The notes under the pieces were generated by a model. That model was not told the DNA's origin. It saw only the letters and a list, made by a program, of their open reading frames with translations, and ran no database searches. From Escherichia coli (GTDB lineage: Bacteria > Pseudomonadota > Gammaproteobacteria > Enterobacterales > Enterobacteriaceae), in the NCBI GenBank assembly GCA_005400705.1, contig GCA_005400705.1_4079.1: a stretch of DNA of 64,000 nt, one strand, 5' to 3'. How positions within the stretch are numbered: position 1 is the first letter of the stretch; the number at the start of each line of letters is the position of its first letter. Shown here piece after piece: positions 1 through 64,000 of the stretch. The translations under genes were made by a program, and so were the position numbers.

Positions 1-283
1 ATACAAAAGAACTTATTCCTGATATTGAGAAAAAATATTATCTTAGTATCACATTTGATGAACAAGGAAAACTAAATGCGTATTCCATAAATTCATCAGC
101 ACACGTTCCATTACATTCAACGTCAATTGGTGATAAACAATTACTAATCGATTCATCAACATGGCACAATAGGGAAAGTTTCTCCGCTGAAACTTTTCAG
201 TACTCGGTATCTGAACCAAAGTCTCCATTTGATTTTGTGTTTGTTAATAACATCCTTTTACGTTTTGGTGTAGGAGTCTAATT

Positions 284-637
284 ATGCTAATTTATTTGAG
301 TGTTCTTGTTATTTCATTACTGGTATCATTAGCAGTACTGAAAGCTGTTGCCATCGGTCGTAGTAAAATTGACAGTACTGAAACGAGTTCCGTTCTAGAT
401 TTGATTATGGATCATCCTAAAGTCTGTGGTATTATTGTATTGTTTGTTATTCTGATTAATACGTATATTGTCAGGGATCATTTATATAATATGTATGATT
501 GTAGTGTTAGATCTATATCACAAGGTGTTGAAACTGACTATAGCTGGTACTATGAGAAATGTAGATTTAAAAATCAGCATGGTATTTGGGTTGATTTTGA
601 CAAACTACGTGGAACTCCTTCAGGAGAAGAAGAATAA
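284..637 (+). CDS. small membrane protein (hypothetical)
   Basis: ORF with SD GGAG upstream; hydrophobic N-terminal segment MLIYLSVLVISLLVSLAVL. Confidence 0.5.
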   Translation: MLIYLSVLVISLLVSLAVLKAVAIGRSKIDSTETSSVLDLIMDHPKVCGIIVLFVILINTYIVRDHLYNMYDCSVRSISQGVETDYSWYYEKCRFKNQHGIWVDFDKLRGTPSGEEE

Positions 638-639
638 TT

Positions 640-1131
640 ATGTTTGAGTTCCCAGAAGAGTCATTTGACTTTATTGACCCTACTGATGATGGATACCGAC
701 ACATTAACATTTATAGTAAAGCTAGAACTAAGTTAGGTAGAGATCTATCTAACTTTTCTTCGCATAGCTTCACACTTGAACCATATGGTTGGTTCCCTTC
801 AGTTGAAACATTTTACTTTTGGTTTTTAACTGGGCAAAAACATGATGACCTTAGAAAAGTATCTGGTGCAGCAGCAAAAGCAGCCGCTAACAAATATATG
901 CATGATCGAATTGAAATGACGGATGATTGTATTTCTATTATTCAAGATGCTATTTGTGCTAAGATAATTCAAAATCCAGAGTTAGCCGAAAGATTAAGAA
1001 AAAGCAAGTTACCTTTTTACCATTACTATGTATATGGTGGTAAAGTTGTAGATGTATCCGACGAACATGATTGGTTTGTTAAAACATTCGAATATATAAG
1101 AACGGTGTTAAAGGAAAACTATAATGGGTAA
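640..1131 (+). CDS. NADAR/YbiA-like (DUF1768) protein, putative ADP-ribose-processing hydrolase
   Basis: Segment FSNFSSHSFTLEPYGWFPSVETFYFW resembles the YbiA/NADAR core (FSNF...W..SEHYFQ); ATGA overlap with upstream ORF. Confidence 0.5.
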   Translation: MFEFPEESFDFIDPTDDGYRHINIYSKARTKLGRDLSNFSSHSFTLEPYGWFPSVETFYFWFLTGQKHDDLRKVSGAAAKAAANKYMHDRIEMTDDCISIIQDAICAKIIQNPELAERLRKSKLPFYHYYVYGGKVVDVSDEHDWFVKTFEYIRTVLKENYNG

Positions 1132-1402
1132 ATGTTGGGTATGCTTCAAGGTGTTTGATGAAGAATATGAAATAATATTAGATGTATTGCCACAGCAGTA
1201 CATGGTGTGTAATGAAAAATACAAATTGGACACCTACCCGACCCCCAAGTACATGGGAATATGTCCTTTGTGTGATGCAAATGGCGTGTCCAATAGTGAG
1301 ATTTCATTCACTAACCAAGCCACAACTAACTGTGTATCTGGGTATATAAGAGAGAATCGAGAATATTTTATTAGGAGATTATATGAACGACAAAATCTTT
1401 GA
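1124..1402 (+). CDS. hypothetical Cys-rich small protein
   Basis: ORF overlapping upstream stop; CxxC...CxxC pattern suggests a zinc ribbon. Confidence 0.4.
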   Translation: MGKCWVCFKVFDEEYEIILDVLPQQYMVCNEKYKLDTYPTPKYMGICPLCDANGVSNSEISFTNQATTNCVSGYIRENREYFIRRLYERQNL

Positions 1403-1613
1403 TACATATGACATCGATACTTTACTAACACCATCTGATAACAGTACTGTTAAAATGGACATGTACTGGATTGTCGTTGATAAAAAAGTATTTAGACATA
1501 AAATTACTAAAGTTTGGCAATGTAATAAAAACAAATCTATTGTTGAAGGATTGGCACAATGCATTCCTAATGCAGAGGTTTTATTTTTACCATATGCATA
1601 TACAAAGGAATAA
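1383..1613 (+). CDS. hypothetical protein
   Basis: ORF with SD GGAG; translationally coupled to neighbours. Confidence 0.4.
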   Translation: MNDKIFDTYDIDTLLTPSDNSTVKMDMYWIVVDKKVFRHKITKVWQCNKNKSIVEGLAQCIPNAEVLFLPYAYTKE

Positions 1614-1614
1614 A

Positions 1615-1776
1615 ATGAAAAAAACTTGGAAAATATTCACAATACCTGCTATAATGTTGTTATTGGCACTTTTCACACCGCAGAGTCATGTATTGTCTCT
1701 TAACATTGTGGAAATAATTCTTCTTGTAATTCACTGTGTCGTGTGTTATAATTATGTAAAAGGTGATAAAGAATGA
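1615..1776 (+). CDS. small membrane protein (hypothetical)
   Basis: Internal ATG of track ORF 1471-1776 preceded by AAGGA; hydrophobic MKKTWKIFTIPAIMLLLALF. Confidence 0.45.
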   Translation: MKKTWKIFTIPAIMLLLALFTPQSHVLSLNIVEIILLVIHCVVCYNYVKGDKE

Positions 1777-2195
1777 AGTTCTTTAAAATTCGAATTGGTG
1801 TAAGTTCTGGTTTATCTCATTGGGTATTTTATGATTTACCTGATAGTTATACTATTGATGATGTAATTGATTTATATACCGAAGATCAACAATGGGTGTT
1901 AGATACCGAAACACATAGAATTGATTGTCAAGAGATTAGTGAAGAAGATTACAAGCACGGAAAGCAAGCCATGAAGTATTTTGAAACAAATATCAAAATG
2001 CTGTCTGAAAACGTATTTCCTGTAAAAGAATGGGCAATTTTACTTGCTAATCCTAAAAAACCTGTTAGAATTGGTTATCCAAATTTTCATATGGTGTATC
2101 GTATGAATGATAAGCGAGAGCTTAACTATCAATACGATTACGATTCATCTAAGTTTGGAGTTCTTAAACAATTTTTAAAGGCTTATCCAGTATGA
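1773..2195 (+). CDS. hypothetical protein
   Basis: ORF, SD AAAGGTGA, ATGA overlap with upstream gene. Confidence 0.5.
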   Translation: MKFFKIRIGVSSGLSHWVFYDLPDSYTIDDVIDLYTEDQQWVLDTETHRIDCQEISEEDYKHGKQAMKYFETNIKMLSENVFPVKEWAILLANPKKPVRIGYPNFHMVYRMNDKRELNYQYDYDSSKFGVLKQFLKAYPV

Positions 2196-2527
2196 GTGAA
2201 GATAGTAAAGAGTATATTTTACGTTGTTCTTGTGGTGATAAAATGGAGCATTGCGTTCACATTGCACAATTTGACTTGACAGAGGAATATGGAGATGATA
2301 AACTTGGTCAATGTCTGATAAGTATGCGTTTAAATCCTTTTTTAAAATGGTATAACCGTGTATGGGTTGCAGTAAAGTATGTTTTTGGTGTAAACGACTA
2401 TCAATATGTAGAAGCAACAATTGATGTTGACATTCTAAAAGAAGTTGTGTTACAATTAGAAGATACTAGAACTGATGAGGTTAAAAAAGAACAAAGAGAA
2501 AAACGTACTGATGTGAAGGTTTTATGA
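2192..2527 (+). CDS. hypothetical protein
   Basis: ORF overlapping neighbours by 4 nt. Confidence 0.45.
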   Translation: MSEDSKEYILRCSCGDKMEHCVHIAQFDLTEEYGDDKLGQCLISMRLNPFLKWYNRVWVAVKYVFGVNDYQYVEATIDVDILKEVVLQLEDTRTDEVKKEQREKRTDVKVL

Positions 2528-2718
2528 GTACTGAACTTTATGAAAAAAAGTACTGTACAAATTGCTCAACTGAGTATACAATACAAGGTATGTTGATTTG
2601 TACAATATGTCAGTCAAAGAAATCAGCAACTTTCATCGTTGATGATAGATTTGGTGATTTGAAACAGTTTAAAGCAAACCGCAATCTTCGTATTTTTAGC
2701 AATCTAAATAAGGAATAA
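2524..2718 (+). CDS. hypothetical zinc-ribbon protein
   Basis: CTNC...CTIC pairs of cysteines in a 64 aa ORF. Confidence 0.45.
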   Translation: MSTELYEKKYCTNCSTEYTIQGMLICTICQSKKSATFIVDDRFGDLKQFKANRNLRIFSNLNKE

Positions 2719-2721
2719 TAT

Positions 2722-3150
2722 ATGAATATCGAACAAACTATCCGTGAACATTCTTTCTTCGCTCCAGAAACTGGTCGTGTTATTGAGAGCGTCAAAATCG
2801 AAGAACTAATGGTCAATGTTAAATACAAAGAACCAAATGATGAGATTAGCAGTACTTTTTGTGCTCTACGTGCACCATTCCGTAATGAAAAAGCTAAGAA
2901 ACCAGCATATGTTCTTGCCATTGCACTGGGTTGTGTTGTAAAACTTGCAGTTGATGAAAATCTTCTGAATATTAAAGTTGCACCAAGCAATGACGATGAA
3001 AACATTGATTTGAACTTTGATGGTTCTCTTGATGAAGATGTATTTTTCCAACAGTCACTTGTTTACGACTTCCGTACAGTGACACATTCTCACATCAAGT
3101 TCATTAATGAAATGGTTGAGATTGTTGCTGAATACGAAGAATCTCTCTAA
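2722..3150 (+). CDS. hypothetical protein, EExFFQxS-motif paralog family
   Basis: SD AAGGA; C-terminal region LDEDVFFQQSLVYDF. Confidence 0.6.
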   Translation: MNIEQTIREHSFFAPETGRVIESVKIEELMVNVKYKEPNDEISSTFCALRAPFRNEKAKKPAYVLAIALGCVVKLAVDENLLNIKVAPSNDDENIDLNFDGSLDEDVFFQQSLVYDFRTVTHSHIKFINEMVEIVAEYEESL

Positions 3151-3162
3151 GTAAATACAAAA

Positions 3163-3184
3163 GCCTCCATCATGGAGGCTTTTA
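3163..3184 (+). terminator. intrinsic terminator
   Basis: GCCTCCAT-CAT-GGAGGC hairpin followed by TTTTAT. Confidence 0.6.
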
Positions 3185-3203
3185 TCACATAAGGAAATGA
3201 AAT

Positions 3204-3755
3204 ATGATAGACCAAATTAAAATCCTTACAAAGCAAATCACTGATTTTCTTTCTGATAAAGATGGATTTAATACAGAAGTAAAAATGCACGGTGTTAGTG
3301 TTGATGTAATTGCACCAAATGGTAATGTAACAAGTTACGACATGTATGAATTACTTCTTTATACTCTAGCAGTACGTAAACTAGGTAGTGATATTGAACT
3401 CAACATCAATACTGATGAAAGTGGAAATAAAATTTTTGCAATCAACACCAGTGCTAAATTCGATATCAGTACTGAAATTAAAAAAATAAATGAAAGTTTT
3501 ATTGGCTTTAAGCATGAATCAATTCAAAGTGTTTTTATTGGAAAGCAAACTTCTAATAGTGAATGCCCATATTGTGTAATGACTTTATATAAAGATGGAA
3601 ACTGGATGCGTCAAGATTTAGTATTTGCTGAACTTCTGTATGCATTTACACATGAACTTAAAATCGAATTGGACGATAGTGTTTATTGCTTTAAGAAAAT
3701 TCGCAATATAACTAAAGATATACAAACCCAACTTAAAGAATTAAATGATAAATAA
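3204..3755 (+). CDS. hypothetical protein
   Basis: 183 aa ORF with SD AAGGAAA. Confidence 0.55.
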   Translation: MIDQIKILTKQITDFLSDKDGFNTEVKMHGVSVDVIAPNGNVTSYDMYELLLYTLAVRKLGSDIELNINTDESGNKIFAINTSAKFDISTEIKKINESFIGFKHESIQSVFIGKQTSNSECPYCVMTLYKDGNWMRQDLVFAELLYAFTHELKIELDDSVYCFKKIRNITKDIQTQLKELNDK

Positions 3756-3871
3756 ATATACCAGAAATGGTTAACATATCATGTTACTTTCCTCCCTTAC
3801 ATAATAATGATGCGTTATTATATTTTCATTTTGTTCTTATTCCCCTTTTGGTACAAAATCATTTTAGTACT

Positions 3872-3895
3872 GCCCCGTTCTTCGGGGCATTTTTA
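3872..3895 (+). terminator. intrinsic terminator
   Basis: GCCCCG-TTCT-TCGGGGC hairpin followed by ATTTTTATT; lies inside the 5' part of track ORF 3767-4312, so that ORF start is probably too far upstream. Confidence 0.55.
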
Positions 3896-3916
3896 TTATC
3901 TAAAATTCGAGTATAT

Positions 3917-4312
3917 ATGAAAAATAATATTGGAACTTCAATAATTAAACCACTTTCTTATTACCTTGAAAAATTTAGAAGCACAAATGGTAATAAATTT
4001 AATAATATATTTCAGTTCTCTCATAAAGAATATATTACAATTGATCATTTTTCAAAGAAACTAATGTATGTAAATGATAATATTAATATTATTAAATTAT
4101 CATTCGATATTGAGTTAGATAAATTAACATTTACTGAATACATTAATAAAAAAACTTCTTTTTTATGTCAATACAATAGGAAAGTATATAGTAATATTTC
4201 TATGTATCTAAATGATGAATATCACTTTCAACAATCTACAATAGAAGAAGTATTATTCAGTACTGAAGAATTAAAAGAACTATATTACTGGTATAATTAT
4301 TTTACATCTTGA
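3917..4312 (+). CDS. hypothetical protein, EExFFQxS-motif paralog family
   Basis: In-frame ATG downstream of the terminator; motif NDEYHFQQSTIEEV; no obvious SD. Confidence 0.5.
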   Translation: MKNNIGTSIIKPLSYYLEKFRSTNGNKFNNIFQFSHKEYITIDHFSKKLMYVNDNINIIKLSFDIELDKLTFTEYINKKTSFLCQYNRKVYSNISMYLNDEYHFQQSTIEEVLFSTEELKELYYWYNYFTS

Positions 4313-4367
4313 CATTATTGTGGGTTTATCCTACAATACATGATGATGCTGCATTGAGGATAAATTT

Positions 4368-4778
4368 ATGAGTTTAGATTTACACAATGAAATAAAATAT
4401 TTTTTAGATTTGAACATATCAGAATTGAACCACCACGTCAATCATATGACTAGTACTGTATGGTGGTCTAATGAACAAGACGACCCAATTATCCAACTAA
4501 GTGATGAATCGTCAATTATGCGATTTTATAAGATTAATTATAAAAAGAACATCAAGATCACATATGTACCATACAAAAACATACTACTAGTCGAAACACT
4601 TAATCCAAGTTCTTTATTAAAAATCACCGATTTAGATACATTACAAACAAGTGAATCTTTATTCCAACGTTCATTAGTTGATGATCTTGGTGGTATTACT
4701 TTTGAAGATATATTACAATTCAAGAAGATGTATAGTGAATTGTTAGAGATTAAAAACACTTTAGTAATGAGGAATTGA
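4368..4778 (+). CDS. hypothetical protein, EExFFQxS-motif paralog family
   Basis: SD GAGGA; motif SESLFQRSLVDDLGGITFEDI. Confidence 0.6.
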   Translation: MSLDLHNEIKYFLDLNISELNHHVNHMTSTVWWSNEQDDPIIQLSDESSIMRFYKINYKKNIKITYVPYKNILLVETLNPSSLLKITDLDTLQTSESLFQRSLVDDLGGITFEDILQFKKMYSELLEIKNTLVMRN

Positions 4779-4779
4779 T

Positions 4780-5184
4780 ATGGTAAGTTTACTAGATATT
4801 GACAATACCAGTTTAGTGCTGGTGAAAAAAGGTTTAATTCCCAATTCTACAAAAATTGATTATGCTGTTATTGAAACAAATATGGGAAATATCTGGTATG
4901 ATTCAGAAAGTGATATTGTGATTAGCTGTGTAGACAGTGATCGTTCTGAATGTTGTAGAGTCGGGCATGACGGACAATTTGTTTTTGAATTTCGTTATTG
5001 GAAGGACTCAAAATTTCACCAAGAACTGGTTGCATTGTCAAATGAACTGTATACAGAAGAAACTTTCTTCATGGAAAGTACTATTAATAATGTTGGTTCA
5101 GTAACATATGAGCACTATAAAAAAGTATATGCACTATTCAGAGAAGTTATGAAAATTATCAGAACTGCTGAAGGTAACGAATAA
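4780..5184 (+). CDS. hypothetical protein, EExFFQxS-motif paralog family
   Basis: SD GAGGAA; motif TEETFFMESTINNVGSVT. Confidence 0.6.
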   Translation: MVSLLDIDNTSLVLVKKGLIPNSTKIDYAVIETNMGNIWYDSESDIVISCVDSDRSECCRVGHDGQFVFEFRYWKDSKFHQELVALSNELYTEETFFMESTINNVGSVTYEHYKKVYALFREVMKIIRTAEGNE

Positions 5185-5185
5185 C

Positions 5186-5563
5186 ATGACTACTATATAT
5201 GATATTTTGGGTGTTCTGAGTAAAAATATAGATGATGATTTTGTTATTGTTCAAGATACTAGAAATACATTTCAACTACCATTAGGTTCACCAGATAGGT
5301 TAATTTTTAATAGATACTCAAATGAACTAACTTACATCCATGATGGGATTGCAATTGTATCAGTTTCTATAAACGACTATACAATACGATATGTATATGA
5401 CTTCAACAATTATTGTACAAGAATCCACAGTATTGATATTTCCGAAGAGGAACTATTCCAATTGTCAGTGATTGAGAAAAATGTAATAGGAATTACAGAA
5501 ATTAATATTGTTAAAAAAGCATTAAACTATACGAATATAAGAATTAATGGTGGGTGCAGATGA
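5186..5563 (+). CDS. hypothetical protein, EExFFQxS-motif paralog family
   Basis: Motif SEEELFQLSVIEKNVIGITEI. Confidence 0.55.
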   Translation: MTTIYDILGVLSKNIDDDFVIVQDTRNTFQLPLGSPDRLIFNRYSNELTYIHDGIAIVSVSINDYTIRYVYDFNNYCTRIHSIDISEEELFQLSVIEKNVIGITEINIVKKALNYTNIRINGGCR

Positions 5564-6015
5564 ATGTTGACGAAATAAAAAATCATTTTGAAATTGCAAT
5601 GTCATGTGAATTTGACACACAACGTGTTCATGACCCGAAAGAACATATACGCATTTGTTGTGAATTGTCAGATGATTGTAATATTTTTATTGGAAAAACC
5701 TATGACATGATCGATCTTTCATGTATAGATCCATTGGAAAGAAAAACAAAATATTTATATCTGTACAACACAACATCAGATACGATTGCAATACAACTAA
5801 TATCAACCACAACATCCCAAAGTTATTATAACATAACTGAGGTTAGTAGTTTATCGTTAACCGAAGAAGGATTCTTTCAACAATCGCTTATTCGTGAAAT
5901 TGGTGTTAGTTATGATGAGTTAAATGTATTAGTAGATTGTTTCGAAAAATTGAGTACTTTTGTATTATCCCTTTTTAATATACAGTCGCAAAATCCAATG
6001 GTGGTGAAATGCTAA
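5554..6015 (+). CDS. hypothetical protein, EExFFQxS-motif paralog family
   Basis: Motif TEEGFFQQSLIREIGVSYDEL. Confidence 0.6.
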   Translation: MQMNVDEIKNHFEIAMSCEFDTQRVHDPKEHIRICCELSDDCNIFIGKTYDMIDLSCIDPLERKTKYLYLYNTTSDTIAIQLISTTTSQSYYNITEVSSLSLTEEGFFQQSLIREIGVSYDELNVLVDCFEKLSTFVLSLFNIQSQNPMVVKC

Positions 6016-6449
6016 ATCCAAGTAAATTTCTCCACTTACTTTCGATAACATCAATACCGGATCTTACCAGTGAAACTAATGAATATCGTGAAGCTGGGGT
6101 GGTGTCTATGGAACTCGATACATTTGACCACAAATGCTATGTGACATATGACCCACCGCGTTATGGTAAAGAACATTCTTCTTTTATTTTTGTATTCGTA
6201 TACACTGTATATGATAATACAACACTTGATGATGTTTGTATTGACACTTACGAAATTTGTGATAATATCATAACTGATGACAACAATAACTCATTTGATA
6301 TGTCACTATATAACACAGAAGAATCGTTGTTTCAACTTAGTACTGTTATTGATGCACCATCATTAGAAGATATAAAACAATTTCAAGAACATCTTGACGC
6401 AGTTCGTGAGATGTTCTATAATCATTATCCAGAAGTAGAGTTCAATTAA
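6009..6449 (+). CDS. hypothetical protein, EExFFQxS-motif paralog family
   Basis: Motif TEESLFQLSTVIDAPSLEDI. Confidence 0.6.
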   Translation: MLNPSKFLHLLSITSIPDLTSETNEYREAGVVSMELDTFDHKCYVTYDPPRYGKEHSSFIFVFVYTVYDNTTLDDVCIDTYEICDNIITDDNNNSFDMSLYNTEESLFQLSTVIDAPSLEDIKQFQEHLDAVREMFYNHYPEVEFN

Positions 6450-6463
6450 CTAAAGGTAATAAG

Positions 6464-6724
6464 ATGACTAAAGTAGTTCGTAAACGCCACATGATGAACA
6501 TGGATGAATTTCGTACATTTGACAAATATCGTACTATGTTTCGTATGCTTTCACAGGGCCGTCCAATCGTCATTGTAACAGAGAATTACATGTCACCTGA
6601 GATTATGTTTGGTAATTATGAAAAGGTCTTCATGTTGTACGTGAAGCGTGGATTACTTACAATCAAGACATTAGCTGAAGCAACTGATGAAGATATGGAT
6701 GGTGATAATACCTTTACCATGTGA
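6464..6724 (+). CDS. hypothetical protein
   Basis: 86 aa ORF with SD AAGGTAA. Confidence 0.5.
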   Translation: MTKVVRKRHMMNMDEFRTFDKYRTMFRMLSQGRPIVIVTENYMSPEIMFGNYEKVFMLYVKRGLLTIKTLAEATDEDMDGDNTFTM

Positions 6725-6802
6725 GGAAATATATGTCTGAAAAGCCAAAAGAACCATTAGATCGTGATGATGATTTTTATGACGAACGATATGGAGATGA
6801 TG

Positions 6803-7054
6803 ATGAGTGAACATAGTGCTGTGCTTAAAAAGATTTTAAAGGAACTTGATGGTGAGTTTAATGTCACAGAAGAAGAATATCAGCATTGGAAGAAAGGTTT
6901 TGAACAACTAACCGAGTATGATAAAGTGTTCAATATGATTGGTGTAATTAGCCAGTACTTACTTGGTGGAGGACGTGCAAGTGCTTCAATTCTGGCATCT
7001 GCAATCATCTGTACATCACGATGGTGTGATGAAAAAAGTTTGGAAGATTTCTAA
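6803..7054 (+). CDS. hypothetical protein
   Basis: Track ORF 6764-7054; the ATG at 6803 follows GGAG at a good spacing, exact start uncertain. Confidence 0.4.
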   Translation: MSEHSAVLKKILKELDGEFNVTEEEYQHWKKGFEQLTEYDKVFNMIGVISQYLLGGGRASASILASAIICTSRWCDEKSLEDF

Positions 7055-7069
7055 ATAAGATGCTATAAT
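7040..7069 (+). promoter_or_regulatory. sigma70-like promoter upstream of methyltransferase gene
   Basis: TTGGAA - 18 nt - TATAAT. Confidence 0.4.
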
Positions 7070-7106
7070 ATATCAGAGTACCTTAACAATATAAAAAGGA
7101 TTTTAT

Positions 7107-8987
7107 ATGAAACCTATCCGAGTACTATCTCTTTTTAATGGAATGAGTGTAGGATACATGGCATTAAAAGATGCTGGTATCCCTGTTGAAAAATATTATT
7201 CATCCGAAATTGACAAATTTGCTATAGCTGAATCCCAAGCTAACTTCCCCGATATAATCCAATTGGGTGATGTAACTAGATGGAGAGAATGGGATATTGA
7301 ATGGGATAAGATAGATCTACTGATGGGTGGTTTTCCATGCTTCCCAGCAGGAACTATGATAATGACAAATAAAGGTCATAAAGATATAAAAGATATAAAA
7401 ATTGGTGATATGGTTCTTACACACACTGGACAGTACCAAAAAGTATTGAGTACTGGTGTTAAAAAGGCTCCCACTCGTATTATTACAGGTCAAGGTCACC
7501 TTCCAATTGAGTGTACCGATAATCATCCATTTTGGAGTAGGGAACGTCTAGCCAATAAATGGAATAATCAACGCCGAAGATATGATTCTGTGTTTTCTGA
7601 ACCGCAATGGGTAAATGCTATAGATCTTACTAAACAAAGTTATATTTGTAATGTTAAAAATATTACACATAATACAGTAAGTGATAAAGATGAAAAATAT
7701 TGGTATTTTGTTGGTCGTTTTATGGGTGATGGATGTGCTAGTGTATCTAATAACAAATACAGTATTACTATTGTAGATTCATTAGATAAAGTTGATGAAT
7801 TGAAAAAATGTTTTGATGATTTTGGATACAAATACACATTAGCTATTAAAGATAATCATGTAAGATGTGATATATATAGCAAAAAGCTTTATGATGAATT
7901 AATATGTATTGGGCATAAATCACAAAACAAATGTTTACCACCTGAAATATTCAATGAAACTATCAATAACAAAGAAGCATTTATTAAAGGATACATGGAT
8001 GCAGATGGTTGTGAGGATAAACACAATAAAAAATACAAATTTACCACCACAAGTTATAAAATAGTTCTTGGTATGCAACAGTTAATCTTAGATACTTATC
8101 AACGTCATTGTACTATTAGTCAAACTGTTCCAAAAACAAAAAAATATATAAAAAATAAGTTGGTTAATCAGCTTCCGTATTGGAATGTTCATTTTAGCTA
8201 TAATAAAATTAAAAGAGATGATGTAATATATGATGAAATTTATATATGGAATCGTGGTGTAAAAAGTAATGTACCAACCGGAGAATGGAAAACCGTTTAC
8301 AATATTGAAGTTGCAGTAGATAACACATATACGGCGAACAATATTGTAGTTCATAACTGCCAAGCGTGGTCAGTTGCAGGTAAACAGGGTGGAATAAATG
8401 ATCCTCGTGGTATGTTATTCCATACAATGGTTGATATTTACCAGCACATAAAAAGTCTCAATCCAGACTTGAAAGTACTGTTCGAGAATGTTAAAATGAA
8501 AGAAGATTTCAAGCAATACATTAATAGTGTTCTTGAGATGACACCAGTACTGATAAATTCCCAGCATTATACGCCTCACTTCAGGCAGAGATATTACTGG
8601 TACAGTACTGATAAACTTTTTATACCACCTGCATTATCAAATGCACCTAAACTTCAAGATATTATTGAAGATGGTTGGTACACTGACAGAACCGCTTCGT
8701 ACTGTATAGATGCTAACTATTTTAAGGGTGGTGATTGTAACCAGTACTTTAATAAATCAAGAAGACAAATTGTTTTCAAAGAACCTGATATCGATAGGGA
8801 TTTCCTTATTGAACATGGTAAGCGAAATGTGGACTATCGTCATTTAACAGTACAAGAGTGTTGCATGTTGCAAGGAATTGATGTAAACTACTTCAAAGTT
8901 AGTAGTTCAACACAAGCATACAAAATGCTTGGGAATGGATGGACTATGCCAGTTATATCACACTTACTACGAGATATATTCTTTTGA
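7107..8987 (+). CDS. DNA (cytosine-5)-methyltransferase, intein-containing precursor
   Basis: C5-MTase motif I FNGMSVG, split motif IV GGFP / CQAWSVAG, motif VI ENV (VLFENVKM); a 340 aa insertion lies between them. Confidence 0.8.
   Translation: MKPIRVLSLFNGMSVGYMALKDAGIPVEKYYSSEIDKFAIAESQANFPDIIQLGDVTRWREWDIEWDKIDLLMGGFPCFPAGTMIMTNKGHKDIKDIKIGDMVLTHTGQYQKVLSTGVKKAPTRIITGQGHLPIECTDNHPFWSRERLANKWNNQRRRYDSVFSEPQWVNAIDLTKQSYICNVKNITHNTVSDKDEKYWYFVGRFMGDGCASVSNNKYSITIVDSLDKVDELKKCFDDFGYKYTLAIKDNHVRCDIYSKKLYDELICIGHKSQNKCLPPEIFNETINNKEAFIKGYMDADGCEDKHNKKYKFTTTSYKIVLGMQQLILDTYQRHCTISQTVPKTKKYIKNKLVNQLPYWNVHFSYNKIKRDDVIYDEIYIWNRGVKSNVPTGEWKTVYNIEVAVDNTYTANNIVVHNCQAWSVAGKQGGINDPRGMLFHTMVDIYQHIKSLNPDLKVLFENVKMKEDFKQYINSVLEMTPVLINSQHYTPHFRQRYYWYSTDKLFIPPALSNAPKLQDIIEDGWYTDRTASYCIDANYFKGGDCNQYFNKSRRQIVFKEPDIDRDFLIEHGKRNVDYRHLTVQECCMLQGIDVNYFKVSSSTQAYKMLGNGWTMPVISHLLRDIFF
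7338..8357 (+). other. intein with LAGLIDADG homing-endonuclease domain, inside the methyltransferase gene
   Basis: Begins with Cys (CFPAGT...), ends ...VVHN followed by Cys; two LAGLIDADG-type motifs (YFVGRFMGDGCAS, FIKGYMDADGCED); the +1 residue is the PCQ catalytic Cys. Confidence 0.75.
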
Positions 8988-9469
8988 ACATAAACAAACA
9001 CCAAACTTATATAAAACGTGCAGAAAGTTTCAAACGTCTGGCTGTAAAATCTGAATTAGAATTTAATTTGTATTATCCTAATATTGGTGATGAGGTATTT
9101 TATTGCTCTCATTCAAAGAATGGAACTTTACTTAAATCGGGTAAAGGAACTATTGTTGATATGACCGCAAATTTCAGAGGTAAACTTAATGTAATGTACA
9201 AAGTACAAGATTCAAGTACTGAGTGTATTCATGAAGTGATGCATAACATACCTGCATATCCAAAAGATTTTGTTCAGCTAATATCTCGAAGGGAGAAACC
9301 TATGTTTTATTGTGGTTATGACAAATTAACCAAACAAATTATTCCTAATACTATGGGAAAATTTAAAAGTGATGTGAAATCTGAACTTGAAAAGAAATTT
9401 GGCACGTCATGGGAAACTGAAAACGAGTTTATCGAAATTCGTTTAATTGAAATTACTATACTTGAATAA
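8939..9469 (+). CDS. hypothetical protein (start uncertain)
   Basis: Track ORF overlaps the 3' end of the methyltransferase gene; true start likely further downstream. Confidence 0.35.
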   Translation: MDYASYITLTTRYILLNINKHQTYIKRAESFKRLAVKSELEFNLYYPNIGDEVFYCSHSKNGTLLKSGKGTIVDMTANFRGKLNVMYKVQDSSTECIHEVMHNIPAYPKDFVQLISRREKPMFYCGYDKLTKQIIPNTMGKFKSDVKSELEKKFGTSWETENEFIEIRLIEITILE

Positions 9470-9474
9470 TTACA

Positions 9475-9499
9475 AATCCACGCATTGCGTGGATTTTTC
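9475..9499 (+). terminator. intrinsic terminator
   Basis: ATCCACGCA / TGCGTGGAT hairpin followed by TTTTTCAT. Confidence 0.55.
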
Positions 9500-9511
9500 A
9501 TAGGTGCATAT

Positions 9512-10027
9512 ATGCCAATTCCTTATGTTAAAATTATTAATAATATTCTCGATTCATGGGAAGATGTTATTACTGGTAAAAAGCAACCATCACCAGTACA
9601 TGCTTTATCTGGGAAACTTCAATTCAGAATGTCAAACCAAACTGAAACATTTAATAATCATGATATTTGCATTACATTAAAAACACCTATCAGTATTGTA
9701 ATTAAAAAAAATAAAGATGATGAATTGACATTATCTATTGGTCGTGATAAAATCATTTTAAGTAATTTGTCTGAAGAAGAATTCTTTCAAAGAAGTACTA
9801 TTATCGATATGAAAGATTTCACATATGAATCATTGGTTGAACTCAATACACGTTTTAACGATATTCAGGAACGATTGCGACCAATTCTTCGTATCGAAGA
9901 AGAAGCCTGGATTGAAAGTATTAGGAAGATGCAAGAAATGTTGAAAGAAAATATTAACAATCTGGGTAAAGCTACAATGGAATTTGGTAAAACTTTTAAA
10001 CTGAACTTTTCAAAGGATCGTAAATGA
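9512..10027 (+). CDS. hypothetical protein, EExFFQxS-motif paralog family
   Basis: ATG after the terminator (track ORF starts 9485); motif SEEEFFQRSTIIDM. Confidence 0.55.
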   Translation: MPIPYVKIINNILDSWEDVITGKKQPSPVHALSGKLQFRMSNQTETFNNHDICITLKTPISIVIKKNKDDELTLSIGRDKIILSNLSEEEFFQRSTIIDMKDFTYESLVELNTRFNDIQERLRPILRIEEEAWIESIRKMQEMLKENINNLGKATMEFGKTFKLNFSKDRK

Positions 10028-10479
10028 AAATTGATAATTTGATTCATGTTTTAGGATCTTTACATAAAATATTATCACATCTACATGAGATAAAGAAACT
10101 GGGATTTAACATCTCAAATTCAATTGAAACTACATTTAAATATCAATCAATTACTGGTGATGGTTATTACATAATCGAATATACTTATGAAACCGATCCA
10201 GACTTCTATCCTCTTACGTTGAGAATTTATCCAACAAATCCGAGAGGAATTCACGACATATCATCAATTTCACTTGATCCAGATGGTGAAACGAGTATTG
10301 AATACAATAATGATTCAAAACCAGAATTTTACATTGATGATATTAAAATGATGTTCAACGATGAATATGTGTTCCAGCAAAGTACTGTGCATGATGTTGG
10401 AAGTACTAATGGACAATTTTGGAATACATGTTATTATCATATGATTGAAATTTGTAAATTACTAAAAGGCGATGATTAA
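10024..10479 (+). CDS. hypothetical protein, EExFFQxS-motif paralog family
   Basis: SD AAGGA; motif NDEYVFQQSTVHDVG. Confidence 0.6.
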   Translation: MKIDNLIHVLGSLHKILSHLHEIKKLGFNISNSIETTFKYQSITGDGYYIIEYTYETDPDFYPLTLRIYPTNPRGIHDISSISLDPDGETSIEYNNDSKPEFYIDDIKMMFNDEYVFQQSTVHDVGSTNGQFWNTCYYHMIEICKLLKGDD

Positions 10480-10862
10480 TGAAATACAGCATTGAAGTAC
10501 ATTACACTACAGGGGACACTGAAAATTGTTATGACGTTCTTAATACAATTGATATTCAATGGTCTTCTAAAGAGGAAGCAGTTGCTGCTTTACAGTGCCT
10601 AAAAGAGCATTGGGTGTTTTATATGAAGCAAGATAATTGCTATACTAAAGAACACGAAACTATCGTTGAAAATGCTAAACAAAAAGAGTGGTTTGACCCA
10701 ATATCACCAGAATATTCATTCTTGGTTAAAGTTGGCGATGTGACAGTTCCATTACGAACACCGTGGAACGGCTACTTTGAAACTCTTCATAATGCACGAG
10801 TTGTCGCTGTTGATAATCCTGAGCAAATCGATTTCGATTCATTGGACTGGAAAAAACTATGA
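10479..10862 (+). CDS. hypothetical protein
   Basis: 127 aa ORF, overlapping stop/start with neighbours. Confidence 0.5.
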   Translation: MKYSIEVHYTTGDTENCYDVLNTIDIQWSSKEEAVAALQCLKEHWVFYMKQDNCYTKEHETIVENAKQKEWFDPISPEYSFLVKVGDVTVPLRTPWNGYFETLHNARVVAVDNPEQIDFDSLDWKKL

Positions 10863-11302
10863 CAGTACTGCACCAATTAAAGAAGGTTAAGCATCCAGTT
10901 GTATACGAGGATTGGAAACGACAGAAGTTGATGGGTGATTTTTATTTCCCAAAATCTAAAGTTCTTGCGAATTCAAGATGTACATATTTCAAACATAATG
11001 ATAAAGATACAGTATTTGTTGAAATGGGTTTCAATCCATCAAATACAATGTTCAGTACTAACCAAACATTTTACAAATTTCATATCCAAAAAGATTCATT
11101 TTCTATCATGATTTTAAAACTTTTAGTTGAAGATCTGCTATACCGTGGTGAAAGTGTTCCTTTATCATTAGTGGATATTCCTTATAATAATTTAGAGGAA
11201 ATGTACTTCCAACAGTTGACAGTGCAAGAAAACTTCGGTATGATAGGACTTCAAGAGTTAGAGATGATTAAGCAAATTCGTGATATCTACTTTAAGGAGT
11301 AA
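10859..11302 (+). CDS. hypothetical protein, EExFFQxS-motif paralog family
   Basis: Motif LEEMYFQQLTVQENFG. Confidence 0.55.
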   Translation: MTVLHQLKKVKHPVVYEDWKRQKLMGDFYFPKSKVLANSRCTYFKHNDKDTVFVEMGFNPSNTMFSTNQTFYKFHIQKDSFSIMILKLLVEDLLYRGESVPLSLVDIPYNNLEEMYFQQLTVQENFGMIGLQELEMIKQIRDIYFKE

Positions 11303-11304
11303 CT

Positions 11305-11448
11305 ATGCCAGTACGTAACAGTACTTCACGCTTTACGCTTCAACAGAAAGCAGATCTTTTGAATATGGCAAACAAAGATTCTAATTTTCACTATCTAGTA
11401 CTCGGTGGTTCAGTTGAAAAGATTGATCTACGTGAGTGTATGAAATAA
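11305..11448 (+). CDS. small ORF (47 aa), hypothetical
   Basis: ATG preceded by AAGGAG; below the ORF-track size cutoff. Confidence 0.35.
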   Translation: MPVRNSTSRFTLQQKADLLNMANKDSNFHYLVLGGSVEKIDLRECMK

Positions 11449-11463
11449 CAAAAGGGGACTAAA

Positions 11464-11634
11464 ATGAGTCTACGTGAATCATGGGAACAATTTAAAGAAG
11501 AGATTGGTTATCGTGGTGTGAAGATTGAACAAATCAATCGTACAGAAAGCATCAAAGCTAGTACGAATGGTACTACTTATGACCGTTATGATGAAAAGTA
11601 TGGTTTACATTCTAAACCGAAGGATACTGAATAA
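11464..11634 (+). CDS. small ORF (56 aa), hypothetical
   Basis: ATG preceded by AAAGGGGA. Confidence 0.35.
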   Translation: MSLRESWEQFKEEIGYRGVKIEQINRTESIKASTNGTTYDRYDEKYGLHSKPKDTE

Positions 11635-11777
11635 TGGTGTATACGAACATTTTTACTGGTATTATGCGTAAGTTTGTTAATGGTACTGGATATGTATCCA
11701 ATGACAACGGTAGTACATGGGTTAAAAATAATACGTCCGAATCTTTAGTGAAAAGTCTTCCGTATTATAAAGCTTGA
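11634..11777 (+). CDS. small ORF (47 aa), hypothetical
   Basis: ATG overlapping the upstream TAA (TAATG). Confidence 0.3.
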   Translation: MVYTNIFTGIMRKFVNGTGYVSNDNGSTWVKNNTSESLVKSLPYYKA

Positions 11778-11834
11778 CACATGAAAATGGAGTATGTATA
11801 ATACTCCTATATTAATCAAATGAGGATATACGAA

Positions 11835-12407
11835 ATGGCTGGTGTTGATAAAATTTGTGAATTCAGTGGAGATTATGAAGGTTACGAGATGTACAAGTCC
11901 AAGCGTAATCACATTCAAGTACTGTCAAAGTACCGTAAAGAATTCCGAGGCCACAAAGCAACATTGTATGTTTTTGAGAATGGCTATTCTGAAGTTTTCG
12001 AAAGCGGAGGATACAGTACAGCTAACATGGCACATATCAACCCAAACCCAACTGAAGATGATTGGAATAGTGGTAACGCTTTTCGTATTTCAATTCTTAA
12101 TAAAATGAATCGTTACGACCGTTATTGTACATTCTTTGAAAATATTTCAGAATACAAGCAAGCATTAAAGAAATATAATCAACGCTTACTAATGAATTAT
12201 AATTACATTCTTCATGTGCCAACTGTTCCAGGTCAGGTTAATGGTCTGTATACGAATAGTACACATGATTTAACTGCGGTGAAGCGTCGCCTCAAACGTA
12301 TGTTGGGTTGTCGTAATTTAACAATCAAGGTTATGCGTAATGAATCAATGTATAACTTTTTAGATGTACTACACTACACATTGAAGGATAATAATGGAAA
12401 CGATTAA
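11835..12407 (+). CDS. hypothetical protein
   Basis: Track ORF 11820-12407; ATG at 11835 follows GAGGA. Confidence 0.5.
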   Translation: MAGVDKICEFSGDYEGYEMYKSKRNHIQVLSKYRKEFRGHKATLYVFENGYSEVFESGGYSTANMAHINPNPTEDDWNSGNAFRISILNKMNRYDRYCTFFENISEYKQALKKYNQRLLMNYNYILHVPTVPGQVNGLYTNSTHDLTAVKRRLKRMLGCRNLTIKVMRNESMYNFLDVLHYTLKDNNGND

Positions 12408-12591
12408 GTTTATGTTTGAGGTGTTTGTTGCATTCATCTTATGTGCTGTGTCTATTACTATTGCTTTAATCCCAGTAATCGTTTACCAAGTTAATGGTGG
12501 GACAGATCCAACAATTGATATTTTACTTCGTTGTTTCGGGTTTTTTATATGGTTGGCGATGTTTATGTACTACATGCATCTTGAGGATTGA
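12394..12591 (+). CDS. small membrane protein (hypothetical)
   Basis: Two hydrophobic segments in 65 aa. Confidence 0.45.
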   Translation: METIKFMFEVFVAFILCAVSITIALIPVIVYQVNGGTDPTIDILLRCFGFFIWLAMFMYYMHLED

Positions 12592-12593
12592 TT

Positions 12594-13424
12594 ATGTCAT
12601 TAGAAAAAATAATCATTTCTGAATTCCGAAAGTATATCATGGATTGTGATAGAGATGTACAGCGTAAGTTCAATGAGTACCTTGACAAATATCCGTATTT
12701 GATGTTTAATCCGTTTGAAACTGATGATGATTTATATCTTGGTTTTTACATAGGATTTACTCAACGAATTCTTCATAAAGATGAAATGAAACAATCTGAG
12801 ATTTGGGTAGAAACTGACTCATCAGAGTCTAATGTTTTTTATCTTTATACATATTATGCCGAAATTGTTAGAGATACGACACCTGATGGTTGTCTATTTG
12901 TACAATCTTCTGATATTGAAAGAATATATATCGAACCTGTATCTTTAGATATGGTTGCACAGCTTCCAACTATCCAACAGTTAGATGCAGACGAATTAAC
13001 TTATTCTGTATTTGAATATCTAGGTAGAGATGATTTAACTCAAGAAATTGATAAAATGGTTTCTAAATATACTTCATCACTTATTTCGAATGGTAAACTT
13101 AAATTAGAATTAATTTTTGAAGATACTAGTATTAATCCAGTAAGAGGGGTTACAATTGGAAAAGTTACCATACGTGTTGTTTACGATAATGAAGTACTAG
13201 GATATATTTCAAAACGTGGACATGATTTATGTATAATTAGTACATTCGTTATTTCTCGTAAAAAATGGAATGATTTAATGCAAAAAATCGTGGACGGTAG
13301 TAAAATTCGTGATATAATATGTAATGACATGGTAATTATTAATCCTGATGTTGACTGTGATGTATATTTTCCAGTTCCTGGATTTACACGAGAAAACTTT
13401 AGTAAATTGAAGGATACGAAATGA
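12594..13424 (+). CDS. hypothetical protein
   Basis: ATG after GAGGA (track ORF begins at a TTG at 12588). Confidence 0.55.
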   Translation: MSLEKIIISEFRKYIMDCDRDVQRKFNEYLDKYPYLMFNPFETDDDLYLGFYIGFTQRILHKDEMKQSEIWVETDSSESNVFYLYTYYAEIVRDTTPDGCLFVQSSDIERIYIEPVSLDMVAQLPTIQQLDADELTYSVFEYLGRDDLTQEIDKMVSKYTSSLISNGKLKLELIFEDTSINPVRGVTIGKVTIRVVYDNEVLGYISKRGHDLCIISTFVISRKKWNDLMQKIVDGSKIRDIICNDMVIINPDVDCDVYFPVPGFTRENFSKLKDTK

Positions 13425-13711
13425 AAATTTTAGAAGTCTTGCTAGAAAAAGATGCATCTGGTACTCTTTATGTTGGTAATGAGTTTAGTCCAGATCCAAT
13501 TGATATGTTACAGAGAATCCAAACACTGACTCAAAACATCTCGGTTAAAAAACCGTTTCAGAAAGAATTGGAAATCTTTTGTGATAAAGATATTGAACAG
13601 CATGATAATGTGATTTCAGATATTAAAAGTCTATTGACAAAAAATGGTTATGTAGAGTATAATCCTCCTATCGTAATCGTTATTCCAGACTTCATGAAAG
13701 GAACAATCTAA
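13421..13711 (+). CDS. hypothetical protein
   Basis: SD AAGGA; ATGA overlap. Confidence 0.5.
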   Translation: MKILEVLLEKDASGTLYVGNEFSPDPIDMLQRIQTLTQNISVKKPFQKELEIFCDKDIEQHDNVISDIKSLLTKNGYVEYNPPIVIVIPDFMKGTI

Positions 13712-13980
13712 TGACTAAAGACGAAATGAAATATCGCTTAAGCGAACTGAAGAAAGAACGTAAACTAGTACGTTTAGACTGGGATATCCTTAACAGGAAA
13801 GATGAGCAATCATATGCTAACTGGAGTTCTGATAAAGTACGAAATGACCGTTCTAAAGAAGATGCAAAGCAATTCATGGCATTATCGAAGCGACTATCAT
13901 CTTTGAACAGTGAAATTACTGGCCTTCAGAAAGAGATCATTTTCATTCTTAAAGCGGAGATTGAATCACTCTATGAATAA
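13711..13980 (+). CDS. hypothetical protein (charged, predicted helical)
   Basis: SD AGGAA; K/E-rich sequence. Confidence 0.5.
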   Translation: MTKDEMKYRLSELKKERKLVRLDWDILNRKDEQSYANWSSDKVRNDRSKEDAKQFMALSKRLSSLNSEITGLQKEIIFILKAEIESLYE

Positions 13981-14269
13981 ACATGAAGTAATTCATTTTG
14001 ATGATAAGATCTATATTCCAAATATTGATAGTACTGAAACATATTACCTAATCAATAAGATTATGGCTGAAACAAATACGTGTTGTCGTCAACAGCCAGG
14101 AAAATATGAGTTCAGTCAGACTATTGGTTATTACCGATATGATATGTTAGAATCATTTACAATTGATAAGTCTAAAGTTATTGACATTCTTGTACAGAAT
14201 GGATATAATGAACAACGTGTAAATGATACAGATTTACCAGTTTCAAAAATTGTTCTTTCTAATAATTAA
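13973..14269 (+). CDS. hypothetical protein
   Basis: In-frame ATG overlapping upstream stop (track ORF 13910-14269). Confidence 0.45.
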   Translation: MNKHEVIHFDDKIYIPNIDSTETYYLINKIMAETNTCCRQQPGKYEFSQTIGYYRYDMLESFTIDKSKVIDILVQNGYNEQRVNDTDLPVSKIVLSNN

Positions 14270-14272
14270 AAA

Positions 14273-14301
14273 TTGGACAAGAACGGATATTGTGATATAA
14301 T
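14273..14301 (+). promoter_or_regulatory. sigma70-like promoter with extended -10
   Basis: TTGGAC - 17 nt - TGTGATATAAT. Confidence 0.5.
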
Positions 14302-14334
14302 GTTTGTTATCGGCAGATATTAAAATGCAAACCA

Positions 14335-14357
14335 TTCCTCAATGATGAGGGTTTTTC
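14335..14357 (+). terminator. hairpin + T-run immediately downstream of promoter (attenuator or small-RNA terminator)
   Basis: CCTCA-ATGA-TGAGG followed by GTTTTTC. Confidence 0.4.
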
Positions 14358-14384
14358 ATAAAAAAGAAATAAAAGGGTATTAAA

Positions 14385-14594
14385 ATGGCTAAAGAAACTA
14401 ACGCACAAGTACTAGATATCACCGACTTCGACCGCACTGTGAACTACATTCAATTCCAGATTCATCAAGCAGAAGAAGCTCTAGCAGTATTCCACGGTAC
14501 TGGTGCAAGGCCAATCCGTTTTGCTCACTTGATTGCATGGAAGAAAAGTCTTCAAGAAGAACTATCTGAACTGCGTAAAGCAAATCGTAAGTAA
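14385..14594 (+). CDS. hypothetical protein
   Basis: 69 aa ORF with SD AAAGGG. Confidence 0.5.
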   Translation: MAKETNAQVLDITDFDRTVNYIQFQIHQAEEALAVFHGTGARPIRFAHLIAWKKSLQEELSELRKANRK

Positions 14595-14605
14595 TTTATC
14601 TTACC

Positions 14606-14634
14606 GCCTCATCATTTTTGATGGGGCATTTTAA
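14606..14634 (+). terminator. intrinsic terminator
   Basis: 9 bp stem GCCTCATCA / TGATGGGGC followed by ATTTTA. Confidence 0.5.
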
Positions 14635-14659
14635 TCATATAAAGTAAGAGGATTTATAA

Positions 14660-15166
14660 ATGAGTGTTGAATATTGGTTTTTGTTTGTGTGTATTGGTAC
14701 ACTTGCATTAATCACCATTGGATTGATTTTCAATACCATGATTAGTGGAAGTAATTACTTTAAGACATTCCAACTTTTAATGTCTGCTATGCCATATAGT
14801 GCTGATGCCGAAAAAACAATTTCTCTAATTTTAGATAAGTTCGATGCAAATCTTTTGGTGGCTAAAATTTCAGCATGTGATACAAATATTTCATTCTACT
14901 CGTTAGACACGGATCTAGATGGAATTGATACACAATACTCAAATCCAGTAGTTGCTGAAATTTTCATTGGTTCAAAATATTATGCATATGGATATGTAAG
15001 AAAATATTATTCAGAAGCAAAAGCTGAGTTGACGAAGAAGCGACCATCAATAAAAACTTTAAAACGCATCATTGCGTTGGAAAAATCACTTCGTGGTCAA
15101 ACAAGCGTTAATGAGCCACCATCAGTGATTAAATCCAAAAAAAGTAATGTTGTGGAGTTGGAGTAA
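14660..15166 (+). CDS. membrane-anchored protein (hypothetical)
   Basis: SD AGAGGA; N-terminal TM segment. Confidence 0.55.
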   Translation: MSVEYWFLFVCIGTLALITIGLIFNTMISGSNYFKTFQLLMSAMPYSADAEKTISLILDKFDANLLVAKISACDTNISFYSLDTDLDGIDTQYSNPVVAEIFIGSKYYAYGYVRKYYSEAKAELTKKRPSIKTLKRIIALEKSLRGQTSVNEPPSVIKSKKSNVVELE

Positions 15167-15456
15167 TGGAACCAGAAAAATCAAGAAAAATTCTTATTGA
15201 TGTCCAAACTAAATTACTAGATATTATGGAAATCATCAATGAGTTACCACAGGGTTATCAGTACAAAGTTCGTGAAATGTTATCTTGTGCCGAAACCGTT
15301 GTTTCTATGTACGATGATATTCAACATGGTATTATCCCTGATATTCTCAAAGATGACGTAAATATTAACACTGAGGTAAAAGAAACTAAATTAGAATCAG
15401 AAACAGTATCTAATAAAAAAGTTCTAGACCTTAGTGGTATAAAAATTAATATCTAA
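15166..15456 (+). CDS. hypothetical protein
   Basis: SD GGAG; ATGA overlap. Confidence 0.5.
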   Translation: MEPEKSRKILIDVQTKLLDIMEIINELPQGYQYKVREMLSCAETVVSMYDDIQHGIIPDILKDDVNINTEVKETKLESETVSNKKVLDLSGIKINI

Positions 15457-15478
15457 AAAACATCCAATAGGAGAAGTA

Positions 15479-15628
15479 ATGAGTAATCAAAAAATCGACT
15501 TAGTAGTAAAACTTCAAGAGATTCAAGCACTAGCTAAAGACCTTGATAACACACGTGCATCAGTAGTTGATTCACTATGTGCAACAATCCTGACTGTTTT
15601 TACAGATTACGAAAATAAATCTGATTAA
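15479..15628 (+). CDS. small ORF (49 aa), hypothetical
   Basis: ATG preceded by GGAGAAG; directly followed by a terminator. Confidence 0.35.
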   Translation: MSNQKIDLVVKLQEIQALAKDLDNTRASVVDSLCATILTVFTDYENKSD

Positions 15629-15643
15629 ACGTTACTTTGTAAA

Positions 15644-15671
15644 TACCCAGTCAAGTACTGGGTATTTTTTT
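15644..15671 (+). terminator. intrinsic terminator
   Basis: TACCCAGT / ACTGGGTA hairpin followed by a T7 run. Confidence 0.6.
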
Positions 15672-15682
15672 AAGGAAATAAA

Positions 15683-16075
15683 ATGACTGAATCAGAACTA
15701 CACGAAATGATAGATTTCATTTATGAAATGGTACAAGATAAAAATAACATCAATACAATTGCATCAGGCCCAAGACAAATTGGTAACCAAATAACATATT
15801 CTTTGTCCTTATGGTTACACCCGTGCATTAAGGTTGATTGTTTGTATTTCCTTCCTGATATTGATGCTTATTATTTTGTCAATCATGATGCATTAATGAA
15901 ACCACATAATCGTCCAGTTGATGATACCTTTGTGACACACCCATTTTACCTGGCTGATTCCGAAGAAGATGAGTTTCAAAAGAACACAACGTTAAGCCCA
16001 GGTGAAATTTGCATCCCTTACGTACTTAAAGATAAAATGAATCACATCACAGAAGTTATGAAAACATGCTGGTAG
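15683..16075 (+). CDS. hypothetical protein, divergent member of EExFFQxS family
   Basis: SD AAGGAAA; motif variant DSEEDEFQKNTT. Confidence 0.5.
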   Translation: MTESELHEMIDFIYEMVQDKNNINTIASGPRQIGNQITYSLSLWLHPCIKVDCLYFLPDIDAYYFVNHDALMKPHNRPVDDTFVTHPFYLADSEEDEFQKNTTLSPGEICIPYVLKDKMNHITEVMKTCW

Positions 16076-16123
16076 ATGCAATGAAACTCTGATATAATAC
16101 AAATAATGATAATAGGAGGATAT

Positions 16124-16342
16124 ATGAAATTTATTGATTTTGATATTTCTAAGGCCAAAGAATTATTTGTAAGAAATGAAGTTTATGATATCATGTTACA
16201 TAACGGCACTGTACAAGAAGATGTTGTGTTGTTTTCGTTTGATGGTGAAAATCTCGAAACTATATATAAATTCAGCAACTTAGATGGTGACTTTTGGGAA
16301 ACCAGTGCTGTTAAAATGTATAGAATTAAAAAGGAGCATTAA
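16124..16342 (+). CDS. hypothetical protein
   Basis: ATG after AGGAGG (track ORF 16106-16342). Confidence 0.5.
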   Translation: MKFIDFDISKAKELFVRNEVYDIMLHNGTVQEDVVLFSFDGENLETIYKFSNLDGDFWETSAVKMYRIKKEH

Positions 16343-16343
16343 C

Positions 16344-16832
16344 ATGCCAATTCGTGGTGTACCAGAACCATTAATGGAAGTTATTAAGCATGTTCGCATT
16401 GGAGATCGAGAAGTTAATCTTCGCCGTAATAACATTTATTACTTTAAAACTTCAGAAATGAGTTCTGTACAGATTGTCATTGGTACATCTATTAAGATTA
16501 CTCGTGTACTTGATGGTAGTACTGATTTCGTTGAATATAATGTACTTACTAACAAAGTAATACACACATATAAATGGAGTGGGTATAAAACTATTAAGTA
16601 TGAGTTTGATGTTGCTAGAACTGAAGAAGAACGATTTATGTTAAGTACTATCAATCCAGCAAACTACCCTGACCTTGATACATTTTTGCTAATTTTAAAA
16701 CTGTATAATGAAGCAAATGGGAAAGCGAAGGAGTATGATAGAATTATGTATGAACGCAAAAAAGAACGTGCTCAGAAAAGTTATGATCTTTATGATAACC
16801 CATATGTAAAATATAATAAGGGGAGAAAATGA
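16344..16832 (+). CDS. hypothetical protein, EExFFQxS-motif paralog family
   Basis: ATG after AAGGAG (track ORF 16284-16832); motif TEEERFMLSTINP. Confidence 0.55.
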   Translation: MPIRGVPEPLMEVIKHVRIGDREVNLRRNNIYYFKTSEMSSVQIVIGTSIKITRVLDGSTDFVEYNVLTNKVIHTYKWSGYKTIKYEFDVARTEEERFMLSTINPANYPDLDTFLLILKLYNEANGKAKEYDRIMYERKKERAQKSYDLYDNPYVKYNKGRK

Positions 16833-17233
16833 ATAACGAAGTTCAAATTATCATAACTCCACCTATACAAAGTCTTGATGTATCTATTAGTGATTTTTTA
16901 GAAAAATATTATGAATGGTTTAATAATGATAATACCATTTATAATCATTCATTACCAGATGGTTTCGTGGAGCTTATCGAATTAAATTCAAAATCACTAT
17001 ACTTCTGTGTTGAATACAATGATTATATGACAGATGAAGCTTATCGCTTTCGTTGTACATTGTATCCGAATTATTTTTCAATAGGTTATAAAGATTACCA
17101 GTACTGTACCACTAACTATAGTGTTGAGGAAGAATTTCAGTACAATTTACTTTATCCTGATTTAGATTATACGATTGCAGTACTGTTGACTAAAATCATG
17201 GATTTTTATAAAGATAAATATAATGCAGCCTAA
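16829..17233 (+). CDS. hypothetical protein, divergent member of EExFFQxS family
   Basis: SD GGGGAG; motif variant VEEEFQYNLLYPDLDY. Confidence 0.5.
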   Translation: MNNEVQIIITPPIQSLDVSISDFLEKYYEWFNNDNTIYNHSLPDGFVELIELNSKSLYFCVEYNDYMTDEAYRFRCTLYPNYFSIGYKDYQYCTTNYSVEEEFQYNLLYPDLDYTIAVLLTKIMDFYKDKYNAA

Positions 17234-17408
17234 GACATTTGATGAGTGGTATCAAATGCATTACAATATAAATGCAGGTGATGTATACTTCTTTAAGTTG
17301 GAGTTGTTTTTATTGTTAAATGATCCCGAATCGTACTATAACAATATCATTTATTGTGATGATTTTAGTACATATTTTAGTATTGCAGTTATGGATATAA
17401 AAAGATGA
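17223..17408 (+). CDS. hypothetical protein
   Basis: 61 aa ORF overlapping neighbours. Confidence 0.4.
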   Translation: MQPKTFDEWYQMHYNINAGDVYFFKLELFLLLNDPESYYNNIIYCDDFSTYFSIAVMDIKR

Positions 17409-17467
17409 CACATGAAGAATGGTTGGTACAAACTGAACACTTGGTTATAGCAAGTATGAAATTTTGA
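17405..17467 (+). pseudogene. truncated MTHEEW-family ORF (20 codons)
   Basis: Starts ATGACACATGAAGAATGG like four longer paralogs but hits a stop after 20 codons. Confidence 0.35.
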
Positions 17468-17768
17468 AATGAACAGTTGATGCACTTGGTAAGTAATAAA
17501 GCGTATTACGATGCATTCTTTGGGAAAATGCTACAATTGAGGTTCATGTGTATTATGCTATTACATTTGGTGATTAATTTATGAAATATGAACATTTAAA
17601 ATACTATGCTGATAGAATAAATTATTATCCCTTTTATATAAGATTAGATGCATTAATATCAAAAAAAGTTGTATATAAACGTTCTCAAGCTGAACTAACC
17701 AATATAGCATTCATTCTTGCAGTACTGTCTAAAATGGGATAATATTAAATTAAGATGGATATTAAGAG

Positions 17769-17945
17769 ATGACACATGAAGAATGGTTAGATGAACTAAA
17801 ATTCAAACATAATCCTTTTGGTTTTGGTATACGCCAAGGTCATTATGATGTGTTAAAAGATAAACAACTTTTCAAATCATTTGTACTTGATGCGGATAGC
17901 AACCACTGGTTCATCTATGAGCTTGCAATTAGAGACAAAAAATAG
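17769..17945 (+). CDS. small protein, MTHEEW family
   Basis: MTHEEWLDELKFKHNPFGFGIRQGHYDVLKD...NHWFIYELAIRDKK; paralog of 18287-18469. Confidence 0.5.
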   Translation: MTHEEWLDELKFKHNPFGFGIRQGHYDVLKDKQLFKSFVLDADSNHWFIYELAIRDKK

Positions 17946-17950
17946 TAAGA

Positions 17951-18049
<99 letters not shown>

Positions 18050-18069
18050 TATAATAAAGGTGATTTAAT

Positions 18070-18285
18070 ATGAAAGTCATTATCAATCCAGCAGGAAACT
18101 TTTTTGGTGAGGTTTTCGGTGCAGACTGTGTTGTGCAAAATTTTCCACGAATTGAAATTGACGGAATTGATGTTCAACAATATGGAAACCTGTACTATGT
18201 AGTTGATGAGACTGGTTCTATTGTTCATGACAGTGCTTTCTTTACAAAAGAAGAGATGAAGCACTTAATTGTACTGGATACATAA
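18070..18285 (+). CDS. hypothetical protein
   Basis: SD AAAGGTGA. Confidence 0.5.
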   Translation: MKVIINPAGNFFGEVFGADCVVQNFPRIEIDGIDVQQYGNLYYVVDETGSIVHDSAFFTKEEMKHLIVLDT

Positions 18286-18286
18286 A

Positions 18287-18469
18287 ATGACACACGAAGA
18301 ATGGATGTCCAAACAGTATAAAGAACATGACTGCTTTGGGAATGGTATTCGTCAGGTACATTATGATATTCTCAAAGATATAAATTTATTCATAAAATAT
18401 GTTTTGGATGAAAATAAACATTGGTTTATATATGAGATTGCATATAGAAACTCAAATAAACAAAAATAA
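18287..18469 (+). CDS. small protein, MTHEEW family
   Basis: Internal ATG of track ORF 18269-18469; MTHEEWMSKQ...HWFIYEIAYR. Confidence 0.5.
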   Translation: MTHEEWMSKQYKEHDCFGNGIRQVHYDILKDINLFIKYVLDENKHWFIYEIAYRNSNKQK

Positions 18470-18483
18470 ATAAGGAATATATT

Positions 18484-18702
18484 ATGGAAACAACGTTATT
18501 TGAAGTTATTCAAGCATTAAAAACTGGTGATGACATTCAAGTATTGCTACATGGTTATCGTTTAAAAGGCACTGTGGTTTTAGTTAATGACACAACGTTA
18601 GTTATTGCCGAAACAAATCCATATGATAGTAATCAAGTTGCTAATATCCATATTGATATTAAAAGCATTATTGGTGTAGGCGTAAATAAAAATCAAGAAT
18701 AA
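18484..18702 (+). CDS. hypothetical protein
   Basis: SD AAGGAA. Confidence 0.5.
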   Translation: METTLFEVIQALKTGDDIQVLLHGYRLKGTVVLVNDTTLVIAETNPYDSNQVANIHIDIKSIIGVGVNKNQE

Positions 18703-18782
18703 CAAATGTTTTTGAAAAAACCAGAAAATGAATGATTTTTTTTTGGGACAACTCAAAAATATATGATATAATAATTAGTACA

Positions 18783-18872
<90 letters not shown>

Positions 18873-18876
18873 ATAT

Positions 18877-18977
<101 letters not shown>

Positions 18978-18979
18978 CC

Positions 18980-19144
18980 ATGACGCATAAAGAATGGATG
19001 AATGACATTAATTTTAGATATGCAGGTTTCGGTAACTGGAGAAAGTATCATTGGGAAATCATGTCAGACCCAGCAGAATACGATAAACTTATAAACCATG
19101 AAGCGTATCCGTGGTTCTTTATTGAAATAATGGTACGAACATGA
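18980..19144 (+). CDS. small protein, MTHEEW family
   Basis: MTHKEWMNDINFRYAGFGNW...; below ORF-track cutoff. Confidence 0.4.
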   Translation: MTHKEWMNDINFRYAGFGNWRKYHWEIMSDPAEYDKLINHEAYPWFFIEIMVRT

Positions 19145-19305
19145 CACATGAAGAGTGGATGAAACGCCAAAAATTAAAGTGGAATCCTTATTATCTCTCG
19201 TTAGAGCCGAGAATGTGGGATGTGATACGTGTTAAATGTATGTACAAATCATTTCTTTGTGATATAATGGATGTTGAAGTTCTGATGCATATTGTGTACA
19301 GATGA
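19141..19305 (+). CDS. small protein, MTHEEW family
   Basis: MTHEEWMKRQKLKWNPYY...; ATGA overlap with previous paralog. Confidence 0.4.
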   Translation: MTHEEWMKRQKLKWNPYYLSLEPRMWDVIRVKCMYKSFLCDIMDVEVLMHIVYR

Positions 19306-19315
19306 TTAAAAAAAG

Positions 19316-19729
<414 letters not shown>

Positions 19730-19786
19730 CTAAATAATTCAGTACCAAGGAGATTAATATGTTTAAAGATGAACGTCCAGATTTGT

Positions 19787-19824
<38 letters not shown>

Positions 19825-19899
19825 GAATTCCACAATCAGACGTATATGGTGTAAGTTACGTCGATGCAATCCAGAACAAGATCTCTGGTACTCTAGGAA

Positions 19900-20109
19900 G
19901 TGGTGAATGTTAACCTAGACGGGTTTGATAATTGGACGATAGGCAATTATTACTTGACTAGCAGGTTTAAACTAGAGGTGATAGTCCTTCACCAAACTGG
20001 AAAACCGGATGGACTTTTATTTAAAAGGGTAAGGCGTGGAAATATGTTTACAGAAGTTGCTTTTAGTAGCCTGTACGCCCCACGTCAAGGTAGCCGAAAG
20101 GCAAGTTAA
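19900..20109 (+). CDS. possible small basic protein, or part of a non-coding transcript
   Basis: 69 aa ORF in a locally GC-richer, structured-looking segment between a promoter and a T8-run terminator; coding status uncertain. Confidence 0.3.
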   Translation: MVNVNLDGFDNWTIGNYYLTSRFKLEVIVLHQTGKPDGLLFKRVRRGNMFTEVAFSSLYAPRQGSRKAS

Positions 20110-20187
20110 AACGGGTGGTTATAAAGCTGAATTAACAGCGGCGTTTAAAAGCGTCACCATCCATTTTTTTTAATTAAAGTTGGTGAT

Positions 20188-20577
<390 letters not shown>

Positions 20578-20602
20578 TATTCAGTACTGATATAATTAAT
20601 TT

Positions 20603-20839
<237 letters not shown>

Positions 20840-20912
20840 CTTTTTAATTTAAAAGTACTTTACTGTAGTGTTTAGTACCGTATAATGTAAACAAAAGGAT
20901 AAAATAAAACTC

Positions 20913-21437
<525 letters not shown>

Positions 21438-21459
21438 TTAAAAAATCAGTACTTTATTA

Positions 21460-21750
<291 letters not shown>

Positions 21751-21751
21751 T

Positions 21752-21844
<93 letters not shown>

Positions 21845-21861
21845 TTCACATGATATAGGGA

Positions 21862-22347
<486 letters not shown>

Positions 22348-22431
22348 AAGAACGAAATGTAGACGGTTGTATTCAGTACTGAATCACATGGGGAGGTTGT
22401 GATTCCCGATTCAGTAGCTTATAAAGCAATT

Positions 22432-22537
<106 letters not shown>

Positions 22538-22556
22538 AGAGGTACTTCGAGTATGC

Positions 22557-22682
<126 letters not shown>

Positions 22683-22684
22683 TA

Positions 22685-22771
<87 letters not shown>

Positions 22772-22826
22772 GACTGCCAAACAGCTTGAAGTACTTTGTA
22801 GTGCTGCACCTATGCCGACACTTGGC

Positions 22827-22936
<110 letters not shown>

Positions 22937-22940
22937 ATCT

Positions 22941-23011
22941 GGTTGATTAGTTAAATGGTATAACACGGATCTTGTAAGTCTGAGTCATTAGTTCGATTCT
23001 AATATTGACCA
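22941..23011 (+). tRNA. tRNA-Thr (anticodon UGU)
   Basis: Acceptor GGTTGAT / ATTGACC (with G-U pairs), D arm GTTA-AATGGTA-TAAC, anticodon loop CTTGTAA, T arm ATTAG-TTCGATT-CTAAT; no encoded CCA. Confidence 0.7.
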
Positions 23012-23076
23012 CAAATATATTCTTAGAAATAACATTTTTCTTGAAAATAAATACTCCATACTATATGGAGAACTAT

Positions 23077-23472
23077 ATGAAAGAAAAACGTTATTGTGCA
23101 TGTTGTAAAATTGAATTGGTTCGAAAGGGTCAAACAAAATATTGTAGTGTTGCATGTCAACAAGAGCTACAATATCAACAGAAAGTTGATAAATGGCTTA
23201 ACGGTGAACATCCAGGATATAAAGGTATTACTATACAGTTATGTCCATTTGTGAGAAGATATCTACATGAAACACGCGGAACTGCATGTGAAGAGTGTGG
23301 ATGGGATAAACGTCATCCAATAGATGGTGCAGTACTGACAGAAGTTGAGCACATTGATGGTGATGCTACAAATAATGACCTACCGAATTTAAAAATCCTT
23401 TGCCCTAATTGTCATTCGATGACACCAACATTCAGAGCGAGGAACAAGAACTCCGCAAGGAATCGTAAATAA
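23077..23472 (+). CDS. HNH endonuclease with zinc-ribbon
   Basis: EVEHIDGDATNNDLPNLKILCPNCHS HNH motif; start moved to the ATG after GGAG because track ORF start overlaps tRNA-Thr. Confidence 0.7.
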   Translation: MKEKRYCACCKIELVRKGQTKYCSVACQQELQYQQKVDKWLNGEHPGYKGITIQLCPFVRRYLHETRGTACEECGWDKRHPIDGAVLTEVEHIDGDATNNDLPNLKILCPNCHSMTPTFRARNKNSARNRK

Positions 23473-23489
23473 ATTTTTTAAGGTAAACT

Positions 23490-23906
23490 ATGAAATACAA
23501 CATTGTTAAAATGGTGAACTATGTATTAAAAAACAACAAATGGTCACTCCTGGATGAATATATAGATGATATTGGTGAAGTTAGAGTATTTTGCTATGAT
23601 CCATATTTGAATCAAACCACAGATTTGAGTAAATGTTTTAATATTTTTCTTGGTTATGAATTCAATAATCATTTTTATTCATTTGATGTGTATTTTGAAA
23701 AAGTTATATTCAGAAGTTATAAATGTGATAATCAAGATTATGATGAATCAATTGAATTGAATGTTAACGATATTGATACTGAAGAAAAATTCTTCCAGTA
23801 CTGCCTCGTTAACAACACATTAGGATTAACATTTGATGACATTAGTGCTATCCTTAAAGTTCAAAGATTGATTCCAGAAGAGGTATTAAATCCGTTAAAT
23901 GACTAG
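23490..23906 (+). CDS. hypothetical protein, EExFFQxS-motif paralog family
   Basis: Motif TEEKFFQYCLVNNTLGLTFDDI. Confidence 0.6.
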   Translation: MKYNIVKMVNYVLKNNKWSLLDEYIDDIGEVRVFCYDPYLNQTTDLSKCFNIFLGYEFNNHFYSFDVYFEKVIFRSYKCDNQDYDESIELNVNDIDTEEKFFQYCLVNNTLGLTFDDISAILKVQRLIPEEVLNPLND

Positions 23907-24264
23907 TCTAATAGTACGTATAATGCAAGATGTTTGTAATAACCTTTATACAGGCAATTTTGACGATCCGAACATAAAAATATTATGTTATGATGGTTTT
24001 ACAATGGTACATCCAGCCTATTCAAATAATATCTACGTAGCATATACAGGTGAAAATCTATTATATCAATTTGATATATATAGTACAATGACAAAGATAA
24101 TTTTGGATGCATCTAAACCAGCAATCTTTATTGCTTCTCATGATTACCATTACACTGAAGAATCACTATTTCAGTACTCAATGATTAATGACATTGGTGG
24201 GTTGACATTGGATGAGGTTAATGCTATACTAGCTGTCTCACGTTTGGTTAAAACCCACAATTAG
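23899..24264 (+). CDS. hypothetical protein, EExFFQxS-motif paralog family
   Basis: Motif TEESLFQYSMINDIGGLTLDEV. Confidence 0.6.
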   Translation: MTSLIVRIMQDVCNNLYTGNFDDPNIKILCYDGFTMVHPAYSNNIYVAYTGENLLYQFDIYSTMTKIILDASKPAIFIASHDYHYTEESLFQYSMINDIGGLTLDEVNAILAVSRLVKTHN

Positions 24265-24273
24265 GAGATTCAT

Positions 24274-24465
24274 ATGTTCTGGAATTTATTATGCTTGTTT
24301 GGTCGTACATTGGTTCTTGCTATTATTCATACACCTGGTATTCGTAATTATGTTTCTTATGAATTTAAGAAAAATTATCACAACAATACTGAAGTTCGTA
24401 CAACTAAGATGTGCAAAGACTTCAAGGTAGATGTTCCACCATTCAAGAAGTACGAGGATGAATAA
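24274..24465 (+). CDS. small membrane-associated protein (hypothetical)
   Basis: SD AGGAG; hydrophobic N-terminus. Confidence 0.45.
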   Translation: MFWNLLCLFGRTLVLAIIHTPGIRNYVSYEFKKNYHNNTEVRTTKMCKDFKVDVPPFKKYEDE

Positions 24466-24749
24466 TGGAATTCATTGTTGCACCTGATGAACTTAAAACA
24501 TTCACGTTCAGAGATAATAACAATTATCCTTATACAAATCATTCATTGAATTCATTACATGTTATTGCAATCATTGCATCTGAATACAGGGATAATCCAT
24601 GTATTGATTTTAAAACCACTGATGGCGAATATACATGGGTGATCCCAAAAGATAAATATAGTTATCAAGGGGCAGTAGAAATTCGTGACTCGATTCTAAA
24701 ACAAATCGAAGATGGAAATACTCATCCTAAACTAAACACTCAGTACTGA
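24465..24749 (+). CDS. hypothetical protein
   Basis: ATGA overlap with upstream ORF. Confidence 0.5.
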   Translation: MEFIVAPDELKTFTFRDNNNYPYTNHSLNSLHVIAIIASEYRDNPCIDFKTTDGEYTWVIPKDKYSYQGAVEIRDSILKQIEDGNTHPKLNTQY

Positions 24750-24762
24750 AATCGTTTAACCC

Positions 24763-24817
24763 GATAGCTTCTAGTCAGTACTGATTCCTCCTTATGTATA
24801 GAAGCTATCACTTTTTT
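24763..24817 (+). terminator. long hairpin + T-run (terminator or regulatory structure)
   Basis: 11 bp arms GATAGCTTCTA / TAGAAGCTATC around a 24 nt loop containing TCAGTACTGA, followed by a T6 run. Confidence 0.45.
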
Positions 24818-24938
24818 ACGTATAATGATATTACCCTCAAATTCATTATATTCGTTACCCTCTAACAGTATCTTTTTATTCCTCTTGGATGCTGTAATTT
24901 AGAAGTTGACTTTTTAACTTCTACTGTGTTATACTTAA

Positions 24939-24966
24939 GGCTGATTCGATGAATCGGCCTTTTTTC
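24939..24966 (+). terminator. intrinsic terminator
   Basis: GGCTGATTC-GAT-GAATCGGCC hairpin followed by a T6 run. Confidence 0.55.
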
Positions 24967-24974
24967 TTATATAG

Positions 24975-25403
24975 GTGAATGCAATGAGTTATTTGTTTAC
25001 TTTAATTGATAAGTATGTTGACATTGTATACCGTCAAGTTTGTAGTGATACGTTTGAAACAAAAAACCCAATTAGAGATGGCATTTTTGATGTTGTCGTT
25101 GGATCATTTTTGAATGGATACACAGAGACATTATACAACAGTAATAATATTTTTATTTCAGTTCAATCCAGACATACATCAGACTATGCTGTTAGCATTG
25201 ATATTTGGGAAAATAATATAGAAATAGATATAACGGAACATACTAACATTCATGTTGATGATACATTTAATCAATTAACTGAAGAAATGTACTTGCAGTT
25301 GAATTTTGTACATGATCTTACAAATATCAGTTATGATACATTAAGGAAAATATGTTTTCTTAGTGGGGTGATCCGTAGTAATATGAGTAAGGATGGGAAG
25401 TGA
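24975..25403 (+). CDS. hypothetical protein, EExFFQxS-motif paralog family
   Basis: Motif TEEMYLQLNFVHDLTNISYDTL. Confidence 0.55.
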   Translation: MNAMSYLFTLIDKYVDIVYRQVCSDTFETKNPIRDGIFDVVVGSFLNGYTETLYNSNNIFISVQSRHTSDYAVSIDIWENNIEIDITEHTNIHVDDTFNQLTEEMYLQLNFVHDLTNISYDTLRKICFLSGVIRSNMSKDGK

Positions 25404-25821
25404 AATGTTAAAAATTCCACCTAAGTCGTTAACACATCTTATTGAATGTGGTGTAATATTTTCCGAAGGTGATACCTCATCATACACATTGGTCGATGAA
25501 CCTTATAATTTTTCATACCAATCTTATAAAAATAATTCTAAAATTTCTTGTAGATATGCTGAAAACATATTAATAGATGTTTCGTTACATAATGTTCCGA
25601 AATTTTACATTGATATCTTTGGTGATTCTTTGACAATTCGAACATATGATTATTTTATTAATAAAGACCTCTTGAGTCTTCCAATTGAACATGATACTAT
25701 AGATTCAGAGATGTTCTTTCAGCTATCAACAGTTTACGATTTACAGGGTTTAACTGTTGAGCAGTTGAATGGAATATTTGAGATTTCACGAAACATACGA
25801 AGCAGGAATAAAAATGTCTAA
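25393..25821 (+). CDS. hypothetical protein, EExFFQxS-motif paralog family
   Basis: Motif DSEMFFQLSTVYDLQGLTVEQL. Confidence 0.6.
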   Translation: MGSEMLKIPPKSLTHLIECGVIFSEGDTSSYTLVDEPYNFSYQSYKNNSKISCRYAENILIDVSLHNVPKFYIDIFGDSLTIRTYDYFINKDLLSLPIEHDTIDSEMFFQLSTVYDLQGLTVEQLNGIFEISRNIRSRNKNV

Positions 25822-26224
25822 TATTTTAAATGAAAAAACAGTTGATGTTGTTATTGGTGTTCTTAACACCGCAACTTCATTTCAGAAGAAACACAGTGTT
25901 GTATACTTTGGTGAAGATTGTTGGCTGAACTATACTAATAATTCGTTTATAATTCGTGTAGAGGCTGATGATATTGGATTAACCGTTCAGGTAGGATGTG
26001 CCAAAACTGACAAACAAATCACTGTCATTGTTGATAAACTTACGTCTTCTTTTTATGATAGTATAGATGATTGTGAACACTATAGTTCAACATTTTATGA
26101 TACAGAAGAAGAACATTTTATGGAAAGTACTGTTCAAGAGTTAGCTATTCCATATAAGCTAATGAAAGCCGTGAGTGATTTAATTTTAAAATATAAAAAA
26201 ATAGGAGTTACTAATGCAATTTAA
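25814..26224 (+). CDS. hypothetical protein, EExFFQxS-motif paralog family
   Basis: Internal ATG after AGGAA (track ORF 25769-26224); motif TEEEHFMESTVQEL. Confidence 0.55.
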   Translation: MSNILNEKTVDVVIGVLNTATSFQKKHSVVYFGEDCWLNYTNNSFIIRVEADDIGLTVQVGCAKTDKQITVIVDKLTSSFYDSIDDCEHYSSTFYDTEEEHFMESTVQELAIPYKLMKAVSDLILKYKKIGVTNAI

Positions 26225-26660
26225 TGGTAAAGTTTCCAAAGTAGGTTTGGTTTTTGAAAACTGTGAATTTGTTGATATTGATGTAAAGAATGTTTTATGG
26301 ATGCATATTGCTGATGAGAAGACTCTTTGTAGCCGTTTTTCAAACGGACTGACAATTAGTACTGTTATCGGTGAGTTCGGTATTGCATTACGCAGCAATA
26401 CACCATCGGATTTCATGGACAACTCTACACTGTTAGACCGTTTAAAAATGCGTGACGTTACACACGTTTATCTATATGATACTAACGGTGTTGAACAGCG
26501 TTATGTAGTTGAATGGGCTAATTATAACCTTAGTGATCAATATTCAGTAAACCAGCGTGTTCAAATCACCCCTGGTGGTAATATTGTGTTTGTTAGTTCA
26601 ACTGGTAAATTAATCAGTGTAGATGATAAAAATATTGATCTATTCACTGCATATAACTAA
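26214..26660 (+). CDS. hypothetical protein
   Basis: SD AGGAG. Confidence 0.5.
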   Translation: MQFNGKVSKVGLVFENCEFVDIDVKNVLWMHIADEKTLCSRFSNGLTISTVIGEFGIALRSNTPSDFMDNSTLLDRLKMRDVTHVYLYDTNGVEQRYVVEWANYNLSDQYSVNQRVQITPGGNIVFVSSTGKLISVDDKNIDLFTAYN

Positions 26661-26671
26661 CAAGAGCTTTT

Positions 26672-27091
26672 ATGAAAACAATCAAAGTGCATTTCAAAGA
26701 CACATGGACAGAAGTGAGTACTGGTAATATTCAGGATATTTTATATAGTACTGAAACTATTCATGTTTATGATGAAGATACTGCTGCCGAGCAGTTAAAA
26801 GTTTTGCATCGTAGTGTTGGTGAGCACACTGAATATGGCATTAAACATACTCGTGAATTACTTAATACTAATCACATTGAAACCCGTAAAGCAAACTTAT
26901 CAAAAGAAGAAATGTTCGATTTCATCCTGAACCATAAAGTTCATATTGAGCCTGATGGGTCTATATGGGAGAACACTGCTGGACAAAAAGTGCTGAAAAA
27001 ATATCATGTTTCAATTGATAATGTAAAAATGTCAGGGTATGATTTGGAAGATGCAATTAATGAATATGTATCTAGGCAGAGGGCAAATTGA
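26672..27091 (+). CDS. hypothetical protein
   Basis: 139 aa ORF. Confidence 0.5.
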   Translation: MKTIKVHFKDTWTEVSTGNIQDILYSTETIHVYDEDTAAEQLKVLHRSVGEHTEYGIKHTRELLNTNHIETRKANLSKEEMFDFILNHKVHIEPDGSIWENTAGQKVLKKYHVSIDNVKMSGYDLEDAINEYVSRQRAN

Positions 27092-27462
27092 TGAGCTTGA
27101 TAACATTTACAATTATTTGTTGCATTACTATTGTACTTTGTCGCCTGATTCATGTATACTCATATCATAAAGCGTTGCGAATCGAACAAGAGATTTACAA
27201 CGAAAACCGAGAACCAGAACCAGTCAAGAAGCCACCATCACCTTATGGGTTGAAACGTGAGATGCATTCTCAAAGTAAAAAGTGGGGTTATGCAATTACT
27301 AAAAATGGCTACATCTATACTGCAAGTAATGGTTATTTTCAAATTCACCACGAATTAGAAGTGGCAGTTCAAATTTTGTGGGAGATGGAGGACATTGGTG
27401 GTTATGAGCGTACTAAGTTTGAATTCATATCAAATGATCCAGGAACTTCACGAGAAACATGA
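27088..27462 (+). CDS. membrane-anchored protein (hypothetical)
   Basis: N-terminal TM segment; ATGA overlap. Confidence 0.5.
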   Translation: MMSLITFTIICCITIVLCRLIHVYSYHKALRIEQEIYNENREPEPVKKPPSPYGLKREMHSQSKKWGYAITKNGYIYTASNGYFQIHHELEVAVQILWEMEDIGGYERTKFEFISNDPGTSRET

Positions 27463-27607
27463 TATAATTGTTGATGTGGAGAAGAAGGAAGTCGTTATGA
27501 AAAAGCAAGCATATAGAATTTTAGAAGACTTCCATCTAAAAGCATTTATAATGAAGTTCTGTACAGATGAACATCTTACCGGACGAGTAATACGTAAGGA
27601 GTTGTAA

Positions 27608-27949
27608 ATGAACTTAAGTTCAACAATTCAGTACTTGAGCAGTAACTTCGAGAAAATTATTTCTCGCGGTGGGATGATTGTACACCCAGAAACAGAGGAA
27701 ATGTACATCATTGGATTTGATAAAAAATCTTATGATCAAGTACTTGTAATTTCCAAGTTAGAAAGTTATAATGAAGTTGTTCAGTTTTGCTGTACCGAAT
27801 TTGGTATCTATATTAAAGACGCTGAAACTAATACAATTTCGCATTATTTTTACCACACACTGATGGGTACTAAAGACTTCGGCTTGAAGTTCGATGATTT
27901 AGTACAATGTCACTATATGTTTAAAACCTTCCCAGCTAGTGGGCATTAA
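27608..27949 (+). CDS. hypothetical protein
   Basis: SD AAGGAG. Confidence 0.5.
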   Translation: MNLSSTIQYLSSNFEKIISRGGMIVHPETEEMYIIGFDKKSYDQVLVISKLESYNEVVQFCCTEFGIYIKDAETNTISHYFYHTLMGTKDFGLKFDDLVQCHYMFKTFPASGH

Positions 27950-27962
27950 GGAGTATATCAAT

Positions 27963-28751
27963 ATGAGCAACATTTTCTTCAAAACTATTTCTTTCAAAAA
28001 AGCATCTTACTCCTACGCCTACGTTGATGGTAAAGTGCTTAATATTGTACTGGATGGTGTTGACGTACCAGTTGAATTTAAAACACATGAAGAAGCAGTT
28101 GAAGGTGCTAAAGAATTGAATTCAATTCTTAATGGTGAAGTAAGTCAAAAACAACATGTAAAATCTGATTTAGATGTACTTTTGGAAAAAATCAAAACTG
28201 GTGAAGTATTAGAAATTTTAGACAACTGTAATGAAAAACTTCGTAATGTAGTTAATAATGTTCGTGACCAGATTCAAGAAAAAGCACTAGAGCAAGCATT
28301 CAAACATGTATCCAAGAATGCTGAATCTCGTATTGACGGTATGGTTAAAAATCTTGATGATGTACTATCTCATCTCTTTACTAAAGAATACGAACAAGAA
28401 GTTGAAGAAGAACCAGTAAAAGAAACTAAAAAAGAAAAACGTAGCTTTGGCTCAGGTGATGATGTGTTTGGTTTTACGAATGTCCGAACAAGTGCAGATG
28501 AACCAAAAGAAATTAGTGAGATGCTCATTGGTGACATGACAACTAAGCAGCTTCGTAATGAAATTGACAAGTTTGTAACTAGTTGTATCAAATCAGAACG
28601 TGCACAAAGTATGTTTAAAAGCATTAGTGAGAACTTTGGTCCAGAAGCAACTGAGCAGGCACTAACTGCATTTAAAGAATTGATTTATAATGTAGCCATT
28701 AGCAATCCAGATAAAACACTTGAAGAAGTTCTACGTGACAATTTCAAATAA
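27963..28751 (+). CDS. hypothetical acidic protein
   Basis: ATG after AAGGAG (track ORF 27939-28751); E/K-rich. Confidence 0.5.
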   Translation: MSNIFFKTISFKKASYSYAYVDGKVLNIVLDGVDVPVEFKTHEEAVEGAKELNSILNGEVSQKQHVKSDLDVLLEKIKTGEVLEILDNCNEKLRNVVNNVRDQIQEKALEQAFKHVSKNAESRIDGMVKNLDDVLSHLFTKEYEQEVEEEPVKETKKEKRSFGSGDDVFGFTNVRTSADEPKEISEMLIGDMTTKQLRNEIDKFVTSCIKSERAQSMFKSISENFGPEATEQALTAFKELIYNVAISNPDKTLEEVLRDNFK

Positions 28752-28766
28752 TTAGATAAAATTAAA

Positions 28767-28792
28767 GCCACTACAATGTAGTGGCTTTTTTT
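28767..28792. terminator. bidirectional intrinsic terminator
   Basis: GCCACTA-CAATG-TAGTGGC hairpin flanked by an A-run upstream and a T7 run downstream, between convergent genes. Confidence 0.6.
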
Positions 28793-28793
28793 A

Positions 28794-29948
28794 TTATGCG
28801 TTGTAACCAACTATTACGACTGAGCAGTCAAGCGGTTCTACTACTTTAAGAATTACATTATCATCTTCATCCACTTGTATTTCACTATGAACTACATGAT
28901 TGTCTGAAGAATATAATTGAACTTGTGGTAGTGCTTTACCATGTTCAGTTACTGGAACTGAGATAGAGTACATAGAGTCTTCACTGAGAACCCACTCACT
29001 TAAAGTATATTCTTTATGGAAAGGAGTAGTATGCAGTGTTTTTCCGATTATACTCAAAGAAACAGGTAAATTATCAGTTTGATACACAGTAATATTACCT
29101 TCTGCGTCTACAGAAAGATCTACACCAACTTGATATAAGTCACCACTGTATGCTTGAAGTGCTAAGTACTGTCCACGATCATGAACATCAAATGGAACAA
29201 CCGCAGAAAATACACCTTCCGAAACAGGTTCAAATTGGGATAGAAGAACTGATGTAACAAAATCAATATCCTCACCACTTTCAAGAACATCAAATTCCAC
29301 CACTTTAGTGTTATAATATGGAGAAGTGAGCGTAGCAGTACCTTTCCCTGATTGTGTGATAACATCAACTGGAATTGTAAATGCATCATTAACAAATTGG
29401 GTAGTAAAGTATTCTGTCCCGTCTGGTAATACGATTGTTATTACCATACCGTTAGTATCAATTTCTGAACCAGTGTTGAATAATTTACCACTAATTGAGT
29501 CATTACCAACAAATACTGGTGAAATGAGAATATTATCTATATCACGATCTATAATACCACATTCAGGTGTATACATATGATACAAGGTTTGTGAACTACC
29601 TAAAATTGTTTTATGTAGCATAAATTTATATACAAATCCAGTATCAGTTTCTTGTGGCTCTTCAGAATATCCACGAACAAAGAAACAATTTTTATTAATT
29701 TCACTTAATAGTTGGTCATTAGTTTTATTGTAATTTAATAGATAACCTTTATTATCTTTAGTTGTTATTTGTACTTTACGATATATTATATTAGTTCTTG
29801 GATCAATTAAATCATATAATCTATGGCTTCTTTGGCGATAGATTCTAATATTTTTTAGTCTAGTTCCATCGTTGAGGATTGCACCATCAACAACATAACC
29901 ACATTCACCAAACTTATAGTGTCCAGCCGCAGCAATTGACCTTGACAT
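28794..29948 (-). CDS. large hypothetical protein (384 aa), possibly structural or host-interaction
   Basis: Only long minus-strand ORF in the middle of the plus-strand block; preceded on the minus strand by GGAGGGATAA-ATG. Confidence 0.6.
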   Translation of the reverse strand: MSRSIAAAGHYKFGECGYVVDGAILNDGTRLKNIRIYRQRSHRLYDLIDPRTNIIYRKVQITTKDNKGYLLNYNKTNDQLLSEINKNCFFVRGYSEEPQETDTGFVYKFMLHKTILGSSQTLYHMYTPECGIIDRDIDNILISPVFVGNDSISGKLFNTGSEIDTNGMVITIVLPDGTEYFTTQFVNDAFTIPVDVITQSGKGTATLTSPYYNTKVVEFDVLESGEDIDFVTSVLLSQFEPVSEGVFSAVVPFDVHDRGQYLALQAYSGDLYQVGVDLSVDAEGNITVYQTDNLPVSLSIIGKTLHTTPFHKEYTLSEWVLSEDSMYSISVPVTEHGKALPQVQLYSSDNHVVHSEIQVDEDDNVILKVVEPLDCSVVIVGYNA

Positions 29949-30008
29949 TTATCCCTCCATTGGTATAATTATTATAACGTATTTATTATGCATATCCAAA
30001 AAATGAGC

Positions 30009-30037
30009 TTGACTGGTGTATGATTTGGTGTTATCAT
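30009..30037 (+). promoter_or_regulatory. sigma70-like promoter
   Basis: TTGACT - 17 nt - TATCAT. Confidence 0.45.
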
Positions 30038-30064
30038 GTAATGAATGAATAATGAGGTGTTTTT

Positions 30065-30649
30065 ATGAATGTTATTGATAATAGATTAGTACTGAAAAAT
30101 GGAAAAATGACTGTTAAGTTATATAAAGATGAAGCAGATTCTTTTATGGCAAAAGCGATTGAAAAATCAGAACGATATAAACTTTTGGCTCCAGCCAGTA
30201 AATCGCCATATGGTTTTAATCATGCACATAGTCATTTTGTTGGTATGGTATGTGAGCACGCATCTTTAGTACTTTTTAATGAAATTGAAAACAATACTGG
30301 TATTAAACTTAATATCGATCCAGCATTCCAAAATGAAGCACGTGACGGTGAATGTGATATTAAGGTAAACAACCTTCGTATTGAAGTAAAAGGTATCAAG
30401 TATAAATCATGGACTGACTTTGGACCATGTGTTAGTACTCGACAGTTAAAAAATATCCAGAAAAAAGCTGACGTAATACTATGGGTATTGTATAATGAGA
30501 AAAAACAAGAGTTCACGTTTGAGGGATTCAACTATGTAAAAGATATTAGTTCTATCCCAGTTATCCTCACTGGTGTACCAGGGCGACCAATGATTGAAAA
30601 TCACCCAGTACTCGGTATTATGAAACCACTACAGGAGTTACCATTGTGA
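30065..30649 (+). CDS. hypothetical protein (possible nuclease-like D...E.K pattern)
   Basis: 194 aa ORF; DGECDIKVNNLRIEVKG is weakly PD-(D/E)xK-like. Confidence 0.45.
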   Translation: MNVIDNRLVLKNGKMTVKLYKDEADSFMAKAIEKSERYKLLAPASKSPYGFNHAHSHFVGMVCEHASLVLFNEIENNTGIKLNIDPAFQNEARDGECDIKVNNLRIEVKGIKYKSWTDFGPCVSTRQLKNIQKKADVILWVLYNEKKQEFTFEGFNYVKDISSIPVILTGVPGRPMIENHPVLGIMKPLQELPL

Positions 30650-30873
30650 TTACTGCAACTGTATATCAAGATATCAATGAAGAATTTCATTCTAAAATTG
30701 CGTTCTTATCATTTCCTGTACTCCCAGCAGTTGGGTCAACGTTGAATCTTACCATTTGTGGTTTTGAGAAATATTATAAAGTACTAGATATTGAGTACTG
30801 TGCTGATGTATATTCATGTAATAGTGAAATTGCAATTCCAGTATCAATCGATATTATTGTAAAAGAGGTTTGA
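30646..30873 (+). CDS. hypothetical protein
   Basis: GTG start overlapping the upstream stop. Confidence 0.4.
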   Translation: MITATVYQDINEEFHSKIAFLSFPVLPAVGSTLNLTICGFEKYYKVLDIEYCADVYSCNSEIAIPVSIDIIVKEV

Positions 30874-30875
30874 TT

Positions 30876-31331
30876 ATGTTTAAGAATTTTATGGTTATCG
30901 TAGCAGTACTGTTTGGTACATCATGTTTCATTTCCCCAGTACACGCAGAAGAACAACGTCAAACTATTAAAACTATTGGGACTGGTAAAACTCCCCCTAA
31001 ACGTACTGCTGAAGAATACATGCCTGAAATGCGTGAACGTTATCGTCAGACATACAGGGAAAAACATGCTAATGATAAACCCATCAAGAAGCATAAATGG
31101 GAAGTTGTTAAATCTCCTTCATTTTGTGCTGGATATGCTAAAGTAAAGATTGAGCAGCACAAAAAACAGTACTATAAAGATATGTATTACTTCTATGACT
31201 CCAGAATTTCTGACACAGATATGATGGCAGGGAAGGTTGATAAAGAAGAATTTCTACAAGGCTATGATATGATGGACGATGACAAAATCATGGAATGCGT
31301 TGAAGTGTATGAAAAATACAGAGGCTTCTGA
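30876..31331 (+). CDS. secreted protein (signal peptide), hypothetical
   Basis: ATG after AGAGG; MFKNFMVIVAVLFGTSCFISPVHA then charged mature region. Confidence 0.5.
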   Translation: MFKNFMVIVAVLFGTSCFISPVHAEEQRQTIKTIGTGKTPPKRTAEEYMPEMRERYRQTYREKHANDKPIKKHKWEVVKSPSFCAGYAKVKIEQHKKQYYKDMYYFYDSRISDTDMMAGKVDKEEFLQGYDMMDDDKIMECVEVYEKYRGF

Positions 31332-31807
31332 TGTTAACAATAGTGTTGTTGGTAAGTCCATTTGTGTATTTTGTGCTGTATAATATTTTTAGTAATGCTA
31401 ATCATTTTAAATATGCACAAACAATTGCAAAACATGAAGGATTTTGGAATTTTTTCCCAGCGTTACTATGCTCATATCTATACCATGAACGCTATTTCAT
31501 TTTTCCTGAATATAAAAATTATGGTTATGATTCTAAAGTAAATGGTATAATTGAGTACTGTATAAGAAATTATCTTAATAATAATGATAACGTCCAAGTA
31601 AGAATAGGAAATGGTAATATACCAAGAATAGTTTTCATACCTGATATACAAGACCCAATATACTTATATCCATATGATTATAGTATTAGTGTAGGTTGTT
31701 CGATACATGGTAGTAAATCTATGTACGATTACTTTATCTTACCACCAACACAAATTAGATTAATAGAAAAATATTTGATGGAAAAGTTTGACAACAAAGA
31801 TTCTTAG
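31331..31807 (+). CDS. membrane-anchored protein (hypothetical)
   Basis: N-terminal hydrophobic segment; ATGA overlap. Confidence 0.5.
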   Translation: MLTIVLLVSPFVYFVLYNIFSNANHFKYAQTIAKHEGFWNFFPALLCSYLYHERYFIFPEYKNYGYDSKVNGIIEYCIRNYLNNNDNVQVRIGNGNIPRIVFIPDIQDPIYLYPYDYSISVGCSIHGSKSMYDYFILPPTQIRLIEKYLMEKFDNKDS

Positions 31808-31848
31808 TATTATAATTAACACACCAAGTAACCCAAGGGGGATGGAAA

Positions 31849-32307
31849 ATGGATGTATTAGCTACAAATTTCAAACGTAATGTTGAAGAGCGTGAAGGTT
31901 ATTTTAGTATTAGTGAAGTTGTCGATGACAATTTTAAACAATACATTTTTAATAGTGCAATTAAATTAAAATGCACAAAGGATTCACCTGATCGTAGCTT
32001 TACTAAATGGATTGCATATTGGGAGGATTCACCAGTTGCAATTGAAATGACTGTGATTACAACAGTACTTGAAACTGGTTACATCAAAGCCATTATAGTT
32101 GATAAGAAAGTCCGTACTCTTGATGAAATTAATCCATATCCAGCCCGAAATTCTAAAGTTTTTGGTGTGTTGGTTGATGGTAAATTTATGATAGAAAAAG
32201 ATGCAAAGGAATATGTAATTAATAAACTTCAAACTACATCAGAAAAAAAGGAAGTATTGGATCAAAACTCTGTTGATGCAATCAAAAAAGCATGGGGACT
32301 AAAGTAA
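31849..32307 (+). CDS. hypothetical protein
   Basis: SD GGGGGATGG. Confidence 0.5.
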   Translation: MDVLATNFKRNVEEREGYFSISEVVDDNFKQYIFNSAIKLKCTKDSPDRSFTKWIAYWEDSPVAIEMTVITTVLETGYIKAIIVDKKVRTLDEINPYPARNSKVFGVLVDGKFMIEKDAKEYVINKLQTTSEKKEVLDQNSVDAIKKAWGLK

Positions 32308-32308
32308 T

Positions 32309-32731
32309 ATGTTCACACTAAGTAATGCAAAATATCTTTTTCTTATTAGTATTATTGGTTGGGTTATGGCTCCAGTGCTAAATGCACTGGGGTTTTCCGA
32401 TGAACATAAACTTTTAAATGTTTCAGGTTTAATTCAGGGTATTTCATGGTATACATTAATTACATTTTCAGTGTGCATCAATACATTTGCCCGTGAACAT
32501 CGACGTTTGTTATATCTGAAAGTATTTGGAACTACCCGATATAGTTTTGTTTACACTTTCATTTTAGTACCGTGTATGTTATATGCATTTGTATTTGATT
32601 ACTATACATATCTATGGGTATGTGGAACTATGTTTGTTATGTTGGAATACATCAGAACTGTTCAAAACTCATATGCCGATGAATTTCATGATCTAGAAGT
32701 TAAACGAAAATTAACGGAGCTAAACAAATGA
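32309..32731 (+). CDS. multi-TM membrane protein (hypothetical)
   Basis: Several hydrophobic segments. Confidence 0.5.
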   Translation: MFTLSNAKYLFLISIIGWVMAPVLNALGFSDEHKLLNVSGLIQGISWYTLITFSVCINTFAREHRRLLYLKVFGTTRYSFVYTFILVPCMLYAFVFDYYTYLWVCGTMFVMLEYIRTVQNSYADEFHDLEVKRKLTELNK

Positions 32732-33153
32732 GAGGTTATAATAAGATTTGTATTTTTGTATTTTTAGTTTGTGCATTCAATTCGTTTGGTTACTACTGTA
32801 CAGAAAATAATATTTCATATGGTTTAAATCCTTTGTGGTTTACAATTTCTAATGTAGCACAAATTGGTATTGCTCTTATGTCTGCACTTATGTTCTGTCC
32901 AATTGTCACTATGGATACTGATCATGAAAGGCTTGGATTTCTCCGTGATACTGGAGACGAACCTTACAGTAGATTGATTGTGTTGTATCCATTTATTGTT
33001 ATTTTAGGTACTAACATCCAACTTGGGTCATTATCTAATAGTGTTACATCAGCAGCTATTGCTATATTTGCATTCACATTTTTTATGGTACACAAATCAG
33101 TACTTAATTGGTATATCACAAAAATGGCAGAAGAAGGTACTAAAAATACTTGA
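32728..33153 (+). CDS. multi-TM membrane protein (hypothetical)
   Basis: Several hydrophobic segments; ATGA overlap. Confidence 0.5.
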   Translation: MRGYNKICIFVFLVCAFNSFGYYCTENNISYGLNPLWFTISNVAQIGIALMSALMFCPIVTMDTDHERLGFLRDTGDEPYSRLIVLYPFIVILGTNIQLGSLSNSVTSAAIAIFAFTFFMVHKSVLNWYITKMAEEGTKNT

Positions 33154-33178
33154 CATAATTTAGTATGTTATATATAAT
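33150..33178 (+). promoter_or_regulatory. sigma70-like promoter
   Basis: TTGACA - 17 nt - TATAAT. Confidence 0.55.
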
Positions 33179-33212
33179 TATTTTGTTAAAAACAAATTAG
33201 AGTAAGGAACTT

Positions 33213-33464
33213 ATGAACATCGATAAGGTCAAAGAACTTAGTGCTGCACTAATTAAGAATGAAGAAGTTTGTGAAGAACTTCGCAGTACTATCAAAGTTG
33301 AGTACGCACGACTCCAAGGTATGCTTCAAGAATCAGAATGGGTAGTAACTAAATCTATCGAAGCAATCTATAAGGATATCGAATCCCTTTTCAACAAGAA
33401 AAGTAAGATTGAATCTGATTCATATAACAAACGTAAAGAGTTATCTACTGCACTTGGTATCTAA
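33213..33464 (+). CDS. hypothetical protein
   Basis: SD AAGGAA. Confidence 0.5.
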   Translation: MNIDKVKELSAALIKNEEVCEELRSTIKVEYARLQGMLQESEWVVTKSIEAIYKDIESLFNKKSKIESDSYNKRKELSTALGI

Positions 33465-33470
33465 AAGTAT

Positions 33471-33499
33471 TTGACATAACAAATAATATGGAGTACAAT
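33471..33499 (+). promoter_or_regulatory. sigma70-like promoter
   Basis: TTGACA - 17 nt - TACAAT. Confidence 0.5.
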
Positions 33500-33538
33500 G
33501 TGCTCCTAATTTAATTATCAGCTAAAAAGGAAAACATT

Positions 33539-33799
33539 ATGAAATCTATTCTCGTTGCAGTTAACCTGGTTGCTTCCCCATCTTTCAACTTCAAACAAGT
33601 TGTTGCTGATAATCTGAAGAAGATCTGTCCAAACGCTGAATTAACTTTCTGTGTGTTTGATTCAGAAAAAGTAACTAAAGTTGATCTAAACTATCTTTTG
33701 AACGAAGTAAAAAGCGTTTCTGGTGAAAGTAACTTAAAAGTTCTTCATGATATTGCTGATGATTATGATGATACACTTGTAATTTCGGAGAAATTCTAA
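33539..33799 (+). CDS. hypothetical protein
   Basis: SD AAAAGGAAA. Confidence 0.5.
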   Translation: MKSILVAVNLVASPSFNFKQVVADNLKKICPNAELTFCVFDSEKVTKVDLNYLLNEVKSVSGESNLKVLHDIADDYDDTLVISEKF

Positions 33800-33804
33800 A
33801 TAAA

Positions 33805-34224
33805 ATGTTTAGATTTCTTCAGTACTTAATCATTAAGTTCTTTGGTTATCATACGATTGAAGGAAAAGCTACACTTGCACATAAAATCTTTGTAGCATTA
33901 TGTACGGGTGATTATGACGTATTGAATAAGTACTGTAAATCGCAAGCATGTATTGATATAATGGCACTTCGTATCTATGAGTGCCAGTTCAATAGATATA
34001 ATTTTTACCAGTACAGATTTGATAAAGAAGAATTTGATAGCATCAAAATGCTAAAGAATTTATGTAACAATAAAAAGAATATGCATATATCAGAATTTGT
34101 TGCTTTGTATTTTTATTTAAAAAGTTCATTGTATATGAACACGATGCAAAGATTCGATACTAGAATTAATGTATTCACCGATAAAGAATTTTATATATAC
34201 GATAAATTCTTAGATAAGGTTTAA
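33805..34224 (+). CDS. hypothetical protein
   Basis: 139 aa ORF. Confidence 0.5.
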   Translation: MFRFLQYLIIKFFGYHTIEGKATLAHKIFVALCTGDYDVLNKYCKSQACIDIMALRIYECQFNRYNFYQYRFDKEEFDSIKMLKNLCNNKKNMHISEFVALYFYLKSSLYMNTMQRFDTRINVFTDKEFYIYDKFLDKV

Positions 34225-34225
34225 T

Positions 34226-34723
34226 ATGACAACTGTTTATATTGATAAACGATTAAATTTATTGATTACCGATTCTAGAGTTACGTCAACTATACCACGA
34301 AACTTATTTGGTTTTTTTCCACTAAGACCAAAATATCAATATGGAGTTGTTAATCAAAAAACTTTATATGTACATGACCGTTTATTCAGTGCTAGTGGGG
34401 CAGTAAGTGAAATTGATAAAGTACTGGATTGGTTAATTAATAAAGTACCAGTTATACCTGACAGAAAGTTAAGTTGCCATTGTGTGCTTCTTTCTAAAGA
34501 TTATGTTATTCATATGATTTTAACTAAAGGAAAGTTTATTAAAAAACTTGAATATCTACATGAAGACTACACTTTCTTTATGGGAAGTGGTGGAGAATAC
34601 ATGGTAGATGCTGCTATTCATGAAGAACATACAACTTTATATGATAAAGTGTTTAGTACTTTCATGGATGTGCATAACCATGATTGCTTCACAGATGATA
34701 ATATTAATGTATATCGATTTTGA
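34226..34723 (+). CDS. hypothetical protein
   Basis: 165 aa ORF. Confidence 0.5.
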   Translation: MTTVYIDKRLNLLITDSRVTSTIPRNLFGFFPLRPKYQYGVVNQKTLYVHDRLFSASGAVSEIDKVLDWLINKVPVIPDRKLSCHCVLLSKDYVIHMILTKGKFIKKLEYLHEDYTFFMGSGGEYMVDAAIHEEHTTLYDKVFSTFMDVHNHDCFTDDNINVYRF

Positions 34724-34744
34724 TTTCGTCATTAGGAGATGTAA

Positions 34745-35710
34745 GTGAAAAAGCTTGATTTAAATACAATTGCCGAAGAAGTTCTGGATGAATGTTTTGC
34801 TAATGAAGAAGTCAACACACTAGAAGCCTTAGATTTCGTTGAAGATAAAGATGAAAATGAAGGTAAAGTACAAAGCAGTTTCAAATATAATATTACACTT
34901 AAGCGACCACCAAATGTTTCCAATGAAGATCTAATTCGTGATATTCAAGCTGGTATCAATGTAAAGAAAAACACTGAACTGTTAGTTCGTTACAATTATG
35001 GACTGATTATTGATGTAGCAAGTAAATGTACTTGTTATATCCCATTTGAAGATAAGATTTCATATGGTGTTGAGGGGTTCATGAGAGCACTAAAAACCTT
35101 TGATCTTAATAAGAATGTGAAGTTCATTACCTATGCTTCTTCTAGTATTTACATGACAGTTTATAACGAAAGTTCTGACGCTAACTATATGGTACACTTC
35201 CCACGTTATATGAGTGTTCATAAGATCAAAGTAAAAAGATTCTGCCAGGAATATATGCGTAAACATGGTGTTCGCCCAACTCCTGAAATAATCTCAGAGG
35301 GTACTGGGATTGAGATTCAGCATGTTAATAATTGTTTGTTATTTCAAAGCGAATACACTTCACTGGATGCACCATTAGACGGTGTTACAGATGGTACACT
35401 AGGTGACATTATTCATTCACCTGCTTCTGATTTTAACCTCAATGTTGATAGTATTCGTGCACCTTTACGTTATGCTATCAATGAACTGACTAACGAATTG
35501 AGTACTAAAGAACGTGAGATTATCCAGCGTGTTCATGGTCTAGGTGAATATGAACCTGAAACGCTTCGTGAGATTGCTGATAATGGTTTTGTTGATGATA
35601 ATGGAAAATATGTTAAATCCCGTTCATCAATACACCGAAAGTACAGTGAAGCTATGCAAAAGCTTAAGAAGCTAGTACTTGCAAAAGGGTACGAATACGA
35701 AGATTTCTAA
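34745..35710 (+). CDS. sigma70-family RNA polymerase sigma factor
   Basis: GTG start after AGGAG; region 2 (EGFMRALKTFDLNKNVKFITYASSSIYMTV) and region 4 helix-turn-helix (LSTKEREIIQRVHGL...ETLREIAD...KSRSSIHRKYSEAMQKLKK). Confidence 0.75.
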   Translation: MKKLDLNTIAEEVLDECFANEEVNTLEALDFVEDKDENEGKVQSSFKYNITLKRPPNVSNEDLIRDIQAGINVKKNTELLVRYNYGLIIDVASKCTCYIPFEDKISYGVEGFMRALKTFDLNKNVKFITYASSSIYMTVYNESSDANYMVHFPRYMSVHKIKVKRFCQEYMRKHGVRPTPEIISEGTGIEIQHVNNCLLFQSEYTSLDAPLDGVTDGTLGDIIHSPASDFNLNVDSIRAPLRYAINELTNELSTKEREIIQRVHGLGEYEPETLREIADNGFVDDNGKYVKSRSSIHRKYSEAMQKLKKLVLAKGYEYEDF

Positions 35711-35717
35711 AGAAAAA

Positions 35718-35743
35718 GGGTTGGCTTATGCCAACCTTTTTTT
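35718..35743 (+). terminator. intrinsic terminator
   Basis: GGTTGGC-TTAT-GCCAACC hairpin followed by a T7 run. Confidence 0.65.
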
Positions 35744-35749
35744 ATGGGA

Positions 35750-36360
35750 TGAAGTAAAAGTTTGTGATATAATTATCTTGTACAATTCTGTTGGCATGAT
35801 ATTCATGTACCTGATCCACTCGAAAACGTAGAGGGCAGTTGAGCAGTCCGACAGTGCGAACAGCAAAAGAAACCCGTTAGATGTGGGCATAGTTTGAACC
35901 CCTCACGGCAATGCGGCTGTATAAAGAACCACGTTAGGATAGCTGGTGGTTCCTTGATAGACATATAAGGATAACACCTTACGAATTATCTAAGGGAGAG
36001 TTATCAAATTTTGTACAGGAAAGTTGCGTCCAGAATTTGAGTACTCACATTAAGTATTTGATTGCATAGATACTTAATGAAGATACACTATGTTTAAAAG
36101 TGTAGACCGTCATATGAAACTGAAGTAGAGAGAAACAGGATGACCCGCTTTCGCACTCGTTATGAGTAATCTTCAATGCAATAGCTCTGATACCATCAGC
36201 GTCAAATTTCCCTCCTTGTGGGGGGGAAGAAAAATCCCTTCCTCAAATCCCGTCAATATTAAAAGTCCTTGACAGTTATTAATCATTCGCGTAGAATACG
36301 TAGTATTAGAAGCGAACAGACATCTCTTCGAGATGGATGATTAACCATTAAGGAATATCA
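35750..36360 (+). ncRNA. candidate structured non-coding RNA (unclassified)
   Basis: About 610 bp with no ORF of 60 aa or more on either strand in an otherwise saturated genome; locally GC-richer; extended -10-like TGTGATATAAT at 35763-35773. Confidence 0.3.
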
Positions 36361-36361
36361 A

Positions 36362-36571
36362 ATGAATTCAGTAATCTTTTTAGTAGTCGCTTTCTCTGTT
36401 AATTCCGGTGTACAAATTACCCCAATGAACTCAATGAACCAATGTTTTTCTGTACGTGACAGTACTTATGATCAAGTAAACCACATGTCACTTATGACAG
36501 TTAGTAAAGAAAGTATGTGGTGTTACAATAGTAATACTAACACAAAGCTTATTGTAGGACAAACTCAATGA
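36362..36571 (+). CDS. hypothetical protein
   Basis: SD AAGGAA. Confidence 0.5.
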   Translation: MNSVIFLVVAFSVNSGVQITPMNSMNQCFSVRDSTYDQVNHMSLMTVSKESMWCYNSNTNTKLIVGQTQ

Positions 36572-36798
36572 GTTATGGTGTTCGTTTTGAGATTCGTTCT
36601 ATTGTCATCAATGCAGAGAAACAAGTATCGTTGGATGGTGATATACGTGAAATTTATCTATCATGTATCCGTGCGAAATCTGAAGCAGATGCCTTAGTAC
36701 AAATGTATAGTTTTAACTTTTCAAATGGATTCTATTTGGTACGAGTTGTTGAAGTTAAAAAAGTAATTCTTGGTTGTTGCATAGAAGGAATAATGTAA
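36568..36798 (+). CDS. hypothetical protein
   Basis: ATGA overlap. Confidence 0.5.
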   Translation: MSYGVRFEIRSIVINAEKQVSLDGDIREIYLSCIRAKSEADALVQMYSFNFSNGFYLVRVVEVKKVILGCCIEGIM

Positions 36799-37587
36799 AT
36801 GAGCACTATCGATGAACTGATTCAACGGAATTCAAAATATTACCAACCATCAGAAATTGTGGATAACATTACTAAATCTGAGTTTGGACCGAACACACGC
36901 AAACTCATTCATGTAATGTCACGTGATGGCTTTAAATGTGATTGTTGTGGTGAATCAAATGTAGTATTCACTTTACACAAGCACAGTACTAAAGAACGTT
37001 ATAAATTCAGACCTTATGTACTTAAAGGGAAACGTCTTGTACGCATGACGTTAGACCATAACGTACTGGACTGTCTTCAGGGCGGTAATGATAAAGAGAA
37101 CATGACTGCACTGTGTGAAGATTGTAACGCATTACGCCAGCATAAGTTTGCTGAATACAGTGAGTTTAAACACTGGTATCATAACGCGGATCGTTCAATC
37201 GAGCCTGACGTTAACTACTGCTTCATTGAGTACATTAAGAATGCAAAAGATACATACATTCTTAAATCAATGTCACCTATTACCGTGTTTCCTGAGAACC
37301 TATTCACTACATTAAAGAATAGTTTTATTGTAGGTGATATTGATGCATTCAAGTATTTTGACAAAGGTGCAAAACATTTTGAAATTCAATGTCTTAGTAC
37401 TGCACTATGTGAACTCATTAAAATTTACATAAAAGAGTGTTTGGGTATTGACAATGTACGTGTACCAGAGTATACTTTTTCTATTGAATTCGATTGTGAA
37501 TCAATCAAAGAGTTTGGAATTCTTTTCAATAAACAAATAGAACTTGCAATTCAAAACGAAATCAAGTACTATACTACTAACATTTAA
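36799..37587 (+). CDS. HNH-motif endonuclease-like protein
   Basis: FKCDCCGE ... LDHNVLDCLQGGNDKENMTALCEDCNALRQHK resembles the HNH signature. Confidence 0.55.
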   Translation: MSTIDELIQRNSKYYQPSEIVDNITKSEFGPNTRKLIHVMSRDGFKCDCCGESNVVFTLHKHSTKERYKFRPYVLKGKRLVRMTLDHNVLDCLQGGNDKENMTALCEDCNALRQHKFAEYSEFKHWYHNADRSIEPDVNYCFIEYIKNAKDTYILKSMSPITVFPENLFTTLKNSFIVGDIDAFKYFDKGAKHFEIQCLSTALCELIKIYIKECLGIDNVRVPEYTFSIEFDCESIKEFGILFNKQIELAIQNEIKYYTTNI

Positions 37588-37602
37588 TCAGAGGAAATTA
37601 TC

Positions 37603-37785
37603 ATGCAAATCATCATTCTTATCGTTGGTATCATGTTAGGTGTTTATGGTCACTCATGGATGAACGAGAAGTTTCCTAATACGCGTCCTGAATATTGCAG
37701 TACTAATGTATTCCAGAATGGTGAGAAACCAAAGGAAAGTATTGGTAAAAAGCTGGACAAAGTACTTGATGTAATCAACGAATAA
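37603..37785 (+). CDS. small membrane protein (hypothetical)
   Basis: SD GAGGAAA; N-terminal TM. Confidence 0.5.
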   Translation: MQIIILIVGIMLGVYGHSWMNEKFPNTRPEYCSTNVFQNGEKPKESIGKKLDKVLDVINE

Positions 37786-37794
37786 GGGGAAAGT

Positions 37795-37995
37795 ATGTTT
37801 AAATCAAATTCGAATGTTGGTAAGAAGGTTCAATTACTTGAGGATGTATCCACTCTGAGTGGGATTTTCCCAAGAGGTCACATCATGACTATTATTGCCG
37901 AAACATCCCGTGGTTGGGACTTGGAAGATGCTGATGGTAATCGCATCCTTGAGGCTGGCTTCTATGGTCATCGTGAATATAAAATTATCGATTAA
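37795..37995 (+). CDS. hypothetical protein
   Basis: SD AAGGGGAAA. Confidence 0.5.
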   Translation: MFKSNSNVGKKVQLLEDVSTLSGIFPRGHIMTIIAETSRGWDLEDADGNRILEAGFYGHREYKIID

Positions 37996-38091
37996 GGATA
38001 TAAAATGATGTTAGAGGCTATCATTGGTATTGTTAGTTTTAGTCATCTGTGTTGCTTGCTTTGGGTATATGATGATTTTTGGTGATTAATA

Positions 38092-38119
38092 CTTGACAGA
38101 AGATATCAGTACTGTATAA
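38092..38119 (+). promoter_or_regulatory. sigma70-like promoter with extended -10
   Basis: TTGACA-GAAGATATCAGTACTG-TATAAT. Confidence 0.6.
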
Positions 38120-38165
38120 TGTTTATATCAAACGAAATCCACTTTAACAAATGATAGGAAATATT

Positions 38166-38444
38166 ATGTCTTTTTCTAAAGAAGAACGTGACCTTATTAA
38201 AAAAGCAATTTGGTTTTATGCTAATGAAGGGAAGTGCGATGAAGAAAAAGCACGTGAACTGTGTAATATCCTTGAGAAGAAACAAGAACTGAAAGTGTTT
38301 CGTATCCGTGATTTGGATGAAGGGGATCGTATTGTCCTAGCTGAAACAAAAGAAGAAGCAGAACAAATCTTCACTGATAAAAACGAAAATCCACATTGGA
38401 TGGAAGAAGTCTGTGATGTTAAAAAAGGTACTTATATCGATTGA
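38166..38444 (+). CDS. hypothetical protein
   Basis: ATG after AGGAAA (track ORF 38151-38444). Confidence 0.5.
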   Translation: MSFSKEERDLIKKAIWFYANEGKCDEEKARELCNILEKKQELKVFRIRDLDEGDRIVLAETKEEAEQIFTDKNENPHWMEEVCDVKKGTYID

Positions 38445-38469
38445 CAGTACTGAATAATAGCAGTATAAT
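38441..38469 (+). promoter_or_regulatory. sigma70-like promoter
   Basis: TTGACA-GTACTGAATAATAGCAG-TATAAT. Confidence 0.55.
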
Positions 38470-38481
38470 GTTTATATCAAA

Positions 38482-38540
38482 GGGAATGCAGTGAAAGGAA
38501 AGACAGCATAATCGTACTCGTCACTGCGTTCCCGCCCTTT
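38482..38540 (+). terminator. 13 bp hairpin + T-run just downstream of promoter (terminator, attenuator or small RNA)
   Basis: Arms GGGAATGCAGTGA / TCACTGCGTTCCC with a 26 nt loop, followed by GCCCTTTT. Confidence 0.45.
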
Positions 38541-38562
38541 TAAATTAAATGAGGAATTAACT

Positions 38563-38871
38563 ATGTTTCAAACTAACACTCAAGGTTTTGTAATCATCGA
38601 TTTGAATCAAAACAGCGGTTATTGGATGAAACCTACTGACGCATGTATGCAGTTTGATTTCTTAGGTTACAGAATTAGTGTAAGTACTGGTGCTTCTGTA
38701 CTGAGAGGTGGTTGTATCGTTGAACATCTGGTAACTGATCCAGAAGGTCGTGAGTATGAAATCGCAGGTTCAGTACAAGATGCCATTATGTTTGTATGTC
38801 AGCGTGAAATGAATGGTTCGAATTCAAATGCACTGACTCATGCTCTTTCTCAAGAAGTGGAGGTTCGTTAA
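38563..38871 (+). CDS. hypothetical protein
   Basis: SD GAGGAA. Confidence 0.5.
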   Translation: MFQTNTQGFVIIDLNQNSGYWMKPTDACMQFDFLGYRISVSTGASVLRGGCIVEHLVTDPEGREYEIAGSVQDAIMFVCQREMNGSNSNALTHALSQEVEVR

Positions 38872-39116
38872 TGAAATATATTGTAGCAGTACTAATCGCT
38901 TTTCTACTCACTGCATGTGATGCTTCTACCAAAGAACGTACAAGTGATTTTGTTCTACCTGCTGAATTAAAAGAAGCAGGGTGTAAGATTTATCGTATGC
39001 AACAAGATGGTGCTGGTGCGACTTTGTACACTGTGTACTGTCCTAATGCAAACACTTCTACGTCGCATACGAGTGGGAAAATTCGTATGAATACATCAGT
39101 GGTTCATGGAGAATAA
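38871..39116 (+). CDS. putative lipoprotein
   Basis: Signal peptide ending in lipobox LTAC (MKYIVAVLIAFLLTACDAS). Confidence 0.55.
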   Translation: MKYIVAVLIAFLLTACDASTKERTSDFVLPAELKEAGCKIYRMQQDGAGATLYTVYCPNANTSTSHTSGKIRMNTSVVHGE

Positions 39117-39118
39117 CA

Positions 39119-39487
39119 ATGAGTCTTGATACAACTCGTGCAGCAAATATCTTAGAACGTTTGAATGATGAAGAATATCTTGCTAATGCAAAATATCAGC
39201 TTGAAAAACTCATTCGAAATGTAAAATATGTTGATATCACTACACAGCTTCCACTAGATGAATATCATAAGCTAAACGAAAATATTGTATATCACCCAAA
39301 TGAAATTTGGATTGAGTGGGAATCATGGACCCATTCGGTTCTCCGTATCGAGGGCTATTGTGTGAAATATGAAAGTTCACCAGGTGATTTTACAAAAAAA
39401 CTGTCGATATTGTGCACTGACACACATGAAATAGTTGAGGTGAATTTGAATCATATGAAGGGTTGCCGTTGGGGAGATCTTAAATGA
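39119..39487 (+). CDS. hypothetical protein
   Basis: SD GGAGAA. Confidence 0.5.
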   Translation: MSLDTTRAANILERLNDEEYLANAKYQLEKLIRNVKYVDITTQLPLDEYHKLNENIVYHPNEIWIEWESWTHSVLRIEGYCVKYESSPGDFTKKLSILCTDTHEIVEVNLNHMKGCRWGDLK

Positions 39488-39759
39488 TTAAAAAACTATT
39501 GACTGTGTTTGTTGTATTCTGTACAATGTTTCTTACAGCATGTAATGATGACGGCAGGTTTAGTGCAAAAGACTTAGTTCGTCAGGATTGTACATTCACA
39601 GGCAAGTCTTTTATTAACGAGTATGAAATATGTACACAATCAGGTCGTATCTGTGGTGGTTGGGAAAAACGTCAGGAGCGATTGTATGTATATGAATGCC
39701 CTGGACATCACAACAAAGTACTAAGCACACACAAACTTGTTTATGATAAGGTTGAATAA
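39484..39759 (+). CDS. putative lipoprotein
   Basis: Signal peptide with lipobox LTAC (MIKKLLTVFVVFCTMFLTACNDD). Confidence 0.55.
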   Translation: MIKKLLTVFVVFCTMFLTACNDDGRFSAKDLVRQDCTFTGKSFINEYEICTQSGRICGGWEKRQERLYVYECPGHHNKVLSTHKLVYDKVE

Positions 39760-39974
39760 TGACTACCAATGAAATGATGCAGGTTATTTGGGATAAAGGT
39801 TGTGATATTAAAATCACTAGTACTGATGTTCGTGTATTCAAAACTGAATATATGGAGTACTTGGATCTTGATACTTATAATAATATTGTATCAATCGAAC
39901 ACAAAGGTGCAGTACTGGAAACGATTGATGTAGTACTCAAGAAAGCTACCGACCTATTAGGAGTGGCAGTGTGA
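39759..39974 (+). CDS. hypothetical protein
   Basis: 71 aa ORF, overlapping stop/start. Confidence 0.45.
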   Translation: MTTNEMMQVIWDKGCDIKITSTDVRVFKTEYMEYLDLDTYNNIVSIEHKGAVLETIDVVLKKATDLLGVAV

Positions 39975-40125
39975 ATAACAAAGAGTGGGAAGATTACCGC
40001 AAGAAGTGCCGAGAGTTTGATAAAGAACTCACAGGTGCAGTGAACGCGGTAATGTGGGTATCTGCAATTATTGCAGTACTTGGTTTGGGTGCTATTATTA
40101 TTAATAAATTATTGTAAGGACTAAT

Positions 40126-40326
40126 ATGTTTACTTTATATCTTGCAGTAGTACTAACTAATGGTGAAATCACTCGCACCGTTGGTGAAGGTGTATATAAA
40201 ACACCTGAGCAGTGTTACTCTGCAACTCATTGGCCTCGTGATGCTGGTGATGAATCTCGCACTGAATACAAATGTATGAAGGTTAAAGGTGATTTTGTAA
40301 ATCTAAAGGTTATTGAGACTAAGTAA
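40126..40326 (+). CDS. hypothetical protein
   Basis: SD AAGGA. Confidence 0.45.
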   Translation: MFTLYLAVVLTNGEITRTVGEGVYKTPEQCYSATHWPRDAGDESRTEYKCMKVKGDFVNLKVIETK

Positions 40327-40844
40327 TGGATATTAATGAGTTGTTGAAATTAGTGTTTAATCGTGAACGCCGCGATACAAGACCAATTGAATATCAAGAT
40401 GTGATACGCATTGAAACTGATTTCTGTTATGGTAAAACAACTCATGACCTTTTGAATCTCTCTGGAAAACGCTATGCTGATGTTTGTTTTTCAGAGAGAA
40501 GTGATGGTTCAGAAATAACGAGTACTGATATTGTTTGTTACGCACGCAGTGCTGATAAATCTTATGAAATAGAACTTATATATTCCCCTAGTTCTAAAAC
40601 AAATCATCACCGCCATATTTTATATGATGTTTACACACCACCTGGTATTGCTGAATATTTTGTTATTGATTATAGTACTGAAGAAAATGTGTTTCAACAA
40701 AGTTTGATTCATAACTTTGAGGTGAATGATCCATTAGTACCAAAGTTGTTCAAACTACTTGACACCATAGATGTTGATTTTGAATTTGTTATGTGCATTA
40801 GAACTTCTTTATTCAATGAATTCATGGAACTTTTTAATATATGA
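40326..40844 (+). CDS. hypothetical protein, EExFFQxS-motif paralog family
   Basis: Motif TEENVFQQSLIHNFEV. Confidence 0.6.
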   Translation: MDINELLKLVFNRERRDTRPIEYQDVIRIETDFCYGKTTHDLLNLSGKRYADVCFSERSDGSEITSTDIVCYARSADKSYEIELIYSPSSKTNHHRHILYDVYTPPGIAEYFVIDYSTEENVFQQSLIHNFEVNDPLVPKLFKLLDTIDVDFEFVMCIRTSLFNEFMELFNI

Positions 40845-41062
40845 ATAGATACTATGTTGTGTATGAACACGTCTCTGAATTTAATAACATACGCGGGTTT
40901 TCCAGAGTAGTCACCAAGATGGATGTATTCATTCGTGCTCTTAGTGAAGTAGATGCACTGTTTAAATTGTTTGATGAAATTACAAAGTATAACACACCTA
41001 AAACACACCGCTATGTGGAAACTGTACATAGCATTATGCTAACTGAAAGTGATGAGGAATGA
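40841..41062 (+). CDS. hypothetical protein
   Basis: ATGA overlap. Confidence 0.45.
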   Translation: MNRYYVVYEHVSEFNNIRGFSRVVTKMDVFIRALSEVDALFKLFDEITKYNTPKTHRYVETVHSIMLTESDEE

Positions 41063-41065
41063 TAA

Positions 41066-41284
41066 ATGAATTTATATCTAGTTGAAGGTTTAGTACAAGT
41101 CTATAAACCAGAAGGTGAAGGTCAACGTTTTTCACACGTAGAAGAATTTAAGTACGTTGTACAGGCTGATGGTCAGTACGATGCGGAAATTCAAGTAGAT
41201 GAATCATTCCGTAAGAAAAATGAAATTGGTAAATTTCAATACCAGAACTTACAATATAAAGTATGGCCTAGTATAAATGACTAA
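41066..41284 (+). CDS. hypothetical protein
   Basis: SD GAGGAA. Confidence 0.45.
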   Translation: MNLYLVEGLVQVYKPEGEGQRFSHVEEFKYVVQADGQYDAEIQVDESFRKKNEIGKFQYQNLQYKVWPSIND

Positions 41285-41492
41285 GATGTGGTGGTGTCAT
41301 GGTGTATATAACGTGTATGTAAATGGTAGATATAAAATGTCTAGTACCTATACAAGACGTGTTAATGCGAACAACCAAGTTGATGCTGCTTGTGAGATCA
41401 TTGAGTGGTATGCTGAGTTCAATGCACCTGACTATATGTACGAAATAGTTACAATAAATGTTGTACAAATCGATACATCTTTGATACAATAA
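41277..41492 (+). CDS. hypothetical protein
   Basis: 71 aa ORF overlapping upstream gene. Confidence 0.4.
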   Translation: MTKMWWCHGVYNVYVNGRYKMSSTYTRRVNANNQVDAACEIIEWYAEFNAPDYMYEIVTINVVQIDTSLIQ

Positions 41493-41524
41493 CCACATCA
41501 AAAAAATTGCATCTGAGGATACTT

Positions 41525-42187
41525 ATGTTAGTTAATCTTAATTTCATCACTTCACCTGACTGGGCATTACGTGGAGTTTCTTTAAACTTCAAGGAAACTA
41601 TGTTTGATTACATTGGTGAGTGTACATTGGTAAATGCAACTTTTGACCCAAATCATCCGTTCTGGGCTGAAATTCATGATCCAACTGTAAACAACAATAC
41701 ATCTGTTATGACTATTGTCCAGACTAAACATGCAGGTATCCTTGCAGGTTATCGACCTGGACATGCAATTGAACACTTCACTGATTACGATGTAGTGGAT
41801 GAATACCCAATGATCCATGAAGATGGAAGTCTATACACATCTGAGGACTTCCGTGCTATCTTTAATAGTACTGATGATATTCTACCAAGTGGACGTCCAC
41901 GTCCTGAGTCTTATCTTATGCATCCATCTTATGGTGTAGCAGATACGCTTGAACAGATTATGAATAAGTACAAGAACCTAATTGAAGGTCCAGAAGAAAT
42001 TGTCCTGTGCTATCACCCAGTACTGAAGTCTGAACAACCAAAGGATGGTGGATGGCGTTGGCATAAGAATGGTGAGTATATCGGTACTAAACGAAGTAAA
42101 GAACGTTTTGAGTACTTGTATGATGAGCCAGATGTTGATGTGGTTTTGTGTTATAATTTTATTAAGGTGAAAAAGAAATGTATCTAG
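41525..42187 (+). CDS. hypothetical protein
   Basis: ATG after GAGGA (track ORF begins at a TTG at 41507). Confidence 0.5.
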   Translation: MLVNLNFITSPDWALRGVSLNFKETMFDYIGECTLVNATFDPNHPFWAEIHDPTVNNNTSVMTIVQTKHAGILAGYRPGHAIEHFTDYDVVDEYPMIHEDGSLYTSEDFRAIFNSTDDILPSGRPRPESYLMHPSYGVADTLEQIMNKYKNLIEGPEEIVLCYHPVLKSEQPKDGGWRWHKNGEYIGTKRSKERFEYLYDEPDVDVVLCYNFIKVKKKCI

Positions 42188-42417
42188 TACTAAGTTTTGT
42201 TGTTGCACTATTGTTTATGTTTTATCCTACACTAGTAGCATTAGCCACTAAACGACCGATTGTAGATATCACTACTGTATTCTTGCTAAACGTGGCATTA
42301 GTACTGGTTTCTATTATCATTCCCGTGAGCTTTACTGTTATTGATATTGTGTCGGTATTACTCTTCGTAATCAGTTATCTTATGCTTATTGAAGAAAAAC
42401 CAGTTGACAACCATTAG
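42178..42417 (+). CDS. small membrane protein (hypothetical)
   Basis: Two TM segments. Confidence 0.45.
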   Translation: MYLVLSFVVALLFMFYPTLVALATKRPIVDITTVFLLNVALVLVSIIIPVSFTVIDIVSVLLFVISYLMLIEEKPVDNH

Positions 42418-42431
42418 TAGTACTGTATAAT
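42404..42431 (+). promoter_or_regulatory. sigma70-like promoter with extended -10
   Basis: TTGACA-ACCATTAGTAGTACTG-TATAAT. Confidence 0.55.
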
Positions 42432-42477
42432 GGTTCCTGTAGTCTGAAACTTAACACTTAAACTTGAGGTAAAAAAT

Positions 42478-42804
42478 ATGCTATCAGTACTAATTTCAAT
42501 TCCGTCTTTAATTCTGATTTGGCTTCTGGTTTACGAATGCTTTATTACTGATGATAATGATAAAAAAGAGTTCTCTGAGTTGTTTATGCTTGATTCACCG
42601 ATTGTGCGTATTTTCTATACAGTCGTTGTGGTTTCAGTAATTGTATGGGTTTTGAGTTTTATCTTCCCACTCGGTGCAGTAGTTAAAACTTTGGATTTAG
42701 TTGAGAACTTTGTTGCAATTATGTGGCTAATCAAAGCACTATTTGCAGGAAATGTTAAAATTTGGATTGATATTATCAAATTCAAGTTCACGAATAAGAT
42801 GTAA
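42478..42804 (+). CDS. small membrane protein (hypothetical)
   Basis: SD GAGG; multiple hydrophobic segments. Confidence 0.5.
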   Translation: MLSVLISIPSLILIWLLVYECFITDDNDKKEFSELFMLDSPIVRIFYTVVVVSVIVWVLSFIFPLGAVVKTLDLVENFVAIMWLIKALFAGNVKIWIDIIKFKFTNKM

Positions 42805-42882
42805 CAGTCAAAATACCTCTATAGTATTAAATACTTCTGTACATATATATAGTACAGAAGTATTTCTCGTTAGAGGTTTGTT

Positions 42883-43242
42883 ATGAAAAGTTATATAAAA
42901 TTAATAGCACTTGTGTGTGCATTATTTTCATGTTTTAGTTATGGTGCAGCAGCAGAAACATATTGTCGTAGTACTAAGGGAACGTGGCATGTATTGACTA
43001 ACGACCCTAGAAATGGTAAAAATATAGTTGTTGATGGCGTGATTTATCGTTTTAAAGTAGAAAGTATTATTGGTAATAAAAAAATCTCGACTTATAGAGA
43101 TGATTCTGGTACATTAGCAAACGTAATATTAATTGTAGACCCAAGAACTGGTAATGGTGATATCTATATAGTAATTTACTTGGACTCATCGGTACGCCGT
43201 GACCTAGATATAGATAAATTGAACTTACACTGTGAAATATAG
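42883..43242 (+). CDS. secreted small protein (signal peptide)
   Basis: MKSYIKLIALVCALFSCFSYGAAA; Cys near both ends of the mature part; paralog of 43634-43984. Confidence 0.5.
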   Translation: MKSYIKLIALVCALFSCFSYGAAAETYCRSTKGTWHVLTNDPRNGKNIVVDGVIYRFKVESIIGNKKISTYRDDSGTLANVILIVDPRTGNGDIYIVIYLDSSVRRDLDIDKLNLHCEI

Positions 43243-43253
43243 GACTTAAAAAA

Positions 43254-43631
43254 ATGGTAAACACTATTTTACTTTTGTTGTTGAATATTCCAATTATTCT
43301 GTCTTTTTTAATTTCTATTTTTATGGCAGGATATTGTTTAGTTGCAGTAATTCATTTTATTTTAACAAACAAATATGTCCTAATTTCTAAGCTTGATTCT
43401 ATTTTTGCTTGCGATTCAATGGCTTATAACTTATGGTTAATTTGTTCTTGCATTATGGGAGTAACTTTCCTTCTGCATGTATTTGATGTCCTTGACCAAA
43501 AGTTCGTATACATCAGTACTGGATTGGCTCTTTATCCTGCTACGTGGTACTTGATTTACGTTGGTGATATATGGTATAGTACTTATAAAGAATATCAGTA
43601 CAAGAAATCACTTAACGTTGGAGGAAAATAA
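43254..43631 (+). CDS. multi-TM membrane protein (hypothetical)
   Basis: Hydrophobic throughout. Confidence 0.5.
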   Translation: MVNTILLLLLNIPIILSFLISIFMAGYCLVAVIHFILTNKYVLISKLDSIFACDSMAYNLWLICSCIMGVTFLLHVFDVLDQKFVYISTGLALYPATWYLIYVGDIWYSTYKEYQYKKSLNVGGK

Positions 43632-43633
43632 TC

Positions 43634-43984
43634 ATGAAAATTATTTTATTTTTTGTATGTATGTTAATGTGTGGATTGTCATATGCTGAACCATTGGAAG
43701 GTTTAGTTTGTACAGATGGTAATATTAAACATATCTATCAAGGTGATAGTGACGATCGAGATATTGTATATATTGATGGACAATCATATACGTTTGTTAA
43801 AGTGCATACAGTAGGCGACATTAGCTTCACTGAGTTTTCTAACGACACAGACCCTAACTTCTTAGCGTTTATTGAAGTAGATGTATATGAAGATAGTAAT
43901 GGTACACAATATGCTAAATTAGTTATGATGCGTCGTGGTGCTAAAGAAACTAGTTTTGGTGGCTTGTGTAAATATAAGGATTGA
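43634..43984 (+). CDS. secreted small protein (signal peptide)
   Basis: SD GGAGGAAA; MKIILFFVCMLMCGLSYAEP; similar architecture to 42883-43242. Confidence 0.5.
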   Translation: MKIILFFVCMLMCGLSYAEPLEGLVCTDGNIKHIYQGDSDDRDIVYIDGQSYTFVKVHTVGDISFTEFSNDTDPNFLAFIEVDVYEDSNGTQYAKLVMMRRGAKETSFGGLCKYKD

Positions 43985-43988
43985 TATT

Positions 43989-44180
43989 ATGTTGATTTAT
44001 CAAAGTGAAAATATTCGTGTTATGCAGCATCCCTACTTACAAATCTTTGATGTGCAGCAGTATATGGAAGGTGATGACCCAAGAACCTATGGTCGTAAGT
44101 ATGATTACTTCACTGTAAAGCAGTGTAAAAATATTAACGAAGTACGACAATTAGTTCAAGAACTTCAAAACAAAGGTTGA
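43989..44180 (+). CDS. hypothetical protein
   Basis: ATG after AAGGA (track ORF 43935-44180). Confidence 0.45.
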   Translation: MLIYQSENIRVMQHPYLQIFDVQQYMEGDDPRTYGRKYDYFTVKQCKNINEVRQLVQELQNKG

Positions 44181-44198
44181 CTTCGGTCAGCCTTTTTT
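44175..44198 (+). terminator. terminator hairpin GGTTGAC-TTCG-GTCAGCC (repeat family) overlapping a -35 box
   Basis: 7 bp stem with UUCG loop and T6 run; TTGACT inside the stem is 18 nt upstream of TATAAT. Confidence 0.6.
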
Positions 44199-44234
44199 GT
44201 TATAATTCTCTTAATAAATTAGAGGATTTTAATT

Positions 44235-44675
44235 ATGTATGTATATCGTTTTGAACTTAAATTTAGTTACATTGAACCTAACTTAGATCCTGCACGAACT
44301 GTAGGTCCGTTTGCACGGTATTCAACCAGATACAGTACTAAAAATGGATTTGACCGTTTGCTCATGACTACACCTTCTCAATTCCAACCTGAACCAACTG
44401 AGGATGGGATCTATTCAATCAAAAGTGGATGGGTATTTGGCTGTCAAAGTTTGAAAGATTTGTTCAGATTCTTCACTATGGACTTAGGTAAATTGCATCG
44501 TGCTGGGTTTGCTATATCTGTATATGAAGTTCCAGACCACCATGTAGACATTGGTCGTAATCAGGTTCAGTACTATTGCGGTAGTGCTAAATTAGTTCGT
44601 ATCATGTCAGTTAAGGAAGCAAAGGATGAGTTCCGACAAAGTAAAAGAGAAACAAATGAGGTAATATATGGATAA
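44235..44675 (+). CDS. hypothetical protein
   Basis: SD GAGGA. Confidence 0.5.
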   Translation: MYVYRFELKFSYIEPNLDPARTVGPFARYSTRYSTKNGFDRLLMTTPSQFQPEPTEDGIYSIKSGWVFGCQSLKDLFRFFTMDLGKLHRAGFAISVYEVPDHHVDIGRNQVQYYCGSAKLVRIMSVKEAKDEFRQSKRETNEVIYG

Positions 44676-45012
44676 AACTCAAATAGAATTAAAGAAATTT
44701 GTTTCATTCTATCTTCCTGATGACCCACGTAATTCACAAAAAGATATTGAATATTATAATATCCTATCTAAACAGTTAATGAGAAAGTTTCAACAGTGTT
44801 TAACAATATTCAATACAGATGGAAGACGTAGATACCGAATCGTTTCAATGAATGATGAAAACGCAAATTTCTTTGATTACGATGTAGTCTTTAGGGCATA
44901 TAATGATGATCGTATAAAATTAAATTATGATCAAATTATACTTGACCTGAATGTTATATGTGTTATAATTACTCACATAGCCGAACTTAATGGTTTTAAA
45001 GAATGGTATTGA
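44668..45012 (+). CDS. hypothetical protein
   Basis: SD GAGG. Confidence 0.5.
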   Translation: MDKTQIELKKFVSFYLPDDPRNSQKDIEYYNILSKQLMRKFQQCLTIFNTDGRRRYRIVSMNDENANFFDYDVVFRAYNDDRIKLNYDQIILDLNVICVIITHIAELNGFKEWY

Positions 45013-45026
45013 ATATAGGATAACAT

Positions 45027-45293
45027 ATGAAGCTTAAATTACAATATAATGGATTTACTTTACGTAATGATACTGAATTTATTAATCGTTCTCCTGGTGC
45101 TGAACTGTTTTTACGAGAGATGAACATTCCTTTCATCATTACTACAGTGGGCGACCGTGAAGTTCTACAATACGCAGAGCATCCGATCATTGATGTTCCT
45201 TGGTACTCTGAGCATATGTACATGGATATGGCACGTCGCTACAACTGTAAGTTCGTAGTTGAAGGTGATAAAATTACAGTCGAATTTAAATAA
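45027..45293 (+). CDS. hypothetical protein
   Basis: SD GGA. Confidence 0.45.
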   Translation: MKLKLQYNGFTLRNDTEFINRSPGAELFLREMNIPFIITTVGDREVLQYAEHPIIDVPWYSEHMYMDMARRYNCKFVVEGDKITVEFK

Positions 45294-45304
45294 GGTAAAT
45301 TAAA

Positions 45305-45598
45305 ATGATCAGTACTTCAGTTAATGAAAGCATCGTCGCTGACGTAGAAATGGTTAAAGAATGTGCAGATGAAACTCTTCGTGATATGTACATTAATGAT
45401 TTAATTACTGAATACGGTAGTCGTGGTGTACACGAATTTATTCGTTTAAGTGGAGAGTTGATGAAAAATCGAATTCGTATGAAGCTTAACGTACATCCAA
45501 AAGCATGGGCATTTACATTAAAATACGCAGAAGATATTGTGAATTTGCGTCGAACTGAAGTATATGAACGTTTGCACAATGGTATGTTAGATAAATGA
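45305..45598 (+). CDS. hypothetical protein
   Basis: SD AAGG. Confidence 0.5.
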   Translation: MISTSVNESIVADVEMVKECADETLRDMYINDLITEYGSRGVHEFIRLSGELMKNRIRMKLNVHPKAWAFTLKYAEDIVNLRRTEVYERLHNGMLDK

Positions 45599-45607
45599 TT
45601 GTAAAAT

Positions 45608-45634
45608 AGGAATTCTTAAATGAATTCCTTTTTG
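45608..45634 (+). terminator. intrinsic terminator
   Basis: AGGAATTC-TTAAAT-GAATTCCT hairpin followed by a T run. Confidence 0.6.
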
Positions 45635-45650
45635 TTTATAAGGTATAGTA

Positions 45651-45872
45651 ATGAAATATATAGTACTTGTACTGATATTATTCAGTACTGTTGTAAGTGC
45701 TAAACAAAAAGAATATGTTAAATGTATAAATTATGAAGAGAAATATGTTGAAACATATAAAAAAAGTATAATTAAAAACGTTTCGATTACTAACAGAGCA
45801 ACAATCATTGTACTTAAAAATGGGTTAATTATGCTATATAAACCACACGTTAAATGTGAAATTATTAATTGA
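45651..45872 (+). CDS. secreted small protein (signal peptide)
   Basis: MKYIVLVLILFSTVVSA. Confidence 0.5.
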   Translation: MKYIVLVLILFSTVVSAKQKEYVKCINYEEKYVETYKKSIIKNVSITNRATIIVLKNGLIMLYKPHVKCEIIN

Positions 45873-45879
45873 GGAAATT

Positions 45880-46452
45880 ATGAATCGTAAAGGTCGTTTT
45901 AAAGTATCAAAAAAGAACAAAAGTTCTAGGTTTAAACCTATTGTTTTAACAGTTAAATCTAACAAAGAATTAACTGCACTTAGTAAAAAGATAATTTCAT
46001 CTAAGATTGAAGTATCATACGTAAATTCATTAAAATATATGAATGTCAAACCACTGGACCAACTCATTTCACTTATATTTGAACGTAATGATTTTGAGAT
46101 ATCAGTAGATGATTATAGAGCCTATAATGCTGGTTTCATTAATGTTACTTGTAATAAAAAACTAACTGAGTTGGAAAATTTGTCATGTATAATAAATCTA
46201 GATAAAGGTGTAGTGAAGTACCATTTTGTACATTTCACTAATATCAATAATGGAATGGGTGTACAATCCAGACCTATAGTGCCTACGTGTGATGTTACTA
46301 AATTAGCAAAGCTCAATGATGAAGAATATTTTCAAGAAAGCATTGTAACTGAGCATTTAGATGATATAATAGCTACTTACAAAGAATGCATATGGGTGTT
46401 GAATGCTATAAAACCTAAATTGTGTTTAATGAATATTGTTCGTGATTTATGA
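45880..46452 (+). CDS. hypothetical protein, EExFFQxS-motif paralog family
   Basis: ATG after GAGGAAA (track ORF 45856-46452); motif NDEEYFQESIVTEHL. Confidence 0.55.
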   Translation: MNRKGRFKVSKKNKSSRFKPIVLTVKSNKELTALSKKIISSKIEVSYVNSLKYMNVKPLDQLISLIFERNDFEISVDDYRAYNAGFINVTCNKKLTELENLSCIINLDKGVVKYHFVHFTNINNGMGVQSRPIVPTCDVTKLAKLNDEEYFQESIVTEHLDDIIATYKECIWVLNAIKPKLCLMNIVRDL

Positions 46453-46465
46453 ATGGGGAATCGTA

Positions 46466-46909
46466 ATGAGTTGGGTAAATGTTAATAGTATTGAACTTAA
46501 CGAACAAGATATTTTTGCATTTGTAAATTTAACTAATAACACAGTACTAAAAGGGCGTTTGTTCAGTGCGAGTGATGGATATAAATGGATCTCTTTGATG
46601 GATGATAGTGGTGTGATTTATAATGTAATGCAATTACCCCAATGGGTATATAGTAACACTGCCGACGATGTTCTTGCCGCAGTTATGCGTGAGTTTGAAA
46701 AACTCCCAGGTGGTGATATCAAAAACAAAGTTTTTAATGCAGAACGGAAAAATTATACAGCACAGCAGTTGGAATCCCTTGCCATTGCTGCTTATCAAGC
46801 TGCTATTAAGAAGCCAGAGTGCGTTATTCTTAAGTATGTACCAGACTTAAAACTTACGTTGGAAGACATGGATGCATTCATTTTTACATCTGAACTTGAT
46901 CAGTACTAA
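46466..46909 (+). CDS. hypothetical protein
   Basis: Internal ATG of track ORF 46436-46909. Confidence 0.45.
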   Translation: MSWVNVNSIELNEQDIFAFVNLTNNTVLKGRLFSASDGYKWISLMDDSGVIYNVMQLPQWVYSNTADDVLAAVMREFEKLPGGDIKNKVFNAERKNYTAQQLESLAIAAYQAAIKKPECVILKYVPDLKLTLEDMDAFIFTSELDQY

Positions 46910-47024
46910 TTTAACTTTGGGACAACCATTCTTATTATGATATAATGTTTTATGTCATTCGATATAAATGACAACGGAACTATAAATATTATAGTAAAAT
47001 TTATCTCTTATAGGAGTTATAAAA

Positions 47025-47408
47025 ATGGTTGATAAATGGAATAAGAAAGATCCATCACATGATGTTGATATTTCTGGTCTAGACAATGCACATAAGCACA
47101 AGTATCTAGATTCACTAGGTCTTCTAAAACCGGACCAAAGTCTTGCACATGATCGTCCATCCCGTGAAAAAGCATTTAGCCTAGAATCACTAGGTCATGA
47201 GCTTAATCGTGTGTTTGAGGATCACCCAATCTATGTACGTGATATTATCGAGAAACTTAAAGTAACTCCTAAAGAGCACTTTAAAGCAACAGTACACTCT
47301 GCATTCCGTGCATTGCATGATTCTCTCAAGAAAACTCACAATCTTCGTAAAATTCATGATGAAATCGTGAATGCAATCGAAAGTGAAAAACATAAGTTCA
47401 AGAAGTAA
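47025..47408 (+). CDS. hypothetical protein (shares YLDSLGLL motif with 47655 gene)
   Basis: SD AGGAG; KYLDSLGLLKPDQ. Confidence 0.5.
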   Translation: MVDKWNKKDPSHDVDISGLDNAHKHKYLDSLGLLKPDQSLAHDRPSREKAFSLESLGHELNRVFEDHPIYVRDIIEKLKVTPKEHFKATVHSAFRALHDSLKKTHNLRKIHDEIVNAIESEKHKFKK

Positions 47409-47415
47409 TAAAAAG

Positions 47416-47440
47416 GGGTTGACTAAGGTCAGCCCTTTGT
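47416..47440 (+). terminator. terminator hairpin (GGTTGAC repeat family variant)
   Basis: GGGTTGAC-TAAG-GTCAGCCC followed by TTTGTTG. Confidence 0.5.
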
Positions 47441-47477
47441 TGTATCATAACTTCTCAATATAACTGAGGTATCATAT

Positions 47478-47591
47478 ATGCAAGGTTTGAAATTTGTAGT
47501 TGCTGCACTCATCGCCGCAGTACTGGTTGGTGGTGTATTCTATGTAGTGGATCAAAAAGTAAATCCACCTGCACAAGAACAATCTAAGTAA
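47478..47591 (+). CDS. small membrane peptide (37 aa)
   Basis: MQGLKFVVAALIAAVLVGGVFYVV... between two terminator hairpins. Confidence 0.35.
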   Translation: MQGLKFVVAALIAAVLVGGVFYVVDQKVNPPAQEQSK

Positions 47592-47599
47592 CAAAATAA

Positions 47600-47624
47600 G
47601 GTTGACTTCGGTCAGCCTTTTCTT
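47600..47624 (+). terminator. terminator hairpin GGTTGAC-TTCG-GTCAGCC (repeat family)
   Basis: Identical stem-loop to 44175, followed by TTTTCTTT. Confidence 0.6.
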
Positions 47625-47654
47625 TATACTATAAATATAGTCATAGAGAAAAAA

Positions 47655-48932
47655 ATGAAATCTATGGAGAGAAATCAAATGCCAAGTAATTTTACTGATA
47701 AAAATGGTGGTAACATGGCTGGTCACTCTGATAAATGGAGTGAACGCAACCGCCGTCCAAATAGTTATCAAGCAGGTCAAGGTTCACGTGGGTCACGTAA
47801 TCAAGGAACTGGTCTAGCTGGTAAAGCAAACGCAGAAGCAGGTGAAGTTAAGAGTACTGAGAACATGACTGAGCTAGAAAAGCTACGTTATGTTAATTCA
47901 TTGGGACTTCTTAATGCTACACAAAAACAACGTCTAGCTGATATGGAACGTGAAGAAAAAGAAAAATCTGCTCCTGCTAAAGAAGAACCAAAACAAGAAG
48001 CACCAAAGGCGGTTAACCCTGTCAAAGAACTGTCTGATAAGTTAGGTAAGATTTTTGCTAATAAACCACAACTTATCCAAGGTATTGTGAAAGAATTGCA
48101 ATCTGTACCTAAAGAAGAATTAAAAGTCAAAGCACAAGCTGTACTTGATGCAATGAGTGGAAATACCAGTACTGAACCAACTGAAGTATTCAGTACTATA
48201 ATGCGTGCACTTGAAGGTACGCAACAAGGTGATGTGCCTGCACAAGAGGAAGTAAGTCTTGAAAGCGTACTTAAAACATTTGATAGTATTGGTAAAGAAG
48301 ACCGTGCTAATGCTCAACAAGTTAAGAATGTACTAGCTAAGTTAGAAAACCGTCTGGAAGGTAAAGACGATAAGATTAAATTAGTATCTGATGCAGTTAA
48401 CGATGCACTTAAATCTTACGTACAAGGTGAAAAGAGTCGTTTTGTAACTGCAATGGATGCTGCATTCAATACTATGAAAAAGTATGAAGCTGATCACGGT
48501 GAGAAGGTTACACGAGATGGTTATCTGATGCGTGATGATGAAGAAGGTGCAGTAGAACAGAACGATGTTCATTCAGACGAAGAAATTGATGACATGGAAG
48601 CTGAACTGTCACAAGACCGCCAAATGACTGAAAAATCCCATAACGAACTACAGAAATTAATGCAATGGGTTGCAGATGTTGGTGAAAAAGCTGGTGCTGA
48701 TAAGAAGAGTATAAACCGAAATCTTAGTTGGATTAAAGATAAAGTTGGTAACAACGCTCGTAAACTACAAAAAGCGTGGACTGATGTAGTGAATGGTGCT
48801 GTTGACATTGATGTTGAATCCGGTGAGGCATATGATTATGCATTGACTACACTTGATGACTCTTTCCGTGATTACGAAAATGGAAATGTAACTCCTTGGG
48901 AAAAGGACATCATGAGCAAATACGGTAAATGA
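47655..48932 (+). CDS. large hydrophilic protein (425 aa), hypothetical
   Basis: Gly/Ser/Asn-rich N-terminus, charged helical remainder; contains YVNSLGLLNATQ; exact start among three nearby ATGs uncertain. Confidence 0.55.
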   Translation: MKSMERNQMPSNFTDKNGGNMAGHSDKWSERNRRPNSYQAGQGSRGSRNQGTGLAGKANAEAGEVKSTENMTELEKLRYVNSLGLLNATQKQRLADMEREEKEKSAPAKEEPKQEAPKAVNPVKELSDKLGKIFANKPQLIQGIVKELQSVPKEELKVKAQAVLDAMSGNTSTEPTEVFSTIMRALEGTQQGDVPAQEEVSLESVLKTFDSIGKEDRANAQQVKNVLAKLENRLEGKDDKIKLVSDAVNDALKSYVQGEKSRFVTAMDAAFNTMKKYEADHGEKVTRDGYLMRDDEEGAVEQNDVHSDEEIDDMEAELSQDRQMTEKSHNELQKLMQWVADVGEKAGADKKSINRNLSWIKDKVGNNARKLQKAWTDVVNGAVDIDVESGEAYDYALTTLDDSFRDYENGNVTPWEKDIMSKYGK

Positions 48933-48942
48933 TAAAACAAAA

Positions 48943-48967
48943 GGTTGACTTCGGTCAGCCTTTTTTT
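48943..48967 (+). terminator. terminator hairpin GGTTGAC-TTCG-GTCAGCC (repeat family)
   Basis: Stem-loop followed by a T7 run. Confidence 0.6.
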
Positions 48968-49003
48968 GTAAATACAAAAGAGGAATTAAGAAGAGGGATT
49001 ACA

Positions 49004-49255
49004 ATGAAAAAATATATTATATTTGGAATTGTATTATTTTCCAGTACTACTTATGGTGCAGATTATCATTGCTCCGTAGCAAGGCAGGATTTCAGAAATG
49101 GGGAGTTCTATACTACCTCATACACAAAAGGAATAATACACGACACCGACAGAACTATTGGATTTAATGCGTTTGACAACAAAGATTCATATACTTCAGG
49201 TATACTATCTGAGCGTAAGACGGATGTACTCGGAATAGAAAAAGAGTTTCGGTGA
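49004..49255 (+). CDS. secreted small protein (signal peptide)
   Basis: ATG after AGAGGG (track ORF 48929-49255); MKKYIIFGIVLFSSTTYGA. Confidence 0.5.
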   Translation: MKKYIIFGIVLFSSTTYGADYHCSVARQDFRNGEFYTTSYTKGIIHDTDRTIGFNAFDNKDSYTSGILSERKTDVLGIEKEFR

Positions 49256-49259
49256 TTCC

Positions 49260-49589
49260 GTGGCAATGTGTAATGACATTGAAAGTACTAAAAAAATTTA
49301 TTATAATAATGAAATAAATTATCGTTTTCATAATTTAACCACAAATAAAAGTTTACTATTTTACAATTGTAAAGAAGTAAAACTCCCACCAGACAATAGC
49401 TGTACTCCAACTAATCAACCCCCAGCACAATGTAATACTCCCTCTGAACCTGATAAAAATAAAAAAGACAAAGATAAAGATAAAAAAGAAGACAAAAAAC
49501 CTTTAAAAGATAAAAAGAAAGATAAAAAACCTAATCCGTTTAAAAATAATAAACCAGCACAACCCGATATGACGTGTAAAATAAAATAA
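49260..49589 (+). CDS. hypothetical protein with K/D-rich low-complexity tail
   Basis: GTG start; Cys-containing N-part then KDKDKDKKEDKKPLKDKKKDKK. Confidence 0.4.
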   Translation: MAMCNDIESTKKIYYNNEINYRFHNLTTNKSLLFYNCKEVKLPPDNSCTPTNQPPAQCNTPSEPDKNKKDKDKDKKEDKKPLKDKKKDKKPNPFKNNKPAQPDMTCKIK

Positions 49590-49598
49590 GGATATAAA

Positions 49599-50018
49599 AT
49601 GAAAAAGATTTTTTTAAGTATTATTTTAGTACTTTTTAGTTTTAATGTATATGCAGCAGATGCTAAACAGGTTGCTAATACAGTAAAAGATGTTATAGTA
49701 GACAATGCTCCTACCTTAGAGGAAATTGGGGTAAAAACTTGTGATATTGTAATATATAATTTAGTTAATGATGAACGAGTTATGTTGAATACGTATGAAC
49801 AAGTAGTCCCATTGGTTGAATCTGGTGCTGCTTTTAGCTTTACATATAAAGTTAAATTAACAGGAGGGGTTGAAGTTAATCTTGACATTGATACCGCTTC
49901 AGTACTAAAAGATAAACTAGGATATGTGTTCAATCGTATTCGTGAAGAAGGTCATCTTAAGTATGTTTATGAAAGTAAAATACTAAAACGTGCAATAGTT
50001 ATAGAAAACTGTAAATGA
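49599..50018 (+). CDS. secreted protein (signal peptide)
   Basis: SD AAGGA; MKKIFLSIILVLFSFNVYA. Confidence 0.55.
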   Translation: MKKIFLSIILVLFSFNVYAADAKQVANTVKDVIVDNAPTLEEIGVKTCDIVIYNLVNDERVMLNTYEQVVPLVESGAAFSFTYKVKLTGGVEVNLDIDTASVLKDKLGYVFNRIREEGHLKYVYESKILKRAIVIENCK

Positions 50019-50027
50019 TAATAAAAG

Positions 50028-50051
50028 GGTTGACTTCGGTCAGCCTTTTTT
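50028..50051 (+). terminator. terminator hairpin GGTTGAC-TTCG-GTCAGCC (repeat family)
   Basis: Stem-loop followed by a T6 run, then -10-like TATGAT. Confidence 0.6.
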
Positions 50052-50087
50052 GTTATGATGTTGATATTAACTACAGAGGATAAAGTA

Positions 50088-50729
50088 ATGACTAAGCAAG
50101 AAATATTCAAAACTTTAATTGACATTTTGCGTCCATCAAAAACTCGTTGTGCGATGGAGTTTGATATTCCTTATGCTGAACGCGTAATCTTTCCACAAGT
50201 TAAAGCTGCTGGACTTACTTTGCTTGGAATGGGGATGTACTCTGTAGTAGTTGAACATAAAAACTATCCTGGGCGTGCATTTAAAGTAACCACTTCACGC
50301 TGGGATGGTTTTCGTGCTTATGCAATGTACTGCATTGAAAACGCAGGAACCAAGTTTCTTCCAGTGATCTACAGTGCAAACGAACAAGGAAACTTTGGAT
50401 GGTATGAGATGGACAAGTACTATCCTATAATTAAACAAAAAAATAATTATGATGACTTTGTTAGTACTAAAATTGGAGATTTATATTCTTATGCACATGC
50501 TGGTCAGTATGCTACTTCAGTGAATGATATGCGTGGAAATTCTGAAGAGATTGCTATTGCGACGGTCGCTGCTAACATCATGAAAGAGTTTCACGGGTGT
50601 TTTGTACCAGACATTCATTCCAGTAATGTCATGATGGATAAAGATGGCAATGTATTCATTACTGATCCTCTTTCGTGTGATGTACGTAGAGAAATACCAG
50701 TTACTGAAGAAGATCCAGTTTTTTATTGA
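50088..50729 (+). CDS. protein-kinase-like (phosphotransferase fold) protein
   Basis: ATG after AGAGGA (track ORF 50055-50729); catalytic-loop-like FVPDIHSSNVMMDKDGNVFITDP compares with aminoglycoside-phosphotransferase HGDLxxxNxx...DGxxxxIDL. Confidence 0.45.
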   Translation: MTKQEIFKTLIDILRPSKTRCAMEFDIPYAERVIFPQVKAAGLTLLGMGMYSVVVEHKNYPGRAFKVTTSRWDGFRAYAMYCIENAGTKFLPVIYSANEQGNFGWYEMDKYYPIIKQKNNYDDFVSTKIGDLYSYAHAGQYATSVNDMRGNSEEIAIATVAANIMKEFHGCFVPDIHSSNVMMDKDGNVFITDPLSCDVRREIPVTEEDPVFY

Positions 50730-50791
50730 CAGAACTGATGTAATGAGGTATTCTTAATAAACCATTAAAAAGTGCGGTAAAGGATAAAATC

Positions 50792-51073
50792 ATGCGTTCA
50801 TTTGAAAACTTAATAGGTAAGAATCTTTTATCTGAAATTGATGCAGACGTTAAAGAATTATCCAAATCAAAAAGTTACATTCATTTGGATGAACTATTTG
50901 TTAAGTACGGTGAGATTGGTTTTAAGTCATTATTTGTTTTTACTATGAAAGTACATAGTTTAAAGTACTTCGATTTGAGTGCTAAAGATGGTGAACCGAA
51001 TCTATATTACATGTATTACCTTAAGAACAAAGATGAAGCTAATACATTACTCTCTGAATATATATTGGGGTAA
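50792..51073 (+). CDS. hypothetical protein
   Basis: SD AAAGGA. Confidence 0.5.
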   Translation: MRSFENLIGKNLLSEIDADVKELSKSKSYIHLDELFVKYGEIGFKSLFVFTMKVHSLKYFDLSAKDGEPNLYYMYYLKNKDEANTLLSEYILG

Positions 51074-51075
51074 AA

Positions 51076-51414
51076 ATGGAACAATATTTTGAATTAATAA
51101 ACAAAGTATCATTTTATGTAGTATCTTTGGTTTGGGTGTATTATATGTTTTGCTACATTATTGCATTCTTCCGATACACTACTTTATATGAACGTATCTA
51201 CTATGATGCCCCAATTTCATTCTTGATGTTTTGTGCATGTACGTGGGGAATATTAGAAGTACTGATATGTGGGTATAGTACTGATGAATTAAATCTGGTA
51301 TCGGTGTTGACTGGGTTTTCATTTGTTGTTATGATAGCTGCCGTTCCAGTATGGTTGTTCTTTGGACTAGTTCATCGCATTGATATATGGCGTTCTAATA
51401 TCCCTGAAAAGTAA
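51076..51414 (+). CDS. small multi-TM protein, array A member 1
   Basis: About 112 aa, 3-4 TM segments, FFRYTTLYERIYYDAPI after TM1, C-terminal RSNIPEK. Confidence 0.55.
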   Translation: MEQYFELINKVSFYVVSLVWVYYMFCYIIAFFRYTTLYERIYYDAPISFLMFCACTWGILEVLICGYSTDELNLVSVLTGFSFVVMIAAVPVWLFFGLVHRIDIWRSNIPEK

Positions 51415-51423
51415 GGATTGGTA

Positions 51424-51765
51424 ATGATTTATTACACTAACATGTTTGCCTATGCTGTTGCTTGCATTTACATTGTTTACTTCTTATTCGGTGGAGTACT
51501 GTGCTTCTTTAAGTACAAAACGTTGTTCAACCGAATGTACCCAAATCATCCAATTGTAGTTGTACTTTTGATTCTTTCAGTTTCTCAAATAATCGTTGAA
51601 ACTACAATGGGTATCAGTAGTGTACATTATAGTTTTGGTACTATAGTAATTATTACTATGCTTATTGCATACATTTTAGTACTTGGATATGGTATCTTTG
51701 GTAATATTGGTATGAAAATGTATCATCGAATTAAAACATTACGTGATAATCTACCGGAGCGTTGA
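51424..51765 (+). CDS. small multi-TM protein, array A member 2
   Basis: ATG after AAGGA (track ORF begins at a TTG at 51418); FFKYKTLFNRMYPNHPI; C-terminal LRDNLPER. Confidence 0.55.
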   Translation: MIYYTNMFAYAVACIYIVYFLFGGVLCFFKYKTLFNRMYPNHPIVVVLLILSVSQIIVETTMGISSVHYSFGTIVIITMLIAYILVLGYGIFGNIGMKMYHRIKTLRDNLPER

Positions 51766-51766
51766 T

Positions 51767-52111
51767 ATGTATAATTTGAACCTAATCTCATATATTATAA
51801 CAACACTGTTTACATTCTATGCCTTTGTTGGTATAATCCTACTGTACTTTAAATTTTATAAAGTGTTTAACCGTTTCTATCCTTCAATGGAGAATGAGTT
51901 TTTCTTTGTGTTGTACGTATGTTACACATTCATGGCTACATGTTTCACTGTAGTCGATGGTGTCATCGGCATTAAAACTGCTGCACCAAATGGTAGTACG
52001 CTGGTTGCATTTATTCTTACCGGATTCCTTGCAACTTATATTGCCTTCATTGCAACATGGTCAGTGGTTGAATTTCTCTTGCGACTACGAAAGAATATGC
52101 CGAATCGATAG
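51767..52111 (+). CDS. small multi-TM protein, array A member 3
   Basis: ATG after GGAG (track ORF 51743-52111); YFKFYKVFNRFYPSMEN; C-terminal LRKNMPNR. Confidence 0.55.
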   Translation: MYNLNLISYIITTLFTFYAFVGIILLYFKFYKVFNRFYPSMENEFFFVLYVCYTFMATCFTVVDGVIGIKTAAPNGSTLVAFILTGFLATYIAFIATWSVVEFLLRLRKNMPNR

Positions 52112-52120
52112 GAGACATAT

Positions 52121-52375
52121 ATGTTTGCATTGCGTAACAAAAACACTAAAGAAATATTATGTTTAGATACCGTATGGGATTGTGCGGGATCAACTACAGT
52201 TCTTGAAGAAGGAACTGGATATTGCGTGTTTGTTGTACATGATAGGAATGAACTCGAATTATTACTTGCTGAGTTCAATGCTGGTGGTAATCCTAACAGT
52301 ACTGAATACCCTGAGATTATCAATCCAGCACCACCAGGCTCTTATGAAATTCTACAACTGTGGGAGTTGAAGTAA
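52121..52375 (+). CDS. hypothetical protein
   Basis: SD GGAGA. Confidence 0.5.
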   Translation: MFALRNKNTKEILCLDTVWDCAGSTTVLEEGTGYCVFVVHDRNELELLLAEFNAGGNPNSTEYPEIINPAPPGSYEILQLWELK

Positions 52376-52755
52376 TGCGTCAAATGCACAAAGTAACCGA
52401 GCTAAACAAGCGTCTGGTTAAACAATCAATGTTCGAGGATAAAGAGTCTTATTATAACTTTAAACGTGCTGTAGAGGCTGCTATCCACATTCAGAAGCTT
52501 AAAGAACGTGGTTGTATTATTCTGGAAAATGGGTCGGAAGTTGTAACGGATGACTTTAGTGTAGCGTTTGATGTTTCACCTGACGGGACGCTATCAATGC
52601 CCCGCTTAGGAACTGGAAACATGACTGTTTGGGTTGGCTTCACTATGGGGAATGTACCTGGTACTGTGTACGTAGATGATGCGGAATTGAAAGACAGTTT
52701 CAAAAACTTATCTTATCTTGAACCACAATACGCACATGAAATGAATTTATTTTGA
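52375..52755 (+). CDS. hypothetical protein
   Basis: ATG after GGAG (track ORF 52360-52755). Confidence 0.5.
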   Translation: MRQMHKVTELNKRLVKQSMFEDKESYYNFKRAVEAAIHIQKLKERGCIILENGSEVVTDDFSVAFDVSPDGTLSMPRLGTGNMTVWVGFTMGNVPGTVYVDDAELKDSFKNLSYLEPQYAHEMNLF

Positions 52756-52756
52756 G

Positions 52757-52784
52757 TTGACAAACACATTCAGTACTGTATAAT
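52757..52784 (+). promoter_or_regulatory. sigma70-like promoter with extended -10
   Basis: TTGACA-AACACATTCAGTACTG-TATAAT. Confidence 0.6.
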
Positions 52785-52831
52785 GCTTATCAAGGGGATG
52801 AACTTCTCATCCCTACAATCGAGGAACTACC

Positions 52832-53386
52832 ATGATTACTTTTAAGAAAACTGCTAACCACATCCATGAAATCTACATTAACGGTCACAAAGCTGGCCTT
52901 CTTCGTTTACTCGCCCATCATCCTGATGTTACCGTATCTGATAATGAACCTAAAGATTGGCGTGTATTTTTCTTTGGAAAGTACAGTGATTTTCAAGTAT
53001 CAAACCTGAAGAACATTCGTTCAGTATGCACGTTAACTGAAATTAAAGAAAAGTTAGAAAAAGCATTGAAAACTAATCCAGATGGTGTTCTTCCACCTGA
53101 TAACTTTGTAGAGAAAGGTTATGCATTAGCTCATTTCAAAGATGGTACTATTCAATCTATCAGTACTGAATATGAATATCAATGGACTGAGTACTTCACT
53201 TATGGATCGCGTAATACATTGATGGCTTCACGTAGTAAATTGGAAGAAGTACTGACTCGTATGAATGAACGCGAACGTCAATTTTATGACAAACCAGAAA
53301 TGTGGAGTTCAACTTACATTGACCGTATTGACTATGTTATTATGACTCCAATCTTTGACACTGCTTACTATGATTCTTTGAAATAA
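52832..53386 (+). CDS. hypothetical protein
   Basis: SD GAGGAA. Confidence 0.55.
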   Translation: MITFKKTANHIHEIYINGHKAGLLRLLAHHPDVTVSDNEPKDWRVFFFGKYSDFQVSNLKNIRSVCTLTEIKEKLEKALKTNPDGVLPPDNFVEKGYALAHFKDGTIQSISTEYEYQWTEYFTYGSRNTLMASRSKLEEVLTRMNERERQFYDKPEMWSSTYIDRIDYVIMTPIFDTAYYDSLK

Positions 53387-53397
53387 GGATAACTTAT

Positions 53398-53574
53398 ATG
53401 AAACTACGTACTCGTAATCGACTGATGGATGCACTGTACCATGAACAGCTTTCACTGAATGAAGTGAAGCGACAGTTAATGTACACATATCTGTTACCCG
53501 CTCGCATTGCAAAACAACGTGCTAAAGAATTGCTGAAAGAAGCAATCGAGTACTGGGAATCTGATTCATACTAA
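53398..53574 (+). CDS. small ORF (58 aa), basic, hypothetical
   Basis: ATG after AAGGA; below ORF-track cutoff. Confidence 0.35.
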   Translation: MKLRTRNRLMDALYHEQLSLNEVKRQLMYTYLLPARIAKQRAKELLKEAIEYWESDSY

Positions 53575-53613
53575 TATTACGTGATATGTCACGTTAATTA
53601 AGTGAGGCGATAA

Positions 53614-53865
53614 ATGAAAATATTATTAGTTTTAATACTACTAATAGTTTTACCATTTACTTTAGTATCCCCTGGACTTGCATGGAATGTATTTGTGTAC
53701 TTAGTATGTACTATTGTAGTAAATGGTATCTTGTTCTTAGTTCTATTCATAAATGGAATAGGACACGGTGGAGGATGGACCAGTACTGCTGATATTGTAC
53801 ATAAAACCACTATGTCTTTATTTGTAGTGTGGAATTTATTCTGGACTTGGTTTGTGTTCTTCTAA
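53614..53865 (+). CDS. small membrane protein (hypothetical)
   Basis: SD GAGG; three hydrophobic segments. Confidence 0.5.
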   Translation: MKILLVLILLIVLPFTLVSPGLAWNVFVYLVCTIVVNGILFLVLFINGIGHGGGWTSTADIVHKTTMSLFVVWNLFWTWFVFF

Positions 53866-53874
53866 TTAAAAAAT

Positions 53875-54246
53875 ATGAATATAGATTTGAAAGGTGCAAC
53901 CCGAACTGTTATCCTCATTGGGGAATACGCTATCAAGATTCCAACCTTTAAAAGTTGGAAGCTATTCTTAACAGGGATGATAGCTAACCTCAATGAACGT
54001 TCGTGGATGCAGTACTCCAAGCGTAGTGATACTGGTATCTGTCCTACTTTGTGGTCATCATGTACTGGACTAGTAACTGTACAGAAACGTTGTAAGCCAG
54101 TGCAACATAGGGGTTTATTTTGGGTGGAGTTGTGTGCTTTAGCATTGAATACAGAGTTAAGTACTGACTTCTTCTATTCAGATGCGAAGCCAGAAAACTT
54201 TGGGTATCTGGGTGGTAAGTTAGTTAAACTTGATTATGGAGATTAA
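53875..54246 (+). CDS. hypothetical protein
   Basis: 123 aa ORF. Confidence 0.5.
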   Translation: MNIDLKGATRTVILIGEYAIKIPTFKSWKLFLTGMIANLNERSWMQYSKRSDTGICPTLWSSCTGLVTVQKRCKPVQHRGLFWVELCALALNTELSTDFFYSDAKPENFGYLGGKLVKLDYGD

Positions 54247-54247
54247 T

Positions 54248-54517
54248 ATGTACGCACTGTATAATAAAGAAAAGAAACGATTTGCTAAGGTTGAAATTTC
54301 GATTGATACATTTGATATGTTGGAGTACTGTATTGTAACTGACCTATCTGCTAACTTGTATTACGTTCATGATGACGTATCAGTACTGCAACGATTGCTT
54401 GAGAATTCCAAAAGTCAATGCCAGGACATCCATGATGGTTCATCTTATGAAACACCTGAGTGTCCCCACGGGCAACTCGATGGGTATGAGATTGTTAAGT
54501 TGGGAATTGTTGAGTAA
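54248..54517 (+). CDS. hypothetical protein
   Basis: ATG after GGAG (track ORF 54230-54517). Confidence 0.45.
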   Translation: MYALYNKEKKRFAKVEISIDTFDMLEYCIVTDLSANLYYVHDDVSVLQRLLENSKSQCQDIHDGSSYETPECPHGQLDGYEIVKLGIVE

Positions 54518-54523
54518 AAGGTA

Positions 54524-54552
54524 TTGACACCGTACTCATTTAACTGTATTAT
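54524..54552 (+). promoter_or_regulatory. sigma70-like promoter with extended -10
   Basis: TTGACA - 17 nt - TGTATTAT. Confidence 0.5.
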
Positions 54553-54582
54553 GTATGTACACCAACTAATGAGGAATCGGAA

Positions 54583-54942
54583 ATGGCATCTTTATCTGAA
54601 ATCACTGAACTGAATCCACTGGTAATTAGTACTGTTCAACGCACCAAGACGTTTTACTTCCGTCCTGCTGATGGATGGAAACGTGGAATGAATGGTGACT
54701 ATCGAGTACTGGAAGATTCGCTCATCGAGCGTATCAACTCTGAACTACAGAAGTATGAAGGTGTTAAAGTTGTCCGTTCAACTTCTCGTTATTTTGAGTA
54801 CTACATTGAGTCTTCAACTGTAAATGAAAACTCATCATTCTCGGTGGATAACACTGATATTCTTCGCAATGCAGTTGGTTTGCTATGCAACATTGCAGAA
54901 GAAATGGGATTAACTATCACCACAATGAGTGAGTTAGAATAG
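54583..54942 (+). CDS. hypothetical protein
   Basis: SD GAGGAA. Confidence 0.5.
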   Translation: MASLSEITELNPLVISTVQRTKTFYFRPADGWKRGMNGDYRVLEDSLIERINSELQKYEGVKVVRSTSRYFEYYIESSTVNENSSFSVDNTDILRNAVGLLCNIAEEMGLTITTMSELE

Positions 54943-54952
54943 AATAAAAAAA

Positions 54953-54976
54953 GGGTTGACTTAGGTCGGCCCTTTT
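54953..54976 (+). terminator. terminator hairpin (GGTTGAC repeat family variant)
   Basis: GGGTTGAC-TTAG-GTCGGCCC followed by TTTT, then -10-like TATTAT. Confidence 0.55.
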
Positions 54977-55012
54977 GCTATTATATCTATATCGAAACGA
55001 AGGAGACAAACC

Positions 55013-55786
55013 ATGACCCGTCAAGAGAAAGCAATCCAAATCGAAAAAAACTTCAATAGCATGATGGCTGCACTGGAATGCCTTCTTGATACACAAGCTA
55101 ACTCTATCAACTCTCTGATCGTATCAGGTAAAGGTGGTGTTGGTAAAACTTATAACGTTGACCAACGGTTGCAGAAAGCTGATGATAACTTTGAAATCGA
55201 CTACAAGAAAATCAGTGGTAAAGTAACTACTTTGGGTCTGTACGAAGCACTGTATCGTTCACGTCATGCCGCATCAGTACTGTTACTTGATGACGTTGAT
55301 ATCTTCTCTGACGAGACTAATATTGATTTGCTTAAAGCTGTGTTGGATACGTCAGAGAAGCGTGTAGTTTCTTACGCGACTTCTGCTAAGTACCTGGAAC
55401 AGCAGGGTATCCCTAAGCAGTTTGAATTCCGTGGTAAAGTAATCTTTCTGACTAACAAAAACCTGTCACAGATTGCTAAAGGTAAAAGCAGCTTAGCACC
55501 ACACATCGATGCACTGATCACTCGTAGTATCTTTGTTGACCTGCAACTGTTCACCAACGAAGAAGTGATGATTCACATTGAGAACATCATGAACAAAACT
55601 AACATCCTTGAAAACAATGGTGTTAACAAAAATGGTTGTAAAGCAATCCTGAATTGGATGCTGAACAACGAAGAACGTTTGCGTAGTCCATCACTGCGTA
55701 TGCCAGTACTGATCGCTGGTTTGTATAATAAATTCCCATACGATTGGGAATCAATGGCAGAGAATATGTTCCTTGAGAAAATTTAA
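55013..55786 (+). CDS. P-loop NTPase (deviant Walker A, ParA/MinD-like signature)
   Basis: SD AAGGAG; Walker A SGKGGVGKT and Walker B-like VLLLDDVD; codon choice (CTG, CGT, GGT) differs from neighbours. Confidence 0.55.
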   Translation: MTRQEKAIQIEKNFNSMMAALECLLDTQANSINSLIVSGKGGVGKTYNVDQRLQKADDNFEIDYKKISGKVTTLGLYEALYRSRHAASVLLLDDVDIFSDETNIDLLKAVLDTSEKRVVSYATSAKYLEQQGIPKQFEFRGKVIFLTNKNLSQIAKGKSSLAPHIDALITRSIFVDLQLFTNEEVMIHIENIMNKTNILENNGVNKNGCKAILNWMLNNEERLRSPSLRMPVLIAGLYNKFPYDWESMAENMFLEKI

Positions 55787-55853
55787 TTACATGTATTGAC
55801 AGTACTACACTATGGTAGTACTATAACTTAATATTCACCACCGGAGATACGAT

Positions 55854-56192
55854 ATGCTTGAGTTTTTTAATTCAGATACAATGCTTAGTATTACTTTGAT
55901 TTATCTGTTTGGTTTTTTCTTTTATCATGCACTAGTTGTAGTACTATGGTATTTTAAAAAGAAAATCGTTTTCAAACTGTATCCTGATGGAAACATTTCA
56001 CTACTTCTTTTCACTATTATCCAAGGTATGTTTGCAATTGTTGGTCTTATCGCACACTTAATTTATTGTGCTAATCCACAGTTGAACTCAATATCACAAT
56101 ATATTGTATTCCTTGGATTACTAATTTGGGTGCTGATATACTTGTTTAATCTCATCATTAATGGAAGAGCAAAAATTCGTGGGGACTTCTAA
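55854..56192 (+). CDS. small multi-TM protein, array B member 1
   Basis: 112 aa, 3-4 TM segments, YFKKKIVFKLYPDGNI after TM1. Confidence 0.55.
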   Translation: MLEFFNSDTMLSITLIYLFGFFFYHALVVVLWYFKKKIVFKLYPDGNISLLLFTIIQGMFAIVGLIAHLIYCANPQLNSISQYIVFLGLLIWVLIYLFNLIINGRAKIRGDF

Positions 56193-56539
56193 TGTTTGAA
56201 TCTTATCTTGAGTTTTTAAAGAGTAGTTCTGTTGCACATTCAATTGCAGGGATTATTCTAACAGGTTATGTAACATTTTGGGTAGTTATGTTTCTAGGAT
56301 GGTATTTTAAACGACAATTCTATAAGCGTAATGGTGAAGATTTTATGAATTCTTTCATTAATCAATCGTTGTTTGCATCAACATTGATAGCATGTATTGT
56401 AGCAACACTCACAGGAAAGGTACTGCCAGCATTCTCCGCAGTTTACGGTACATTGGGTATGATATGTGTAGTTTTTTACTTGACCATTAAAATTTGTTGT
56501 GTTATGATTGAACTTCGAAATAAGATACCGGAGGAATGA
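56192..56539 (+). CDS. small multi-TM protein, array B member 2
   Basis: YFKRQFYKRNGEDF after TM1; C-terminal ELRNKIPEE. Confidence 0.55.
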   Translation: MFESYLEFLKSSSVAHSIAGIILTGYVTFWVVMFLGWYFKRQFYKRNGEDFMNSFINQSLFASTLIACIVATLTGKVLPAFSAVYGTLGMICVVFYLTIKICCVMIELRNKIPEE

Positions 56540-56874
56540 TGGAGTACTTTATTGATTTACTGCCGTGGTATATGAAAGTTAGTACTTTGTACTATATTAT
56601 TAGTGCTGGATTCTACTTTCTGATGTGGTTCTTTAAACGACCAATTTCAGTATTCATCGCTGATAACATGCTGCAATTAAAATTACACGCATGGTTTGGT
56701 ATGGCGATGATTATGCCTATTATTCACTACTCAATGATTAGTAGAGGTTTCCGTTCTAATGGTGAACCAATTGTATTAGTATTCTATTGGGGTTCAACTA
56801 TTGCATATGTAAGTTTGTTGTTGTTCCCAGTCGTTCATAAGTTACGTGCTAAAATTCCTGATGCGAGGTACTAA
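56536..56874 (+). CDS. small multi-TM protein, array B member 3
   Basis: FFKRPISVF after TM1; C-terminal KLRAKIPDARY. Confidence 0.55.
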   Translation: MMEYFIDLLPWYMKVSTLYYIISAGFYFLMWFFKRPISVFIADNMLQLKLHAWFGMAMIMPIIHYSMISRGFRSNGEPIVLVFYWGSTIAYVSLLLFPVVHKLRAKIPDARY

Positions 56875-57188
56875 TGGATATAGTAACATTGATTTACACG
56901 TTGTATTCATTCTATTTCATTATGTGTTGGGTTGGATTTTTATTTGTACTCAAGATGTTTGATTATGTTGAAAAACAGATAAAAGAATTTTGTATTCCTT
57001 TTATCGGTTCAACCATTATTAGTGTTTCTTGTGTGTATTTTTTGGTTTTTGATCCACCAGATAACACTGCAATGATTGACTTGATGTTACTACCAACAAC
57101 TGTTACTTTTTTATGTAGTCTGATGCCGCCGATTAGCCGTGGACTAACAGAATTTAGACGCAATCAAAAGCGTAAACGAGGGATGTAA
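56874..57188 (+). CDS. small multi-TM protein, array B member 4
   Basis: Hydrophobic, basic C-terminus RRNQKRKRGM. Confidence 0.5.
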   Translation: MDIVTLIYTLYSFYFIMCWVGFLFVLKMFDYVEKQIKEFCIPFIGSTIISVSCVYFLVFDPPDNTAMIDLMLLPTTVTFLCSLMPPISRGLTEFRRNQKRKRGM

Positions 57189-57556
57189 TGGAAATTGCTC
57201 TTATTATCTTAACTGCTATGCTGTTTATTAGTACTGTGGTTATAATTGGTAAATTCTTTTGTGTATCATTTTTAGAAACGGTATACGATGAAATTGCTGA
57301 TGATTATGAATTACAAGCCGGATTTTTCATTACGTATTGGCTTAGTTTATTTTGTCTAGTCATTGCTTGGATTTTACATATCTTTAAATGGGGTATGGTA
57401 GACGGTGATCCTATTATGGCAATTATTGTTCTAGTGTTTGGTATCCTTGGTGGTGCAGTGCATAATCTAATGGTTATCTGGCAAACTGTTCAATATGTTT
57501 TGGTTCCCTATTTCGAAAAGATGCACAGTACAATTAAAAAACGTAAACGAGGTTAG
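57188..57556 (+). CDS. small multi-TM protein, array B member 5
   Basis: Hydrophobic, basic C-terminus KKRKRG. Confidence 0.5.
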   Translation: MEIALIILTAMLFISTVVIIGKFFCVSFLETVYDEIADDYELQAGFFITYWLSLFCLVIAWILHIFKWGMVDGDPIMAIIVLVFGILGGAVHNLMVIWQTVQYVLVPYFEKMHSTIKKRKRG

Positions 57557-57557
57557 T

Positions 57558-57920
57558 ATGAACGGGATAGAATTATCTTTCGTTGGTCAATTACTAGTAA
57601 TGGCGTATACATTTATCTTCTCACTGAATGCATTCGTGTGCATTGGGAAGTACTTCCATAAGCGACCATTATCAAATATATATGATGTAATCCAAAAGAG
57701 ATATAGTCCAGCATATACTGTGTTGGGTACAGTATTCAATTTTGGTTTTATTGTATTAATAATTGGACTGTTCACATCCTCTTTGAATACAATAACCTTC
57801 GGTCTTATGATATGTTCATTGGTATTAGCCGTAATTATATGTTGTTTAGTACTACACCTTGTGATACTATTATATATAAAGATCTCTGAAATCCACCAAC
57901 GTTTGGGTATGAGGAAATAA
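57558..57920 (+). CDS. small multi-TM protein, array B member 6
   Basis: ATG after GAGG (track ORF 57495-57920); YFHKRPLSNIYD after TM1. Confidence 0.5.
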   Translation: MNGIELSFVGQLLVMAYTFIFSLNAFVCIGKYFHKRPLSNIYDVIQKRYSPAYTVLGTVFNFGFIVLIIGLFTSSLNTITFGLMICSLVLAVIICCLVLHLVILLYIKISEIHQRLGMRK

Positions 57921-57921
57921 T

Positions 57922-58293
57922 ATGAGTTACCGTGAGATATTTTCCATTATTTCAATTATTATGTTCAGTACTGGAACACTGGTATGGTTATTATATTTCT
58001 TCTGTATTAATCCAGTGTATAATATGTTATGTAATATTAAATCAAGTGCCGGATATATCACTTTTATGGTCTTTATGGGATATTATTGTCTAAGCATTTT
58101 AGGTGTTGTTTTGGTTGTTATATTTGATGTGGGGCCAAATAGTGATGGTATGGAAATACATGAATTAATAACCATGTTTGGATGTATGATACCAACAGCA
58201 CTACTGTTTGTAGCTACTGGTAGTGGATTGATAAAATTATATAATTATTTAAAATCCATTCATAATTCCATTCATAATAAGCGTATGTCATAA
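57922..58293 (+). CDS. small multi-TM protein, array B member 7
   Basis: SD GAGGAAA; hydrophobic, C-terminal basic tail. Confidence 0.5.
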   Translation: MSYREIFSIISIIMFSTGTLVWLLYFFCINPVYNMLCNIKSSAGYITFMVFMGYYCLSILGVVLVVIFDVGPNSDGMEIHELITMFGCMIPTALLFVATGSGLIKLYNYLKSIHNSIHNKRMS

Positions 58294-58335
58294 TAAAAAA
58301 TCCAGTACTATTAAGTACTGGATGTATAAGGAGTT

Positions 58336-58998
58336 ATGATGAAATCAAAATTAGGTTTGTTTTATAAAAACTATTTTGTTAAACAACGTAAATTTATAAA
58401 AAAATATTTCTCTGGTGAGAAGTCTAGTCCTATAATTTTTAAAAGACCAAGTTATAATACTTACTTAGCTTGTGCTAAACAGTCTAAGAAATTTATTACT
58501 CTTTTAAATAAAAACAAAATTAAAGCTTCTTATGTTGAAACGAGAAGAAACTCATCAATAACTCCTGGTGATTTTATTGAGTACGGATGTTTCAATATTA
58601 AGTATAATGATAATACATACTTTATGGATATTGATTGTAATACATCCAATCTTTTTAACATTGTAGTAAATCCATTAAAACAATATAATGTTTATGGTGA
58701 TTCTATTATCAAATTAATCAAAAACAAAGATGGCTTTGATTTTGAAATAAATGTTTTAGATGATAATTTTGACGAAGTACCCGTAAACCCTGAAATCTGT
58801 GATATTTTAAACAGTTTAAAAGGTAGTACCTACAATATATCATCTGATTTAATGTTTCAGTACTCATTAATCCATAAAGATATTGAAAAGTATATTGAAT
58901 GCTCCAGAATTTTGAATTTTCTCTATGATGAATTTAAAAAGAGTTCTAAAATAACTGCATACACTTTGTACAATATTCCTAAAATGGTGAATCTTTAA
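58336..58998 (+). CDS. hypothetical protein, divergent member of EExFFQxS family
   Basis: SD AAGGAG; motif variant SSDLMFQYSLIHKDIEKYIE; last plus-strand gene before the minus-strand block. Confidence 0.5.
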   Translation: MMKSKLGLFYKNYFVKQRKFIKKYFSGEKSSPIIFKRPSYNTYLACAKQSKKFITLLNKNKIKASYVETRRNSSITPGDFIEYGCFNIKYNDNTYFMDIDCNTSNLFNIVVNPLKQYNVYGDSIIKLIKNKDGFDFEINVLDDNFDEVPVNPEICDILNSLKGSTYNISSDLMFQYSLIHKDIEKYIECSRILNFLYDEFKKSSKITAYTLYNIPKMVNL

Positions 58999-59402
58999 CA
59001 AATACAGTACTGGCAACTCCACCGTCTGTAATATATTGTCCAGTACTGTAAATTTGTATACCATCGGTTAAGTAAGTTCTGTATAAAGTTGCTGTAACAT
59101 ATACGTTATTCATATTCATCTCTATTGGTAGTACACATTTGGTATAGGCCGACACATCTGTTTGTGTACCTATACCCAATTGACCTGCGTTATCGCCTGT
59201 GTTATTACCAGTTGCGTAAACACCCAATGAAGTTATAATATGATTAGAAAAATATGAATAACCCAAACTCTTGAGATTCTCTACTGTACAACGTACCATC
59301 TGACATAAGGGCAAAAACTGTTGTATCAGATGAAGCTATTTTTGTTACAGAAGGTTGTATGTTCTGTTTTGATGATGTGATAATTCTTCGAAAGGGTAGC
59401 AT
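58979..59402 (-). pseudogene. frameshifted, internally deleted copy of the RCC1-like repeat gene family
   Basis: Minus-strand ATG at 59402 after GGAGGA gives MLPFRRIIT... which stops after about 52 codons; the +1 frame continues as track ORF 58979-59314 whose C-terminus (AGQLGIGTQTDV...YRTYLTD...YSTGQ) matches the C-termini of the full-length paralogs. Confidence 0.45.
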
Positions 59403-59494
59403 TGTATCCTCCAAATGTAAATCATTATTATATTTAGGACAAAAAAATGCCAGTACAAGGCACTGGCATAAAATCTAAGCAGAAGGCATATCCT

Positions 59495-59605
59495 TCATCT
59501 TAATAAATGAAAATTGTGTACCAGTATTTGTGGTTCCAATTTCTTTATTTCAGGAAGAGTTGGTTTAATATTTCCGTACTTGACCATTCTTGCAAAAGGT
59601 AACAT
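59495..59605 (-). pseudogene. N-terminal fragment (36 codons) of an RCC1-like repeat gene paralog
   Basis: GGAGGGAATT-ATG then MLPFARMVKYGNIKPTLPEI... ending at a stop; carries the family promoter/SD context. Confidence 0.4.
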
Positions 59606-59678
59606 AATTCCCTCCTTTTATTTGTTATACTATATTTAATACAAATAAGAAAGCCAGTATCAAGTACTGGCTTTTACA

Positions 59679-60869
59679 TTACAATTGTCTAGGTGTATCC
59701 AGTACATATCTATTTGTACGAGGACCACCATCATCATCAGTTCCGGTTGAATATATATTTTTCATATCAGCAGTTAGGAAAGTACGATACGAACCGCGAT
59801 ATATTTTTATTTTATCATACATAGAATATGTTATTTCTGACGGCAATGGACATGCAGTAAATTTACCAATGGTAACATCAGAACCAACACCCAATGTGCC
59901 AGCATAACTACTCGCATTTAAACCAGTTGCATATACACCTGCACTCGTAACTAGTATACTAGATTGTGTTGGGTATCCAGTATGAATTGAATACAAAGTA
60001 CCGGGTGGTAAGGTTGTACTATTGTTTCCTAAAACTCCATTAACAGTGCTAGATGTAGTTTTATTTCCCCATGCTCCATTATTAGCTAATCCACCAACTA
60101 GAAACTGACGTGCTCCTGTATTTGGATTCTCCACTAAAGCACTGACTGAACCCATTGAGCATACAGTGTATTGTAACGTTTTTGTGTATGTTGTACTTGG
60201 CTGATATAAAGTATATTCATTATATAAAGTCCATGTAGTGCTGGAACTTATACCGGATGTACCACCACCAATATATAAATTATTTTGTGTATCAAAAAAC
60301 ATTGCACAGCTATTTGTTGACATTATTTGTGCAATATCAACATCTGGTGTTACAGCTTTAACAAATGAACCATCGGTTATTTGTTGAGTTTTTCCAGTAC
60401 CATCAGCGAATTGTTTAGCCCCACTCCAACCAGTACTCCATATTGTATTATTATCCATTAAGAAAGTAAACCACGTAGTACCTGCATACATCTGTTTAAT
60501 TGAAGTACTTGAACTTTGTGTGAACAAATTTTCAATATATTGGTTATAACTTAAAAATGATGTAGTACTAGTTTCTAAACCAATATGACTACCATATCCA
60601 CAATAAAAATAATTTAAGTCATTATCTTGTACTAACAAAGTTCCTTCTGACATCCAACAATCGTTAACGTTTTCTCTAATTAATGTCCATGTTCTTAATG
60701 CAGTGTTGTTTCCTCTCCCAAACTTCCCAAAACTATTATTGCCTCGTGCGTATAGTTGACCATCAGTATAAAGTACAACAACATCACTATTGATTGGTAT
60801 TATTTTCTTAATTTGAAGAGGCTCAGGTGTAATATTTCCATAATCAAACATTCTAACAAAAGGTAACAT
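59679..60869 (-). CDS. RCC1-like repeat protein with conserved MLPFVRMFDYGNI N-terminus
   Basis: Start set to the ATG after AAGGAGGAAAT (track ORF extends 22 codons further into the upstream repeat); repeated G-x-N-x-x-G-x-x-G motifs (YARGNNSFGKFGRGN, YATGLNASSYAGTLGVG). Confidence 0.6.
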   Translation of the reverse strand: MLPFVRMFDYGNITPEPLQIKKIIPINSDVVVLYTDGQLYARGNNSFGKFGRGNNTALRTWTLIRENVNDCWMSEGTLLVQDNDLNYFYCGYGSHIGLETSTTSFLSYNQYIENLFTQSSSTSIKQMYAGTTWFTFLMDNNTIWSTGWSGAKQFADGTGKTQQITDGSFVKAVTPDVDIAQIMSTNSCAMFFDTQNNLYIGGGTSGISSSTTWTLYNEYTLYQPSTTYTKTLQYTVCSMGSVSALVENPNTGARQFLVGGLANNGAWGNKTTSSTVNGVLGNNSTTLPPGTLYSIHTGYPTQSSILVTSAGVYATGLNASSYAGTLGVGSDVTIGKFTACPLPSEITYSMYDKIKIYRGSYRTFLTADMKNIYSTGTDDDGGPRTNRYVLDTPRQL

Positions 60870-60939
60870 ATTTCCTCCTTTATTCATTATACTATATTTA
60901 ATACAAAAAGAAATGCCAGTATCAAGTACTGGCATAATA

Positions 60940-62118
60940 TTATCGGTTAAATTTAAAATCTGTTATGTGTGTCCATGTATGATTTAATGGTGTACTCATT
61001 GGTGTAAAGCCAGCAGGGTCTGACAAAGCTGTACCACGTGCGTACATAAATTGATTGCCAGTACAATCCATTATAGCATAAGAACGTGTTGCTGTGCCAC
61101 ATTTGAACCCAACTGCACTACTTGGGGTCGGTAATACTTCAAATGTAGGTGCATTTGAACTACCACCCCCATCTTTTGTTCCAGCTATGTACAGAACTCC
61201 ATTAGTATCAATGATTAAGTTAGTCCAATATGCTTGTTCTCGACCAGCATAAAAATATGTTAAATCACCGGGTACAAATGGTAACGTTCCTTTATATATT
61301 GTGGTATTAACATTCACTGGTGCACCAGCTACACCCCATGAACTCATATAGTTTCTCCCACTTGCGTAGAATGTAGTTCCTTTACCGTAAAGTATTAATG
61401 TTGCTTGACTTGTTCGCATTGCATTATATTCAAACTCAGGATCATCAGTAGCGTCCTTAAAAATCTGTGTCCATGTTGTTATATTGCCAGTAGTTGTAAC
61501 ACCCATTTGATAATAATAATTATCACCAGTAGCATAGAATTCTTTAGGGCCAGTTTGTACAATTGCATTCCCATTAGTTAACCAAAAATCTAATGTATTA
61601 GTCTTGATCTTGGTTGGTGTGTAATTCGCCACGGTATTTCCTTTTCCGAAATAACCATTAGCGTTATTTCCATGACCCCATAAATCACCATTAGTTGTGC
61701 GTAGGAATAATGTACCAGTATTGAATCCAACTTTTTCTATAGTACTTATGTCAATACCAACAGCAGTGTACTTCGTTGTAAAATCTTGAAAAGTACTCCA
61801 ATAATTTGATGAACCATTAAACATGGTTTGTCTGCCAGTGTACTTCACTTTATTATCGTTAGTGATAAGTAATGTCCCCCACACTGACGCGAACATTAAC
61901 TTAACATTTTCCATAACAAAGTATGGCTTACCGTATGCTGACGCGGTAGTGTTTAAACCTAATAGTTGTCCATCATTACTACAACCCCATACTTCGCCGT
62001 TATCCAAAAGCATCAACATAGTAGGTTTGCCAGATGATACATCCAAAAAGAAATCTTTTGGTGTTGGTACACCAGGTGTGATATTCCCATAATCAAACAA
62101 TCTTACAAAAGGTAACAT
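60940..62118 (-). CDS. RCC1-like repeat protein with conserved MLPFVRLFDYGNI N-terminus
   Basis: AAGGAGGGAAAT-ATG; motifs WGHGNNANGYFGKGN, YATGDNYYYQMGV. Confidence 0.6.
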   Translation of the reverse strand: MLPFVRLFDYGNITPGVPTPKDFFLDVSSGKPTMLMLLDNGEVWGCSNDGQLLGLNTTASAYGKPYFVMENVKLMFASVWGTLLITNDNKVKYTGRQTMFNGSSNYWSTFQDFTTKYTAVGIDISTIEKVGFNTGTLFLRTTNGDLWGHGNNANGYFGKGNTVANYTPTKIKTNTLDFWLTNGNAIVQTGPKEFYATGDNYYYQMGVTTTGNITTWTQIFKDATDDPEFEYNAMRTSQATLILYGKGTTFYASGRNYMSSWGVAGAPVNVNTTIYKGTLPFVPGDLTYFYAGREQAYWTNLIIDTNGVLYIAGTKDGGGSSNAPTFEVLPTPSSAVGFKCGTATRSYAIMDCTGNQFMYARGTALSDPAGFTPMSTPLNHTWTHITDFKFNR

Positions 62119-62189
62119 ATTTCCCTCCTTTATTCATTATACTATATTTAATACAAATAAGAATGCCAGTATCAAGTACTGGCATTATG

Positions 62190-63299
62190 TTATTTTGGTA
62201 AATCAATTTTAGTAAAGACTGCAACATCTTCACTTGCTCCTGGTATTGCGTAATAAGAACCAGTACTATACACATCTCCATTTTTGGTTAATATCGATGT
62301 CAAACCATCACTAAAAAGAACATCCCTAATCTCACTAACTTCAACTGGTAATTGTAAATTGGTAGCACTATATATAGCACCAGTTTGAGAATTGTTTAAT
62401 CCCAAACCACGGTTCGCCCCAACACCCTTCTGATATGTACTAGTAATTACCATTTGTGTAGCAGTATTTAAGGCAGGTGAATTCGTCATAAACAACGGAG
62501 AACTATTAGGCAAAGTACTTACAGGAACGGCACGGAATGTAGTCGTACCTGAACTAAGAAAGTTTGGAGTTTGACCACATACGAAATATGATGTACCATT
62601 ATAGTAATTGAATGCATTACCACCAATGGCTGCATCGATTACACCAGAACTACGCAATCCCCAAGTGTTAATTTGTGTTTGGTTCCCCGTACCATGCTGT
62701 CCACTACTATTCCATCCAGAACTATATAGCTTATTATCTAATGTAAGATACATACTATCATTCGCATTGGTCATTACTTTACGAACGTTCGTAGCACATT
62801 GAGTTAATGTGTAAATTGATGAGGAACCAATACCCAAAGAACCACGATATCCATTATCTCCTGCACCATAGAGTACTGAATTAGTGCTAAGTACAAATAT
62901 TAAACCATTTGTACATACAATATTAGCAATTTCACTTACTGGTATAGCATTGGTAAACCAATTAGTCCTTTCAACTAATACAGTACTGTAAGAAGTAGTT
63001 GTAGAAGATGAGAACCAGTACGTTTGACCTGATGTCCATATCGTATTATCATTTTTAATAATAACAAGTGTACGATCACCCACGAAAAAATTAGAAACAT
63101 CTGTACTTACTAATATCCATGAAGATACCGTGTTGGTATTACCATTTCCAGATTCACCACCTTGATTTCTACCTATGTAATATAAATCATGTGAATCAGT
63201 CAATAAGAATTGACCTTGTGTAGAAGCACCAACTTTAATTATATTTTTAGGACCAGGTACAATATTTCCGTACTTAACCATTCTTGCAAAAGGTAACAT
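62190..63299 (-). CDS. RCC1-like repeat protein with conserved MLPFARMVKYGNI N-terminus
   Basis: AAGGAGAGAATT-ATG; motifs YYIGRNQGGESGNGN, YGAGDNGYRGSLGIG, YSSGWNSSGQHGTGN. Confidence 0.6.
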   Translation of the reverse strand: MLPFARMVKYGNIVPGPKNIIKVGASTQGQFLLTDSHDLYYIGRNQGGESGNGNTNTVSSWILVSTDVSNFFVGDRTLVIIKNDNTIWTSGQTYWFSSSTTTSYSTVLVERTNWFTNAIPVSEIANIVCTNGLIFVLSTNSVLYGAGDNGYRGSLGIGSSSIYTLTQCATNVRKVMTNANDSMYLTLDNKLYSSGWNSSGQHGTGNQTQINTWGLRSSGVIDAAIGGNAFNYYNGTSYFVCGQTPNFLSSGTTTFRAVPVSTLPNSSPLFMTNSPALNTATQMVITSTYQKGVGANRGLGLNNSQTGAIYSATNLQLPVEVSEIRDVLFSDGLTSILTKNGDVYSTGSYYAIPGASEDVAVFTKIDLPK

Positions 63300-63309
63300 A
63301 ATTCTCTCC

Positions 63310-64000
63310 TTAATTTAATAATGCCCCTGGCAAATCCACTTTGACGAATTGTGCATATGCTGAGGAATTTTGATCAAAGTTTGGTCCCAATCCATAAAAT
63401 GAGCTAATGCCGTCTTCATTTGTGTATATGATATAAACGTTCTTTACATCATTTCCGCATATAAATCGAATGTCTTTCGTTTGTGTTCCCGCTGGAACAT
63501 TACGAAGGTTCACAACGCCATTACTTGCATTGTTATCAGCCGACGCAATTGGTAATTGATTTTGACCATATTGACCACGCATATTTTTTGCATCTAAACC
63601 AAACACAGTATTTGATACCGCACCAACTTTCAAAAATGAACCAAAACTATTATTGAATGACTTTGGAAATGTACCACTATAAACACTTCTCCCATCTGAT
63701 AATACCGCTGAACTGAATTTCCCGTTATTCGATATGGCAAATTCATTGTAAGGAAGTGTACCCATTTTGGTATATACAGAATATGAATTAGTGGAAGTAT
63801 TATCAATAATCTTATTACCATTATATCCAATACCATACTGGTATCCGTCTGCATCTTGAACTATACACAAAGGACCACTTGGGGTTTGTGTCAACGAAAC
63901 AACACGTTCAACTTGTATATCACCAAATGTATTTCTTCGCCATGTTCTATCTATTATAGTACTAGTATTACCCAAAGATAATTCCACACTATATAATAGA
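63310..64000 (-). CDS. repeat protein, 5' end beyond the window (partial); probable further paralog
   Basis: Open minus-strand frame runs to the window edge with no upstream stop; contains YGIGYNGNKIIDN and GLGPNFDQNS. Confidence 0.5.
   Translation of the reverse strand, partial: LLYSVELSLGNTSTIIDRTWRRNTFGDIQVERVVSLTQTPSGPLCIVQDADGYQYGIGYNGNKIIDNTSTNSYSVYTKMGTLPYNEFAISNNGKFSSAVLSDGRSVYSGTFPKSFNNSFGSFLKVGAVSNTVFGLDAKNMRGQYGQNQLPIASADNNASNGVVNLRNVPAGTQTKDIRFICGNDVKNVYIIYTNEDGISSFYGLGPNFDQNSSAYAQFVKVDLPGALLN

Follow-up and report, generated by a model that had tools for sequence, protein, structure and literature searches.

The window analysed here, a 64,000-nucleotide stretch of DNA, belongs to a "Rak2-like" jumbo coliphage of the 121Q/PBECO4 type, an Asteriusvirus, and carries two tandem arrays of genes for small, predicted membrane proteins, A1-A3 and B1-B7 (Table 1). 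The first-pass annotation had placed ten open reading frames at these positions; all ten are present and all are real genes, with the start corrected for three of them (A2, A3, B6) to an ATG with a Shine-Dalgarno sequence, after which the encoded proteins range from 104 to 123 aa. Genes of the B array meet in 1-nt or 4-nt overlaps (TAATG, ATGA) or are separated by 1-nt spacers, those of the A array are spaced by 9 and 1 nt, and Shine-Dalgarno sequences are conserved across the array genes; in both arrays this junction geometry fits the translational coupling proposed earlier. B6 has been left unannotated in CRJP21, UE-S1 and phAPEC6.

Table 1. Array genes and neighbouring features, in positions of the window
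Feature	Position	Strand	Description
T7 gp0.7-like protein kinase	50055..50729	+	phrog_15752 E 4e-97; lies 5' of the unit o93-A1-A2-A3; given as context
A1	51076..51414	+	112 aa, subfamily C1; phrog_19285 E 4e-59; C1 HMM 2e-34; three hydrophobic peaks
A2	51424..51765	+	113 aa, subfamily C1; ATG 51424 preceded by AAGGA Shine-Dalgarno; ORF opens TTG 51418
A3	51767..52111	+	114 aa, subfamily C1; GGAG Shine-Dalgarno before ATG; ORF opens GTG 51743
AAA+-type P-loop NTPase	55013..55786	+	phrog_1250, NrdC.10-like; conserved upstream neighbour of B array
Sigma-70-type promoter-like site	55796..55824	+	TTGACA-17-TACTAT; in 67-nt gap between NTPase gene and B1
B1	55854..56192	+	112 aa, subfamily C1, as A1-A3; ORF and HMM match
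B2	56192..56539	+	115 aa, subfamily C3; hub of homology network
B3	56536..56874	+	112 aa, subfamily C5; overlaps B2 by ATGA
B4	56874..57188	+	104 aa, subfamily C4; family's weakest link
B5	57188..57556	+	122 aa, subfamily C2; ORF, hhalign, HMM
B6	57558..57920	+	120 aa, subfamily C2; ATG with GAGG Shine-Dalgarno; ORF opens 57495
B7	57922..58293	+	123 aa, subfamily C6; HMM match
Hairpin	58300..58323	.	ATCCAGTACT-TAAT-AGTACTGGAT; directly 3' of B7; terminator-like on minus strand

The promoter-like site, which matches the consensus and is a putative promoter, lies 30 nt upstream of B1. CRJP21, 121Q, UE-S1, JNE01 and Turkey5 retain it, including where their array alleles have diverged deeply. The surrounding region holds 16 sites of the form TTGACA-N16-18-TAYWAT, all on the plus strand, against 0.86 expected. 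Sigma-70-type promoters in the region and upstream of B1 point to early expression, which argues against a holin role, and the ten genes are probably switched on early in infection. The hairpin downstream of B7, where the B transcript may end, has a T-run on the minus strand only. The orthologous region was assigned to a suspected early, host-takeover block in the CBB paper (PMC5259590), location of the arrays in a region of host-takeover type is supported here, and the kinase is annotated as gp0.7-like in 121Q too. In several genera the array begins 1-10 nt past the NTPase stop codon, so that the two form one operon. The NTPase is probably not a functional partner of the B array; its homologues occur in XaC1 and in more distant phages without the array, one of them in a replication module.

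Relatedness of the ten proteins

Pairwise identities among the ten proteins are only 12-25% (A1 and A2 share 25% over their full length by blastp), most blastp pairs are insignificant, and blastp by itself supports no grouping beyond A1-A2-A3 and B1-B2. Profile-profile comparison places the paralogy asserted by the first-pass annotation beyond chance and joins all ten in one family: with orthologue-enriched profiles, hhalign links every subfamily at 80-97% probability over ~95-106 columns (C1-C3 96%, C3-C5 97%, C2-C3 91%, C2-C6 95%, and C2-C4 80% with E 1.4e-5 over 96 columns), while the controls, namely every reversed profile and two families of unrelated small membrane proteins, score 5% or less. 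The subfamily HMMs match just the ten genes among 255 window ORFs, and array genes only among 979 ORFs from 17 sources. An HMM built from GAP32, CBB, Yen904, Kaldavass and Serratia BF genes alone matches B2, B4, B6 and B7, and B4 is matched by the GAP32-type HMM at 2.8e-5. Eight members match PHROGs at E 1e-46 to 1e-70 (those of the family being 19285, 19454, 19046, 27396, 33258, 26405 and 27618), A3 matches phrog_19285 weakly (E 2.5e-4), and B6, for which no PHROG match was found, is placed by the local C2 profile at 5e-39. A profile of the whole family is diffuse, with a mean column identity of 17%.

Arrays of 'putative membrane protein' genes in relatives (GAP32_522-527, CBB_539-545, Muenster_554-561, 121Q gp207-209 and gp224-232, phAPEC6 gp012c-017c) belong to the same family by HMM and hhalign, encode three-TM proteins and lie directly after the NrdC.10-like NTPase gene. 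In the literature they figure as individual hypothetical proteins, and in PHROGs they are spread over at least seven families. Public records of the genes already exist under the names "hypothetical" or "membrane protein", and for CBB part of the paralogy has been described, CBB_539/540/541/543 being given as BLASTP paralogues (PMC5259590); the present analysis shows a single superfamily with a uniform predicted N-out/C-in topology, conserved paralogue order, a putative promoter and allele mosaicism.

Predicted topology and motifs

Alignment and topology prediction of the ten members reveal a three-helix topology and motifs common to them. Where three to four hydrophobic segments had been described, the shared hydrophobic topology stands with three per protein and the fourth segment drops out; the basic C-terminal tail is present in all ten by hydropathy and charge analysis. 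Loop 1 and the C-tail have K+R densities of 0.13 and 0.28, whereas those of the N-terminus and loop 2 are 0.035 and 0.044, and the bias runs the same way in 78 of 78 sequences. On this charge distribution the predicted topology is uniformly N-out/C-in across the family, with a periplasmic N-terminus and with the basic, aromatic loop after TM1 and the basic C-terminal helix in the cytoplasm. TMHMM annotations in the Muenster and GAP32 records agree, TMHMM and Phobius notes for relatives are likewise three-TM, and an AlphaFold2 model of B2 (pLDDT 80) has four helices that agree with the hydropathy-charge topology.

Two motifs proposed from first inspection hold in part of the family. The C-terminal motif occurs in its strict form, [LIW]R..[ILM]P[EDN], in A1, A2, A3, B2 and B3, and as [FMI][RH]..[ILQ]..KR-type variants at the aligned position in B1 and B4-B7; it may be partly constrained because the same codons carry the Shine-Dalgarno sequence of the next gene. 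The other motif, the FFK/YFK stretch that follows TM1, is only partly general, being clear in A1-A3, B1-B3 and B6. Identity is lower in TM2, loop 2 and TM3 (26-31%) than in TM1, loop 1 and the tail (39-45%), a modest contrast drawn from 22 orthologue pairs that are not independent.

Distribution and allelic mosaicism

Only Rak2-like jumbo phages of Enterobacterales have the family, with a copy number of ~5-11 per genome among those that carry it. The array follows the NTPase gene in Asteriusvirus, Alcyoneusvirus, Mimasvirus and Eneladusvirus and in unclassified relatives such as Munch and Kaldavass; the Xanthomonas relative XaC1 lacks it. Set apart from the B genes, the A array forms a C1-type outpost, found also in Munch, EJP2 and Kaldavass. 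Paralogue order is the same in Asteriusvirus and Alcyoneusvirus, and its conservation between Escherichia and Klebsiella phages indicates that the duplications are ancient. The tandem amplification read from the sequence at first pass is therefore not recent: the two genera share one order, and purifying selection acts on every copy (dN/dS 0.03-0.47).

It would be conceivable that the ten are unrelated hydrophobic ORFs alike by generic composition, or non-functional ORFan debris, and the low pairwise identities, the mostly insignificant blastp pairs and the diffuse family profile are what such a reading would predict. This is extremely improbable given full-length profile-profile matches far above the reversed-profile and unrelated-membrane-protein controls, conserved Shine-Dalgarno sequences, and orthologues in four named genera plus unclassified relatives; the hhalign network, the exclusivity of the HMM matches to array genes, dN/dS under 0.5 and the conserved paralogue order refute it.

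Within this conserved framework the alleles are deeply divergent and shuffled by recombination. Allele classes are just 25-53% identical with saturated dS, compared with dS of 0.05-0.6 in the flanks. When phages that are otherwise near-identical are compared, the family ranks among the loci with the most allelic variation. Relative to CRJP21, B1 and B2 are 81-90% identical and B3-B7 are 98-100% identical, which places recombination breakpoints inside the array. The promoter and first codons of B1 match an extra CRJP21 copy, 'B0', and the remainder matches CRJP21 B1, a split that is the footprint of unequal crossover. Copies have also been gained and lost, B0 being absent from the window and B4 duplicated in JNE01 and Turkey5; in 121Q, B4 is split into two ORFs.

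Candidate functions

No Pfam (E <= 1), NCBIfam (0.1), PADLOC or structural match was found for the ten proteins, PADLOC yielding no family at E <= 0.1 for any of them. The best available reading is a diversified role in conflict at the membrane. Imm-like superinfection exclusion or membrane immunity, one of the options raised by the first-pass annotation, is tentatively favoured as a possible form of that role, with host takeover or anti-defence and a hetero-oligomeric complex as close rivals. If exclusion is correct, the proteins would be made early, insert into the host inner membrane and act as immunity or superinfection-exclusion factors like T4 Imm, HK97 gp15 and the immunity proteins against pore-forming colicins. 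Each paralogue would be specific for its own class of incoming phage, whose membrane-inserting ejection or tape-measure protein it would recognise in the membrane or periplasm, or for a pore-former, so that genome entry is blocked; specificity would be set by the variable TM2-loop2-TM3 hairpin, with the conserved TM1, cytoplasmic loop and tail serving insertion or a common function. We count in favour of exclusion this contrast between variable and conserved regions, as well as the conflict-type dynamics (divergent alleles, copy gain and loss, B0/B1 unequal crossover). Also on its side are the membership of all ten in one family with a uniform predicted topology, the early context, the maintenance of each gene under selection and the precedent of T4 Imm. 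A large repertoire would suit a jumbo phage: its infection cycle is long, and in that time faster competitors can reach the cell; late-stage cells infected by Sharanji were imaged at 70 min post infection (PMC11895373).

T4 Imm (9.3 kDa) blocks entry/genome translocation by binding the tape-measure protein, and it resembles the array family in being small, in the inner membrane and with a periplasmic N-terminus (bioRxiv 10.64898/2026.03.06.709160). Both Imm and HK97 gp15 act on the incoming phage at the membrane. Imm is also made early; it differs in being a single gene of 83-94 aa with another helix count, and a Pfam scan (E <= 1) found no similarity of the array proteins to Imm or HK97 gp15. 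Immunity proteins against pore-forming colicins are inner-membrane proteins of ~110-180 aa with 3-4 TM helices, highly diversified between alleles, whose specificity lies in intramembrane recognition of the pore-forming helical hairpin. Their genes are plasmid-borne and adjoin the toxin gene, whereas the family here is a phage array, and neither a sequence nor a fold match to them was found by Pfam, NCBIfam or structural comparison. The analogy with these proteins was drawn in the T4 Imm paper (bioRxiv 10.64898/2026.03.06.709160). Against exclusion, comparisons of sequence and structure showed no resemblance to any characterised protein, Imm, HK97 gp15 and the colicin immunity proteins included. 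Moreover, the exclusion systems known to us comprise one or two proteins, not 5-11, and paralogue order and coupling suit a multi-subunit complex at least as well.

Such a complex (a channel, scaffold or anchor) would combine 5-8 distinct paralogous three-helix subunits for the phage's own physiology, and in the most exotic form of the idea it would be a kind of hetero-oligomeric structure in the inner membrane not seen before and peculiar to Rak2-like phages. Overlaps of 1-4 nt, by coupling translation, favour synthesis in a co-ordinated manner, and the retention of paralogue identity and order across genera, purifying selection on each copy, and the single operon formed with the NTPase in several genera are all in keeping with it, but we consider it unlikely in view of the spread in copy number (~5 to 11), the missing B0, the duplicated (JNE01, Turkey5) and split (121Q) B4, the breakpoints inside the array, the NTPase homologues that lack an array (one in a replication module) and the separate A unit. 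Host-takeover or anti-defence effectors, each binding and inhibiting, or re-tuning, its own protein target in the host inner membrane (a transporter, a protease such as FtsH, a division protein, or a membrane-anchored defence effector or sensor), are a plausible if doubtful alternative. The early, sigma-70-driven context with its adjacent gp0.7-like kinase accords with takeover, as do restriction to Enterobacterales phages, absence from the Xanthomonas relative XaC1, and a multicopy, mosaic, copy-number-variable organisation like that of accessory or counter-defence loci; Sharanji-infected cells filament and bulge (PMC11895373), an observation not linked to array genes. PADLOC and known inhibitor families were unmatched, however, and conserved host inner-membrane proteins do not obviously require allele classes 25-50% identical within one genus.

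A holin, antiholin or pinholin-like role in lysis timing, also suggested at first pass, is disfavoured and very unlikely. The gross features are those of class I holins (~105-125 aa, three TM, N-out/C-in, basic or charged cytoplasmic C-terminus), as in lambda S105, which shares the size range, the three TM helices, the N-out/C-in topology and the basic cytoplasmic C-terminus. Also in its favour, the endolysin of the clade carries a SAR-like TM domain at its N-terminus, and there is no report of a holin (PMC5259590). Against it, that endolysin is reported elsewhere in the genome (PMC5259590), and neither endolysin nor spanin was detected among the ten flanking ORFs scanned (50.0-59.0 kb). Unlike class I holins, which are expressed late and linked to endolysin, the arrays have a sigma-70 consensus promoter and a putative early-region location and early timing, and ten anciently retained paralogues are without precedent for holins. 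No membership of a holin family was detected (Pfam E <= 1, NCBIfam 0.1, PHROG function 0.01).

A more specific form of the favoured exclusion reading, which we regard as speculative, is that the arrays constitute a combinatorial membrane immunity repertoire, each ancient paralogue neutralising a different class of membrane-inserting invader protein. Targets would be, for example, proteins that rival phages use for ejection or as tape measure, or else bacteriocins and tailocins that form pores, and jumbo phages circulating together would exchange entire allele cassettes. If true, phages would have their own equivalent of polymorphic immunity-gene arrays, and the arrays would be the first exclusion system of several genes to be described for a virulent phage.

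More than 80% of the genes of Rak2-like jumbo phages are without assigned function (PMC7247149), and these phages are in development against E. coli, Klebsiella, Salmonella and Erwinia. The family accounts for 5-11 genes per genome in an inferred early region, and the practical gain is that its genes are now delimited and carry corrected starts, with one family model, a topology and allele classes to go with them. Should the family govern phage exclusion or evasion of host membrane defences, cocktail design would be affected through mutual exclusion between phages; it would also bear on host-range differences between close relatives, and would inform how slow-replicating giant phages protect the infected cell.

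One family of small membrane proteins

The window belongs to an Asteriusvirus, a Rak2-like jumbo myovirus of the 121Q/PBECO4 type. All ten small membrane-protein genes proposed by the first-pass annotation, three in the A array (A1-A3) and seven in the B array (B1-B7), were found in place, within a stretch (51000-58400) that is 96% identical to Escherichia phage CRJP21 across 100% of its length and 88-97% identical to 121Q, PBECO4, phAPEC6, slurp01 and others. Shine-Dalgarno inspection moved the starts of A2, A3 and B6 to internal ATGs, giving proteins of 104-123 aa. The basic C-terminal tail ascribed to these proteins held up, while the three to four hydrophobic segments became three in each.

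Pairwise blastp among the ten supported only A1-A2-A3 and B1-B2 (~24-25% identity, full length), links too weak elsewhere, so profile methods were used instead. An iterative HMM search seeded with A2 over seven loci stalled at seven members and required a larger locus set. Syntenic loci of sixteen relatives, representing four named genera plus unclassified phages, were compared, and small membrane ORFs from the first thirteen loci and the window were clustered into subfamilies: C1 (A1-A3, B1 and B0, an extra copy in some relatives), C2 (B5, B6), C3 (B2), C4 (B4), C5 (B3), C6 (B7), C7 (the array's last gene in other genera) and C0 (the GAP32, CBB, Yersinia, Serratia and Erwinia type). Profile-profile comparison with hhalign joined these across about 95-106 columns, with probabilities of 96.3% for C1-C3, 97.1% for C3-C5, 95.2% for C2-C6, 91% for C2-C3, 79.9% for C2-C4 and 92-94% for C0 against C2, C3 or C7. 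No reversed profile, and neither of two unrelated families of small membrane proteins taken from these phages as controls, exceeded 5%. Run against 255 window ORFs, subfamily HMMs picked out the ten genes and no others; across 979 ORFs drawn from 17 sources they matched array genes alone. Although B4 joins the family least strongly, an HMM made from other genera matches it at 2.8e-5. The 6-7 further small multi-TM ORFs of the window gave no match to the family HMMs. These profile-profile links and array-only matches refute chance resemblance. One of the ORFs outside the family, of 83 aa, contrasts sharply with the arrays in being 96-99% conserved across Asteriusvirus.

Scans of the ten proteins against Pfam, NCBIfam and PADLOC returned only sub-threshold matches of the kind typical of hydrophobic proteins, and we regard those to DUF1475 (19 bits), SUR7, Wzy and the SdhC-type 'succ_dehyd_cytB' (16 bits) as spurious. 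A single all-family profile found 14 matches among 5.8 billion proteins, each of jumbo-phage type, and was too diffuse to extend further. Exhaustive HMMER searching of 1.84 billion representatives yielded 38 clusters, all of 89-125 aa with full-length matches, whose source-named members all come from Rak2-like phages, some of the others lying on contigs that reach about 350 kb; this search found no bacterial or other-phage relatives. By tblastn the family occurs in 46 records of Escherichia, Klebsiella, Salmonella and Erwinia phages. A 'Phi92_gp233' note in the ph0011 record was discounted, as tblastn with B1 gave no phi92 match.

Topology, coupling and genomic setting

K+R density, taken over 78 distinct members, is highest in the C-terminal tail (0.28) and loop 1 (0.13) and lower in loop 2 (0.044) and the N-terminus (0.035); in 78 of 78, loop 1 and the tail together contain more K+R than the other two segments. 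By the positive-inside rule this bias predicts a uniform N-out/C-in topology throughout the family, and for most copies in Muenster and GAP32 the TMHMM/Phobius notes of the database records point the same way.

Neighbouring B-array genes either overlap, as TAATG or ATGA, or stand 1 nt apart; the gaps between A-array genes measure 9 and 1 nt. The downstream gene's Shine-Dalgarno sequence lies inside or directly beside the final codons of the preceding array gene (IPEE, for example, is encoded as ...CCGGAGGAATGA, and KRKRG as ...CGAGGTTAG), so that the shared tail "motif" may be constrained partly at the nucleotide level, its basic and acidic C-terminal residues being in part dual-coded.

Near-consensus sigma-70-type sites (TTGACA-N16-18-TAYWAT) occur 16 times in the window, between 2427 and 55824 and all on the + strand, against 0.86 expected. 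Six Asteriusvirus genomes, some of them with deeply divergent arrays, keep the last of these sites, ahead of B1. The entire ~59-kb + strand block looks like an early region read by host RNA polymerase, and the CBB authors placed the orthologous block within a suspected early, host-takeover region (PMC5259590), reporting a SAR-type endolysin elsewhere in that genome (PMC5259590). A T7 gp0.7-like protein kinase gene (phrog_15752, E 4e-97) precedes the A unit. A short ORF between the arrays, in the function-less phrog_4301, shows by eye a kinase-like D-x-K-x-x-N stretch.

The AAA+-type NTPase gene upstream of the B array belongs to phrog_1250, with weak AAA_16, Hda and Orc1 matches and an NrdC.10-like annotation in GAP32; public labels vary among 'thioredoxin', 'FleQ' and 'clamp loader'. 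The array begins within 1-10 nt of its stop codon in Asteriusvirus EJP2 and in the other genera, Muenster excepted, and the two are co-transcribed in several genera. Because the NTPase also occurs without the array, in XaC1 and more distant phages and once among replication genes, we treat it as a neighbour and not a partner, and reject a translocase module of NTPase plus membrane ring. The array is interrupted in Mimasvirus and Eneladusvirus by GAP32_524, which was ruled out as an NTPase paralogue.

Downstream of the B array, and in the downstream flanks of relatives' loci L008-L013, runs a minus-strand series of repeated ~400-aa genes, annotated in relatives as RCC1-like or 'DNA condensation'; the window copies carry internal DNA repeats 80-97% identical to several paralogues. 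These genes form a second tandem multigene family, one already noted for Munch (PMC8273493). The 8-bp palindrome CAGTACTG occurs 41 times in the window (0.85 expected), both within genes and between them, and some copies fall in promoter spacers or in the hairpin that follows B7. Its core AGTACT averages roughly one copy per 300 bp in all Rak2-like loci compared (L001-L016), XaC1 included, but is scarce in two distant loci, L019 and L020; its abundance is a clade-wide sequence signature.

Coordinates of features in the window and in relatives' loci (L001, CRJP21; L016, 121Q)
Feature	Coordinates	Strand	Remark
Protein kinase gene	50055-50729		
o93	50792-51073		soluble-looking
A array (A1-A3)	51076-52111	+	corrected starts: A2 51424, A3 51767
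o84	52121-52375		soluble-looking
Small multi-TM ORFs outside family	284-637, 32309-32731, 32728-33153, 42178-42417, 42478-42804, 43254-43631, 53614-53865		last is the 83-aa ORF
Short ORF, phrog_4301	53875-54246		
NTPase gene	55013-55786	+	
Sigma-70-type consensus site	55796-55824	+	TTGACA-17-TACTAT, in 67-nt gap ahead of B1
B0/B1 junction	55787-55870		compared with L001 13599-14020
B array (B1-B7)	55854-58293	+	corrected start: B6 57558
Shine-Dalgarno in upstream gene's last 3-5 codons	56180-56192, 56527-56539, 56862-56874, 57176-57188, 57544-57556, 57908-57920	+	PEE, RG, KRG, MRK tails
o220	58336-58998		soluble-looking
~400-aa gene series	59679-64000	-	
CAGTACTG, examples	333, 19331, 38107, 52771, 55275, 57966		
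A1 in CRJP21	L001 6077-6415		'endonuclease V'
B0-B3 in CRJP21	L001 13666-15027		'DNA condensation' or 'regulator of chromosome condensation'
B6 annotation errors	L001 15740-15928(-), L014 9270-9401(-), L021 3865-4231		
Split B4 in 121Q (gp228/gp229)	L016 10732-11047		two short ORFs

Alleles, copy number and age

Against UE-S1 and ph0011, dN/dS is 0.03-0.47 for array genes and 0.03-0.31 for neighbouring soluble genes, indicating somewhat relaxed purifying selection on the arrays. Against JNE01, Turkey5 and A4, identity of the array proteins falls to 23-68% (mostly 25-53%) and dS is saturated, whereas flanking genes are 87-100% identical (dS 0.05-0.6). In 121Q and A4 the NTPase, too, belongs to an allele class of 59% identity. 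The divergent arrays, their conserved flanks and the NTPase allele class together show that the locus is a mosaic of recombining old allele lineages. This allele exchange, with gene-wide dN/dS of the array genes at no point above 0.5, led us to reject in-situ hypermutation, and the NTPase allele class rules out a 'hypervariable island beside invariant NTPase'. Identity across 22 orthologue pairs is lower in TM2, loop 2 and TM3 (26-31%) than in the N-terminus, TM1, loop 1 and tail (39-45%). The genes o93, o84 and o220, which flank the arrays and fall in function-less PHROGs, show similarly deep divergence (53-60%, 35-51% and 32% identity to JNE01, Turkey5 or A4, against 87-100% for genes slightly further out) and may belong to the same exchangeable cassettes.

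Copy number also varies. The window lacks B0, present in CRJP21, 121Q and ph0011, and in its B1 gene the body of B1 follows the promoter and first codons of B0, an arrangement that fits an unequal-crossover deletion between the similar 5' ends of B0 and B1. JNE01 and Turkey5 carry two C4 copies each. In 121Q the B4 orthologue is split, through either pseudogenisation or a frameshift introduced in sequencing. Family HMMs (E < 1e-3) detect between 3 and 11 genes at a locus: CRJP21 and Turkey5 have 11, the window has 10, Muenster and Kaldavass have 8, GAP32, CBB, Yen9-04, Serratia BF and EJP2 have 5-6, and Munch has 3, with about two more small membrane genes below this threshold by synteny in Munch and in EJP2; at the same threshold Xanthomonas phage XaC1 has no family gene. 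Subfamilies follow one another along the B array as C1-C3-C5-C4-C2-C2-C6 in the window and as C3-C3-C1-C5-C4-C2-C6-C7 in Klebsiella phage Muenster, placing the duplications before the split of these genera.

The array genes were already public as hypothetical or "membrane" proteins and their paralogy was partly noted, CBB_539/540/541/543 having been named BLASTP paralogues, without function, in the CBB paper. The CRJP21 record misnames A1 and B0-B3, and CRJP21, UE-S1 and phAPEC6 leave B6 unannotated, two of them calling a short opposite-strand ORF instead. New here are the single-family model, topology, corrected starts, promoter, conserved paralogue order, selection regime and allele mosaic.

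Possible roles

From these comparisons we conclude that the ten proteins are a real, ancient and clade-restricted family of predicted N-out/C-in three-helix membrane proteins, encoded in putatively coupled arrays under a sigma-70-type promoter, with alleles and copy number that are mosaic. The literature yielded nothing specific on function, transcriptomics or toxicity of these genes, and the main text of the phAPEC6 paper does not mention gp12-gp17. The holin- or antiholin-like activity suggested earlier is improbable given the promoter, the genomic location, the copy number and the lack of any holin-family match. Two close rivals carry more weight: the proteins might inhibit host membrane proteins or defences, a real but tentative possibility, or might assemble into a hetero-oligomeric phage membrane complex, which seems rather doubtful.

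[quoted passage not shown] In such a role the array proteins would be synthesised early and sited in the inner membrane, where each paralogue would recognise, via its variable TM2-loop-TM3 hairpin, the membrane-inserting ejection or tape-measure proteins from one class of competing phages.

Follow-up and report, generated by a model that had tools for sequence, protein, structure and literature searches.

The window analysed here, a stretch of 64,000 nucleotides, is DNA of an Asteriusvirus-type jumbo coliphage, and at 58979-64000 its minus strand carries three intact RCC1-like genes, a fourth that the window edge truncates, and two copies reduced by deletion. The complete genes all begin MLPF[VA]R[ML][FV][DK]YGNI. 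We established the anatomy of this locus, the fold of its proteins and the modularity of their N-terminal tag, which lies outside the fold and is portable between folds, as well as the shuffling of the genes and the purifying selection that acts on them. The chances seem to us evenly balanced that the tagged array is a set of swappable lectin-like modules, loaded on the virion via the tag and shuffled at conserved cassette joints.

Anatomy of the array

The RCC1-like array family is already annotated in 121Q-like jumbo coliphages, so the gene family is not new. Annotated Asteriusvirus arrays (121Q_234-248, phAPEC6 gp001-010, PBECO4) and GAP32 gp001 are listed as 'DNA condensation protein' RCC1-like paralogues, and the multiplicity of array genes in Asteriusvirus-type phages has been pointed out before (PMC7247149; PMC5259590). 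The window genes are orthologous to these, with identical locus and strand arrangement, although their combination (H-C-M-D-stub-remnant) recurs in none of the six compared arrays. What the window shows is just the downstream end of a far longer, hypervariable tandem array, a feature typical of Asteriusvirus and other Rak2-like jumbo phages; its relatives have 12-16 array genes of this type. The features are as follows:

63310-64000, minus strand: RCC1-like gene of orthogroup H, 3' 229 codons (ORF); leaves the window, N-terminal tag not visible
63300-63309, minus strand: 10-nt coupled junction with RBS only, without hairpin/promoter cassette
62190-63299, minus strand: RCC1-like propeller gene of orthogroup C, 369 aa (ORF, Pfam, PHROG); tag codons 63264-63299
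62119-62189, minus strand: intergenic cassette; hairpin 62165-62183, T-rich tail, TAAATATAGTATAAT at 62136-62150, then GGAGG RBS
60940-62118, minus strand: RCC1-like gene of orthogroup M, 392 aa (ORF, Pfam, PHROG); tag codons 62083-62118
60870-60939, minus strand: intergenic cassette; hairpin 60915-60933, promoter-like motif 60886-60900, RBS
59679-60869, minus strand: RCC1-like gene of orthogroup D, 396 aa (ORF, Pfam, PHROG); tag codons 60834-60869
59606-59678, minus strand: intergenic cassette; hairpin 59653-59671, -10 altered to TATAAC, indel in RBS region
59495-59605, minus strand: 36-codon stub of an L-type gene (blastn against phAPEC6 gp010)
59415-59494, minus strand: degenerate cassette; hairpin 59447-59469, T-run, TAAATATAATAATGA, GGAGG
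58979-59414, minus strand: frameshifted remnant of the terminal array gene, 121Q_235+234 (ORF, comparison with relatives)
58300-58323, no strand assigned: orphan hairpin, at the site where BF17 and WPEC3 have one extra tagged RCC1-like gene

An earlier note on this DNA had proposed three complete genes with a shared N-terminus at 59679-60869, 60940-62118 and 62190-63299, and open reading frames are indeed found there. The ORF lister started the first of these at 60935 instead of 60869; this extension crosses the hairpin and promoter and is spurious. Three of the four window genes share 86-99.5% identity with annotated Asteriusvirus array genes: the gene at 62190-63299 is 99.5% identical to 121Q_246, and orthologues of the orthogroup D gene are 86-89% identical in four of the compared arrays. 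The remaining one, the orthogroup M gene, is absent from the arrays of 121Q, phAPEC6, BF17 and WPEC3; it is 96.7% identical in Turkey3 and SHEFM2K, and 39.6% identical in Salmonella phage Munch.

The note had also proposed a fourth gene with the same N-terminus. The gene is there and runs off the window, but its start lies beyond the edge, and the tag can be attributed only from its orthologues: the fragment is 98.7% identical to the 376-aa genes of BF17 and WPEC3, which begin MLPFVRMFDYGN. Searched by itself, the fragment matches nothing in Pfam or PHROG; the full-length orthologue matches RCC1_2 and PHROG 4219.

Both decayed copies recognised in the note are deletion products. The stub corresponds to phAPEC6 gp010 minus 1038 bp internally, with two blastn segments flanking the deletion. 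The frameshifted remnant has lost ~715 bp internally relative to 121Q_235+234 and, over the stretch compared, does not differ from its phAPEC6 counterpart; its C-terminal ORF matches PHROG 4219 (E 1.7e-19). By annotation, CRJP21 also has an extra tagged RCC1-like gene at the orphan-hairpin site.

Propeller bodies behind a portable tag

The bodies had been read as RCC1-like propellers, and structure prediction agrees. All three complete genes score above the Pfam gathering threshold for RCC1_2 or RCC1 (23.7>22, 28.1>21.7 and 32.8>22) and match PHROG 4219 (E 1e-47 to 1e-110). Profile searches against PDB sequences find the HERC1 RCC1-like domain and UVR8 (E 5e-37), and 3343 library matches lie at E<1e-30; the whole-domain Pfam model WD40_RLD gave 61-69 bits, under its cutoff of 150. 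The AlphaFold model of gene 62190-63299 (pLDDT 89.5, pTM 0.87) has 27 strands, and Foldseek places it closest to UVR8 (TM 0.78-0.79) and HERC1 RLD3 (0.73), with a weaker match to human RCC1 (0.52-0.57). The complete window genes are predicted to encode a seven-bladed RCC1-like beta-propeller. No fibre or spike architecture (shaft, trimerisation) was seen in the model, which is a compact single propeller after an N-terminal segment of ~19 residues.

In many propellers an N-terminal strand closes the ring, and the conserved N-terminus could be such a structural strand ('velcro' closure). This is barely credible here: residues 1-13 of the model are unstructured (pLDDT <50) and outside the propeller, the first strand begins at residue 20, and the identical peptide heads non-propeller folds.

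Database annotation and the phAPEC6 paper point to a role in DNA condensation or the inner body, which we consider very unlikely. That annotation stems from eukaryotic RCC1 (the Ran exchange factor), whereas the closest structures are UVR8 and HERC RCC1-like domains, not specifically RCC1. The array proteins (25-45 kDa, rich in N/S/T/G/Y) have a pI of 5.5-6.7 and only 5-7% K+R, unlike the basic, DNA- or chromatin-binding RCC1 proper. Their proteome abundance is low, and Kelch or lectin bodies take the place of the RCC1-like ones in related phages. For proteins of neutral to acidic character, the name 'DNA condensation' is probably wrong.

The gene products share one layout, consisting of a 12-residue tag (M-L/I-P-F-x-R-M/I/L-x-x-Y-G-N), a short, proline-containing linker (I-A-P-x-P) and a globular binding-type domain. 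As M-[LI]-P-F-x-R-x-x-x-Y-G-N, the tag forms the N-terminus of about 100 genes across Rak2-like jumbo phages; it is contained in 61 phage records spanning this group, and stands on every array member in six Asteriusvirus arrays and the window. It is near-invariant, whereas the paralogue bodies are ~25-30% identical. In BF17 the tag precedes a Kelch propeller, and the tag carriers of CBB are three Kelch, two Laminin_G_3/ConA-like and two unknown-fold proteins. It also heads a glycine-rich protein of the 121Q_243 type, whose homologues in other phages begin MLEML instead, and whose best (weak) PDB match is the fibre of cyanophage Pam3. The flavour of the tag (VRMFD or ARMVK) is independent of orthology among the arrays.

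In Munch, the tag residues are kept with other codons (CCA/CCG, AGG, ATA), which shows constraint on the tag at the protein level, as the earlier note had suspected. Within Asteriusvirus the tag codons are nearly uniform, so nucleotide-level homogenisation may explain part of the conservation. In the searchable literature we came across no description of the shared tag or of its occurrence on other folds, nor of cassette joints or shuffling.

Cassette joints, shuffling and selection

Each gene had been credited with its own promoter and terminator. Three near-identical hairpin/promoter-like/RBS cassettes do separate the window genes, but gene 62190-63299 lacks one and follows its upstream neighbour after 10 nt. 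The hairpin GCCAGTACTTGATACTGGC occurs in three exact copies (0.03 expected by chance), and TATAGTATAATGAATAAAGGAGG in two exact copies (0.00 expected), alongside a third copy bearing an indel and a fourth, degenerate one. A terminator (hairpin and T-run) is predicted at every cassette, and terminator-like matches coincide exactly with the cassette hairpin sites. Across 55 distinct cassettes the hairpins mostly have folding energies of -10 to -20 kcal/mol, and the stems of Munch differ in sequence. Most spacings in the arrays are either ~70-78 nt or 8-15 nt long, and the cassette motif is missing at 39 of 97 gene starts in relatives. The promoter-like motif occurs 59 times in the 332 kb scanned, every time directly upstream of a tagged gene.

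The cassettes have a perfect TATAAT -10 and no recognisable sigma-70 -35, the best scan match using CTGGCA (9/12), and the sigma-70 promoter scan as a whole was at chance level (36 found, 34.3 expected). With the canonical late promoter TATAAATA, which stands before capsid and baseplate genes, the cassette promoter has only the TAAATA core in common. As it is non-canonical, late expression of the array is unproven.

These joints resemble PeSL cassettes, in which a composite stem-loop terminator, promoter and RBS are repeated between variable genes of a hyperplastic region subject to insertions, deletions and replacements (PMC2839356). They differ in having no recognisable sigma-70 -35, in a conserved unit that reaches into the first 12 codons, and in a motif exclusive to one tagged gene family in all DNA scanned. 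The array fits a setting of this type, with gene gain, loss or replacement. Besides the deletions described above, 14 records cover at least 80% of the adjacent 5.1 kb but not one phage record does so for the array region; each genome compared has its own orthogroup order, and even phages ~95% identical in the flank differ in gene order and content.

The earlier note called the locus a diversifying cassette family. The cassette behaviour stands, since order and content vary among close relatives, but no diversifying selection is seen: the three complete genes have dN/dS values of 0.06-0.36 against their orthologues (0.24-0.29 for the orthogroup D gene with five orthologues). The partial fourth gene gives 0.86 from only four substitutions, which leaves that ratio uninformative. 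The orthologues are under purifying selection, and the diversity of the array is old paralogue divergence combined with gain, loss and shuffling. In our preferred explanation, this diversity arises as whole cassettes are inserted, deleted, reordered and 5'-converted by homologous recombination, for which the conserved joints (terminator hairpin, promoter-like TAAATATAGTATAAT, RBS and tag codons) provide the sites, each body being kept under purifying selection.

Virion association and possible roles

The earlier note took these for plausible surface proteins, and published virion mass spectrometry detects array members in three phages: gp003/005/006/007/009/010 of phAPEC6 (all of them array members), GAP32 gp001 and CBB_551/552. 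Peptide counts for the phAPEC6 array proteins are low (1-4), and RecA-like and SSB proteins appear in the phAPEC6 list, which makes a degree of contamination possible.

Such detections could be carry-over of intracellular, non-structural binders that manipulate the host, with 5' conservation arising from gene conversion and translation initiation. The few peptides, the clear non-structural proteins in the phAPEC6 list, the almost uniform Asteriusvirus tag codons and the non-canonical promoter would all suit this reading. We think it quite improbable, however, given that the tag residues are conserved across genera and despite the codon changes in Munch, that the tag is grafted onto a family with a different N-terminus elsewhere, and that the virion detections are independent, in three phages and with several folds.

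In our preferred explanation, the tag would be a signal for docking on, or incorporation into, the virion: a single common acceptor in the particle would recognise it, and in this way a changing set of lectin-like modules would be loaded onto virions. Virion association itself is taken from the literature; we infer the role of the tag, the acceptor, the surface location and ligand binding. As a point against this explanation, the predicted bodies are compact monomeric propellers and not fibres. Going by the fold types only, we favour external display as accessory adhesins or decorations, and the proteins may bind receptors. Some annotated tail-fibre proteins of other phages (e.g. Pseudomonas phages Littlefix and PollyC) have RCC1-like domains at their C-terminal end. 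Phage receptor-binding proteins likewise join a conserved N-terminal anchor to a variable binding domain, although the array anchor is only ~12 residues long and comes without a fibre shaft or trimerisation domain.

The T4 internal-protein locus follows the same logic, with otherwise unrelated virion-packaged proteins that have only a short conserved N-terminal targeting peptide in common, in a hypervariable locus (PMC3012670). The tag could similarly be a capsid-targeting sequence, routing proteins to the prohead core to be packaged with DNA and ejected into the host, where the propellers would bind host factors, for instance defence proteins, or neutralise them. In favour of this, a prohead core protease and scaffold of T4 type and an inner body are present in these phages, and mass spectrometry gives virion association, not location. 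Even so, we judge this unlikely. The tag sequence is a different one, and no conserved T4-type [LI]xE cleavage site follows it (within the first 40 residues, such a site occurs in only 21 of 99 proteins, scattered over different positions). The array proteins, with the size, pI and composition given above, are large, neutral and lectin-like, whereas internal proteins are small and basic, and ConA-like lectin, Kelch, RCC1-like and fibre-like glycine-rich bodies are typical external binding modules.

More tentatively, MLPFxRMxxYGN may serve Rak2-like jumbo phages in general as a portable virion-loading tag. Whatever domain follows it (RCC1-like, Kelch, ConA-like lectin or glycine-rich) would then dock to the common acceptor, and the promoter-terminator-tag joints would be recombination sites for swapping a dozen or more surface binding modules, a 'plug-and-play' adhesin repertoire. 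We regard this wider proposal as possible but somewhat doubtful.

The arrays bear a misleading 'DNA condensation' label, yet they make up ~5% of a 350-kb genome and count among the regions that vary most between therapeutic-candidate coliphages which are otherwise near-identical. A virion-loading function of the tag, if real, would assign a role to 10-16 genes per phage, supply candidates for some of the unassigned cryo-EM decorations on phAPEC6 and 121Q, and provide a minimal 12-residue handle for the display of foreign proteins on jumbo phages. With the T4 internal proteins as the first, this would then be the second independent case in which a short targeting peptide organises a hypervariable phage locus.

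The downstream end of a hypervariable array

By megablast, the window comes from a jumbo coliphage of the Asteriusvirus group, which includes 121Q, PBECO4, phAPEC6, BF17 and others. Since the corresponding locus holds 12-16 tandem genes in BF17, WPEC3, phAPEC6, 121Q, SHEFM2K and Turkey3, the part of the array inside the window is just its downstream end. Relatives' annotations for these genes include 'regulator of chromosome condensation', 'putative DNA condensation protein' and even 'HERC1'. The array is hypervariable; in megablast, no phage record covered it at 80% (best 43%), and the adjacent 5.1 kb was at least 80% covered by 14 records, those listed being about 90-96% identical.

The earlier note had described three complete RCC1-like genes beginning MLPF[VA]R[ML][FV][DK]YGNI, a fourth gene with the same start running off the window, and two decayed copies. 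The three intact ORFs were recovered, the common start is present in all of them and in the stub, and both decayed copies could be traced to internal deletions. The fourth gene does run off the window, taking with it the N-terminus it was said to share. An ORF extension to 60935 was judged spurious.

Array features in the window (genes from the ORF listing, hairpin from the terminator scan)
63310-64000, minus strand: fourth gene (orthogroup H), 3' 229 codons only
62190-63299, minus strand: intact RCC1-like ORF, orthogroup C
60940-62118, minus strand: intact RCC1-like ORF, gene M
59679-60869, minus strand: intact RCC1-like ORF, orthogroup D
59495-59605, minus strand: 36-codon stub, phAPEC6 gp010 minus 1038 bp
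58979-59414, minus strand: frameshifted remnant, 121Q_235+234 minus about 715 bp, also in phAPEC6
58300-58323: orphan hairpin between two plus-strand genes

At the site of the orphan hairpin, BF17, WPEC3 and (by annotation) CRJP21 have an extra tagged RCC1-like gene, so that the plus-strand gene at 58336-58998 (PHROG 34359) sits within the array. Seven back-to-back plus-strand ORFs of 104-141 aa (55854-58293) abut the array; the four translations examined are hydrophobic with basic C-termini, and annotated 'membrane protein' genes of Pectobacterium phage CBB occupy the matching relative position. Just upstream of the RCC1 array, relatives also have a second tandem array that lies on the opposite strand and comprises about 20 tiny (~60-aa) genes, some assigned to PHROG 11711 (genome records L002, 19361-23763; L007, 8122-12718; L004, 21050-24886). 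Elsewhere in the window, the sole other large minus-strand ORF (28794-29948, 384 aa) has neither a Pfam match nor the MLPF tag, and a 626-aa C-5 cytosine DNA methylase (7107-8987, plus strand) is split by an intein with Hint and LAGLIDADG domains.

An array-specific cassette

A near-identical cassette had been proposed to separate the genes, and this is borne out by sequence counts within the window: the hairpin GCCAGTACTTGATACTGGC occurs in three exact copies (0.03 expected by chance) and the promoter/RBS string TATAGTATAATGAATAAAGGAGG in two (0.00 expected), with a third copy carrying an indel and a fourth degenerate, and a terminator scan placed hairpin-plus-T-run sites exactly at the cassettes. 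The related claim that each gene has its own promoter and terminator fails at 63300-63309, where there is only an RBS, so that gene 62190-63299 is coupled to its upstream neighbour. More broadly, the hairpin, T-run, TAAATATA[N]TATAAT and RBS lie upstream of 58 of 97 tagged gene starts; many of the 39 starts lacking the cassette motif fall 8-15 nt after the previous gene. The hairpin stems of Munch, a distant Salmonella phage, differ in sequence but still pair. A scan of 332 kb found the promoter-like motif 59 times, in each case immediately before a tagged gene.

The cassette promoter has a perfect TATAAT and no -35, and promoter-scan hits were no better than chance, so we rejected a sigma-70 promoter reading. 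In phAPEC6, T4-type late promoters (TATAAATA) precede the genes for capsid, scaffold and baseplate; canonical ones were not found before array genes, and the cassette promoter has only the TAAATA core in common with them. A sigma-70-family factor with regions 2, 3 and 4, also encoded in the window (34745-35710, plus strand), is a candidate for recognising the array-specific TAAATATAGTATAAT motif; it is distinct from the late sigma of gp55 type that is annotated in phAPEC6.

A shared N-terminal tag on different bodies

Every array gene, whether from the window or from one of the six relatives, starts with the tag M-L-P-F-x-R-M/L/I-x-x-Y/F-G-N, and the paralogue bodies are only about 25-30% identical to one another. 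In Munch, the tag reads MIPF[AT]RILxYGN and is written with different codons (CCA/CCG, AGG, ATA), which shows constraint at the protein level. An I-A-P-x-P stretch follows; of 99 proteins, 69 have a proline at position 15 and 49 at position 17.

The window's three complete array proteins match Pfam RCC1 or RCC1_2 above threshold and PHROG 4219 strongly, and a search of PDB sequences with the family profile found UVR8 and the RCC1-like domain of HERC1 (E about 1e-37). An AlphaFold2 model of gene 62190-63299 (pLDDT 89.5, pTM 0.87) has about 27 strands, the first at residue 20, and resembles UVR8 (Foldseek TM 0.78-0.79) and HERC1 RLD3 (0.73) more closely than RCC1 itself (just 0.52-0.57). A 'velcro strand' role, in which the N-terminus would close the propeller, is poorly supported, as residues 1-13 are modelled outside the fold at pLDDT below 50. 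The best matches among viral models are paralogues from GAP32, Yersinia, Erwinia and PBECO4; annotated Pseudomonas phage tail-fibre proteins also match, through their C-terminal parts. A HMMER search against 1.84 billion representatives was swamped by generic multi-RCC1 proteins and did not inform on close relatives.

RCC1-like bodies are not the only ones to carry the tag. The BF17 array opens with a gene for a Kelch propeller (92.7 bits, cutoff 50), and a 245-aa tagged member (121Q_243 type) is glycine-rich and related to PF21722 families; homologues of the latter in other phages begin MLEML instead, and it had no match among PDB sequences. At the corresponding locus of CBB (record L014, 2637-7905), seven tagged genes lie beside small membrane-protein genes, as in the window; three encode Kelch proteins, two encode Laminin_G_3/ConA-like lectins, and the other two fall in an unknown 223-aa family that Serratia phage BF and GAP32 also have. 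Phages throughout the Rak2-like group were retrieved with a 22-residue tag query (61 records), each genome having 1-16 sites. In one Logan contig lineage there is just one tagged RCC1-like gene, and a scan of IMG/VR with the tag's DNA pattern found two contigs only.

According to published proteomics, several tagged proteins have been detected in virions. ESI-MS/MS of phAPEC6 virions identified gp003, 005, 006, 007, 009 and 010, all of which belong to the array, with peptide counts of only 1-4 and with RecA-like and SSB proteins in the same list. GAP32 gp001 (RCC1-like) and CBB_551/552 were likewise detected, the CBB pair being tagged lectin-like and Kelch proteins, and a structural annotation is given to five of the CBB array's seven genes. 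According to the CBB paper, CBB has no homologue of GAP32 gp001; its Kelch, lectin-like and unknown-fold structural proteins nevertheless carry the MLPF tag, which links them to the Asteriusvirus array. We also considered whether the whiskers of 'hairy' phages are RCC1-like; CBB has whiskers and no RCC1-like homologue, but does have tagged Kelch and lectin proteins. Searches of the literature on phage RCC1 in connection with tail fibres or propellers, and on Asteriusvirus, found no functional study.

The phAPEC6 authors speculated on DNA or inner-body roles. The window proteins have a pI of 5.5-6.7, 5-7% K+R and 44-47% N+S+T+G+Y, which is out of keeping with a DNA-condensing role, leaving 'DNA condensation' poorly supported. 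The main rival to external display is a capsid-targeting tag like that of the T4 internal proteins (PMC3012670), which the presence of a T4-like prohead protease makes mechanistically plausible. This rival is weakened by the protein properties just given and by the lack of a conserved [LI]xE cleavage motif, and on the latter ground a T4-type cleavable targeting peptide was rejected. We favour external display, because the bodies have folds of lectin or adhesin type, tail fibres elsewhere end in RCC1-like domains, and the glycine-rich member weakly resembles the Pam3 fibre in a fold search (prob 0.95 but TM 0.28).

Shuffling of tags and bodies

Clustering of the array genes showed that orthogroup order and content differ in every genome (H-C-M-D-stub-remnant in the window, ...K-H-C-F-D-I-A... 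in BF17, A-M-E-C-G-B-D... in SHEFM2K). Gene M is absent from four of the six relatives and 96.7% identical in Turkey3 and SHEFM2K. The earlier note called the family diversifying; in the sense of gene-wide positive selection, this is contradicted by orthologue dN/dS of 0.06-0.36 in the three complete window genes (the partial fourth had too few substitutions to be informative), which instead indicates that purifying selection maintains each cassette.

The tag comes in two main flavours, VR[ML]FDYGN and ARMVKYGN (for example, at 63273-63287 and 62092-62106), which differ at tag codons 5, 8 and 9 and include a D/K charge reversal. BF17-like genomes mix both; 121Q, phAPEC6 and SHEFM2K have no FD type and mostly K-type tags. 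Flavour does not track orthology (orthogroup C is ARMVK in the window and VRLFD in BF17), indicating that the 5' joint is exchanged independently of the body. The two flavours could represent two acceptor sites or two conversion tracts.

Annotations already include, and papers mention, the gene family and its multiplicity. In the literature that could be searched, we found no account of a tag shared by all members, of the at least five types of body behind it, of a promoter-terminator cassette exclusive to the family, or of shuffling at the level of cassettes. Closest in concept are modular shuffling mediated by PeSL (PMC2839356) and the T4 internal-protein targeting system, and the array differs from each in a defining feature tested here. 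On the most economical interpretation, the system is modular, combining a tag, a linker and an interchangeable binding domain; the tag would act as a signal for virion incorporation or docking, and the conserved segment spanning the intergenic region and the tag would be a recombination joint.
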